A DNA stretch of 52,681 bases, the filler included, from Circinaria calcarea (lineage: Eukaryota): the NCBI GenBank assembly GCA_051942165.1. It is 3 parts of 3 records of this genome, joined end to end, with 100 filler letters (N's around TTAATTAATTAA, not from the genome) between each part and the next. Parts side by side here need not be neighbours in the genome. Positions count along the whole stretch, not along the records: positions 1 to 17,544 come from JAVECS010000265.1; 2 more parts are not named here. One strand, 5' to 3'. Position 1 is the first letter of the stretch. The number at the start of each line of letters is the position of its first letter. Positions 1-52,681 of this stretch are shown here, piece by piece. Under the pieces are notes generated by a model. It was not told the origin of the DNA. It ran no database searches and worked only from the letters and a program-made list of their open reading frames with translations. A program made the position numbers and the translations under genes.

Positions 1-206
1 CATTATACACTTAATGTACTTGTATATATAATGTCTGTGGACAAATATCATTATACACTTAATGTACTCGCACACATGTTATTATACACTTAATGTAGTC
101 ACACACATGTTATTATATACTTAATGTACTCGCACACATTATATCTATGGACAAATATTATTATACAATTAGTGTACTCACACACATGATGTCTACAGAC
201 AAATGT
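1..206. repeat. Degenerate tandem repeat, mixed 48- and 31-bp units (core TATTATACACTTAATGTACTCGCACACATG)
   Basis: Five copies starting at 1, 49, 80, 111 and 159; differences are mostly C>T/G>A (RIP-like). Confidence 0.85.
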
Positions 207-526
207 TTTGTTATTTCTCTATCAACCCCTAGCCTCCAGATGATAGAATAAACACTATACCCTTTTTTTCCATAACGATGTTTTCGAACCTATTCGTTGA
301 CTATCTACGTTGAAGACCTTCTAGAAGAGAGCAGATCACCGCAATTCTATCACAGAACCAATAGCAGTATCGCAGGGATTTATAATATTTTCTGTTAAGC
401 TCTAGTCCACGTTGATCTATATCTACCCCACTCGTTCCCTTATTATGGATACCATAAAATAATTCGCGAATGAGGCAAGCCCACAGCTTAGCTTAGCGAT
501 AGGTGCCGAAGCTTACCCCGAACGTG

Positions 527-1782
527 TCAATCCTCCGAAGGCTGGTACTCTAGTTCGTAGAGCCTGACTTTATCATTTAAATGGTCACGAACAAGACTGC
601 GTAGATCATCGCGAAGTTTATTTGTTCCGGAGACTATGATCGTCAGCACACAGAGCCTGTAGAATTTATAATATTCCTACCAGTAACAAGCATTTTTGCG
701 CCTTTATAAGTTTCTGTACTCTTTGCTTCGATCTCCTTTTCAAGTATATCCCTCAAGTTCGCTGAGCCTGAGTAGCCCACAGGTGGATTCTCTATTGGTT
801 TCTCAGGGTCATTGAATATAAACTTCTCCACATTGCCGGATTCTAAGTGGATGGAGACGTCGAGGGCCTGCCAAGTGTTAGAGTAACAAAACTAAGCGGG
901 AGGACAAGCCACAGACAAGTGAACCGGTAGGATAAAAGTCGAGAAAACGCTCTAATGACTGTCCGATATCTGGTTTTGTTAGGACACTGAATACTCGATT
1001 CAGCCCGTTGAATTATTCCCATTTAGATATAAATAACGGATAATATGGATTGTGAGAGTCAATAGAAAACTCCCGGCAATGAGATATAGATATAATCGAA
1101 GAGCATTCGGCACTAATGGCAGATGTCGCCAGACACAGTAAACGAACAGTACCGCCAGGGCCTGATGAATTCGAAGGAATAGTTCATATGAAGGTTTGCG
1201 TAGAATTGGTAGCGAGAGCAAGAGAAGAAGAACCAGAGAAGAAATTCCCTATCCCTAAGATTAGCTCACTAAGGCAGAATGATTGATGAAGCTTACAATG
1301 ACAGCGTAAAGATTTTCTTGATCGTCTAGGGGCAAAGGAGCTTTATTAGCTATAGAAATCAGTGTATGGAGAACGATGAATGCGGAAGACATAATCCCTG
1401 ATGATCTATGCATGTATTTGTAGGTGCGTAGTGTCACCCCGAGGTAGTCGGCAAGAAAACTAAAGTGGGGGCCCAAAAATAAAAGGATCATGTTGATTAG
1501 GGAGAGCCTCGCTGCTCGAAGACCCACTTGCGGCGTGGAAGCCAGCCGAAAAGAGAAACAGAAGGCGTTGATTGCAATATATATCAGCTGAGTGGTAATA
1601 TCGATATTTCTCCAGGGCCCGAGTAATCTATGACGGCTGACTAAGTTTGAATAGAAGAGGACTTTTATAAGTATAAGCCACAACTTATACAGAATTCTGA
1701 TTCTATGGAACAAGATGCGGGCTAGAAGTAGGATAAAAAGGAGGCCCGCCATCGTGATGGCGTATATTTGGGTTATATCCAT
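527..1782 (-). pseudogene. Ferric reductase-like (FRE) transmembrane protein, internally deleted
   Basis: Exons 1261-1782 and 1000-1221 carry TM helices with heme-type His motifs (YMHRSSG, VLHT, RIHQALA, WRHL). The spliced C-terminus reads VSGTNKLRDDLRSLVRDHLNDKVRLYELEYQPSED* (stop 527-529). The FAD/NAD-binding middle is missing between ~1000 and ~870. Confidence 0.75.
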
Positions 1783-2077
1783 GGGTAAGTATGCAGCCTA
1801 TCCAGAGACCGAGCACAGTGTGTATTAGGAAATTGGTTTGGTAACACGAAGTAAATACTAAAGAGGTAAGATAGGGAAATTATATAAAGAAAAGAAGTGG
1901 CATCCAAGACGGGCGCCAGTATCAAAAGTGGATGCCAAAATAACAATTCGCTTTGAGAGTACATTATATAAGTGCCTCCGGCGAATACAGAATATATTGC
2001 AGATAGAATCTGTACCAAAAATCGACGATTATAGAAACATGTTTAGAAACTTTAATAAAGGTTTGCCCAAACGACCG

Positions 2078-3230
2078 TTATATTTCTCGAAATTCCGGCG
2101 AGTATTTGTATGGTCTCGCGACTGAGATCCGACCAAGCAGTACTAGTACATTAAGCTCTTCCCTCTGCCATGGACTTTTTATTAAAGGATGCTAGTGATA
2201 TTAGGCTATGCTGTTCAACGATACAACATTAACTCACCTCTAAAAGTACGTCCACAGTAGTAGCGGAAGTAGTAGCGGAGAGAAAATCCACGGCATTTGA
2301 ATCGGAGGGCCAAAGTTTTAGGTCGTCTACTCCAACAGCTCCGTCGTCCTTAACATGTTTTTGCATTAGTTCCATGGTAATAGAGCTTAGTGCCCTAAGG
2401 TCTTTGCTATTGGACTTATTAGATGGCCTTGAATCGTTGCAGCATTCGTGGTTCGCTTGCGGTATTTAATCAATAGTTATGTTTAAGCGGAAGACATTTA
2501 CTTACTGATTTTAAGAGCTCCCTTATAATTTAGCAAAATGTTGAAACAAGTAAGATTACCGTGCTCAAGTCCTTTCGAAGAGAGGTAAGAAAGCCCTTGA
2601 AGGATCTGCCACTTAGCACTCATTTCGCCTTTAAACAATAGAGGAACTCACCTGTCCAAGGATTGCCGCTAATTCACGCTCATTTGAATAAGCACGAGAC
2701 CGGACAATCTGAAAAAGACATACATCCATATAATCCGATACAATATAGATAGACCCATCGAAATTAAACGCTTCGAAAACTCTAGTGAAACTTTTATGAG
2801 ATATGCTTGTAAGCATATCAAGCTTTTTCTTAGCATCTGGACTTGAAATCTTCCGTATAACATAAAGGGTATTATTATCGTTCGGCCAGAATTTATTTCT
2901 CTGCTTTACCACAGTAATTAAGCCGCCCTGCTCGACCTCCAAGCCTCTCGTCCTGTACGCATCCCATGGCGATTGAGGTTTTATCTTCAAATGCTCGTAT
3001 GCCCTTTTCCCGGAGTCAACAATACCGGGGAGTATTATAGGAGCGAGACCATCGGTATCCGCCGCATCCTTAGAGGAAGAAAACTTCCTTTTCTTGTGCA
3101 TAAGAGAGGAATTTAGTTGCTGCTTTTGCAGCCGATTATTGAGGCGCTCTCGTTGCGAAGTCTGTAGTTTGGTTGTTTGCAGTTTTCGGACGTCGACTTT
3201 CCCCGCATTTTCAACACGGCTGGATTCCAT
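2078..3230 (-). pseudogene. Protein kinase-like (pseudokinase), multi-exon, probable 3' frameshift
   Basis: Kinase-fold motifs ISHKSFTRVFEAF, IYIVSDYMDVCL, ERELAAILGQ, then spliced ILQGLSYLSSKGLEHGNLTCFNILL and DLRALSSITMELMQ. The catalytic HRD Asp and DFG are absent. Confidence 0.65.
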
Positions 3231-3852
3231 ACCTAGAGTTGATCGTTGTATAATAAAACCTCGAACGTAGTCGTATAGAGAGCAGCAGATTGTTAGAATA
3301 GCGAGCTGCTTTTTGAAGTATTAGAAGTCGGGTGGTTAAAGGAAGAAGAGGATAAGGAATGGGGCAGCCGAAAGTAGATGCTCACCAACGCAGCCAAAAG
3401 GACCTGCCATCTTGATATATCAATCGAGCTCTTACTTATTCTTGGACACGGCAAGCCTCATTTAAAAGATTGCCATCTACAGCATGCATAGCAGCGGGCT
3501 GCGAGACGGTGAGCGAAGGCTTGTTGAAGAGGGCCGATTGTAAACCTCACCGGGATGCGGATTGTTAACAATATATGTTAAAATCCAATTACTGCAAGAT
3601 CCTTGATTTTTGTTGATTCAATTCGATTCCTTTGTCCCAAAGGGTCCACCCGGTTGGGCGTAAACCTTATATTTTGCTGCGATTCGTGACAAATGAGCCG
3701 GGCCATAGAGATAGGATTGTACCTGGTCATCAAAAGACTTGCAAGCCACAGCAGACACACTGCGAATAGATAGCAGCACAGCGGTTCGTTCTAGGTCCAC
3801 TGGCTTTAGAATTGAAGCGAACATTGCTTGGTATTATCTGAACAGACGATAT

Positions 3853-5883
3853 TCAAACACCAAAATGTACGTACGGAACCCAGTGCGATGGAATCCCTAC
3901 CGATCCCGTCCCTTCGCAGTCGTCGTCATCGTTCAGATCGGCATCTCTCGGCAATCTATTCTCCTCATTGCTTGCACTTCGAGCCTTCGTCTTGCCCTCC
4001 GCCAACCGTACGTCTACCTTTCCGACCAATCTACTTCCAAGTCTGGCCTTTTCTAGCATGTTTAACCAACGATCCCGAAGCTCTCTGGTAGCTTTGTGGA
4101 GCCCCCGACACACAGAATCATCTTCCATGCCTCCATCCTTTATCCCTTCGTACGTGATTCTCGCCATTTCCACACAGATCATCATTCACCTCCCACAGTG
4201 TACCGATAACGTGGCGAAACCCTACCAGCTGAAACGCACTGATTAGATGGATACTTTCGTCGAAGAACCTCTTATCCATAATCTGACCAGTCCCACAAGC
4301 CGAGAGATAGGCAAGAATGGTGAGCTTTCTCGAATATTTATTTCTAGAAGAGTAGGTACCGTCAACGGGTTATTTTCCTCGTCTCCTAGAAGTAAATGGC
4401 TCTTGGATGGGTCATCCGTATCTGTGTAGCCATGGCCAGCGAAGTGAAATATCTTAGATTGTGGCAAGTGTGATAGAATATCTTGTTTACCTTGTCCTGA
4501 CTGAATAGAGTTAAATGCCATCGATTTACACAATCTTCGTACCATCTCTATCTCTTTATTTGCAGAAGGAAGCTCAAGCTTCCCTTTATACTTGATAGCG
4601 ACAAGGAGCGCCTGGGCTGAGGTAGCTGGCATAATACGACGTCGGCGACCGTGTATAATTGTCTTGATTGACGAGCTGTAGGAAGACATAACCCTATCAA
4701 GCACCGTTTTAGAAGAACCTTTGCCATGATATCCAGCCGCGTGGAGAGGAAATTTGCTCAAAGGCCCAGTAGGAATCCACCACACGTGAGGCCAATCACC
4801 GTTAGACGGAGACTGAGTGAACCCCAAAGCGTTTAAGATCGGATTCATAACCGTATCCCATAGCCACTCTAGGACTCTAGGATTCCCTAGATCATTAGTC
4901 TGTGTCCTTTGGTTGATCTGTTCGATATTGAGATTAGGTAAAGCTAAGAACCGTATTTCATGCTGCTCAACAAGTATTGCATCGGAGCGGTGCTCGCTAA
5001 CATTAATAACAACAATAGGACCGCATTCTGCAGTATCTAGCATTTCCTTTCTGCTAGGGGCACCTAAGAAGTCCTCAAATCCAGGTTGCTTGCGAACTTC
5101 AGCGATCAGCTGGTCAAGCTCCTTGTCTGCCCTGTAGCGCGAATCTGTTTGGGCCTGCCCGCTTGTTCCGCGACTCTGTTCTGTGGAAGAGATATTGCGT
5201 GAAAAAGGTAGCTCTAGTTTATCGCGAAGACGAACAAATTGCTCAGCCAGCTTCGGATATCTTTCTTGTAGGTCTAGAACGTCTGTCCGCATCTCCTCAA
5301 GAGATGCCGCAAGCACACCACGACCCTGCTCAAGAAATTCCAACGCAACTAATGGCCCTTTCTCCGCATATAATGCTACCGCTGCTGCATCGGAGGCAAA
5401 GCCTACTACTTGGCCAAGCATATGTTGTTTGTCGAAATTCTCAAGGGATCGTAACGTTAATTTAGGAATAAGATGAACAGCAATATTCGAAGCTTCGTAA
5501 GCTTGCTGCCAATATGAAAGAATTGCACAGCATCGAAGAACTTCTCTGCCAGCTGCTACTCGAATAATAGTAAACGAGGTTGGGTGACTTAAAGCGAACT
5601 GATTGAATGAAATAGCTTCCTCAAGGTCGGCCATTGCTCCTGTTCGCGCGTATCTATTACCGAGTCGATTTCCGAGATTGTTTAAACATGCTGCTCGGCT
5701 TGGGTCGTTTTCTGGTATCGCCTCGACAGCTTCCCGTCCGGTTTGAATAGCTTCTTCGAGATCAGCCATTGCTCCTGTTCGCCAGTACGCTTCAACAGCT
5801 TCCCTCCAACTCGAATAGCATTTTGGAGGTCGGCCATCTTGCCCGTGTCGATAGTTAAGTGATATCCTTGTTGACAAGGTCAC
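3853..5883 (-). pseudogene. TPR-repeat + CHAT (caspase-like CD clan) protease, two frameshifts
   Basis: TPR-like repeats (RTGAMADLEEAI x2), WWIPTGPLSKFPLHAAG, SSYSSS, FHFAGHG. After a frameshift near 4313 it reads AYLSACGTG...ESIHLISAFQLVGFRHVIGTLWEVND. A second shift near 4175 leads to ...WVPYVHFGV*. Confidence 0.9.
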
Positions 5884-6388
5884 ATATGGCCGTTATGAAT
5901 TGATTGGAATCCTGATTTCAAGAGACCCGTTGTTACAACACGTCTCCTAAACTTTGGAGTTAGTAGTAATAATGATAGATGAATTTTGAACGGCCGCCGT
6001 TTTAACTTACACAAGATAAATTAGGTAGGATGTACTGAAAGGGGATTGCCGAATGTCATGTAGCAATAATAAGTCTGCGAAGTAGTAAACTGAATCGACA
6101 CTAATGTTTACTGCAACTCAGGGCGTGATAATTTATAGGCGAGGCTGTGTTCTAAACTTATTACCTTCAATGCTCCCTTGTGGTCAGCGGTTGGTTATAA
6201 GCCATGGTCACACTACATTGTAAGGAAACGAAAAGGAGAGGAAGACTGCCTAAGGCTGATTGTAGCCCCGCCTGACCTGCTACGCTATTTGATTGGAGCT
6301 CAATCAGGTAACTACGCTCCCATAGTGGCCTAGACACAAACTGCCCGATGACGGCTTGTATTTGCTGGGCAGACCTGCATTATAGCAG

Positions 6389-8270
6389 TTTGATTAATTG
6401 ATTGATTGATTCTTACTTCGTTCCAGCCAATTAGGCCATGCGGGTATAGCTAATCATGCATTATGCGCATTTATGTACGGGTTATGCAGGTTATGCAGAG
6501 CACACTCCTCTGCTGGCTCATCTACGAACTACCCTTAAAACGTGGTTTATACTACTGACCTTAGCGCTTCCCTTGCCCCACTAAACTGTCCTAGGAGTCC
6601 GGTTTTTAGAATTATGTCGATGGCAGCCCTTAGGGTGTCCGGTTCTCCTAGTAATTTGGTCAGATCCCGGTGCCTGGTACGTCCAAAGGCCTCCCATCTT
6701 TCCTGCGTCCACCTGCTGCACGCCAGTAGTACATGATGCACCCTCTGATCTCCTTCTCCACAGATGCATAGCGGTGTATCGAAGCCTGGGACATTTCTTC
6801 CGTGGAGGAACTCCCCCAAACCGATCTTACCTGTCCTCAGCTGCACCCCGATTGTACTCTAGGGACCTTTAGCTGGTGTTTGGGTCCTCCTGCGGCGTCA
6901 TGGTCTGCCTTTTTTGCTGGTATCGTGTCGGTCGTTGTCCCGCCGGGTTGTGGCTGTCGGTTGTAGATAAAGGAGGGGGGATAGGGATGCTTGCCTCGTA
7001 GATCCGCTGGAAAGGTTTCGGTTCATCGTTTTATTTGCCCCCGTCTCTTCGTTGTAAAGTACCGGTCACACCTCGAGTGCTGCTTTAATCCTCTCCTCCT
7101 TCTTATTCAGCTTACAGGACCTGTCCCAGGCGGGATGTCCATCTTCCCCGCATGCAGCACATTTCAGCTTCGTCTTATCTCCCTTGACACCGCATTCCTT
7201 TATGTCGTGAGGGCCCGTGCAAAAGGCGCACTTCTGGGCTCTCCTGCTCATGGGTGCCATGTGTCTATATTGGTGGCATTGGAAGCATTGTTTCCGCCGG
7301 CACTTCGTATCCCATAGCTCACATTCGTGTATCTTGCACACAAACGCTAGCCTTTTCCTGGTAGCCTCGTTTGCCGTTGATGCTTTGTCGAAGCTCACCA
7401 CCAAAGAGGTATGTGTCGTTCAGGGCAAGCTTGGCCCATGTGATCCTTTTGATCCCTCCTTCCTGCAGTACGTCCATGTTCTCGGCTCTGAGTGCCTCAA
7501 AAGTGACCTCTAGTTTCTCCATATCTACCGCTTTAACCCTGACACCGTGCACTAACACCTGGTATGTTGGAGTGATGATCTCCGCGTCTCGATCGAGTGA
7601 CTGTAGCCATCCTTGGGGTTTCATCAATTCCGCTTTGTTGATGACGTTCGCTATGGCCACGCTGATATCGCCGCTCCACATCTGTCTAGCCGCAATGGCC
7701 CTGCCGCCCGTTTTTCCTTCCAGGGCCTTGTTGATGTTCGCCACTAGAAGCGGTGCCGTCGTGCACCGGATCCTTTCCACTGCCACTGCGTTCTTGATGC
7801 GTACCTTGATATCGCTGTTCGCTCTCGGGTCCATGACCTGCTTCGGCGTAACCGTTTGGTTAGTGGGTGTTGTACTGTACTGTGTTTTCGTGGGGGGAGG
7901 GGGTTACGTGGTTTCCGCGAGCAGCTGTAGCATAAGTCGCTATTTTGTTCGCACTTAAGGCAAAGTGCTCAAGTACTTTATCTACTTTCTCTTCCACGTC
8001 TGCTATCATACTCTTATGTTCGCGTTGTATTTGCTCCTGATTTTCCTAGATTTCCTTTGGATAAGCCTAGTGTTTTCCTTGGACTTCCTTCAGCTGTGCC
8101 TGGACCCTGGCCTGGAGTCTTTCTTCGTGTTCCTGGTTCCCCCTTTCATCGCTGATATGATCAGTTGTTGTAGTGTAGCTAGATTAATGTTCGCGGTGGC
8201 TTCCGGGGGGTCGGACACGTCTGCCATTCTTTTCCCTTCCGAGGTCTCCACCACGCGTCTAGACGCCTAG
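6389..8270 (-). mobile_element. Internally deleted non-LTR retrotransposon (Tad/LINE-like)
   Basis: Broken gag-like ORF1 (ATG ~8227; VLVHGV; zinc knuckles CFQCHQYRH, CAFCTGPH, CAACGEDGH at 7066-7404). It joins directly to the ORF2 C-terminal zinc finger (QLRTGKIGL...CICGEGDQRVHHVLLAC, 6547-6846) and an (AATC)n-type tail at ~6390-6411. The endonuclease and RT core are absent. Confidence 0.85.
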
Positions 8271-9507
8271 TGTAGACTTGATAAATGTAAAAAAACTGCA
8301 GGGAATCGATTGCGATAAGTTTTATTCAGTTTTGACTGTTCGCAGCGACTGTCCCGATAATGGTTGTTACAGTCTGCTTGTATCTGCTTTTGAGCGCACG
8401 GTTTAATGGCCCGTTCCACCTTGCGTTCTGAGTACATAAAGCGGATCTAGACGTGTAAAAGTTAGTATATAAAGGCTGTTAGAGAATTTAGTATCGATAT
8501 GAAATTAAAGGATTTACACTTGAAGTGTGAGCAACATTTGATTTTGCTTGGCGCTGGGGCCTTAGCGTATCAGGCTTATGGCATAATTGACCATGAGCCT
8601 ACATACTAGCCCGTTTTCGACCAAGCGCATATTTCGAAAACACCCTACAAAACTCCTCAATCAAGCCACGCAGGACTATTCCCATTACTTGGCAGTACTG
8701 GGTAACAGAATTTGTCGTCCTTGGATAATGGTACAGTTTCTTACCTTAGGGAGTCATGAACCCTGTGAAATCCCAGTCCTACTGCCTGTTGCTGTCCCGT
8801 AGTAAAGCCCTTCAAGGCTGATTACAGAACGGAGCAAGATGTAGTATATTCCATTTAAAGATATGCCTGGCTAACTCGAAGTTAAGTTTGGTGGCATCAT
8901 TATAACAGCCACAAGCCCGCTCTATCCCTTGCCATACTGTTTTTCAAGTTCATATTGCCTGTTGGCGCACATGGTTCGCTTGAAATTCTCGAGGAAAACA
9001 TCCAGCATTGGGCCCGACCGGCCTGGCTTTTCCCCAAGCGGCCATAGCTCCCGAAAGGATCTCTCTCCAAACCTCGATCGATGGTGTAAATACAACTGCT
9101 ATGGCAGCTATACTGCTTTACCAGAGCAGCTTTCGCAGCTCGGGTAGCACCTTGTATGTATTAAAAAGTTAGCTCTATTTAACCCCCGGTTCTACTGCCC
9201 GAAAACGACCGAGGGGACTGTCCCAATGCCAAGTCTTACAGCGACAACTTAGCCTCGAGCAAGTTTGCTGCCTTGATGTTGCACGCTTTGCGGGCTGCAC
9301 ACGTATGTGTAAAAATCAAGGCGCGAATGTCTTAAAGGTGTTACTCACTTATAATATTATATGATTAGGCAAAGAGTTACTTGAAGAGTTACGGACTAGG
9401 CGAACAGATATATATTTAGTACATTCGAAGACTTCCTTTGCGTTACCTCTTGTACACTTACCTTAGTCCTAGCTAGGTCTCAATTTGATTCTAGGCCCCA
9501 CCCGTGT

Positions 9508-11565
9508 TTAGTTCTTGATAACAGTTCGTATAGAGATATTACGACAAGCCCATTTGACGGGAGCTTCCTCGCTTTTTGATGGCGAAAGTCTCCCTTTATT
9601 TTCAGTGAAGCTCTCCTGGACCAGTGTACCAAACTTTTCAGCAGAGGAATCTCCTCTAGTCTTAACTTGATTCCACAAGTCCGGCAACTCGATAGAGGAT
9701 ACTCTACGCACAGGGCTAGTACTGACGATGAACTTCAGGATGTCATCTGCTTGCACGCCGCCGCTTTCCTTGATCCGCTGCGGAACTTTCATCCGGGGCA
9801 GTAGTCGAATCGTTCCCGAAGTCGTGATGGCTTCAGAAGTGTTTTTGGGCAGCGCATCCTGTGTACAAACGGTCTCGCACTCCTTGCTACGTGGATATAT
9901 CCTCCTAATCTGTTTAAGAGGCATCAAATTCAAGAGCGTGAAGTACAGGACACCATTGGTGTTGTTTTGGAATGTAATAACGATCTTTTCTTGATCCTGA
10001 ACTTCGATAAAGTTTTCCTTTAGGACGTTGCTGGGGTTATTCTTGGCTTGAACGCCAATACTGAAATTGGATTCAGATAGAGCATTGACATTTCTGTTAT
10101 CTAGAGCCTGAACGAAAGCGAATTTGGCTAGATGTTCGAGTATGGTCACGACCCCTTTCTCCGCTTCCGCGTTTACTCTTTCCATACGGGGAAGATTCGG
10201 AATCTTCTGGTCCTTGTAATCCAGAATTCCGAATTGGTTGTTGGTAAGAGTAACCGAGAAACAGGGAACATCGAAAGGGATTAGCTCATCCACCGGAAGC
10301 TCATGAAGCCACATATTTTGCTCAACCATTTGGTTCAAGGTGTTTTCCGCTTCAGGATACAGCTTCACATGCGCTCGAGGCTTGGCCAGGACTGTAAGAG
10401 CAGCCGAACATCCTAACTTTATCTGAGGACAATCTTCTTTTGGTGTTTTGGCGACGATTCTTTCCGCTACTGAGTGTGCAGCCTGGACGTCTGTGATCAC
10501 AACTTTGCTAACCTGCTCTTTAGCCCCTTCGACAGTGCAGACTTCATATTCATCACCAACACAAACTCCGTGAATAAGCCCTGCGTTCAGCCACAGCTGC
10601 CGATTATCCAAGACCTTGATCACTTCGCAGGCAGACCCTGAATTTTTTATCGCAGCTTTAGACCCCATGAACACAGCCGCTTGATTACCTAGTAGAATGG
10701 GATTCTGCGCGGGGATCTTGGTGTACATTCTGGCACAGGCTCGCCTGTAAATCAAATCATAGGTGATCTCCACGATTTGGTTTCTCAAGTAGAACTCGAG
10801 AGCCTCGAGTATATGATATGACAAGCCACCATGATGTTTTCCTCTGCTTGCCTCAATCTCCTTAGCGACCTCATGAGGGCCACAGGCCGTAATCAGAGCA
10901 TAACCCCGAGGATTTAAGAGCCAGTGACTTTTTGAAATAGAATCGCGGAGAGTGTCGCAGTTGGAATCTGCGGACATTGTGAGCATCGATGCTTGCAAAG
11001 GAAACTCGGCGTCAACCTCGGCGTTCCACGGTATGCTGCGGACGGTATTCGAATCGTTGCGAGAGATGCTGCCAGAGTGACACGCATCCACAACCATAGT
11101 AAGGCTCAGTCCGCTCTGCACCATATCATCCAGCAACCGGGCAAGCTCTACCCCTCGCAGATAGCGTATACGAAACCTAGCATGACGATCGAGAAGCACC
11201 AAGGCAGCATCCATCTCATAGTGCTCCATATAGGCTAACTCCGAATCCCTGGTTGGCTTTAGAGTTCCATGGCCCGAGTAATGAATGTGTACGACATCTC
11301 CTGAGGACGCTTTGGTGGTGATTTGCTTCAGTGCAGTAGTAACATTCTCCCATGTAGGCCATATTCCTTTAGGTTCCGGAGGTTCTACCTGAGCCGAGTC
11401 TCCAGTAACAGAAGCTACCAATTTAATGATTTCAAGGTCCTTGTAGCGGTTTTGCAAAGTGATTTCGATCTCGTTCACATCATTCACTCCACCGCGAAGC
11501 CTGTTAGCTGATTCAGGGTAGAAATCAATACCAATAAGAACTAGCCATGCTTTGAAGTTCGGCAT
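9508..11565 (-). CDS. Caspase-family (peptidase C14) protein with long C-terminal extension, 685 aa, no intron needed
   Basis: WLVLIGIDFY, LRGGVNDV, catalytic dyad motifs HYSGHG and DACHSG, ACGPHEVAKE, GGLSYH, QNPIL; open throughout. Confidence 0.92.
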   Translation of the reverse strand: MPNFKAWLVLIGIDFYPESANRLRGGVNDVNEIEITLQNRYKDLEIIKLVASVTGDSAQVEPPEPKGIWPTWENVTTALKQITTKASSGDVVHIHYSGHGTLKPTRDSELAYMEHYEMDAALVLLDRHARFRIRYLRGVELARLLDDMVQSGLSLTMVVDACHSGSISRNDSNTVRSIPWNAEVDAEFPLQASMLTMSADSNCDTLRDSISKSHWLLNPRGYALITACGPHEVAKEIEASRGKHHGGLSYHILEALEFYLRNQIVEITYDLIYRRACARMYTKIPAQNPILLGNQAAVFMGSKAAIKNSGSACEVIKVLDNRQLWLNAGLIHGVCVGDEYEVCTVEGAKEQVSKVVITDVQAAHSVAERIVAKTPKEDCPQIKLGCSAALTVLAKPRAHVKLYPEAENTLNQMVEQNMWLHELPVDELIPFDVPCFSVTLTNNQFGILDYKDQKIPNLPRMERVNAEAEKGVVTILEHLAKFAFVQALDNRNVNALSESNFSIGVQAKNNPSNVLKENFIEVQDQEKIVITFQNNTNGVLYFTLLNLMPLKQIRRIYPRSKECETVCTQDALPKNTSEAITTSGTIRLLPRMKVPQRIKESGGVQADDILKFIVSTSPVRRVSSIELPDLWNQVKTRGDSSAEKFGTLVQESFTENKGRLSPSKSEEAPVKWACRNISIRTVIKN

Positions 11566-11599
11566 TAGACATATATCAGGAAATCAACCGCAGACAATG

Positions 11600-12312
11600 A
11601 TAGGCAAGATGCTGTAGGCAAAATACTTGTGTGGCACGGCTGGTGATGTGTTTGTTATGGTGCGGGGAAGCTCTAGAATAGGACCGAAGAACAACAACCT
11701 CTGAGCTATGATGCTGATCTATTCTAGTCCAGAGCTGCGCATTACATTGTTTCCATGCCCACTACGCCAGGTTCCTGCACATCGCTCATCGTCGCCGAGG
11801 AAGTTGCCTCCATCAGGGGGCACTGTGGCTATGTAGCCCTGACCACCGATCTGGAGGGCCAAGCCTCTCCTCGAGGCTCTCAAGTTTCGCAGCCGCGGTT
11901 GCGCACACCCAATAGAGCCAGCACGAAGCGCGCTGCTCGTGGGAGAAGGAGATAATGCAGAACAACTGACCTTTGCAGACCTTAATACGGTGGTCACGGA
12001 CCATTCCAATACACGAATCGTGGATCTCTCTGTCAGCAGAGATACAATTGCTTAGCCTGGCGAACAAGGGCATTCATCTAGTAAGCGGATTCCAGCATTC
12101 TGGCATTTTATTGGGACGCTGTAGTGAGCAGATAATGAGGCAGCAGTTGAGATTGCGGGGAAACTTTACGGGAATTGCTTCAGGGCGTTGTAGTTGCGGA
12201 GCATAAGGAGAGGGAGAAGAGGGGGCGGTGGCGAGCGTTGAATGAAGCCGTGCTTGCTGTCGAAATGAAGGGAATACTGGTCGGAGGGCGAAGCCACAAT
12301 TGTTTATAGCAC
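11600..12312 (+). pseudogene. Heavily decayed CHAT protease domain
   Basis: Motifs spread across frames: IVSMPTTPG, VAEEVASI, PIEPARSALLVGEGDNAEQLTFADL, LSLANKGIHLVSGFQ, DNEAAVEIAGKLY, LNEAVLA. Boundaries are approximate. Confidence 0.7.
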
Positions 12313-12526
12313 TGCGCTGAGAGGTGAGCTAAAGCAGTGGCAATGCCTACGGGCAAACTTTGACTGAGGGACTATACTATGCGTGGATGCCCACGCCTTT
12401 ATATAGTGCAGTGAGGGTGATTACACTGGAAGGTGTGATCCAACAATGTGCTATGCAGCGCCAATGGGTTGTACCTATCCTATCATGCGACAATACTTGG
12501 ATGAAGGTATCACCGCTTTTGCGGAA

Positions 12527-12890
12527 TCAATTTTTCTGCTCCAACCTCGTCTCCTCATATAACGCCCCATTATCAACGGAAGCACCATCCGCTCGAGTCA
12601 GACTATACTTTATCGGCGTCGAGGTGGTATCAACATTGGCTATTGTATACGGTCCTCTACCGGCGCCGCCGGCAGCTTTAATGTAGATGTTTCTATCGTC
12701 AAGATGGAACTTCGGAGGCTGCGGTATTACACAGTCAGCATAGGGCCGAAGTAATGACTGAAACACTCACCGTCGCGCTTGCGGTCACATAGGGACGTTC
12801 TCCGGAGATCTCGAAGTCCTCGTCGAAGCGACGCCTTTGGGCTGTTACGAAGTTTGAAGTGATAGCTTTGAGGACAACGTACTGTGACAT
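12527..12890 (-). CDS. Small (~87 aa) spliced protein, beta-rich SH3/Tudor-like pattern
   Basis: ATG at 12890; two canonical introns (GTACGT...AG, GTGAGT...GCTGAC...CAG). Spliced product MSQRRFDEDFEISGERPYVTASATPPKFHLDDRNIYIKAAGGAGRGPYTIANVDTTSTPIKYSLTRADGASVDNGALYEETRLEQKN. The fold assignment is inference. Confidence 0.65.
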
Positions 12891-13569
12891 GGCGTTTACC
12901 ACTAGAATGAAGGGACCAAGTGGTTCAGGCTTTGGGAGCCTGGGTTTCGATGTAGGCAGTCGTTAATCTAGAGCGGTTAGTATTCATAATTTGTTGAAGA
13001 ATTGGAACCCTGCTAAAGCGTACAGGCGATAGAATTCTGGATATGCGCTGAAGGTAGTTTTTGATACCTTGCCTAGTAAAGTAATTCAGAATCAGTCTGG
13101 CCGAAGAAGCGCGGCAGTTTAATAAACCAGGCATCAAGGAAAGGCAATTCGTAAGGCTTCAACGCTTACGGGGCTCAGTCAACTAGATCACAGTAATCGG
13201 GCACACGACAGCATGCAGAGTTTATGAATCAGGGCGTAAGCTGATGCGGCCTTGCATTATGATTGGGCTTCTTCTACGTGGCTGAGCAATAAGACTATGC
13301 GGAGACAGCCTCAATTGGTCGATTGGCCAACTTGTCGCAACGTTGCCTTTCATCCTCAAGGACAAGATGTTCTATGCCGTTTGCCTAATAAAGCTAACAA
13401 GGGATGTTCAGCGCTTTAAATGGATTGCCGTCCTGACCTTGACAGCGTTGGGAGTTACCTGGCCCACATACGCAGGTTCAGTGCAGCCCCAGCTTAGCCG
13501 CTGTATCTCGAACGCCAAAGATGATAACATAAAAAGATATTAAAATAATTTGCCAGGCAGGTGTATGAG

Positions 13570-14664
13570 ATGATGGACAACGACAAAGCGCAAACAAGTC
13601 AGTCCCTTTTGTTGCACTTTCAGGATGCCGTCACTAAATGGAGTTGCTAGTCGAGCGGTCTCCTCCGGGATATCCACAGTTTTCTGGACTTATCGGCGCG
13701 CATCCAGACTTCAGTGTCTCGAGTCGTTTCTCGGTAGTTCGCGCGAGACTACTGTTGCAGAAGTTGCAGCGCGTGGCGGCGTTAGAGAAAAGGCTTGAGG
13801 AGCTAGATTTCCAGGAGCAATGGCCACTCTATCTGGGCAGTTTCCAGTCCGATGGAAATGAGGCGAGGGGCCAAGTCTTGGAGGAGTTGGATGAAGCTCT
13901 GAGAGATTACGGTGAGTTCCCAGGGCTCTTTATTAGCTACAGGAACACCTTTTGCAGGTGCAGGTTTACAGAAGAAAGATGAGGTGAATATTGCAACCCC
14001 CTTTAATACTAAAGCAGATGATATGGTGAAGAGAAGTGTCGAGATATCGAATCTACCGCAAGCACCACAGAGAAGTATCACTAGTCTTTTGAATTGGGTC
14101 AATGGGACAGGCAACATCTCCCGGAAGGAAACGGCGTTTCTTTATCGCCCTGACCTGTGTGCTGTCGGGGGCTCCAACGGCCATGGCTTGGCCTGGATGG
14201 AATCGGTTGTTGAGCGAGTTTGGATCCGAATACCTCAATATTTAAAAGAAGTATGCCAGTCTTCCCATCTTGTTGCCTATGCCTTCTGAATTGTTGCAGC
14301 CTTGGACTTCAGTTACTTCTTCCAGGTCTCGAATTTTTATCCTCGAGGGACAGAAGCTACACGTAATAGCTCAGTCCTGCAATACAGCCATGCTGACTCT
14401 TCTGCTGCTTATACCAATTGTCATCATGCGTTCAACTGGCAGTGCCGCCATTCAGATAATTTGCATCATGCTAAACTCAATCTTGTTCACCGCTATCTTA
14501 TCCGGGCCCATGAATGCCAGACCCGGAGAAGTCTTTAGTGCTAGTGCAACGTAATGCCCTCCAAATACTAGAAGAAGTTTATTACTAATTTCGAGGCCAG
14601 GTATACAGCATTATTAATAGTATTTTTAAGCTCAACGGGTACAGCAGATGGACAGAAGCAGTAA
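13570..14664 (+). CDS. DUF6594 family protein (N-terminal helical region + ~3 C-terminal TM helices), 5 exons
   Basis: PPGYPQFSGLI...SRFSVVRARLLLQKLQRVAALEKRLEELD...LEELDEALRDYD; C-terminal hydrophobic helices ending EVFSASATYTALLIVFLS; four canonical introns give an open frame. Confidence 0.8.
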
Positions 14665-14830
14665 CGGTCCTGTGGGGATGGAGGTGGTATTTCTTACCTC
14701 GAAAAGGGCGTCGAGATTCGCCTAAGAGATAATGTAAAGCCAGCCCAATCGAGAACATGGTGGCGTGGTTCAGTACGCCAAAGAAATACGCAGAAGAACA
14801 ACAGTTATCGGGGCAGTCGCTGCGGGCAGT

Positions 14831-15125
14831 CGGACCGGGGGAATATAACACCTATACGTATTCCCCGGTCCGTGCACGGCCCCACTTCATGCAACCCCCC
14901 CCCCCCTTACACCCACCTACTTCCGATCGCAATTACTCAACCACCACTTATTCAAATGAATTCATATTTAAATAGGAGCTTAAATAGATTAATTAGAAAC
15001 TTTTGGTCTATTCATTTTTTATATTTAATCACTCTCGCATTTGGGTGGAACATAGTCCGTTGGGATAACTTAACTGTATAATTTAATTGGAGTGGCGTGG
15101 CATAAGTGTAAATTAGCTGTTATAT
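14831..15125. mobile_element. pogo/Fot1-like DNA transposon terminus, RIP-decayed
   Basis: TA-CGTATTCCCCGGTCCG... followed by a C-run and CAACCACCACTTATTCAAATG, then an AT-rich stretch. An inverted copy of the terminal 14-15 bp lies immediately upstream (14831-14845). Confidence 0.5.
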
Positions 15126-16440
15126 ACCAATAGATGACCAGCTGTTTTTGATAATCCGTTTTGCTGTCCCTGAAATGACAAGTATCGCCTCTGTAACCGT
15201 TATGTACCCATGCAGTGGCGTCGACAGCATTCAATTTTCTTTCCCGAGTCCTTAGCCTGGGCTGTTAAAACCCAATCCCTCGCATAGTCGAAATAGCCCC
15301 GAAGCGGATACGGTTAAAACTCCTTAAGCCGTAAGCTAGCGGATTCTTTTATTAAAATTAATCGCTTCCGGGCTGTTGTGGACGTATGTACTAATGTTAG
15401 CCAGTATTCAAACCTTATTTTTAAATTTTCAGCCTGTGCGTCAAGACTCAGTTCTTCGCATAGTAAAGACAGCTCCCGAGATCAATATAGCCGTATACAG
15501 TGGTGCTAGGTCTGTACAAACCTCATGTCGAAGCTCTGACCTAGCTGTCTATATCCAGTCCTTCTCCGTGATCTCTGTAGGGCCATGTTCTCGGCTTTCG
15601 TTCCAGCCTTCGTCTTTGCTGCTTGACTGGGCGGATCTCTGTACTGGTATACGAGTATCGCGAGTGCCCGTATTTTTGAACGATGAAGCTTGATTTCTTC
15701 TGCATTGAGTACTTTCGATCGGTTACTGTAACTGGCACTGGAGTACCACCGAGGCACGCAACCCTATGCCCGTGCCCTCTGGGATTGGAATGATTCTTCC
15801 TGGCGTGGCCAATATTGGCCGTGTAATAGATTTATCCATACAAATTTGGCCCTGTGTGCAATAAACAATGAGAAAGGGAACAGAATGTCTTTATCGTGAA
15901 ATCCAACGAAAGAAGCAGGAGAATGAAATCGCAGTACAAGCTCAAAATAGCTATTCCACCCAGGCTTCCAACTCGGCACGGCGCTTCAAGTTCATCTATT
16001 CCACCGTTCGCGTTGTCCATTCGATTTTAGGCTGGCGAGCGCCGCAGCAATGTTCCATGTCGTCCCGGTGCGCAGTACTCACTCTACGCGAGCATTTCGA
16101 CCAGATTCTTATACTCAAGGGAACGGCCCGGAGGGACACCCAGATTGGCCCGTTCTGTCCCCCCGGCACCATACTTCTTTGGCTCCAGGTAACCGACGCG
16201 CCAGCGTCCAAGAGCATATGTCGGGATACGCGGCTCCGCACATATATGTGCTATATATAAATACAAAGGCAATGGAAAATGGAGATACCATTCCAAAACA
16301 GTGCTCGCCAGCGGTAATCAACGACGAGGATTGCCTTCTGTGCGTGTATATATACACAAGAAGATGAATCAGGATCGTGGTCAGAACGGAGAACGGAGCG
16401 TCCCTTATGCGATATAACCTGACGCATAGAGAGTGATAAG

Positions 16441-17405
16441 CTATTTACAGACACGCAAAAGAACCTTATGCACCGATGCAGTGTGGTTTTTGAACGCCAT
16501 CACGCCCGGCAAAATCACTTTGCTTAGTGCACACTGCGGATGTTTACAAGGGACCTCGTCGCGTGGTGCGTAACTTGATAGATGCGCGTCCTCAACGTGA
16601 TCCATCATCTTGCTAGGTCTGCAGTACTCGAACATTCGTTCTCCATAGGATTTGGCCTCGTTGCCCAGGCAAAAGGTGCATTGAGTGGGCTTGCATATTA
16701 TTGGAAACAAATCCTCCCGGTCCTCGTCACACATGTCCGATACTACTTCTAGATCGTCTGCTTCTTTTGGGAAAACATGTTTCGGTCTACCGCGACGCCG
16801 GCTCTCCTGTCGGCCACATAACATTGCCCTGGCTTTGATGGCCTCGAGTCTGCGAACATGCTTCTCATGATTCGTCATGGCGGCCGGGGACTCGCAGGTC
16901 ATTTGGACAACGAAACCCCGCTCAGGGATATTGTATTGAAGAGGCTCCGCGGGCGCGATATCTTCTTCGGGCGCTGTGATTGAGTCGTCGGCAAACTGGG
17001 CTTCGAGTATAGCGGTGTCGGCATTCCTGAAATACCGCTTCCGGGCCTTATCGAGCATTCTGTTTCGACGATTCGTTTTTGCACGGTGCAACATGGCGTC
17101 AACCTTCTTTTTTTCTTTCAGCCAAGGTTCATTCCGTGGAGCCTTTCGAACGAATCTATACTTCTCACGAAGCTTCAGAGTAAGAGTCCTGCTCTCGTGG
17201 CTGAGCTGCATTACACGCTTGCTCTTGGCAAGCTTTCTCGAATCCTCCTCGGATAATTTGGTCGGCGCGTTAGGATCCACGGTAAGGGTCATTTGTCTGG
17301 CTAGTTTTTGCACGACTTCGTCGGAAGGGCGGCCCAGAAAGGCAGCTTGTGTGTTAAATCGGACCTCCCGATCGAGGTAGTACCCGACCGCCCCTTGCTT
17401 AGAGT
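16441..17405 (-). pseudogene. DUF3435 tyrosine recombinase (Starship 'captain'), C-terminal half only
   Basis: YYLDREVRFNTQAAFLG, MTLTVDPNAP, ARKRYFRNADT, YNIPERG, LCGRQESRR, FPIICKPTQCTFCLGN, MMDHVEDAH, CKHPQC, FKNHTASVH. Similarity appears to stop near 17405, upstream of which is unrelated TE-like sequence and the gap. Confidence 0.88.
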
Positions 17406-17544
17406 CCCTAGCTATATCTCCTCTATAGCTCGGCATTTCCGAAGAGACTTTTTTGAGCATGAGGCGGCAGGGAGTGGCCCCAGTGTGGAAGCTAACACTC
17501 CTACCCCAAAAACAAGGTACCTATCCACCCCCCCCCCTCATACC

Positions 17545-17644
17545 NNNNNNNNNNNNNNNNNNNNNNNNNNNNNNNNNNNNNNNNNNNNTTAATTAATTAA
17601 NNNNNNNNNNNNNNNNNNNNNNNNNNNNNNNNNNNNNNNNNNNN
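17545..17644. other. Artificial contig linker (44 N + TTAATTAATTAA + 44 N)
   Basis: Six-frame stop linker embedded in Ns, total 100 nt. Confidence 0.97.
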
Positions 17645-18180
17645 AAAAAGGTTATTCCGATCCGATATTACATAATCCTTTTTTGAAAGAAGTCTGAGAG
17701 TTTTATCCAAAAAATATATAGGGTGTCGCGAACTTTATTAAGGATTTATATACAACGTATCGCGAACTTCCCGAGCCGCCAAAACATGATTTTTATTAAT
17801 ATTTTAATTATTATATATAATTAATTAAATTCGCTCCGACAGAAGTTTTTAAATAATTATAGCTGTATACTAATCAACTTTTTATTAAATTTAATCTGGT
17901 CGTTATTGAATAAAGCGAGATAAATATACACGAAAAAAAATAATTTTAATACGCTAATATTTTTAAAGCCTCAACGCGAAATATTAATAAAAATTAGCTT
18001 TGAGAGATCATAGCTTTTAATAAGCTCTTGAATATAGCCTTTTCAGAATTTCAATACAGCGTGTTGTTGTTGATTAATATTGAATATAGTAAATCGACTT
18101 TTTATTAAAAATTTTCGTTCTCGTCACCAAAAAGGCTAGATGAAACCCTCAGACTGCGCTTTCGCGCGCACGCTATTTCT
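17645..18180. mobile_element. AT-rich RIP-decayed repeat remnant
   Basis: Very AT-rich, TpA-rich, no ORF; repeated TCGCGAACTT motif (17726, 17760). Family not identifiable. Confidence 0.45.
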
Positions 18181-18544
18181 AGCATCTACTAACTACATAC
18201 AGCCATTCCGAAAAATACGCGGCAGCGAAGCAAAAGCAGTCTGAGTTTCTGAGACAATCCAATTGCTTTTCCTATTTTAATTAGTGCAAAAGGCATTTTC
18301 TTCCCATCAACAAAGCTTTATCACACAGATGGACTTCCTTTCTGAAACTGCTTTCGGATCCTTTCTTGAATATAGAAAAATTCCATACCACTGAGCTTTA
18401 CAAGTGCCCGTGGCTTTCGCCGTTTTTATTTCTCTTTCTTTTTCTTTTTGATTTTCGTCTTTCCGCTACCATCCTACTGCTTGCCGATATCTTTTTTTCT
18501 GCTTCAGCTCTTTTATTGGGTTCCGGTATCACAGTTGCCATACT

Positions 18545-20068
18545 TTAATCGGTTGTTATAGTATACACCTGACGCGCAGCTTTAGGAATTTTATTCCCAC
18601 CCCCGCCGCCTTGCTCAATCTCCATCATTTCTTGGGCCCATTCGCAAATTGCAATGACCAACCCCTCTACCTGAATTTCGGTGTTGTTAGCATGAAATGC
18701 CACTCTGACTCTACTCTGGCCTTTTGGAACTGTCGGGTAGTCTACAGGGAAGGCACAAAACCCAGAGAATTGCAGGTGAAAGACAAGCCAATAGCTTTGT
18801 CGTTGGCGGGTCCAAATAGGGACAATATGGGTTAGGGAAGGCTGTTCTTCCCAGTCTTCGCTGAGAGGAACAGAGAGAATCCCGCGCTCTGTGGCTTCCT
18901 TCCAGATTGCATTCGAACTTATCGTCTTGAAGAAGTGTTTGACAAGAAATTGGACTTTGTCCTGAGCCTAGAAGGAAGTCAGCTAGCTACCGAGGAGTCA
19001 AGACCAAAAGAGAATGGTCGAGATCGATTGCTTCCAACTACTCACAGTTTTTGTTTGACCCGCCTTCATAAGATTATATCCCGCTCGAGCTGCAGCGACG
19101 ACCGAAAAAGCCGGTGCGGTGGTGTAAATAACAGGACGCGCAAGGTTGATCAATGCGCTCTTGAGGGTCTTGTTCCCCAAAATAATGGCTATGGCAGAGT
19201 TAACATCAATGCTGATGATGATTTTGGTGGTATTACCTCCAGATGCAGACAAGGCTTTGCCGAACGTATGCAATCGAATCGCCACCTCTTTCTCAAGACC
19301 AAGCTCGCAGACTAGCCCTGCGCCCTTCAGACCAATGACGCCTGTGCTGTGCGCTTCGTCCACAAGGAACTGCGCATTTCCGCCCGGGAAGATTTCCTTG
19401 GCGGCTTGGATGAGCTCCGTCAGCGGACAGATATCGCCATCCATACTATAAAATGACTCGACGGCTACTATGACACACCGTTTCCCTTGCCTAATCAAAG
19501 GCTGAGAGTCGTATACAGATATCATCGCGTCTCGGAAAGATTCAACATCATTATGGCGGAACGAGAATCTAGTAATAGCCTGGGTTTGCTGCATCCCGTC
19601 ATGGGTACTTGCGTGGATCAATTCATCATACACGATCGCATCGCCCGGACGCGGTATCGCTGCAAAAATGGCTAGGTTGGCCTCGAAGCCTGATCCAGTG
19701 ATGAGACCTGCTTCTGCTCCATGGAACTGCGCAATCTCATCCTCAACAGTCTCCAGGTACTTGTAATTTCCATCCATCACTCGAGAACTTCCGGCGCCGG
19801 GTGGAATGTCGGGATGGCGTTCTAACTCCCGCATAAATTCCGCGCGCAGGGCCCCGCTGGCTCCTAGAGAAAGAGTATCGTTCGAGCTGAAGTCGACGGC
19901 GTCGCCATCTCTCCAGATGTTGGTTTTGATCGTGTACAATCTATGATCTCGTCTTCGGACATCAAGGGCTTCTTCAAGATTACGATAAAAGGCCGGAGCA
20001 CCCTTCATTGCCGGCGCCTTCAACTTCTGGGCCTTCATCCATTCCGCCAACATCATGGAGGCCGACAT
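18545..20068 (-). CDS. PLP-dependent alpha-oxoamine synthase (AONS/BioF-like, class II aminotransferase), 3 exons
   Basis: VDFSSNDTLSL, GAGSSRVMDG, SGFEAN, YDELIHAS, FRHND, ESFYSMDGD, VDEAHSTG, PLP-lysine motif HTFGKALSASGA (48-nt intron 19189-19236). A second intron at ~18968-19045 leads to a last exon with YPTVPKGQSRVRVAFHA; stop at 18545. Confidence 0.92.
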
Positions 20069-20278
20069 GGCAACGGGCCGATGTTGTTGAAAGTTCGAAG
20101 CCTAGGATGGGAATTTGGCGTGTCCGGTACACAGCCTACAATCTCCTTCCCGAGAGCCCATCCCAGGTTAAGTTAAATGGTTCCTGCGGGTAGCAATGAT
20201 TCCGAATTCCATCCGACGACGTTGAGAATGAGCACGAGCACACACTGGCTTATGCTCGGGTACTTATATCATACCGAC

Positions 20279-20353
20279 TCGGATCCCGAACCAATTGCGG
20301 GATGATGCTTGTTTCATCCGCTCCAGCCCTCCAAAGGTGGTCTCGGATTCCGA
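20279..20353. promoter_or_regulatory. Two TCGG-N3-CCGA sites (Zn2Cys6-type) upstream of the oxoamine synthase
   Basis: TCGGATCCCGA (20279-20289) and TCGGATTCCGA (20343-20353), both followed by ACCA. Confidence 0.6.
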
Positions 20354-20891
20354 ACCAGTGCGAGGCCCTTGTTGGTGCGCTACCGTTCTTGTTATTGATT
20401 GGACCGAAGGCTTTCAAGCGACGCCGAAAAGTGGCTTTGTTAAGCCGCGCTCCAACCATGGCATTGGCCACAGATGCAACGTAGGCATGTTACAACCTGG
20501 ACCCAACCATGGATGATCATCTCTACCGGTACACAAACTTTGCTACGTTTCTTCAATTGGGGCATTTCGCAAACTTTGTCATGTCAATGTAATGTAAATC
20601 TAGGGTCGGAATAATTATGACCCCAGCCAAGGAGCCCCCGTCTAGATCTATATAGTATTAGTGTATATGTACATCGGAGCTCTATTATATTCGTGGACCT
20701 TTTCTGACCAATACCAGGGCACAGATTTGTGTCAGCATGGTAGGCCTGCCACCTGGGCCTTACTATATCAGGCTTAAGGTATCAGCGCCGGGCTCCCGCA
20801 CATAATAAAACTCTTACCAAATTTAGCGAAATGCCCCAAATTTAACTTGCGGGAACCATCATCTCCGGCGGAGGTCTTATGTACGCATCCA

Positions 20892-23800
20892 CTAAGCACC
20901 GTTGTTGCCTGGGCCATCCGCTAGGGCAGCTTGCATCAGCCCTTGCGCGGCATGTTGGCCAAGTGCTTTTAAAGTCCCCATTCCGAGCATCTCAAGCACG
21001 CTTATATCAAAACCAAAAACTTGCTTCCACCAAGCACGAAGCTCGATTCCCACCAGGGAGTCCATACCCAGGTCCACCAGTGATAAGGAGGCATTCAAGT
21101 CCTCTTCCGGTTTTAAAAGAAGAGCAAACAACCTCTTGCCTATCTCGTTTGCAAAGAAAGCCGCAGCGTCCGCCGTTTTTAAAATGGAGATGTCGGCCTT
21201 CACGCTGGCTATGTGTGCTTTGAGGCTCGCGCTGGACGCCGCAGTGTCGACATGGCCGCCAGCTGTGTTATGATATATGCCCATGCGGCGGTCCTTCCTC
21301 CATATGGCTCGATTGACTGGGCTATCAAGCGGGACGGTTGAGCCAAGTCCGAGAGCGAAGCTGTTGCTGTCGACAAAGCGTGGCCCATGGTTCCTGCGTT
21401 TATTCTCCCCAATGTTCTTTCGTGTCATTGCCACTACTAACGCGTCAAGCACTTCCTGCTCTTTCAGCGCCTTAAATCCCGTTGCGGCCATCTTCTGCAT
21501 CAATTCCGGATTTTGGGATATGTAGCCTACTTCCGCAACTGCACCAATATCAATCGCGGAGGCAGGCAGGCCGAGATTTGTTCGGTATTGGACGAAGGCA
21601 TCCAAGAAGGTATTTCCGCTCGCATAGTTGGCTTGACCTGGCTGTCCAATTATGCCGGACAGAGAACTGAACAGCACGAAGAAGTCGAGATCCAGGCCTG
21701 CAGATACTGTGGCATTGTGAAGGTTCCAGGTCCCGCCAACTTTTGGTACACTGGCAGCATTCCATTGTTCCAGCGTCATTTTGGAGAAAGCTTCATCTCG
21801 GAGCACCATTGACATCTGTAATATTCCTCTGAGAGGGCGCGTTGCTCCTTCAATAGCTCTGGTTACATCCGCGGCATTTGTGACACTTCCCTGGATAAGC
21901 TGAACCTGGCAACCCATGCTATTGAGTTCATGAACGAATAGCTCATCACCAGGACCCAAGCCAGCATTTCGAGATAGGTATACCAAATGGCGGGCTCCGT
22001 GCTCGACCATCCATGTAGAGATTGCGCGACCCAACCCTCCAAGGCCACCGACAAGTAGGTATGAAGCAGAATCAGACAGTTTTAGGGTCTTTGGTGGATC
22101 CAAGATTGTTGCGTTGAAGTCTGCGCTTTCTGGAGACTTCCGTATAGGTATGCAAATTCTGCCTATGTGTTGACCCGGCTGCATATACCTGAAAGCGTCA
22201 TATGGTGATGCCACATCGAAAATTTCCACTGGGTGAATAGGTGAAATACGTCCCTTCTCCAAGTGTTCCAAGATCAAGTTGAACAGTCTATCGCGGTGTC
22301 AATTAATTGGGCCCTTTATAACCCAAGTGAAGGATCTGAAGAACTTACCGCTTCATCATGAAAGGCTTTTGGCGGAGGGCATCTGCATCAACGCAGCAGT
22401 AGCTGCGATTGGCGAGGAAGGCGTTCATATTGAGTTTGCCAAAGCCTAATAGATCTCTCTTTCCAATCTCAACCATCTTGCCGAAAGGGGCGACACATTC
22501 CCAGCTTGCGTGCAAAAGCTCGCCAGAGAGTGAGTTTAGCACTATGTCGACGCCGTTACGCTCCGTTTCGCGCATGACGCCTTCCATGAAAGAGTCATCT
22601 CTAGAATTGAAAATTCTGTTCCTTGGAATGTTGAAGATCTTCATCAGGTGCTCCACTTTCTCTTGGCTACCAACGGTCACGTATATCTCCGCCTCTATCA
22701 TTTGTGCGAGTTGAATTGCTGCAAGACCTACTCCGCCACATGCGCTGTGGATGAGTACAGACTACACTGCGTTAGAATAGAACTTGCTAGAGCGGCGAGT
22801 GCCTGAGGAGAGTTACAGACCTGTCCTTTCTCAAGGCCACCGACATCCATTAAGGAGTGCATCGCAGTCATGTATGGGAAAAACATGGTTGAGGCCTCGA
22901 TGAAACTCAAATCGTCTGGTATCTTCGCACATAGTAGCTCCGAGGTAGTAATGGTAGTTGAGAACATATGGTTATCGACGATAGCTACGCGATCGCCGAC
23001 CCGGACAGTCTTCACTTGCGATCCAATTTGGCGAACGATGCCCGCTCCTTCGAGACCAAGGACGATCCCCTGAGGTAAATGAACAATGTTCATTGCAACA
23101 AGAACATCCTGATAATCTCGTCAGTCTTCGTCATTCTCTGGTAAATAAGGGAAAGCAGCAATTTACCCTGAAGTTTAGACCAGCTGCATACACCTCAACC
23201 TCCAATCCATCCGGCTGCAATTGCGGCAGGGCCGGTTTTCCAGCCCAGTACAAAGTGCTCAGACGCCCTGGAACACTTATCTCCAGCATTGCCCTGTCGC
23301 TAGGTTCTGATGTCAAGAGATCGTCGGACAGTGCGAAAGGGTAAAACCTCCCGACGTTGACAACGCCGTCATAGATAGAATATTCGAAGTCAGGCTCAAG
23401 TAAATCGGTTATATCCCGCTTTTCGAATTTTGCGAAAAGCCGAACTACTTGAGCAGCCGATGAGTCAATATTGTCCACCTCGCAGGTGGCGAAGTCGATC
23501 AACAACTCGGAGCGCACAGTTCGAGCGGTTCCAATGACTTGCGCAAACCGAGGATCTTGGCAATGCATTTGAGAAAGTCGTGTGACCCAAAACACGCCTG
23601 AGTTATCTAGGTTATGGAGAAAGGTTTTAAACGAGTCGAAGATGGTGGATTCAATGTTCTCGAAGAATGGTTCATCCCTGTCTAAAAGAGCAATAACATC
23701 CTGATTAGGCGGGGGAGGGTCGTGGATTGAACATCTGATGATTTCATAGCCTTGCATTTCCAGCTCCTGCAAAATAGGACCTGGGTCCATGGTTGTGTCG

Positions 23801-26800
23801 CGGCACAGAAGACTGACGCGTCTTGTTAGACTATGTTCAGTTGAAGGTTTGACGATCATGACGGCGTTCAGCTGAGAAGGCTCAGCTGAGTCTAGTATCA
23901 CGGTTTCTGTATTTTCATATCCCGCGGCTATCAGCTCGTTCTGCCATCTTCTCGTGTCAGCATAAGGCTCGTCGAGTCTGCCGTCCTCGATTCCACACCA
24001 CCACCGTGGATGAGTGCCGAAGATATAGTTGATCCACTTCGAAGATGGACAGAGTTCCTGCAACAACAAACGGCCAGCTGGGTGGAGAAGCTTTCTGATG
24101 TTCCTCAGACTTACACCGATGCTTCGAGTTTCATGGATAGCATTGCTTGCAATAACGAGATCATACTGGTGACCTTTGAAGCCCTGCTCTAACGGATCAT
24201 CGTTGATGTCTAAGGTCGCGTATTCCATGTTTGGGAACTTTAGCTGGGTTTCCTCTGCAGAAATGAAGCCTTTAGACACAAATGTATACTTTGAGCAGAG
24301 AGCCCGTCCATTTGGCAGCGTCAGGTTCTTCAAGATGCTACTTGACGGGGAGCTTCTCCAAGATCCAATTTCCAAAACCCGTAGATTGGGCTTGCAGTGG
24401 GCCAATCCCTGAATGAACAACGATATGTCGCAGTTATTTATAAATTCGTAGAGATCCGCAATCGTCTCGCTAAGAATATCCTCCCATGAAGAAACATGAC
24501 CTGAGAATATAGCACCGATACTAACGGAGACCTTTTGAAGCGCCGCCGCTGCGGAAGATGCAGGGGTCTCAGCGAGGCTATGAACCAAGCAATCGATTCT
24601 CTCAGATAGCGTTTCATTGTCTAGATCACTGAGCGAAGATATATCTAGCGACTTGAGTTGATCATCGATCCATTGATGGAACCTGTGCAAATGAGACCTT
24701 TCCGCAGTTAATTCTGCCAGGCGTCTTTGTGAATGGACCATGCATAAATAGCCCAACGTTTCCAACGAAGATGTGTATAGGGAGCGATCAATCGACGGCT
24801 TGATAAGGTCTTTGATGTCTATGAAGTCAATATCAAAGCCCCATTCTTGACGAGCCGCGGCATGTGTATCGCTCGCTTCCGTTGAATCTAAATTGTCGAC
24901 AGCTGAAAGCTTTAACCCCGAGATGCTTAGGACGGTGATACCGTCAGCGATGCCTCGGGCCTCGCCAACCACAGAGCTAGCCGCAAATTTGGTCGTTGCG
25001 CCCACGATTAAATTTGAGGAACAGCGAGAGACGCTGAAATTGTCGCAGCTAGTCGGAAGTCGATTCTTAAATTTACGAGCTTCTCCGTTCGTGAAAGCAA
25101 TTCCCATTAATTGTAGGGCGGCATCGATAAGCGCAGGATAAATGTGGTACTTGTTTGCCTCAGCATGCTCGTTATTAAGCACCTCTCCCGTCGCCTGCTG
25201 AGTTGTGGTGCCAACCGAAACGTCTACCAGATTGCGGAATGCTGGGCCTAGATCTAGCCCAGCTCGTCGGAGGGTATCGAACCACTTCCGCATACCGATC
25301 TTACGAGGAAGAGCCTCGGGGCTTTGAAAAGACCCCAAAGACTCAGTTTGCGCCATGGCTTCACCTACGCAATGCTTGGTCCAAGTATGTCCGTTGTGGG
25401 AAGCAATAGTAAACTCCCACCACTTACTATCCAGCGTATCCGTCAAACGATGTGGACGAAAAGTAGTGATCATCTCAATTGGCTTTCCGTCAGGTACCAC
25501 AAGCGCCATACTTACAATGACATGTCGAAGTTGGAATGTCTCATTTATTCTAGTGACCTGTCGAACTGCTTCGCCGGCCATTGCTATATACCCAGCAAAG
25601 GGGAATACAATATCATCGCCGACCTTGTGATCACGAACCCAGGGCGCGTTGCTGAGGTGGAAAAGGTTTCTCCAAGAAGGCTCAATATCAGTACTCTCTA
25701 CTATCCTGACGCCTAGGAGATCGTGGTGAGGGTATTCCCGCAGTCGATAATCTTTACTAAGTCGTGACTCATACCAGTAGCTCTCTTCATGGTCCCAAGG
25801 ATATAGAGGCAGATTCGAAAGGCAGGAGCCGGTAGGTATTAGTGCATTCAAATCGATTGGAACTTGAAGTGTGTAGAGTTTGCCAGCAGTAGAAAGCAGC
25901 GATTCAACGCAATTCCGATTCCTGATTAGAGTTGAAGTGTAAGGAGCACTATTTGTTTCCTGGGTCAGAATTTGCCTTAAAGGACCGGCAAGGGCGGAGT
26001 GAGGCCCGATTTCTAGGAAAACCGGATTCTTTCCAATCGGATGCTGAAGTATGCAAGAAACTGCTGCTCTGAACAATACAGGGGATTCTAAATTTCGTTG
26101 CCAGTATCTCGAGCTGAGCGTAGTTGACTTATCCAAAAGGCCGCCAGTAACGCTGGAGAAGAATAACTTTGTCGGCTCTTTCTCGTTCATCATATTTCCA
26201 AGCAAAGATTGGTAATGCGCTCCAAACTCGGCCATGTGATAGGAGTGGTAAGCTTTATCAACTTGCAGCTTTCGTATCATCACATCTGGTTGTGATTTAT
26301 GAATATCCGTAATAACAGCTTCCACCTTGTCAACGTCTCCTGAAATCGTCACACTCTTGGGCGAGTTGTCGCAAGCGATGACAACATCCGCAATAAGGTA
26401 TTTCTCGGTCTCCTCCCAACTCATTCCTATTGCTACCATAGCCCCCGGCCTCTTCTGAAGGGTGGTTGTAGCTCCACGATGTACCGCATTTATAATTGCG
26501 TCTTTGGCGGTGAGGGCACCAGCTGCATAAGCTCCGGCAATTTCACCACTAGAGTGACCAACGACGGCATCCGGATATATTCCTAGAGCTGCGAGTGTAT
26601 CTACCAGCGCAATCTGAATTGCAGTACAGAGTGGCTGAGAGAACTCCGCGGCGTGAACTCGACTTTTCTTACCTGTTTTGCGAAGTTCTTCCTCAATCTT
26701 CCACTCGGGGGCATGCTCATGCACTCCTTGCAAGTATCCATCCAGGCGTTGGATGCTGTTCAAGAAGGTCGGGTCAGAGTCCATTAAATCCCGGCCCATC

Positions 26801-28824
26801 CGAGGCCATTGTGCTCCCTGGCCTGTAAAGACCATTATTACCGTGGGTGGCTTTGCTGATTTTGTCACTGGAGATGTTGTCCCAATGCCACCTTTACTCG
26901 CGATGGCGAAGGTTCTGTGGGACAAATGCTGCCTTTTATTTGCCAATGTGTAGGCAATGTCCCCAATATCCTTTGGTTCCCTTTCAACAAAGTCTCGGTA
27001 ATTGTTTACCATGGTTGTGAGAGCTTTCTGGGAATTTGCTGAGAACAGAAGTAGTTGCGGCTTATCAGGTGCTCGTTTCGTAACAGTCGACACATTAAAG
27101 CTGGCGGCAGAGTCGATGACTGCATGTGCATTGGTTCCACCCACGCCAAATGAATTGACACTGGCTCGCTCCAAGCGACCTTGTGGCCAGGGTGTCGGCT
27201 CAATAGGAACAGTCAGCTTCGCGGACTCGAATGGTATGGCCGGGTTGGGACGCAAGAACTTGATATTGGGTGGAATAGTACTGTTTTCAAGGGCGAGAAC
27301 TACTTTTATAACTGATAAGAGCCCAGACGCACCCTCTGTGTGTCCGAAGTTTGGTTTGATGGATCCGATATAGACACCTGAGTCTCCGAAGACCCGTCCA
27401 ACTGCAGTTGTCTCAATGGGATCCCCAACCGGGGTCCCAGTCCCATGGCATTCCACAAATCCTGTTTTCGAGAAGTCTGTGGTGCCTGCTACTTCGTATG
27501 CCCTTCTCATCAATGCCTGCTGGGAATTTGAGCTAGGGACCGTCATCCCAGGTGTCTTGCCATCATGGTTGGTTGCGGTTCCTTTGATCACCGCTCGGAT
27601 TGGATTTCCGTCTCTCAGTGCATCATCTAGCCTTTTGATATAGATAGCCGTAATCGCTTCACCACGAGCGTAGCCGTTAGCATCGGCCGAGAAGGTGTTG
27701 CAGGAACCGTCCTTTGAAAGCACAGTCTGCTCTGTCATACTTATTGTTGCGCCTGGAGCCATGATTAGATTTGCGCCTCCTACAATGGCAGAGTCGCAGT
27801 CGCCCCTTGAAATGGCTACGCACGCTTCGTGGAGGGCCACAAGTGAGGATGAGCACGCCGTCCGAGTGGTCATACTAGAATAATCAGAATCGAGAAGTAA
27901 GACATTGCAGGCGTAGACAAACCTTGGGCCCTGTAAGTCCATCTCGTATGAAACACGGTTAGATAGTGCAAAATCTCCGAAGCCGGTGTAACGATAGGGA
28001 CCCCAGTTCTGGGTTTCTCTCGCAAACATCTCGCACCAATCCTCACCAAGGCTGCCCATATAGCAGCCTACACGCTTACCCCTCCAGGCTGTCTCACCGG
28101 CGTCTTCGAAGCACTCCCTTGCCACCTCTAGCATAAGCCGCTGTTGTGGATCTGTTCGCTCTACTTCCAGCCGAGGCATGCTGAAAAATGACGTGTCAAG
28201 AGCTCCAATGTCGTCGTCTAGGAAATAGCCGTATTCGGTAGCCACAGTCCCATGCTTTCCGGTAGGGTCATGGAAGGCTGCCACATTATATCGATGATCG
28301 GGAACCCGACCACGTGCATCGCCTCCGGCAAGCAAGAATTCCCACAGCTGCTGAGGCGTCCTTAGTCCAGCTGGGAGACGAAGTGCCATGCCACATATTG
28401 CTATGGGGGGTTGAATATGGCTCTGGACACCATCGACGGTCTCGCCGTTGAGAGAGCGGCCATTGGGATGTTCGCCGGACTGCGTTGAGCCAGTTGATCC
28501 AGTCTGACCGTTGACTAACTCCCCTTCAATAAGGTGGCCGTTCGTACACTTGCCGGTCTGGGCTGAGACATTGGATCCGGCCTGACCATTGACAGCCGCT
28601 TCGTCGATAGAATGACCATTTATGTATCCGCTAGATCGCGTCAAACCATTCAAGGCAGCCTGACCATTGGTGCTCGAGCTATTCACCGGAGAACCACGGT
28701 TGGAATCCGGGTCAAACAGGGCCAAGCAACTGGGGGTAGGTCGACCGTTGATGTGTAAGGTTTCCCCGGGACGATAGCCATTGATTGCTGCCTCATATCC
28801 AGTAACTGATTCAAGAACACTCAT
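20892..28824 (-). CDS. Highly reducing iterative type I PKS (KS-AT-DH-cMT(degenerate)-ER-KR-ACP), multi-exon
   Basis: KS TACSSS/HGTGT/GHTEGASG; AT GHSSGEIA/AYHSYHM; DH RDHKVGDDIVFP; cMT LEIGSWRS; ER AAGLNFR and LIHSACGGVG (across introns); KR GGLGGLG and GQANYASGN; ACP DLGMDSL. Confidence 0.95.
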
Positions 28825-29166
28825 TGTCTGGCATGCAAGCTGTTCTCCACCAGTGTCAGCAGGAAAGACGGCTTGATGTGCAGTAGGGACATAGGATTGA
28901 CGGGGAAGCAGGTATATTTAACAAAGCAAGCGATTCCCAAGCAAGTTCGGCGGGATTCAGATTAAACTAAGCGGCTTAAAGTCCGATGGCAAGCCAGTCA
29001 CATTCTCGTTGTGTATCATATGCCCTATGAGAGCCCTGTAGGGTTTTACGCCGCTTGGCTAGGTCTTACTTTAACCCTCCACTAGGGAGGGCGAAGCAGG
29101 CAGCCTTGCGTTCCTGTCTTCGGTCAAATGCAGAGATTGTGCTCCCTTCCGCTATACCTGCCGGTC

Positions 29167-29187
29167 ATATTTCGGAATCCGAAATAT
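29167..29187. promoter_or_regulatory. Perfect 21-bp palindrome containing TCGG-N3-CCGA in the divergent PKS/Pth11-like promoter
   Basis: ATATTTCGGA-A-TCCGAAATAT. Confidence 0.65.
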
Positions 29188-29339
29188 ACTCTCCGCCTTG
29201 CTTGACTGCTATCACCATCACGAGACCAAGATATACTGTCGTCGGAATCAAGCTTCGTTTGCTCGACTGCTCGTTGTTCTGTATTGAATCGCTTGCAAGA
29301 GCTAATTGCGGGGCTCTCACCAAAGCGACTCCGACCGCC

Positions 29340-30729
29340 ATGGCAGATCCTCTTCAGCAACCTGCTTTGGACACTCCGCCAGCTGTCATCTCTCACTTCC
29401 CCACAACATATTCGGGTGAACAAGTATGGTATTATGTCTGCGCAGCATTTGCCACGGTCATTCCCGGTACCCTCTTGCTTCTGCGCTTGTACACCAAGTT
29501 ACGCGTCGTCCGCAAAGTAGATCTGACCGATTGTTTGTTACCGCCTTCGAGATTTGTCGTGTTGAGGCTGATGAAGATACAGATATCACCATGTTAGCTT
29601 TTGTGAGCCACGACCCACGTCTGCCACGAGGGGGTTTTTAAAGGAGTTTTCTGACGTGGTCTATTAGCTCTTTCTTATCGCGATGGTTGTTATCGGACGT
29701 ATGTGTGTTTTCTACGGAGCAGGCGTGCACCAATGGGATGTAACGGTGCAAGACTTAATCGGAGTGGTTTATGTATAACTTCTCGCTTATCATCTTCTCT
29801 GGTTACAGACTGATTAGAGGATAGTGGCTCTATATCGGTCAAATCGTTTACTGCCCCGGAATTTTCCTGGTCAAGATGGCTATTCTGTTGCAATATCTCC
29901 GCTTGTTCGCCCCCCAAAAAAGCATCAATCGCTTTATGTGGTACAGCGCTAGGGTCATCATTGTCGTTACTGGGATATACTATATTTTCAGTACTTTCAT
30001 CACCGCCTTCGCCTGTTCTCCACGAGAAGCGATTTGGAATCCGTTTATAATTGATGCAAAATGTCTCTCCAATAACACACTCGTTTTTATTACTTGCTTA
30101 TTTAATATTCTTTCTGATATACTCATCCTGGTGCTTCCCACGAGGGCTGTTTGGAAGTTACGTATCAGTACGAGAAAGAAGATTACAATCGTGCTTCTAT
30201 TCGCCATTGGTCTACTGTAAGTGTTGAAAGACTAAGGTTTGATCTCAAATACAAGGACTAATACGGGTTGGATTATAGGGCATGCGTCGCCAACGCGATG
30301 ATAATTCTTTACGTCATCCGCCTAGGAGAATCGAACGCCGACGTAACGTACAATAGCGCCTGGCAGGGTTTATGGGCGATTGCAGAGATCAGTCTCGGGA
30401 TCATCGTGATATGCACTTTTTCGCTGCCCAGGTTCTTCGAAGCCAAAGGCACAATGCTGCGGGGTGTTCTTTCCAGTCTCCTGCGACCTTTCACCTCGCT
30501 CAGATCTAGGACTGGTGAGTCTTTCCGAACCCGCACGCAATCGCAAAATGATACAACCGCCTCTCCAGGAGCGAGACCCGATAAAGTCACTATGAATGTG
30601 CCCTCCGAGAGCGATCTCCCTCTCAACTGTCATGATTCGGACATCGAAAGATATCCTCCCTCCGAGGGTGCTCATGACCTCGCCAAATACCCAAGGACCA
30701 ACGTTATGGATGCATCTTACCAACACTGA
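29340..30729 (+). CDS. Pth11-like (fungal rhodopsin-domain) integral membrane protein, no CFEM, multi-exon
   Basis: LLRLYTKLRVVRKVDLTD, GAGVHQWDV, KMAILLQYLRLF, ACSPREAIWNP, NILSDILILVLP, WAIAEISLGIIVIC. Confidence 0.85.
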
Positions 30730-31009
30730 AGTCGATGATACAAGCTTTCAACGTGTACCGTTCGAGACGCCCTAGGCTAGGTAGACGTGATAGGCTGCAG
30801 AGGAGTGTTCGTAGGTATGTGCAAGGGCGCTGCAATCTTTGGGGCCTAATGAGGAATATATTAGGTCCCGATTGGTGATAGCACGGTTACATAGGGTATA
30901 GTTGAACTGTTGCCCTAGGCTCAATATAAAAGGAATATATTGAACTCGTTATGGTTCTATAAGCATGCTAATCTAAAGAACGAGGAACAGCCTGCTTATA
31001 CAAAGTTCC

Positions 31010-31140
31010 GCTCATTCATGCTCATGCCCTGAGCACCCATGAGCACCGGTCCTGCTCATCTATGCTCATACCCTGAACACTCATGAGCACTGGCTCTGCT
31101 CATCTATGCTCATACCCTGAACACCCATGAGCACCGGGGT
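31010..31140. repeat. ~44-bp tandem repeat (~3 copies) with internal GCTCAT/ATGAGC inverted motifs
   Basis: CTGCTCATCTATGCTCATACCCTGAACAC(T/C)CATGAGCAC(T/C)GG repeated at ~31052 and ~31096, plus a partial upstream copy. Confidence 0.85.
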
Positions 31141-31340
31141 AGGGTTAGTCCGTTCCTGCACTAGTCCCCTTTCGTCCTAGCATATATTATGGTGCTGGCG
31201 CCATAACACCATGTATTCAGCATTCGTGTAGCTATTCTAGCTACACATCATCATTTTATTACTGAATACACACGTTATGCTGATGGGATAAACCCCCCTA
31301 CGTAATATATAACGTGAGATATTAACGTCTGTAAATTCTA

Positions 31341-33096
31341 TCACGAAGAATTTTCGAATTGCTGCCTTCCGAGATTCTCCTTTTCAAGAGTAAGTTCCCT
31401 CGTAAATAACGACGCAATAAAGCCAACGGCTCCGATACCAGTAAGCGTTAAGAACACAGTTGTTATCGACACTCTGTAAGCCTCAATCACTTGCTCCAAT
31501 ATCTTCGGCTGCAGGTCCACCAAACTCAACGAGGGAATAAAGCTAATGGCCTCGCGGACGTCTTTTAGTATCTCTACTGAAGGTGGTAGCGTCTCCATAG
31601 AAGCGATTTGTTGTTCAAATATATTATTGAATACAGTGGAGCAGGTTGCGAGACCTACCAGCGCACCGAATAGTCGAAAGGAGACAATCATACCAGCCGC
31701 AATACCCATGTCATCCACGTGCTTCACACTGGCTGTCATCGGGATGGTTAGAATAGTAAAGAGCGTACCAACGCCTATAGACGGAATGATCTGGAGGCCG
31801 TATAGTAGAGCTCTGGACGATGAGGTTCGCCATAACGACCACAAGCCAACACCCAATGTCATAAGTAGTGCAGCTGCTATGACTCCCCACCGGTATCGAC
31901 GGACTATTTCGACAATAATTACCCCGAGTATGCTGAATCCGATAATGCAGGCGCTGGCGGGCAAGACGGATACCGCTGATCTGAAGGGGGTCTCTAGCAC
32001 TACCGCCTGGAAGAACAGCGGCAAGTATAGCACAAGACAGTAAAGAACCGCGCCGTGGACAGCCGCTCCGATGAGGCTGGCCACCGCAGTTCTGTTGCCA
32101 AACATTCGATAAGGGAAAATTGGCTCTGCAGGCTTAGATTCGTAGACGCCGAAAACAACTAGGATAACCACACCAATGATCAACGGAAGAATAGTCCTCC
32201 AGGATGACCAGGGATACAAAGCGCCCGCCCAGCTCAAAGGCAATGCGAACGTAGTGGTGCCAACCGTGAAGAGAAGCATGCCAATCCAGTCCAAACGGCG
32301 GAGCTTAGAGCGGAGCGACGAATCGATAGGACGTAGATGAAGGAAGAAGAAAGCTAACACAACTCCTACAGCAATGATGGGTAGGTTGATCCATCCAATC
32401 CACCTCCAGTGCACGAACTCACTGAACGCCGCACCGATGATGGGTCCGCAGACACCGCCTCCAGCCATCGGGAGGGCATACAAGCCGAGAAACAGCGGAC
32501 GCTCTTTCAGGGTCGTGATATCGGCGAGGATGATCTCGCTTAAGACATCCAAGCCACCTCCCCCCAGACCCTGTAGGATGCGGCCCACGATCAATACTGG
32601 CATGGATTTGGCAACGCCGAAGACGATGGACCCGATGAAGAAGAGGAGGAAGGCGGCGTATAGCGGGATCTTGCGCCCCAGGACATCGGATATGGTGGAG
32701 TAGATGGGCTGGGTGATGACAATGGCGAGGATGAACGATATGTTGGCCCAGAATGCCTCGAGCGTTGTACCTTGCAGGTCTTGTGTAATTCTCTGTAGGC
32801 GGCCTACTCGTCAGCTTACATTTACTGAGCGCACGAGGGGATATTCAATTTGAGCGTACCGGAACTGCGATTGCAAGGGCCGCGGAATCTAGTGACACGA
32901 TGAACACCGTGCAGTTGAGGGCGGCAAAAGAAAGCCAGAAGGAAAGTGATTTCTTCGATGTCTCGGTGCCAGCATCCCCACCTGAATCTGGCAGTGTCGG
33001 TTGTGTTGACACGCCGCCATTTTTCTCATGTTGAGGTATTGCTTCCGATGAGCCGGCCTCTAATCGACCCTGACTAGCCTTTGCAGGAAATGTCAT
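31341..33096 (-). CDS. MFS efflux transporter (DHA2/14-TM type), 2 exons
   Basis: ATG 33096 MTFPAKAS; SLDSAALAIAVP, intron, LEAFWANISF, SDVLGRK, GRILQGLGGGG, DITTLKERP, GPIIGAAF, WRWIGWINLP, LDWIG. Confidence 0.92.
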
Positions 33097-33253
33097 TTTG
33101 TATAGGTGGGTTGGTCCATAGCAGACGAACAAGATAAGAAGAATTGAAGTCAACGTTCGTAGGTCATATTAAGGTGGCTTAAGCTGACGGACAAATTGCC
33201 CAATCCGTTATTTCCTAGGCCAGCACGGCAGAATTCGTAATATTACCCGTAAG

Positions 33254-33296
33254 TCGGGTTCCGTCGCCCCCACACGCATTTTTTTTCGGGGTCCGA
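33254..33296. promoter_or_regulatory. TCGG-N3-CCG(A/T) sites upstream of the MFS gene
   Basis: TCGGGTTCCGT (33254-33264) and TCGGGGTCCGA (33286-33296). They abut an AT-rich TE-like remnant (33300-33430). Confidence 0.45.
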
Positions 33297-33649
33297 TTTT
33301 TTCTGGAGTGATTTTTACAGAGATAAAAAACCGCTAGCTAAAATAACTATATTATAAAAGTAAATTAATTCGTTATTAATAATATATTTTTATTAAGTTA
33401 ATTAGAATTTTATATAAAGAGGCGGTAGCTCGGGCTAAAACATAAATCGCTAGCAATGATTATTTATGTCAAGAATAGGGGTTCTACACTGCGTGGAGGA
33501 ACTAGTATTCGGAGCGGTCGAACCATCCACCGAACGCACACATAGCAGAGGTTTTCTGCTATGCAGTTCCATAGTGAAGTCCACACACATAGATGTAATG
33601 GCGCCACCAGCCGTGACCAGTACTACACGTACCAAGGGTATTCTGGAGG

Positions 33650-33770
33650 ATGATCCGAGTGATCCCTTGTGTAACGTATGGGATCAGTGGGATCACTAGT
33701 GATCTAAGTGATCCGGTTGATCTGGTTAGGGAGCAGTGGGATCATAGGGATCACTACTGGGACCCCTGTC
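33650..33770. repeat. GATC-rich short repeat array
   Basis: About ten GATC/GGGATCA/TGATCC motifs in both orientations within ~120 bp. Confidence 0.6.
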
Positions 33771-34019
33771 AGGGAAAGGGTATATAGGCACAGTCCTTTC
33801 CGTAGTATTTGACCTGTGTGGTCAAGACCTTACAAGTGTAGCAATATACTTCTATTGTCACTTATTACTTGCCAAGTGATTGGTATAGAACCTGTGCGCA
33901 TATTACAGAGCCCCTGCCTTATACCAGTGACTAGCATTGCCTTTGCCTAAGAAGCTTAGGGACGTAACAAGTACGTCCAGTACCACTAGTACGCCTAACC
34001 CGCGTACTGCTCAGACCTC

Positions 34020-34221
34020 TTGGCACAGCCTTGTGGGTTGCGCCATTACAATTTACTTCGAAGCTGTCTAACAGGCGCAAGATGTACTTCTGCCCTGGAT
34101 GATCGCTTATAGTGGAGAATAGGTGGCGGTAAATATTCACTTCAACACCTTTTTGCCCAGGGTCAAACACCAGAATTTTGATGGCAACTAAACGTTGAAG
34201 CCTAAAATACGGCGATCTCAC
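34020..34221 (-). pseudogene. SRPK-like protein kinase N-lobe fragment
   Basis: LVAIKIL...EVNIYRHL...DHPGQKYILRLLDSFEV..NGATH; truncated on both sides. Confidence 0.7.
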
Positions 34222-34496
34222 ATGGTTATAAGAATCTAAAAATGAAATAACAATGTCTATTCTAGCTAAATCGGCTACACATATACGTTAAACTTCGATA
34301 AGTCAATTAACCAATTAAGAGCTCCCTGTTATGAAGCCGAGTATAGCATCCGATCCAAAGCATTCAGCATAATCCTCAATCAAGGGACAAATTCAAAAGT
34401 ATATTTAGGGTTGCCCCGTCCAGATCTGAAGTCGGTTCTGATTTGGTTATCCACTGGAAAAATCAGCGGGAATGTTTTTCATTGAATGAATATAGA

Positions 34497-35116
34497 CTAC
34501 TTATTCCACACCTTTGCAGTTTCTTTCCTCTTATTCCAAGGATCACTAGGCATAACCCATCCCCTCATCCGCTTGGCATCCCTTTTCTCACCGACCTGCG
34601 GGTCTGGGATCCAATCATCCTTCTCCTCCATCACGTGCATCCGTGTCATAGCAGCAGGAGCACCAATATCTAACCTCCAGCCGCACTGACCTGGTAACGG
34701 CTGGTCCTTGGCTAGCATGTGTAGGTACCATAGTGCAAGACACGCAGTCAAACCTTCCTGCGTCGCCAGTGCAATGGTGGGGCCAAGTTCTAAGAAGCCA
34801 AAGTAGGGTGTACGTTCTGTGCCAGCACGGACACATACCAGTTCGATTTCGGTAATGATAAATCCATAACGGCATTCGTGTTCTCGCATGTAACGATGGA
34901 GATGTGAAAGACCGCCGAGGTACTTGACTCTGCGATGGGGTGCTTCTGAGCGCATGCCCGTATTCCATTCCTCGTAAGACTTCACAATTCCAACAATTCG
35001 ACCGCGCCCATTACCGGCCAATGTCTTTGCCATGTCATTCTGATAGTTTGACACAAAGTGTGGGCCATCTCGAGACTTCTCGGCACGCATACAAAGATAA
35101 TTGATATGACCAAGGG
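34497..35116 (-). CDS. 3' part of a conserved fungal protein of unknown function (often loosely annotated 'sialidase'), truncated by the contig end
   Basis: RIVGIVKSYEEWNTGMR, KYLGGLSHLHRYMREHECRYGFIITEIELVCVRAG, LTACLALWYLHMLAK, WVMPSDPW. Confidence 0.7.
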
Positions 35117-35216
35117 NNNNNNNNNNNNNNNNNNNNNNNNNNNNNNNNNNNNNNNNNNNNTTAATTAATTAANNNNNNNNNNNNNNNNNNNNNNNNNNNN
35201 NNNNNNNNNNNNNNNN
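35117..35216. other. Artificial contig linker (44 N + TTAATTAATTAA + 44 N)
   Basis: Identical in structure to the linker at 17545-17644. Confidence 0.97.
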
Positions 35217-35349
35217 ATTTTCAAAGTAGAAAACCAGTGTTGGTGGGTATATACGCGAGTGCAAGAACTTTATTTTTTTACCTAATCCGGGGGGTGTACA
35301 ACTATGATTTTTGGGGTGTACGTGTAGGTTAAAGGGGTGTACATGTAAT
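35217..35349. mobile_element. Transposon-like terminus with three GGGGTGTAC subterminal repeats
   Basis: GGGGTGTAC at ~35292, ~35313 and ~35334, ending ...GTGTACATGTA at the contig start. Confidence 0.45.
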
Positions 35350-35359
35350 GGAAGCCCAA

Positions 35360-35495
35360 AATAACTGACTGTGTATTTTACTCTGCTATTCAAACAGCCA
35401 AGCGTGTGGCTTTCGGCCCGCGTGGCTGTCAGGCGCGTGGCTGCATGTTTACATAAGGCTTAACTCCGCGCGCACTCAGCCCATGCTTTGCCCAG
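35360..35495 (+). repeat. Left arm of a long inverted repeat (putative TIR; partner at 46853-46985)
   Basis: 35419-35447 reverse-complements to CATGCAGCCACGCGCCTGACAGCCACGCG versus 46906-46934 CATGCAGCCACGCGCCTGACAGTCACGTG (27/29). Further matching blocks lie inside (ATAAGGCTTAACTCCGCGCGCACTCAGCC) and outside (AATAACTGACTGTGTA). Confidence 0.85.
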
Positions 35496-35569
35496 CAGGC
35501 TGGATCGACTATTCAACGTAAAGGGCCATATTTGACCGACAAAGCAGAAGTAGAGCACAAAAACGGTGC

Positions 35570-38460
35570 TCACGGTCCAAAATGAATGGTAGTAGCCCAG
35601 GACAATAGGTCATCAGAGATTCGTCGGGCAGCCAACACAGCATCATGAAGTGCATAGGCTATCCTCCCATGTCCAGCAATTTCGCTCTCCGTAAAAACTA
35701 TTTGGTAGAATTTCTTGGCAATCTCGACAGAGAGGTCATCGTCAGCTTCCCAAAATGACGCGATCACATGAGAATATCCAGCAACCTGAAAACCGCCAGC
35801 AAGATGAATTCCTTCATCCATAAGAGGCAAAGATGCATTCTCCGCTGTACAGTAAGCGGAGAGAAAAGCGAGTTGTGAGCGCTCTGTATTGATCGAGCTG
35901 ATATTTTCCACGGTGAGGAGGCTCTCTCTGGTGTTTTTGTGAAATCCCTTATCAGGTTCGTTTCCACATAGGAGAAGGCCGCTCCTAAATGGACTCATCG
36001 GATCCGCATATCCATGGCAAGCGAAGTGAACAGCATCGTACAACGGTAAATCATCCAGAATGACTTTCACTGGCCGACATTTACGTAACTTCACATTCAT
36101 GTATCTCCAAATAATGTCATAAATAGAACTAACCTCCCTTTCAACGCCCGGAAGGTCCGATTCACCAGGCGTTTGGGGCATGGCTACTAAAAGCAGACTG
36201 AACTCGCCCAATCCCAATGTCACTGACTTCTCTTTTGCATATGCTCGAGCTCAGAGCGTAGAAGCATAGGAGGAAACTACACAGCTCATAGTATTATTTT
36301 TTGGAGCGGAAGCTCCATAACCAGCGGCGTGAAAAGAAAATGCTGCCATGTGACCGACACCAATCCAATGAAGCCGCGGGAAGTTCGTGCCTGCAGCGGC
36401 TTGACTCCTGGACCGAAGCTTGGAAGTTGTGGTGGCATGGGAAGAGCTTACCACGTTGGGGTGCTGCTCCATCATGTCCGCAATGATCGAGAGCTCGATT
36501 GTATTCGAATTTTGGAGCGTATCTCTTTGTCTCTTACCATTCAATCGTGCGGCATCCTTCAGATTGTCGGGAAGGTTGTACTCTGAAAGGGTTTTCAACG
36601 GCCTGAGATTGAGGCCGTGCAGGACTGGTCCGACAATATTGTCCCACAACCATTCTAGAAAGCTTCGCATTTCCGCGTTCACCAGAAGCCAAGTATTAGC
36701 ATGGTTGTCATGATCATAACCGAATCTATCTCTGATTTGGCAATAGTATTTCCTGGAATATTCGTAGATCAACTGGCTCAGTGGCAAGGCCTGAATATGT
36801 GCATGACTGTGGATCAATAGAGTATCAGTACGGTATTTGGTGGTGTTGGGAAGGACTGTACTCTGATCAGGTGCAGTCTCAACAAGCTTGGATTTTGATG
36901 GCAGATTGTGAAAGTGTTCGAATCCCTTCCTCGTGCGTATTTCCAGTATCAACTCTTCCAAGTCCAACACCACAGCTTGTCTCAGCGGGGTGGCATTGGT
37001 CTCATGTGCTCTGCTTCCAGGCGGCAAATTGACCAAGAATCTAAGGTCTTCATATCGTTTAGCCAAGTGTGGGTATAAACGATACAGAAGTGAGAGATCA
37101 GCTTTCGAACTAATTGTCAAGCGATTGATGGCGCCACGGCTCACTTCTAAGACTCTGATAGCATTACAAATATCATTGCTGCACTGCAGCGAGACTGCGC
37201 AAATGGGTTCGGCGTCTGTCTTCTGGCCCTGCAGAGGGTGCCCGTGCAAGTATGTTTGCGGAGAATGGCTGCTTCCATACTGGCGCAGGCGCGGAGGGAG
37301 GTCCCCCATGCGAAGGAATGGCTGTCAGGAATTCTGGTGCCGTTGAACTTGCGCTGATCTGGAGATTGAGTGGAGCAGTTGTAACGGCTGAGATTGCTGG
37401 AGCGGAAATGAATCTGGGTTTGTAGGAAGGCGCGTGTAGCCCTGTAGTAATCCGCGCAGTGTTTCAGTGCGAGTACGATTGAGAGAGGCGCAGGTGCGGC
37501 CTTGCTTTCTTGAACCCGACGGCCCCACCAGCATCTCACTCGGATTTTCTTGATATCTCAAGCTCGCTGGGTGAAGTGGGTCCGGTCAAGTCATGGAGAG
37601 TCTGGGACGAAGGCGATACAGGATTCCATGTTCATTCAGTTTTAAACAGTCCAATAGTTTCCACAAGCTCCAACCTCAGTATTATCATGGACATGGCAAT
37701 CAAAGACTTCCAACAGACTATGACTCTAACCCGCCCGGTCAAATTTCTGGACTGGACAAAGAAAACAGAGTATCAGGGTGACTTGCCCTTCTATTTCGGC
37801 GTGAGTTTCGAGCGCGTGGTCGATGGGCATCCATTCAGTATCCAGGAGTAAGCTGCGCTGAACACTCTTGTGCGGATCAAAGAGGCGGTCGATCATCAAG
37901 TCATCACCGGACCATTTATTGGGATGATCGCCTTGCAATTGCAGGCAACGCAGGTTCAGGAGGGGACTATGAGAATCTTCCAGAGTGTGTATCCTCCCGC
38001 GGAGAGTGAGCAGTTGGGAGGCTGCATGGTATCCTGGGCTAGTGCAACAAATCTGACCAGCAGCGGCGCGATTGGCAACCAAAGTTGTGAAAATGTCGAC
38101 AAAACTCTCGACTTTCAAATGCCTCTCAATGGAAGTGATCCAAGCACGCCAAAAGGATCCATCACATTGCCCGGAAGGGTCAGCTTCAGTAGTAGCGTCC
38201 TCAAAATGAGCTGAATCACTAGCTTGCTTGGATGATTCAAAAACTTCAGACATTATTTGCAACCTGGCTGCCTGGATGGAGGTTCATCATTGAGCACTGC
38301 ACGAAGTGAAAGCAGTTGGAAAGCCGGAACATGTGGGCCGTGATTTTGATTCGGGACGGCAGGCATCAGTTGGTCATTGAATGACATTTGGCTGTAGAAA
38401 TGGCCATGCTTGATAGTTTCGCTGACCGTAGCGCGGCCGGGTAATTGCTCGCTTTTTCCT
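35570..38460 (-). pseudogene. CHAT protease gene (TPR-like helical region + CHAT), multiple lesions
   Basis: VLEVSRG, LEWLWDNIVGPVL, RLHWIGVG, FHAAG, VVSSYASTL[TGA]ARAYAK, AMPQTPG, VHFACHG, AFLSAYCTA (catalytic Cys position reads Tyr), WATTIHFGP*; frameshifts in 37150-38460. Confidence 0.85.
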
Positions 38461-38576
38461 TACCTATCCACAGATGTATATCATGTTAGCTAACCGATTC
38501 CTCTCCCAAGGCTCTGTAGCTTGCTTGCCACGAGCGGAGCTTAGAAACCGCACAAGTCATCAGAGTACGTGGATTC

Positions 38577-40649
38577 TCACCCATGTTCGGTTTTATATTC
38601 TGTAGAGACAGCTGCGATATTAGTGGGAGACGGAAGCTGCAAGTGTTGTTTATGTGTGAATGAGCTTCCGAAGCTCCTTTTCTGAACGAAGTGTTCGAAA
38701 AGTCCATACCATAAAGTACCTGGTGGTAAGTAGACAACCCTTGTATTGTCTGTCGGCAATTTTTCATTGTCGTCTGGCGCGAGGTCTTGTCCTGTCAACG
38801 CCGTCGACTCTTTACCTGCACTTTCACTATGATGAGCCTCATCTTCGTCGTCGTTTGATTCGTCTGTGTACGACTCGGAAGATTCTCCTGTGGTCGATCC
38901 TTCTGTTATGTCTTCCCGAATTGCTGCCGTCAATGCATCTTGACTTTCCATTATCGCCCTGGGTACGAGTCAGAGAGGTTCTTGAAATAGTTTGGATCAA
39001 GTTGCTCACCTGTTCTTCTCCTCCTTCCTGCTCTGTCTTGTGGGCAGCACATCGTTGATTTGCGCCTCGTCGAGTAGATCCAACAACCAGTCATTTCCCA
39101 TTGAATCATTTCCAGGATCATTGGCGAGGGGATTAGAAGCGGCCATCAGAATTTCATACATGTCAATGCTTCCATCGCTATCGATTGCTAATTGTTGAGT
39201 TTGGTCAAAATAGTCGGTGAGCGATACTGACACGTGCCCCTTATCAGCTACAGTTGCGTCGTGTGGGGCCCAACACATTCTCCAGATAAACAGTAACGTA
39301 GCATCCTCCGCGTGTCGAACACAGCGCAGCATAATCTCAAGTGCTTTAGGCACGGAGAATGCATGACCATCGACTAAGATGAGCGAATTGTGGCGATAAG
39401 CTTTTAGAGTTGCATTGTATACAATGATGAATGGCGGTGGATCCGCTCGAGAGAAAAATCTCATGCTTCCTTGAAGAGGCGACTCGACATCGCCCATGTG
39501 GGGAAATAGCTTCAGCAAGGGTAACGTGTGCTGAGTGTCCACTCTCCTGGCAACGTAATGACTTTGAAACTCTGGATCAGGTGCAGAGCGGGAGGGCTGT
39601 TGTACTTGTAGCGTAGTTAGCGGGGGAAGATCGGATAAGCTTCCAAGGGTCTGTAGCTCATCTTCTCGCTTTTGTTCCCATAATTTGAAGAGGTATAGAA
39701 GCTCTTGTGTGGAAGGTTGAGCATCATAGTCAATGATTGTACCAATCATGCCCATCCAAGCGAGTAAATTGTGATTTCGCTCGCTATCAGCAGCGCTATC
39801 TTCGGTAGATAAAGTCTCTTGTAACCACATCGCCTGCGCCAACAGCCGAACTTCATGGAAGCCGAATCTTCGACGAGCTTGCAGCCATTTTTGGACGTGT
39901 GAGAGACTGGTGAAGACTTCAATAAAGCTGTGCTCGAAAAGAGCTGGGATTGGACAGAGCATCCGCATTCGCGCGGCTGCAGTCTCGACCTGTGCCCATT
40001 CAACCTGACTTGTGCCACATGTAACGATGATTGAAGGTATCTCCCCCACGTAGTTGGTTTGTAGAAGTGCCATCTCTCTGAACCATGGTCTGTAAAGCAA
40101 ATTTGCCAGATGACATCTTGCTGCCTTGCCACTGTGCTGCGCTCGAACGGCTAACAAAGGCCGAAGATCTTTTCGTGGATCTTCAGTTTCTGCCAAACTC
40201 CGGCAGAGGCTGAATGCAGCGTCGGTAGATGATACAGTTCCGGGCCCAAGATATCTACCCAAGATATCATCCGGCTCCTCATCTTTCCCAATCCACATGG
40301 TCACATTTTGAGCGCTTGTCCGGAAGAACTTGATCTTCCCAGAGCGTTCCTTGGAGTTCAACGCTCGTTGATGTCCGAGGCAGAGGGTTTCAATCCATAG
40401 TCTCCTGGATTCCCCTTGTCTGACGACATGTGCGAGAGCGTCCGTCAGGGGAGACTGTATCGTAGTTGGCTCATCATCGATTAGAATCGAGGCATCGTGA
40501 CTGTCGCTCTCCACATCCATGTATTCCAGTACATCATAGGAAGGGCATGTCTTCCACGGATATCGCTGTAACGAGTATCGCCAACCTTGCTGCGACTCGC
40601 GGTTGTAAGGGAATTTCAGCAGATAAATCTCATGTGGTAAGACACCCAT
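38577..40649 (-). CDS. Tandem degenerate HET-like domains + acidic linker exon (possibly the 5' part of the downstream CHAT gene)
   Basis: HET-like 1: LTDALAHVV..RRLWIETLCL..AQNVTMWIG..LLYRPWFREMALLQ..IIVTCGTSQVEW. HET-like 2: LLKLFP..LQGSM..ILVDGHAFSVPKALEIMLRCVR..LFIWRMC. A 51-nt intron (38959-39009, GTGAGC...CTGAC...CAG) splices in frame to ORF 38577-38951. Confidence 0.65.
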
Positions 40650-41234
40650 GCTTCGTGAAATCCTTTCAGTTGAGGCTTGATTTGATCATCAGCCTGGGAA
40701 CCGAGATGTCCGCCAGAGGCAGATGCAAACCTGCGGTTGACAGACCTGCAGATAGAGACTCTGTCACCTCGTGACCACGATACCGGGCCTCAGCATGTGC
40801 ATCTGCAAGCCGCGGCATGCCAATTGTGACCTGAAGTTTTGAGACTTTGCTCACTGCTTGCGAGTAGATACCCGGTTTCATTCGGAAGGGTGGGCTCACA
40901 AGAGGCTGTATAGACCAGGCAGCAGTAGCGGTCAGCAAATGATGTCATTATTGTCTGCAGCATAGAAACGCACCAACCAATGGCAGGCTCTTTGCCCTGG
41001 AGGACCCTGCATAAGTCTGCACACTAGGATTATATGTCGTCATTGTCGTCGTCCATTGTCTCCCCCGCCTCTTTACGCAATCTCAGCATATGTATGCATT
41101 GTAGGTCATAGACTGTTGAATCTTGAGCGTGACATTTGGCCAAATCGCGGACTCTTTGGGTTGGACATGCACTGAAGATCATAGCCTGAGGCCCCCCCGT
41201 GAGGTGTGATCGGAGAGAGTGTTCGGATGACAAC

Positions 41235-43812
41235 ATGCAGCATCCAGATGAAAGAAACAATGTCCAGAGACTCGACACATCAAGCCAGGAGGTGGTGAAT
41301 GAGCTAATCATCGAGGCGTTATTCTTGACGCCCGCAAGGGCAACAACTGCGAGGAGGTATCACTACAATCTCAGAGCCGCCCAACATGAGAAGGGTAAAT
41401 GTCTGAGCGCACTTAGTGACCGTTCAAGGAATGATGGCAGTACTGCACCTACATTGCCAGAACATCTCATCAAGGCGTTGGCGTTGCAATACGAAAAGGT
41501 CTCGGAAACGGCTGCCTGTCATGCAAAGCGAGACTTGACCATTTCGGATCATAACGCAGAACTCTGCAAGCCTTGCCGTCGAATCTTCGATGGCAATGGG
41601 AGCTTTGCGCTTCCAGTCACCAAGGTGGAGAAAGGTGTTCATTACAGCCATTGGGATGTAAATCTCTTGAAAAGATCTGCCCAACGCTGTCCGCTGTGCT
41701 TGTTGATTCACAGGGGACTTGCAACTCCCCTTATGCCATTGGCGGTCAAGGATGTCATCCCTGCGCACTACGATGTTGTTGGTTTCCCCAACGACAAGGA
41801 GGTGTACACAATCAGGGTTTTGTTCTATGGTCTGTCTCTTAAAAACACAAGGCTGCTGCCCAAAATCACGGATGAGGTAAGAATTACAATGATGGCCGTA
41901 CAGCGTAGGTAACATCCATCCATGCGTCAGTTTTGGCTAAAACGAGCCCTCAGCATCGCATTTGCCCAAAGATCTTCGAAAGCTCAAGGATAGATCAACG
42001 ACCACAATCTCACCTAGCCATTGCTCAATGCTGATGAATTGGTTGAATAAGTGCGATACTTCGCATGCATGTCTCCGTGATTCCGGGAGGCTTGAACAGG
42101 GCCGATCGTCTCTCCCTACTCGCCTGATCGACGTTGGCAATGATCCACATGCCAGCCCTGTGCGCTTAGTCCTCTCTCAGGATCTCTCACCTAGCTTCAG
42201 ATATCTTACGCTGAGCCACTCTTGGGGATCACCAGAAGTAGCGATGACCGTCCAGCTTACAATGAAGAACAAGTCGAGCTTCATGACCTCCATGGGAGTT
42301 GAAAAATTACCAAGAACATTTGCCGACACGATACTCCTCGCGCGCCATCTGGGTGTTTGCTACCTATGGATTGATTCACTTTGTATCGTGCAAGATGATG
42401 AGATGGACTGGAAGACAGAAGCCGCAAAGATGGCCGAAGTATACGCTAACGCATATATCAATGTAGCAGCCACAGCCTCCTCGAATTCCAGCCAAGGACT
42501 ATTCAAAGACAGGAATCCAATGACTACCAAGCGTTGCGTTGCTACGGTACGGGAAGGCCACTCGCTTATTCCTGCTGGGACATACCAATGTTTTAATGCG
42601 AGAGAATGGATGTGCCAGATTAGCAGGGCGCCCTTAAGCAAACGCGCATGGGTTTATCAAGAGTGGCTCCTGTCACCACGCATTCTACACTTCGCCAATG
42701 ACCAAATTTTTTGGGAGTGTCGGGAGATGCATGCGTCTGAAACATTTCAGGATCACATTCCGGCACGTTACGAGTTTGGTCTGCGAAGGTTTGATCTCGA
42801 ATCATCCAAGGAAGTCACCAAGCGAAAATTCCTCGAGATATGGGATACCATAGTGCAGGAATACACGGCGCGTGACCTGACTTATGTTTCAGACAAGCTT
42901 ACGGCTCTATCTGGTCTAGCTAGAACCCTGCACCGAAGACACCCAGAAGCAGGAAAATACGTGGGTGGAATGTGGGCAAAGTACTTAATTGATCAGCTGG
43001 CCTGGTCAGCTTCGTGCAAGGCCCACAGATCGAACATTTATCGCGCCCCATCCTGGTCTTGGGCCTCCATGGACGGTAGCATCAGCCCGAACTTCAATTG
43101 GCGCCTTGTCAGTCGAGAACACCGCAATCGAGCCTGCCGCTCTCCAGTTACAATCCTGAGTATTGATGCCAGTTTCACAGACGATCTGTTTGATTCGATG
43201 ATCAAGGCTACATTGAAAGTGGAGGCGCCACTGCTCAAAATCACCATAGAGGCTGGTGAAGGGGCAACAGAGGACGACGACGACGACAAGAATCGCGAGC
43301 CAATTCAGATGATGAACAACACTGTCGCAGGAACGCTTTCAAATGAAACAGAGCGCCCAAGACCATTGGGAGATCGCGACTTTCGTCTACTGCTGAGCGC
43401 GAAGAATCACCCGTTTTTTATGAGAGAGGGATCACGAGGACGACTTGACGACGATCGTGATATCTCGGCTGAGCCAGAGCTGTATTTCATGCCCTTACTC
43501 ATCTACAATAATAAGCTTCCGAGGTTCGGTGATGAGGAATGGCCTGTGGTTGACGAGATCATTGGCCTTGTTCTGGAACCCACGGGTGCAATGGAAGGGC
43601 AATACAAGAGGTGTGGCACATGTACGGTAGATGAAGCAGACATTGAGCTTCTGTTGTGCGACCTAGGAAATCAGAGGCCTGATGAGGTCGCGTATGAGCA
43701 GTGGAAGCCTGGGGACATTGGTCTTGATGATATGTTTCCTCCGGACTATGTCTGTAAGGACCTGGACTTTATTCCAAAACGCTTCGATCGATTCGTACTT
43801 AGCATCATCTGA
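41235..43812 (+). CDS. HET-domain (heterokaryon incompatibility, TIR-like) protein, 2 exons, ~842 aa
   Basis: Intron 41905-41953 joins the two ORFs in frame. LCKPC/CPLC N-region; LPTRLIDVG, YLTLSHSWG, YLWIDSLCIVQD, DWKTEAAKMAEVYANA, PLSKRAWVYQEWLLSPR, IFWEC, DKLTALSGLA, YRAPSWSWAS. Confidence 0.92.
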
Positions 43813-43983
43813 AGCTTGCTGACCTAGTAACTTCTAGCCTTGCCCGAAAGTTTGAAAGCTTATATCAGCGCAAACATGAAGACAGGGTCATCACTTATCG
43901 TCCGGCATGCCTGCTCGTTTTCGCCACCCCTTGCGTGGATTTCGTCGAAATTCTTGATTCATTAAGTTACTAATTAAGAAAAC

Positions 43984-44330
43984 TCAATGGATTGTGCTAC
44001 AGATCCACTGCAAGCTGGCAGCCACGTAGTCTGAGTGACGGTGGGCTGTTGAAGCATTCATATGCTGCCTACCCCAGACGATGGCTTGAGCAAGGTCCTT
44101 CAGCTTCCCATCCCTTTCATAGCGTGTGCTAAGATGGTTGCTGAGGTTGTAAAGGTAGCCGGCTCGATTAGTGTTGCCATCTGGTATCAAATTAACGGCC
44201 TCTTGACTGTGCTTGATTACTTGAGTGAGGTCTTCCGGCTTGCCATCTCTTTCATAACGTGTGCTGAAATGGTTGCTGAGATTGCTAAAGCGGCTAGCTT
44301 TATTGGGGTTAGGATCTGGTGTTAGATATG
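43984..44330 (-). pseudogene. Isolated TPR-repeat fragment of a TPR-CHAT-type gene
   Basis: Two 45-aa (135-bp) repeats NLSNH(F/L)STRYERDGK..DL.Q.I; no start or protease domain. Confidence 0.7.
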
Positions 44331-44544
44331 ACCGCCGTGCAGAAAGCATGCATTGGTGGGGTCGGCACCAGGTCGTAGGACAGTTGCCCGATGCGCCATG
44401 CGCAAGGCTGAATTGTAGGCTTCATCGGACAACGCCGAGCGTCAGGCAGCTGGGGTCGCCGCTCAAACCGCGCCGTGCTTTTAATCGCTTGGACATCTTT
44501 AAGCTGACGATCGCCTCGGAAACTTAACTGCGACGTCAACCCAA

Positions 44545-45414
44545 ATCGCGGAAGTCGCTGGTCTCGCTATAGGTGCTGTGAGCCTTGCTGCACTTTTCAC
44601 GACATGCGTTGAATGCCTTGACTATATCAGCCTTGGACGGAACCATGGCCGAGACTATGAGCTGTCCATGACAAAGCTTATCTTGCTCAAGGCTAGACTC
44701 ATCGCATGGGGTCAGTCCCTTCAAGTAACGGATGGGGGCCGAGAGAACACAGCTTTGCGAGATCACTGGTCCGCAGAGGGGGAAACCGTTGGGAGATGCC
44801 TAACAAGCATCAAAATGATGTTTGAAGAAGCTGATCAGACAGAGTCAAGATACGGGTTGAAGCCACTGTCAGCGCACTCTAGTTCTATCTCTTTACCCCA
44901 GGAACAGAGAAGCAACGCCTTCTCTCGGGTCGAGACCGTTTTCAGATCGAGAGTAGTCCAAAGGCAAGAGGAAGTCTCGATGCTTCAGAAAACTCGATGG
45001 GCGATCTGCGACAAGAAGAATTTTGACTCGATGATTGCGGACCTGACTCTCTTGATCGATGGACTCATAGACCTGAGTGAAAGACTGCAGGCGCTCGAGC
45101 TTCAGCAGAGGCTGCTGCGGGTCGAAGTCCAAGCAATTACGGACGTGAATAGTATTCGTCTCATGGAAGAAGCGTCGGACCAACTTCAAGCCCCAGCCGG
45201 GTCGCAAATCACAGAGAGAGGGAGCGACAGGCGAGACACGTCCGGTCATACATACATCAATACAATCATCAAGGATCAGGCCAAAGTCCTCAACGGAAAT
45301 ATCGGCTACCAGAGCCAGACCTCGCACGTGTACCGAGGGTTTCAGGTCTTGGATGATGCACATGCAATGCAAGGGGATGTATCAAATAAGGCAGCGCTCG
45401 CAATAATGAGTTGA
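44545..45414 (+). CDS. HET-S-like protein: HeLo domain + C-terminal two-repeat amyloid (HRAM-like) motif; expected start codon reads ATC
   Basis: (I)AEVAGLAIGAVSLAALFTTCVECLDYI..GRDYE...LKARLIAWG...KTRWAICDKKNFDSMIADL..LIDGL. C-terminal repeats GHTYINTIIKDQAKVLNGNIG (45244-45306) and SHVYRGFQVLDDAHAMQGDVS (45322-45384). Confidence 0.85.
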   Translation: MAEVAGLAIGAVSLAALFTTCVECLDYISLGRNHGRDYELSMTKLILLKARLIAWGQSLQVTDGGRENTALRDHWSAEGETVGRCLTSIKMMFEEADQTESRYGLKPLSAHSSSISLPQEQRSNAFSRVETVFRSRVVQRQEEVSMLQKTRWAICDKKNFDSMIADLTLLIDGLIDLSERLQALELQQRLLRVEVQAITDVNSIRLMEEASDQLQAPAGSQITERGSDRRDTSGHTYINTIIKDQAKVLNGNIGYQSQTSHVYRGFQVLDDAHAMQGDVSNKAALAIMS

Positions 45415-45711
45415 TGATGGCCGGATCTGGAACTTAAGGAGGTGTACTTGATCTTGTGTTCATTGAATAGTGATATTGCTGCTTGTTGCCTAGGAGGACT
45501 AGGATGCAAAGTCAGACGCGTCCATCTCCCTCCCACTTATCAACGCACATCTCCTCTGTCCGGGCAACGTCAGCCTCAAAGTTTGATACAGGCATTCGTT
45601 CTACGCTTTCACCTGTCCGACTTTAGGTCTCTTCCCCAAAAGATTAGCCTTCGTAGTCTTTCTTGCGGCTTCCCTCATCGCATATTTCATTTATGCTGCG
45701 TTGAGGTCATC

Positions 45712-46503
45712 ATGGCTACCACCTCCAGCGACAACGTCAGACCCTTTGGCGAAGCTGGCGCCAAAAGCACAATCGATGGCTCTTGCTGAGGGCAAGGCTC
45801 GAAGGTCTGGCTGTCGGCCTTCTGACCACGAAGTTCCATACCAGGGTTCGAAATGGCTTCAAGCACGATTCCAGGGTCGCACCAGAACGAGCCATTTTCT
45901 GGCCAATGCATGAGTGACTGCGCTCAAGTATGAGAAATCTGGATTCCGCAGCAGGTTGAATCAGGACCTACGTTGTCTGATGCCCGGCGTCGTCCGATGG
46001 CGTCATGGGACGAGACCGTCAAGATCTGGGATGCCACCGACGGGACCTGCCTCCAGACGCTCGAAGGCCATAGCCGTGGGGTCAACTCAGTGGTCTTCTC
46101 GCATGACGACAAACATCTGGCGTCAGCATCATATGACCAGACAGTCAAGATCTGGGATGCGACCAACGGGATGTGTCTCCAAACGCTCGATGTTGGCACA
46201 TCCCTTCGAAATATATTGTTCGATAGATTCGGTTGCTTCCTTTTGACCGAGATTGGAGCCTTTGATCTTGAAGCTCAATCGGCTCCGATGCTCAAGCAAA
46301 GTACAACTAGTTATGGAGGACCACAACAGGACGGACTTGGTTTGAGTATTGACAAGAAGTGGATAGTGCGGGACTCGGAAAACATGTTGTGGCTGCCCCC
46401 AGACTACCGACCGTCTGTCTCGTCGGTAACGGCATTAGCAGTAGCCATTGGCTGCTCAACGGGACGAGTCATCATCTTTAACCTTTTCAATGACTTTGGT
46501 TAA
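45712..46503 (+). pseudogene. Collapsed NWD-type NLR remnant: N-terminus joined to the last WD40 repeats, NACHT absent
   Basis: ATG 45712 is in frame with the WD40 ORF 45973-46503 (SWDETVKIWDATDGTCLQTLEGH, LASASYDQTVKIWD, WLPPDYRP, IGCSTGRV) but three TGA stops intervene. R0-like EPFSGQCMSDCAQV at ~45889-45930. Confidence 0.7.
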
Positions 46504-46852
46504 GCTCTTGCAGCCAGCCAGGAGTCCAGGAAGTCCAAAAATGCGATAGCAAGAACAGGTAAGCAACGAAACATATCTGGTTACACAGCTGCAAGCAAGC
46601 ATGGAATTCTTCTTTACAGTATCATTTTCACCTAAGCTACCTAAACAGAAGTTATCACAAGTGTGCAGAAGGCTCTACGCACTTCCAAGCTCTTTCCATC
46701 CGTGCCAGCACTCTGCTAGGTTCACGCGGAAGCTGACTGTAAGACTAGAATATAAGCTCTGATGATTAGACAAGGTGACTGTAATCAGAGCTGCCAGGTC
46801 TGCAAAGTGTAATAGGAAAAGGAATCAGGGGAAGTGGAGTACGTTTCCTGAC

Positions 46853-46985
46853 TTCGGCAGAACCGAGGATGAGTGCGCTCGGAGTTAGGCTTTATTCCGA
46901 TCTCGCATGCAGCCACGCGCCTGACAGTCACGTGCTTGACAGCCACAGGCTTGGCTCTCGGATGACCGGTACACGGTAAGTTATT
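46853..46985 (-). repeat. Right arm of the long inverted repeat (partner at 35360-35495)
   Basis: See the left arm; repeated AGCCAC subunits. Confidence 0.85.
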
Positions 46986-47350
46986 CAGGACGCTTTGTAT
47001 TGTGGTTCTGCACTAGCCAGATCGGTAATAGCCTTGATCCTGAAGTACCGATTGATGCGGTGACTTTGATGTAATTCTATCCGCAATCGCAGGCATAAAC
47101 TTGGTGAAAGCTTCCTCTCATCATAACTGAGCTTTAAAGTTCGAGGAAACCACCCAGATGTGTATCATCAGCTCTAACGAAGCCATGGTGAAGCTATAAA
47201 GGCTAAGGAGAAATTTCCAGGAAAACAAGATCTGAAGCGGATTGGGCAAAAACATGAGGATGTGACAGTAATTTTATGGTTAAACGATCTCTTAACATTT
47301 CTACAAAGCCATAGCATACGATGTATGGCTCTACCAAATAATCTTTGCCA

Positions 47351-47438
47351 TGCACGCAGATTTGTAATTGCTGGAAATCGAAGTACCGATCAGATTTTCC
47401 GGCACGGCGGGTTTTCCGGTACGTGTGGAGGGACGTTA
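47351..47438. repeat. pogo-like transposon end, copy 1 of a direct repeat (copy 2 at 51711-51798)
   Basis: AAGTACC..CA.ATTTTCCGGCACG..GGGTTTTCCG..A..T.T.GAGGGACGTTA occurs at both sites; the reverse complement begins TA-ACGT. Confidence 0.75.
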
Positions 47439-47628
47439 TATTCATAACACTTTCGCACCAGGCAAGTTCACTCATCTCAGTTCCGGTAGGGTTGAAGGGA
47501 TATATAGTTGGAGTCTCACTTTCAAGTTCTTTTCTTTCTTTAGCTTAGTATACATAGTTGTACATAGATAAATGGGATCTTCTTGCACCGTCAATTAGCC
47601 CATTACGTATCACCGTCACATGAATTAG

Positions 47629-50600
47629 CTAAGAAGAATAATCGAGTTTTAAAAAGCTAACTCGACCAGAGTGCAAACCAAACGCGAAAGTATTATTATA
47701 AAAAGTTAAACAACAGTTCCGATACTCCTGTGGGAGCCAAAGTAAGTTATAATCATCTTGTCGAATCCAGTTGCCTTCTATTGTTAATGTTTGATTCGAA
47801 AAGAGTCTAGAAGTCGGAACTAAAAGAGACTCCTTTCCAATAAGCATAGTTCCATGATCAAAGAGTAGATTTTTACTATCATTCGAAAAAATAAGCGTCG
47901 TATTATGTCCCACGTTTCCGAGCTTCTGTATTTCTTGGCCCGTGGCTGGGTTCCATAGTCTGACAGTCCGATCATCTGATGCTGAGGCAAGCAACGAGCC
48001 GTCCTGCGAGAATGCCACTGCATTGACCGAACGAGTGTGTCCCTCGAGCTTCTGTATTTCTTGGCCCGTAGCTGGGTTCCACAGTCTGACAGTCCAATCA
48101 TCTGATGCTGAGGCAAGCAACGAGCCGTCCTGCGAGAATGCCACTGCATTGACCCAACTAGTGTGTCCCTCGAGCTTCTGTAGCTCCAGACTCCACATTG
48201 GTGGAGTAATCGGATATCTCCGTATCCATGGTGGAACTTGGCCGCAAACCTTTTTCACGACGCTGGTTTGTGGTGCAAAAATCATCGCTGATGAATAAAT
48301 CTGAAGTGGTGCAAGGTCGACAAAATGTCGGTTAGCCAAGACAATTCGTTGCGCGTCCTGGATGAAGTCTGACAGATCAGATGGATTATCTGACTACCGC
48401 GAGATATGTCAGAGCTTAAATCTTACTCGAAAAGTCTATTTAATGCTTACTTACTGACACAAGCGATCGCAATATGCGTATTTGTTCGATAACTTCGGCG
48501 AGTCTGTTCATCAAACTCATAGCTTCAAGCCAGTGGAGGAAATGCTCCTGTAAGAACATATGCACGTCGTCTTGATCATGAATCTCGACCTTACCATGTT
48601 TAATATGCTGAACCCAGTACCGACATGCATACTGAAACGCAGACGAAAGGCGATTATTGATCGTGGTTTGGTTAATCTCTCGTCGTGGCTTACCAGGATA
48701 CTCGAGCTTACATAAATTCTCTTGCAGGCCTCCAGGCCTAGAAAGCAATTGCAAGCATTTTGAGAGCAGCATGCGATGTGTAGCTTGACCGTTGACTCCA
48801 AATGGTTCCAGTTGAAGCTGGTCACTTAGTAGAAACTCACTAAATGATAGGTGAAGGGTTCGAACTGGTGTATCTGAATCAGTGGGGATCCGCAGCACAG
48901 AATGTAACGGTCGGAGACGGAGCGCAATCGTGTCTGAAGAGAGATTCAGAAGGACCGCCAAGGACTGTATGGAAAGTGGTTCTGCAAGTAAGACGATAGA
49001 CCCGACGATCATACGGAATTCTTGATACAACCGATCTTTGCTATGTGAGTTATTTAATCGTGCTGACAATTGGGTTAGAACGGGCAAATAGGTCTGTGCT
49101 ATCTGTTCTAGTTTCCCAATGCCTGAGAATTGCAAAATCGTCTCCAGTCGTTCTCGAGGGTCCCAATTAGAATCATCAACGAAACGACATACGGTCGCCG
49201 CAACGATAAACAAAGGGACGGCCATGTCGCTTTTGTCACCGGGCCAGTCTCTATCTAAGGGTGTTCCTGATAAGGGGTCCAGGTTGTAGGAATTGCGGAT
49301 TTTCTCAAATGTATCCTCCAGAAAAATCAAGATGTCATGCTGTATCGTTGTGTGAGGAACTGCATCCTGAAGAACCATATCCTGATGAACGGCTGTAGAT
49401 ATATCCTTGAATCCTAGCTGAATAGGTAATTCGGGCCGGCTTGTGAGGAGCAGTTTGAGACGGACAGTGGTAAGATGGGCTAATCGAGACCATAAATCGA
49501 TGATTGCTTTCACGTCCCTTTCTTTCTCACACTCGTCCAGGGCATCGACGACCACGATGAAGGTAGAAGGCCCATTCGCAACGAACTTCACTTGGCGTAA
49601 TAGTTGATAAATCAACTTGTCAAATTGTTCACCCAACGCTCTATCAAAGATGAATGGATCCTGGGTCACCACCTCTGCGACCAAAGCATCGAGCCCTGGT
49701 ATCTTCAACACTAGCTCACGCGTGATGGTGGAGAAGAATCGTGATGCCGAACCTCGATCACCTTCACCGCGTTTAAAAAAGAAGCTGGCACCAAGATCGA
49801 CGCCATCAAGGCCACCTTGACCAGCTGACCACTCAGCCACGGTTCGAGAAATCGTCGATTTGCCGATGCCCGCCCAGCCGCTCAACCAGAAGATGCTCTT
49901 ACTGTGAGGATCTCGAGCCCAGTCGTGAATTTCATGGAGCAAGTCGACTCGGGTGGCAGGATGGCAGGTGATGTGATTGTCTCCGTAGGAGTTATATATT
50001 GCTCCTTTCGCATACGGCAACTTGTCCAAGTCAATCTTGGTCTCAAGCCGATCCAGCGATTCTTGAAGCCGATGAGACTGTTTGAGCTCCTCGAGCACTC
50101 TCTGTAGATCTTGGTTCAGCTTTCCGATCCACTCTCGGTCTTGAGCACCGAGTGTGCGGTCGCAGTTGCTCGCCTCGATCTCGACCCTAACTCCGAGCTC
50201 GTTGCACGTTTTTTCAAAGTCTACAATATCGCCCCTTGTCCAAAAGGCACGAAGCGCACGATAAGATATTGAAGTCTGATAGATCCGAATGGCGCGAGCC
50301 AAGAATCCAAGAATATGCGCATACAGCTCTATTATGGCCGTCTGAAAGTTGGTTCGGGTCAGGGTTGTTGGCAGCTGATGGAGAAACTCAATGTACGCCT
50401 TGAGTCTGTTCGCCGTGTACAGGGCAATCTCGCATCCGACGAGCAGCGAAGTCATCTGATTCGCCTCCGACACGGCAGCCTGTCAATCCAAATGTAAGAT
50501 CTTGGGTGCTTCATTCGGGAGCGTGGGGCTGTACCTCGAGCAGTAGGCGAATGCCAGCCCATGGCAAGCCCGCATGCATGGGATCAACGTTGGCCACGAT

Positions 50601-51136
50601 GTCTCCAACCGCCTTGAATCGGTCCAACCAGCCGACCACCTTGTCAGCCTCCTCTTTCACGTCGACGAGTCGCCCCCTAAATGTAAATTTCCACCTCTTT
50701 TCGATGCAGTATCGTTGCTTCTCCTTCGCCGCGGCTAAGGCTTGTTCGACCGCCAAGTCGATATCACTGGCGTTGTGGAACATGTAATCTTGAATGATTG
50801 CTCGATCATCAGGCGAGAGTCGTTTGAGCACATCACGAAGGAGGTTTGGGTTCGAAGAGGTGTAGAGGTCGCCTGCGGTGATGATAGGAGGCCAATACTA
50901 GCGATCGACAAATCAGCTGAAACCGGCACGGCTGGTGCTGCGCTCGAAGATGCATCTTGGGTGAATGATGAATTTGTTATCTGTGCTGATAACAACGTAG
51001 CAGTCTGGTTCGACCGAGACTCTGGCGAAGGAGATGGTAATGGGGACGAAGCACGGCCCTTAAAAGTAAAGAGTGCAAGAACTCGTTGCCGCCGGCTAGT
51101 CTTTGTAGGCTGAGTGGGGTTCCCATTCATATTCAT
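47629..51136 (-). CDS. NACHT-WD40 NLR (NWD) with helical N-terminal domain; probable frameshift near 50850-50900
   Basis: DPMHAGLPWAGIRLLLE, CHPATRVDLL, Walker A GWAGIGKST, ASFFFKRG, Walker B VVVDALDECE, LLTSRP, LHLSFSEFL, YACRYW, HFLHWLEAMS, APLQIYSSA, WD40 repeats. The frame changes between ORFs 50735-51139 and 50511-50831. Confidence 0.88.
47919..48182 (-). repeat. High-identity 126-bp WD40 tandem repeats (~2.1 copies)
   Basis: AGCTTCTG anchors at 47921, 48047 and 48173 (period 126). Confidence 0.92.
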
Positions 51137-51710
51137 CAATACTTGATGATCACATCTAGTCTCGAGTAGCTTCTGACTTAGATAGGGACTTTACCCCTCA
51201 ATAAGCATGGAGAATGTGCATTCAAGACAAATGAGGGATTCATAAAGGGAAAGCAATAAGTTTCAATTCGGTACTCGGCCTATCACAGTCAGCCTCATAA
51301 GGCTGCGACAAGAGAAGATGGATCGTAAATTACAGCGTAACCATTACATGGAACGCTCAGTGTCATTATACGCTAGCCAGAATCGGCAAATGCTTTGATC
51401 AGAGATACCGACCGGGGTGGCGACCTTGTATGAAATTGCGTGCGACAGCAGGCATAAAGCTGATGATGATTTCCTATCATCGTAATAAGGCTCTAAGGCT
51501 CGAATTAAACCCTTCTATGTGTATTACTCAGTGGTAGAGGCTTAATGTAGTGCTGTAGTGAATAGAGATTATTTCGCCATTAAAGAAAAGCTTTGAGAAA
51601 ATCAGGCGAGAAGGCGACGATGCAAATGTAATTTATAGGTTGGAGAGGTCTTAAATGTTCAACAGTAGCTACAGCACACTACTTATACATAATTTTAATA
51701 AAGCTCAATG

Positions 51711-51798
51711 TGGGCGTAGAGTTATAGTCGCTTGAAGTCAAAGTACCCCTCATATTTTCCGGCACGATGGGTTTTCCGCCATTTATAGAGGGACGTTA
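51711..51798. repeat. pogo-like transposon end, copy 2 of the direct repeat
   Basis: Aligns colinearly with 47351-47438. Confidence 0.75.
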
Positions 51799-52009
51799 AA
51801 GGGCTTTTTTTGGAAGAAGAAGGACTGATGGTCTATTCTTATTTAGTTGCTCAGCTCGAATTTACGAATCTTATTACTCCCACCACCGTTAACACAGAAT
51901 AACGGTGGGCTTTCGTTATCCCCGTAATACTCGGACATGTCTATTCCATAATATCTGGCTGCCATCCATAGATCTGTGTTATGTAACACGTTAACAACTC
52001 TGCTAAGCT

Positions 52010-52273
52010 TTACAAACGATACTTACTATTATGTGCTTCTTGAGCGTGTTGATATTGAGCTCCACTGTTGCATTCTGGGGACAAAAGATTTGACAATGGT
52101 TCGAATGCTTTCCGAGCATCGGTCTCAGATACCGGCTCCTTTAAATTGAGGATTTTGGAGTAGTCGGAAGGATCGAAACTAAGAATCCTATTTGTAGCTG
52201 CCTTGTGTTCCTCAAAGTATTTCTTCTGTTTTGCGTTTTGTTCTTTGCCCGCTTCGTTGCTGGCTTTATACAT
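52010..52273 (-). CDS. Exon encoding a degenerate J-domain-like segment
   Basis: DYSKILNLKEPVSETDARKAFEPLSNLLSPECN..AQEAH resembles DnaJ helices, with SPE in place of HPD; gene structure incomplete. Confidence 0.35.
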   Translation of the reverse strand: MYKASNEAGKEQNAKQKKYFEEHKAATNRILSFDPSDYSKILNLKEPVSETDARKAFEPLSNLLSPECNSGAQYQHAQEAHNSKYRL

Positions 52274-52518
52274 AACGCAAGATTAATCGTTATAAGATAG
52301 GTAAATTATAAAATAGGCAAGCTAATGTTTTCGATTTCTTTAATATAAAGGCTTAGTTATTTCATGTGATTTAAATACTTCACTCCTACCTCCACTTCTA
52401 ACTGAATTATCTGAGATGGGCCTTGCCTCTGTTTACTTGGAACTCTGCAGTCTAATATAAATTTTCCTCTGCTCTATGTCTATTGTAGCTTCTACATCCA
52501 CTTCTAGCTTATCTTTAT

Positions 52519-52651
52519 CCACTTCTGGTCCACCGCCATCCATTTCTGGTCCACCGCCATCCACTTCTGGTCCACCGCCATCCACTTCTGGTCCACCGCC
52601 ATCCACTTCTGGTCCACCGCCATCCACTTCCGGTCCACCGTCATCCACTTC
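52519..52651 (-). repeat. 21-bp tandem repeat x~6 (encodes EVDGGGP on the minus strand)
   Basis: CCACTTCTGGTCCACCGCCAT units. Confidence 0.9.
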
Positions 52652-52681
52652 TAAGGTTCCCAATACCCCACCACAGAGGCT

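What the first reader, a model, noticed from the sequence alone, without database searches (positions are those of the whole stretch)
9508..14664. Caspase + CHAT (head-to-head) + microprotein + DUF6594 membrane protein: candidate protease-cascade death/defence module
Seen: an intact caspase diverges almost immediately from a decayed CHAT. Next come an ~87-aa spliced protein and a DUF6594 TM protein, themselves a divergent pair; another TPR-CHAT lies 3.6 kb beyond the caspase. Known: a bacterial SAVED-CHAT protease activates a PCaspase in a cascade with small regulator proteins, and fungal gasdermins are released by neighbouring proteases. Inference: a fungal CHAT-to-caspase cascade with DUF6594 as candidate membrane effector and the microprotein as adaptor or inhibitor, carried as Starship cargo.
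Basis: inference. Interest (0 to 1): 0.75.

Follow-up and report, generated by a model that had tools for sequence, protein, structure and literature searches.

The report
Fungal two-protease, microprotein, membrane-protein cluster
Four kinds of fungal gene (a sensor-type protease, a caspase-like protease, a tiny barrel protein and an unstudied membrane protein) recur side by side in many fungi and probably form a protease relay for cell death or defence, but in this copy both sensor-protease genes are broken.

Summary
All parts are real. The caspase (684 aa), the 87-aa three-exon microprotein and the 273-aa three-TM DUF6594 gene are intact.

The grouping is conserved. Of 25 de-duplicated fungal loci of this caspase clade, 18 carry the microprotein, 14 DUF6594, 14 a TPR/CHAT gene within 4 kb, and 10 all four, in shuffled order. 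Caspase, microprotein and DUF6594 co-diverge (rho 0.65-0.80); CHAT does not (-0.16 to 0.11), so it is a specific but exchangeable partner. Full-length bacterial homologues also sit beside CHAT proteases (55 of 132, about 7% expected), echoing SAVED-CHAT/PCaspase. In this genome 14 of 28 DUF6594 loci flank a protease-like gene from three different families.

Best reading: the TPR-CHAT sensor cleaves and activates an Arg/Lys-specific caspase, the microprotein restrains it, and DUF6594 is the membrane substrate. No cleavage, binding or death is shown. The Starship context is plausible, but no boundaries were found. This scan found the three-gene core before on other DNA; my literature searches found no paper on it.

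The parts
9508..11562 (-). Intact intronless C14 caspase-like protease, 684 aa: catalytic domain (about 1-300), beta-barrel (about 310-392), alpha/beta domain, Ig-like C-terminal domain
   Evidence: Pfam C14; invariant D29, H99, D160, C162, R169, R176 in P0001 numbering; AlphaFold2 pLDDT 83.8; fold matches to metacaspase 9 (Z 25.6, rmsd 2.9, 248 aligned), FlgT-type/ATPase N-terminal barrels and Ig-like domains
11746..12181 (+). Heavily decayed, 5'-truncated CHAT remnant (no TPR, catalytic motifs lost)
   Evidence: Profile score 16.8 bits vs 3.3 best of 1200 shuffled frames; colinear tblastn fragments
12527..12890 (-). 87-aa microprotein, exons 12890-12883, 12834-12771, 12718-12527; acidic N-terminal arm with a conserved Arg-Pro, then a small predicted beta-barrel (SH3/Tudor-like, inferred)
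   Evidence: Splice model and 58% identity to Trapelia MMC30_007663; family of 431 clusters; Arg in 65 of 79 and Pro in 51 of 79 full-length members; pN well below pS
13638..14664 (+). Intact DUF6594 gene, exons 13638-13911, 14018-14250, 14300-14550, 14601-14664; 273 aa; cytoplasmic helical hairpin plus three C-terminal TM helices
   Evidence: Pfam PF20237 on three exons; model check; AlphaFold2 model of the Madurella homologue P0225, pLDDT 85.8
3853..5925 (-). TPR-CHAT pseudogene (two frameshifts near 4317 and 4172, most TPRs lost); 68% identical over the CHAT domain to the intact TPR-CHAT of the paralogous cluster on G000:C126
7319..7903 (-). ORF remnant between caspase and TPR-CHAT, probably a retroelement fragment (resemblance recalled; no Pfam hit)
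16441..17520 (-). 3' half of a DUF3435 (Starship captain-type) gene at the contig end, pointing toward the cluster
   Evidence: Pfam PF11917 positions 234-417; assembly gap at 17545

Best explanation
A conserved Pezizomycotina module built on a core of caspase-like protease + microprotein + DUF6594, with an exchangeable TPR-CHAT sensor. Shown: gene linkage, co-divergence of the core, intact catalytic residues, specific CHAT linkage in fungi and bacteria. Inferred mechanism: (1) TPR repeats sense a non-self or damage signal and switch on the CHAT protease. (2) CHAT cuts the caspase zymogen in the flexible loop after its catalytic Cys, at or near invariant arginines (Cys+7, Cys+14), as SAVED-CHAT activates PCaspase. 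(3) The caspase, Arg/Lys-specific by its two conserved S1 aspartates, is held in check by the microprotein, whose Arg-Pro arm could act as a poorly cleavable pseudo-substrate. (4) Once released, it cuts the cytoplasmic part of DUF6594, which then disturbs a membrane and stops or kills the cell. In this window the core is intact but both CHATs are dead; activation would need a CHAT in trans (an intact one lies on C126) or the copy is decaying.
For: Microprotein in 18 of 25, DUF6594 in 14 of 25, TPR/CHAT within 4 kb in 14 of 25 fungal clade-A loci, all four in 10, with order and strand shuffled. Neither microprotein nor DUF6594 in any of 132 non-fungal loci. Mantel rho 0.80, 0.65, 0.72 for the core pairs, p 0.0005. 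Adjacent NCBI locus tags in Trapelia, Cudoniella, Madurella and a Mollisiaceae fungus, and a caspase-DUF6594 fused annotation in Lasiosphaeria. Within this genome CHAT flanks 2 of 2 clade-A caspase/DUF6594 loci and 0 of 26 other DUF6594 loci. Bacterial full-length homologues: 55 of 132 loci have a Pfam-confirmed CHAT within 5 kb versus about 7% expected; those checked are fused to nSTAND-WD40 or are long TPR-type proteins. Arg at Cys+7 in 45 of 45 fungal and 87 of 90 bacterial sequences, in a low-pLDDT loop. 14 of 28 DUF6594 loci in the genome flank a protease-like gene from three families. Precedent: 10.1101/2023.06.23.546230 and PMC8851545.
Against: No biochemical, expression or genetic data. 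CHAT does not co-diverge with any core gene (rho 0.11, 0.10, -0.16; 9-13 loci) and is absent from 4 loci with long flanks (L016, L019, L027, L033). L016 also lacks DUF6594 over 10 kb on each side. Both window CHATs are broken, and the C126 caspase is frameshifted as assembled, so no locus in this genome has all four intact. DUF6594 matches no solved pore-former. About half of this genome's DUF6594 loci showed no protease neighbour, some on short contigs. PCaspase itself could not be compared.
Confidence: 0.45

Rival explanations
1. The caspase itself is the executioner, a broad-range protease like PCaspase. DUF6594 is a membrane anchor or second brake rather than a toxic effector, and the microprotein is its inhibitor.
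For: PCaspase is broad-range and toxic with SAVED-CHAT alone (10.1101/2023.06.23.546230, results read). Bacterial homologues have no DUF6594 (0 of 132). Some fungal loci keep caspase + microprotein without DUF6594 (L016, L023). No pore-former fold match.
Against: DUF6594 co-diverges with the caspase (rho 0.65) and pairs with unrelated retropepsin-like proteases too, which fits a shared substrate better than a protease-specific inhibitor.
Confidence: 0.22
2. A non-lethal regulated-proteolysis switch: the protease releases or remodels the cytoplasmic helical domain of membrane-bound DUF6594 for signalling or trafficking, in the way bacterial CHAT/caspase genes sit with sigma/anti-sigma pairs.
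For: Seven bacterial loci carry a shared sigma-70-region-4-like gene near the caspase and CHAT (weak Pfam hits in 4 of 7; zf-HC2 anti-sigma-like gene in 2 tested). DUF6594 is a large family (28 loci here) with many invariant arginines on its cytoplasmic part.
Against: Frequent pseudogenisation, order shuffling and position next to mobile elements (DUF3435 here, Helitron at C126) and near HET/HeLo/NACHT genes are typical of immune loci (own knowledge). No DNA-binding or signalling domain was found on DUF6594.
Confidence: 0.18
3. The three-gene core is a functional unit but CHAT is a bystander, co-located because both gene types collect in mobile or immune islands; there is no CHAT-to-caspase step.
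For: No co-divergence. Both window CHATs are dead while the core is intact. CHAT is absent from 4 well-covered loci.
Against: CHAT is usually the very next gene (50-720 bp in 10 loci). It is specific to clade-A caspase loci (0 of 26 other DUF6594 loci) in a genome with only about 5 CHAT loci. The same pairing is enriched about six-fold in bacteria.
Confidence: 0.15

Closest known systems
SAVED-CHAT / PCaspase / PCi cascade of Haliangium ochraceum (Steens et al., 10.1101/2023.06.23.546230)
   Same: A sensor-fused CHAT gene clustered with a Peptidase C14 gene and a small protein; bacterial homologues of this caspase show the same CHAT pairing, some with a sigma-like gene.
   Different: Eukaryotic; TPR sensor rather than SAVED; no CRISPR/CBASS, sigma or kinase in the core. 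The small protein is a predicted barrel rather than CI-2-like, and a three-TM DUF6594 gene is added. Homology to PCaspase beyond the family was not tested.
Fungal gasdermin / HET-Q2-like protease clusters, including TPR-CHAT Q2L-6 with gasdermin Q1-6 (Clave et al. 2022, PMC8851545)
   Same: Clustered protease + candidate membrane effector; TPR-CHAT sensor proteases of about 1000 aa; effector family repeatedly linked to different protease types.
   Different: No gasdermin was seen. The membrane protein is all-helical with three TM segments, and a second protease and a microprotein sit between sensor and effector.
Metacaspases and orthocaspases (Yca1, AtMC4/9, GSU0716)
   Same: Caspase fold, His-Cys dyad, acidic S1 residues.
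   Different: No N-terminal prodomain; three extra C-terminal domains shared over full length with bacterial proteins; fixed gene partners.

Membership tests
Peptidase C14 (caspase/metacaspase family) | Caspase fold with His-Cys dyad | tested here: met
   Pfam 56.7 bits over cut-off 21.4; H99/C162 invariant in 80 sequences; Z 25.6 to metacaspase 9
Type I fungal metacaspase (Yca1-like) | N-terminal proline-rich prodomain, no long C-terminal extension | tested here: not met
   Catalytic domain starts at residue 6 and is followed by about 380 aa in three domains
SAVED-CHAT/PCaspase system | CHAT gene clustered with a C14 gene | tested here: met
   14 of 25 fungal and 55 of 132 non-fungal loci
SAVED-CHAT/PCaspase system | SAVED sensor with CRISPR/CBASS, sigma factor and kinase genes | tested here: not met
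   The window and C126 CHATs are TPR-fused; Pfam, NCBIfam and PADLOC scans of them show no SAVED; Pfam scans of 20 fungal neighbour ORFs show none of these partners
SAVED-CHAT/PCaspase system | Caspase orthologous to PCaspase | not tested
SAVED-CHAT/PCaspase system | CHAT cleaves and activates the caspase; small protein inhibits it | not testable with these tools
   Needs biochemistry
Fungal gasdermin-protease cluster | Protease gene adjacent to the effector gene | tested here: met
   14 of 28 DUF6594 loci in this genome flank a protease-like gene
Fungal gasdermin-protease cluster | Effector has the gasdermin fold | tested here: not met
   The confident DUF6594 model (pLDDT 85.8) is almost wholly helical with three TM helices; gasdermin pore domains are beta-rich (own knowledge)
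Starship cargo | DUF3435 captain at the element's 5' end pointing into the cargo | tested here: inconclusive
   Only the 3' half is present, cut by the contig end; orientation fits
Starship cargo | Direct-repeat boundaries and an empty site in a relative | not testable with these tools
   Contig is 17.5 kb; no relatives held; no runs listed
SH3/Tudor-like small barrel (microprotein) | Five-stranded beta-barrel | tested here: inconclusive
   Not folded; no Pfam or PDB hit; Atlas leads under 0.9 to R67 DHFR; two relatives carry an automatic 'TUDOR domain' name

The most novel reading that the evidence does not exclude
Fungi possess an initiator-executioner caspase cascade: a swappable TPR-CHAT sensor activates an executioner caspase with full-length bacterial homologues, gated by a dedicated Arg-Pro pseudo-substrate microprotein. 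It acts on DUF6594, a new all-helical class of protease-activated death effector served by at least three protease families.
Probability: 0.3. Interest if true: 0.9.

Novelty: new variant of a known kind. Interest (0 to 1): 0.66.

Why it matters
In the reviews and papers I checked, fungal proteolytic death pathways are one-step (a protease cuts a gasdermin). A two-protease relay with its own small regulator would be a fungal counterpart of initiator/executioner caspases and of the bacterial SAVED-CHAT/PCaspase cascade. It would also give a function to two orphan families: DUF6594 (0 papers in the library, 28 loci in this one genome) and an unnamed microprotein family of at least 431 clusters. 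The analysis names intact four-gene loci, candidate cut sites and a candidate inhibitory motif, so the idea can be tested directly.

Tried and rejected
- Caspase-microprotein complex prediction on the cognate Trapelia pair: no verdict (score 0.00, alignments not used).
- Fold searches for DUF6594: no Foldseek match at E <= 0.001; only generic helical-hairpin hits, Z <= 9.3. No relation to a known effector could be set.
- Microprotein: no Pfam, PDB or Atlas assignment.
- Sequencing runs: none listed, so expression and the frameshifts are unchecked.
- My first microprotein model (two exons, 103 aa) was rejected after homologues showed a tiny first exon; 87 aa is right.
- I doubted the decayed CHAT because tblastx to C126 missed it; a profile with shuffles confirmed it.
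- The iterated bacterial CHAT profile might have drifted to WD40, so I rechecked 57 of 58 loci with Pfam: 55 passed, one fell below cut-off, one had no hit.
- CHAT co-divergence with the core was tested and not found.
- No horizontal-transfer claim is made: the tree is midpoint-rooted and approximate.
- A PCaspase cut site seven residues after its catalytic Cys is recalled only; 'R153' had 0 hits in the preprint and a library search did not confirm it.
- A last homologue search with the window's DUF6594 exon could not be made, so DUF6594 linkage within the window's own caspase subfamily rests on the window alone (L015 is cut off downstream, L016 lacks it).
Full report
OBSERVATION. The window is fungal; the closest named relatives of the caspase are from lichen fungi (Trapelia 50%, Varicellaria 46%). 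The caspase ORF 9508-11562(-) is intact and intronless. AlphaFold2 (pLDDT 83.8) gives a metacaspase-like domain, a beta-barrel, an alpha/beta domain and an Ig-like domain. The CHAT remnant at 11746-12181(+) is real: 16.8 bits versus a best of 3.3 in 200 shuffles x 6 frames. It lacks TPRs and both catalytic motifs. The microprotein has three exons and 87 aa, and DUF6594 has four exons and 273 aa with three hydrophobic segments; both are intact. The TPR-CHAT 3.6 kb beyond the caspase is also broken as assembled: a frameshift lies just before the catalytic Cys motif and most repeats are missing.

OWN GENOME. A paralogous cluster lies on C126: intact 1008-aa TPR-CHAT, caspase 50 bp away tail-to-tail (one frameshift as assembled), microprotein, DUF6594. 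C3445 has caspase + microprotein, and C4870 has a caspase C-terminus tail-to-tail with a CHAT end. Of 28 contigs with a DUF6594 match, I fetched the 26 others. Eight flank a second, divergent caspase-like family. Four flank retropepsin-like ORFs, two by Pfam and two by a recalled DTG motif only. None has a CHAT. So 14 of 28 flank a protease-like gene. The microprotein also occurs at two of the second-family loci; all 5 copies I found in this genome sit beside a caspase-like gene. The second family has 11 matches in the genome, 8 of them on these DUF6594 contigs.

OTHER FUNGI. A metagenome scan kept the best 80 of 407 relatives. A tree separated a fungal clade A from bacterial sequences and a small second fungal clade. 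L036 and L056 were too short for the tree and were assigned by score and neighbours. After merging three duplicate pairs and adding three own-genome loci there are 25 clade-A loci; L017 and L018 may be a further duplicate. The microprotein is present in 18 of 25 and DUF6594 in 14 of 25. A TPR/CHAT gene lies within 4 kb in 14 of 25, two of them seen only as TPRs at a contig end, and a fifteenth lies at 7.1 kb. All four occur in 10. Many misses are short contigs, but L016, L019, L027 and L033 lack CHAT with at least 7 kb on both sides. Order and strand vary widely. L029/L030 show the window's layout intact: caspase (second clade) head-to-head with TPR-CHAT, then the microprotein tail-to-tail. 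At this genome's densities the chance per locus is under 1%. Adjacent NCBI locus tags add four independent pairs (Trapelia, Cudoniella, Madurella, Mollisiaceae) and one fused annotation.

WHICH PARTS BELONG TOGETHER. Pairwise identities correlate for caspase-microprotein (rho 0.80, 18 loci), caspase-DUF6594 (0.65, 14) and microprotein-DUF6594 (0.72, 13), each at the permutation floor p 0.0005. They do not correlate for CHAT with any of them (0.11, 0.10, -0.16; 13, 10 and 9 loci). Host kinship can inflate such correlations, but CHAT from the same loci acts as an internal control. The CHAT test is small and noisy: two loci have two CHATs, and one second-clade locus was included. The window shows the pattern directly: its caspase is 29% identical to the C126 caspase while its CHAT is 68% identical to the C126 CHAT. 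The stable unit is therefore the trio, and CHAT is exchanged.

BACTERIA. The whole four-domain caspase architecture is shared with proteins of Cyanobacteria, Acidobacteria and others; three of them matched PADLOC's 'caspase' model end to end. None of 132 non-fungal loci has the microprotein or DUF6594. 58 had a CHAT-like ORF within 5 kb (26 of 43 with both flanks complete); 57 were sent to Pfam and 55 passed the cut-off. Five genomes from this set carry 184 CHAT matches in 34.9 Mb, giving about 7% expected. These loci are not independent (many Microcoleus), so the figure shows enrichment, not a precise rate. Three partners scanned in full are CHAT-nSTAND-WD40 proteins, and seven loci add a sigma-like gene.

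MECHANISM. Shown: linkage, co-divergence of the core, intact dyad, two conserved aspartates typical of Arg/Lys-specific metacaspases (specificity from own knowledge), and invariant arginines at Cys+7 and Cys+14, the first in a low-confidence loop. Also shown: a conserved Arg-Pro in the microprotein arm (65 and 51 of 79). Inferred: TPR-CHAT activates the caspase by cleavage (about 0.55 on its own); the microprotein inhibits or adapts it; DUF6594 is the substrate and membrane effector (about 0.4). Combined confidence is 0.45. In this window the cascade cannot run in cis, and no locus of this genome has all four genes intact as assembled.

STARSHIP. The 3' half of a DUF3435 gene points toward the cluster from the contig end, and a ferric reductase and a kinase-like gene lie at the other end. 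This fits Starship cargo but is unproven. The C126 copy lies beside a Helitron, so the module is not tied to Starships.

LITERATURE. 10.1101/2023.06.23.546230: read abstract, introduction, results parts 1-2 of 5, discussion and passages. PMC8851545, PMC12881547, PMC13304501 and 10.1101/2021.06.07.447441: passages only. Searches: DUF6594, 0 papers; Starship + cargo + CHAT domain, 0; CHAT + caspase + Pezizomycotina, 0; TPR-CHAT + fungi + metacaspase, 2, neither on this cluster by listing; fungal genomes + CHAT domain + peptidase C14 + gene cluster, 1 comparative-genomics paper, listing only. The library lacks most subscription papers, and I did not open supplements; the neighbourhood datasets of PMC8851545 could list such clusters. 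Six earlier notes of this scan describe the pair or trio in other genomes, and two describe DUF6594 with retropepsin-like genes. I had found the trio before looking; the retropepsin notes prompted the survey of the genome's other DUF6594 loci.

VERDICT. A real, conserved and apparently undescribed fungal module, best filed as a new variant of protease-controlled death/defence clusters. This window is a partly decayed copy.

Noticed in passing
G000 C260, C834, C807, C1578, C1406, C1475, C42, C401 (L175, L176, L181, L184, L186, L190, L193, L195): A second, spliced, divergent caspase-like family (mostly missed by Pfam) sits beside DUF6594 at 8 loci; the C42 member carries a C-terminal kinase-like domain, and two loci also have the microprotein.
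   Followed up: partly
L177, L180, L188, L196: Retropepsin-like aspartyl protease ORFs next to DUF6594.
   Followed up: partly
L183:1780-4389: An 870-aa TPR-containing ORF head-to-head with DUF6594, with no protease hit.
   Followed up: no
L063, L029:2768-4873, L030:2774-4861: A second fungal clade of the same four-domain caspase, head-to-head with intact TPR-CHAT genes; in L029/L030 it is combined with a clade-A cluster.
   Followed up: partly
L066, L074, L077, L080, L081, L114, L172: Bacterial loci combining a CHAT protease, a sigma-70-region-4-like gene, in some a zf-HC2 anti-sigma-like gene, and this caspase; resembles the Haliangium layout without SAVED.
   Followed up: partly
about 21 and 13 cyanobacteria-type loci (e.g. 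L092:7858-8679, L082:194-1759): Recurrent neighbours of the bacterial caspase: a phage-lysozyme + peptidoglycan-binding gene and an LCAT/PGAP1-like lipase.
   Followed up: no
P0330: 858-aa annotated protein with the microprotein barrel at its N-terminus, then TPRs and a C-terminal region with a serine-protease-like GDSG motif (motif recalled); true fusion or merged gene model unknown.
   Followed up: no
window 18998-32810: Beyond the assembly gap: highly reducing PKS with a class I/II PLP aminotransferase-type gene and an MFS transporter, a secondary-metabolite cluster.
   Followed up: no
window 35570-50482: Immune-rich stretch: a third CHAT split by a stop (35570-37324), two HET-domain genes, a HeLo-domain gene and a NACHT-WD40 gene.
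   Followed up: no
G000:C126:1711-5504 (L006): Helitron RepHel remnant directly upstream of the paralogous cluster.
   Followed up: partly
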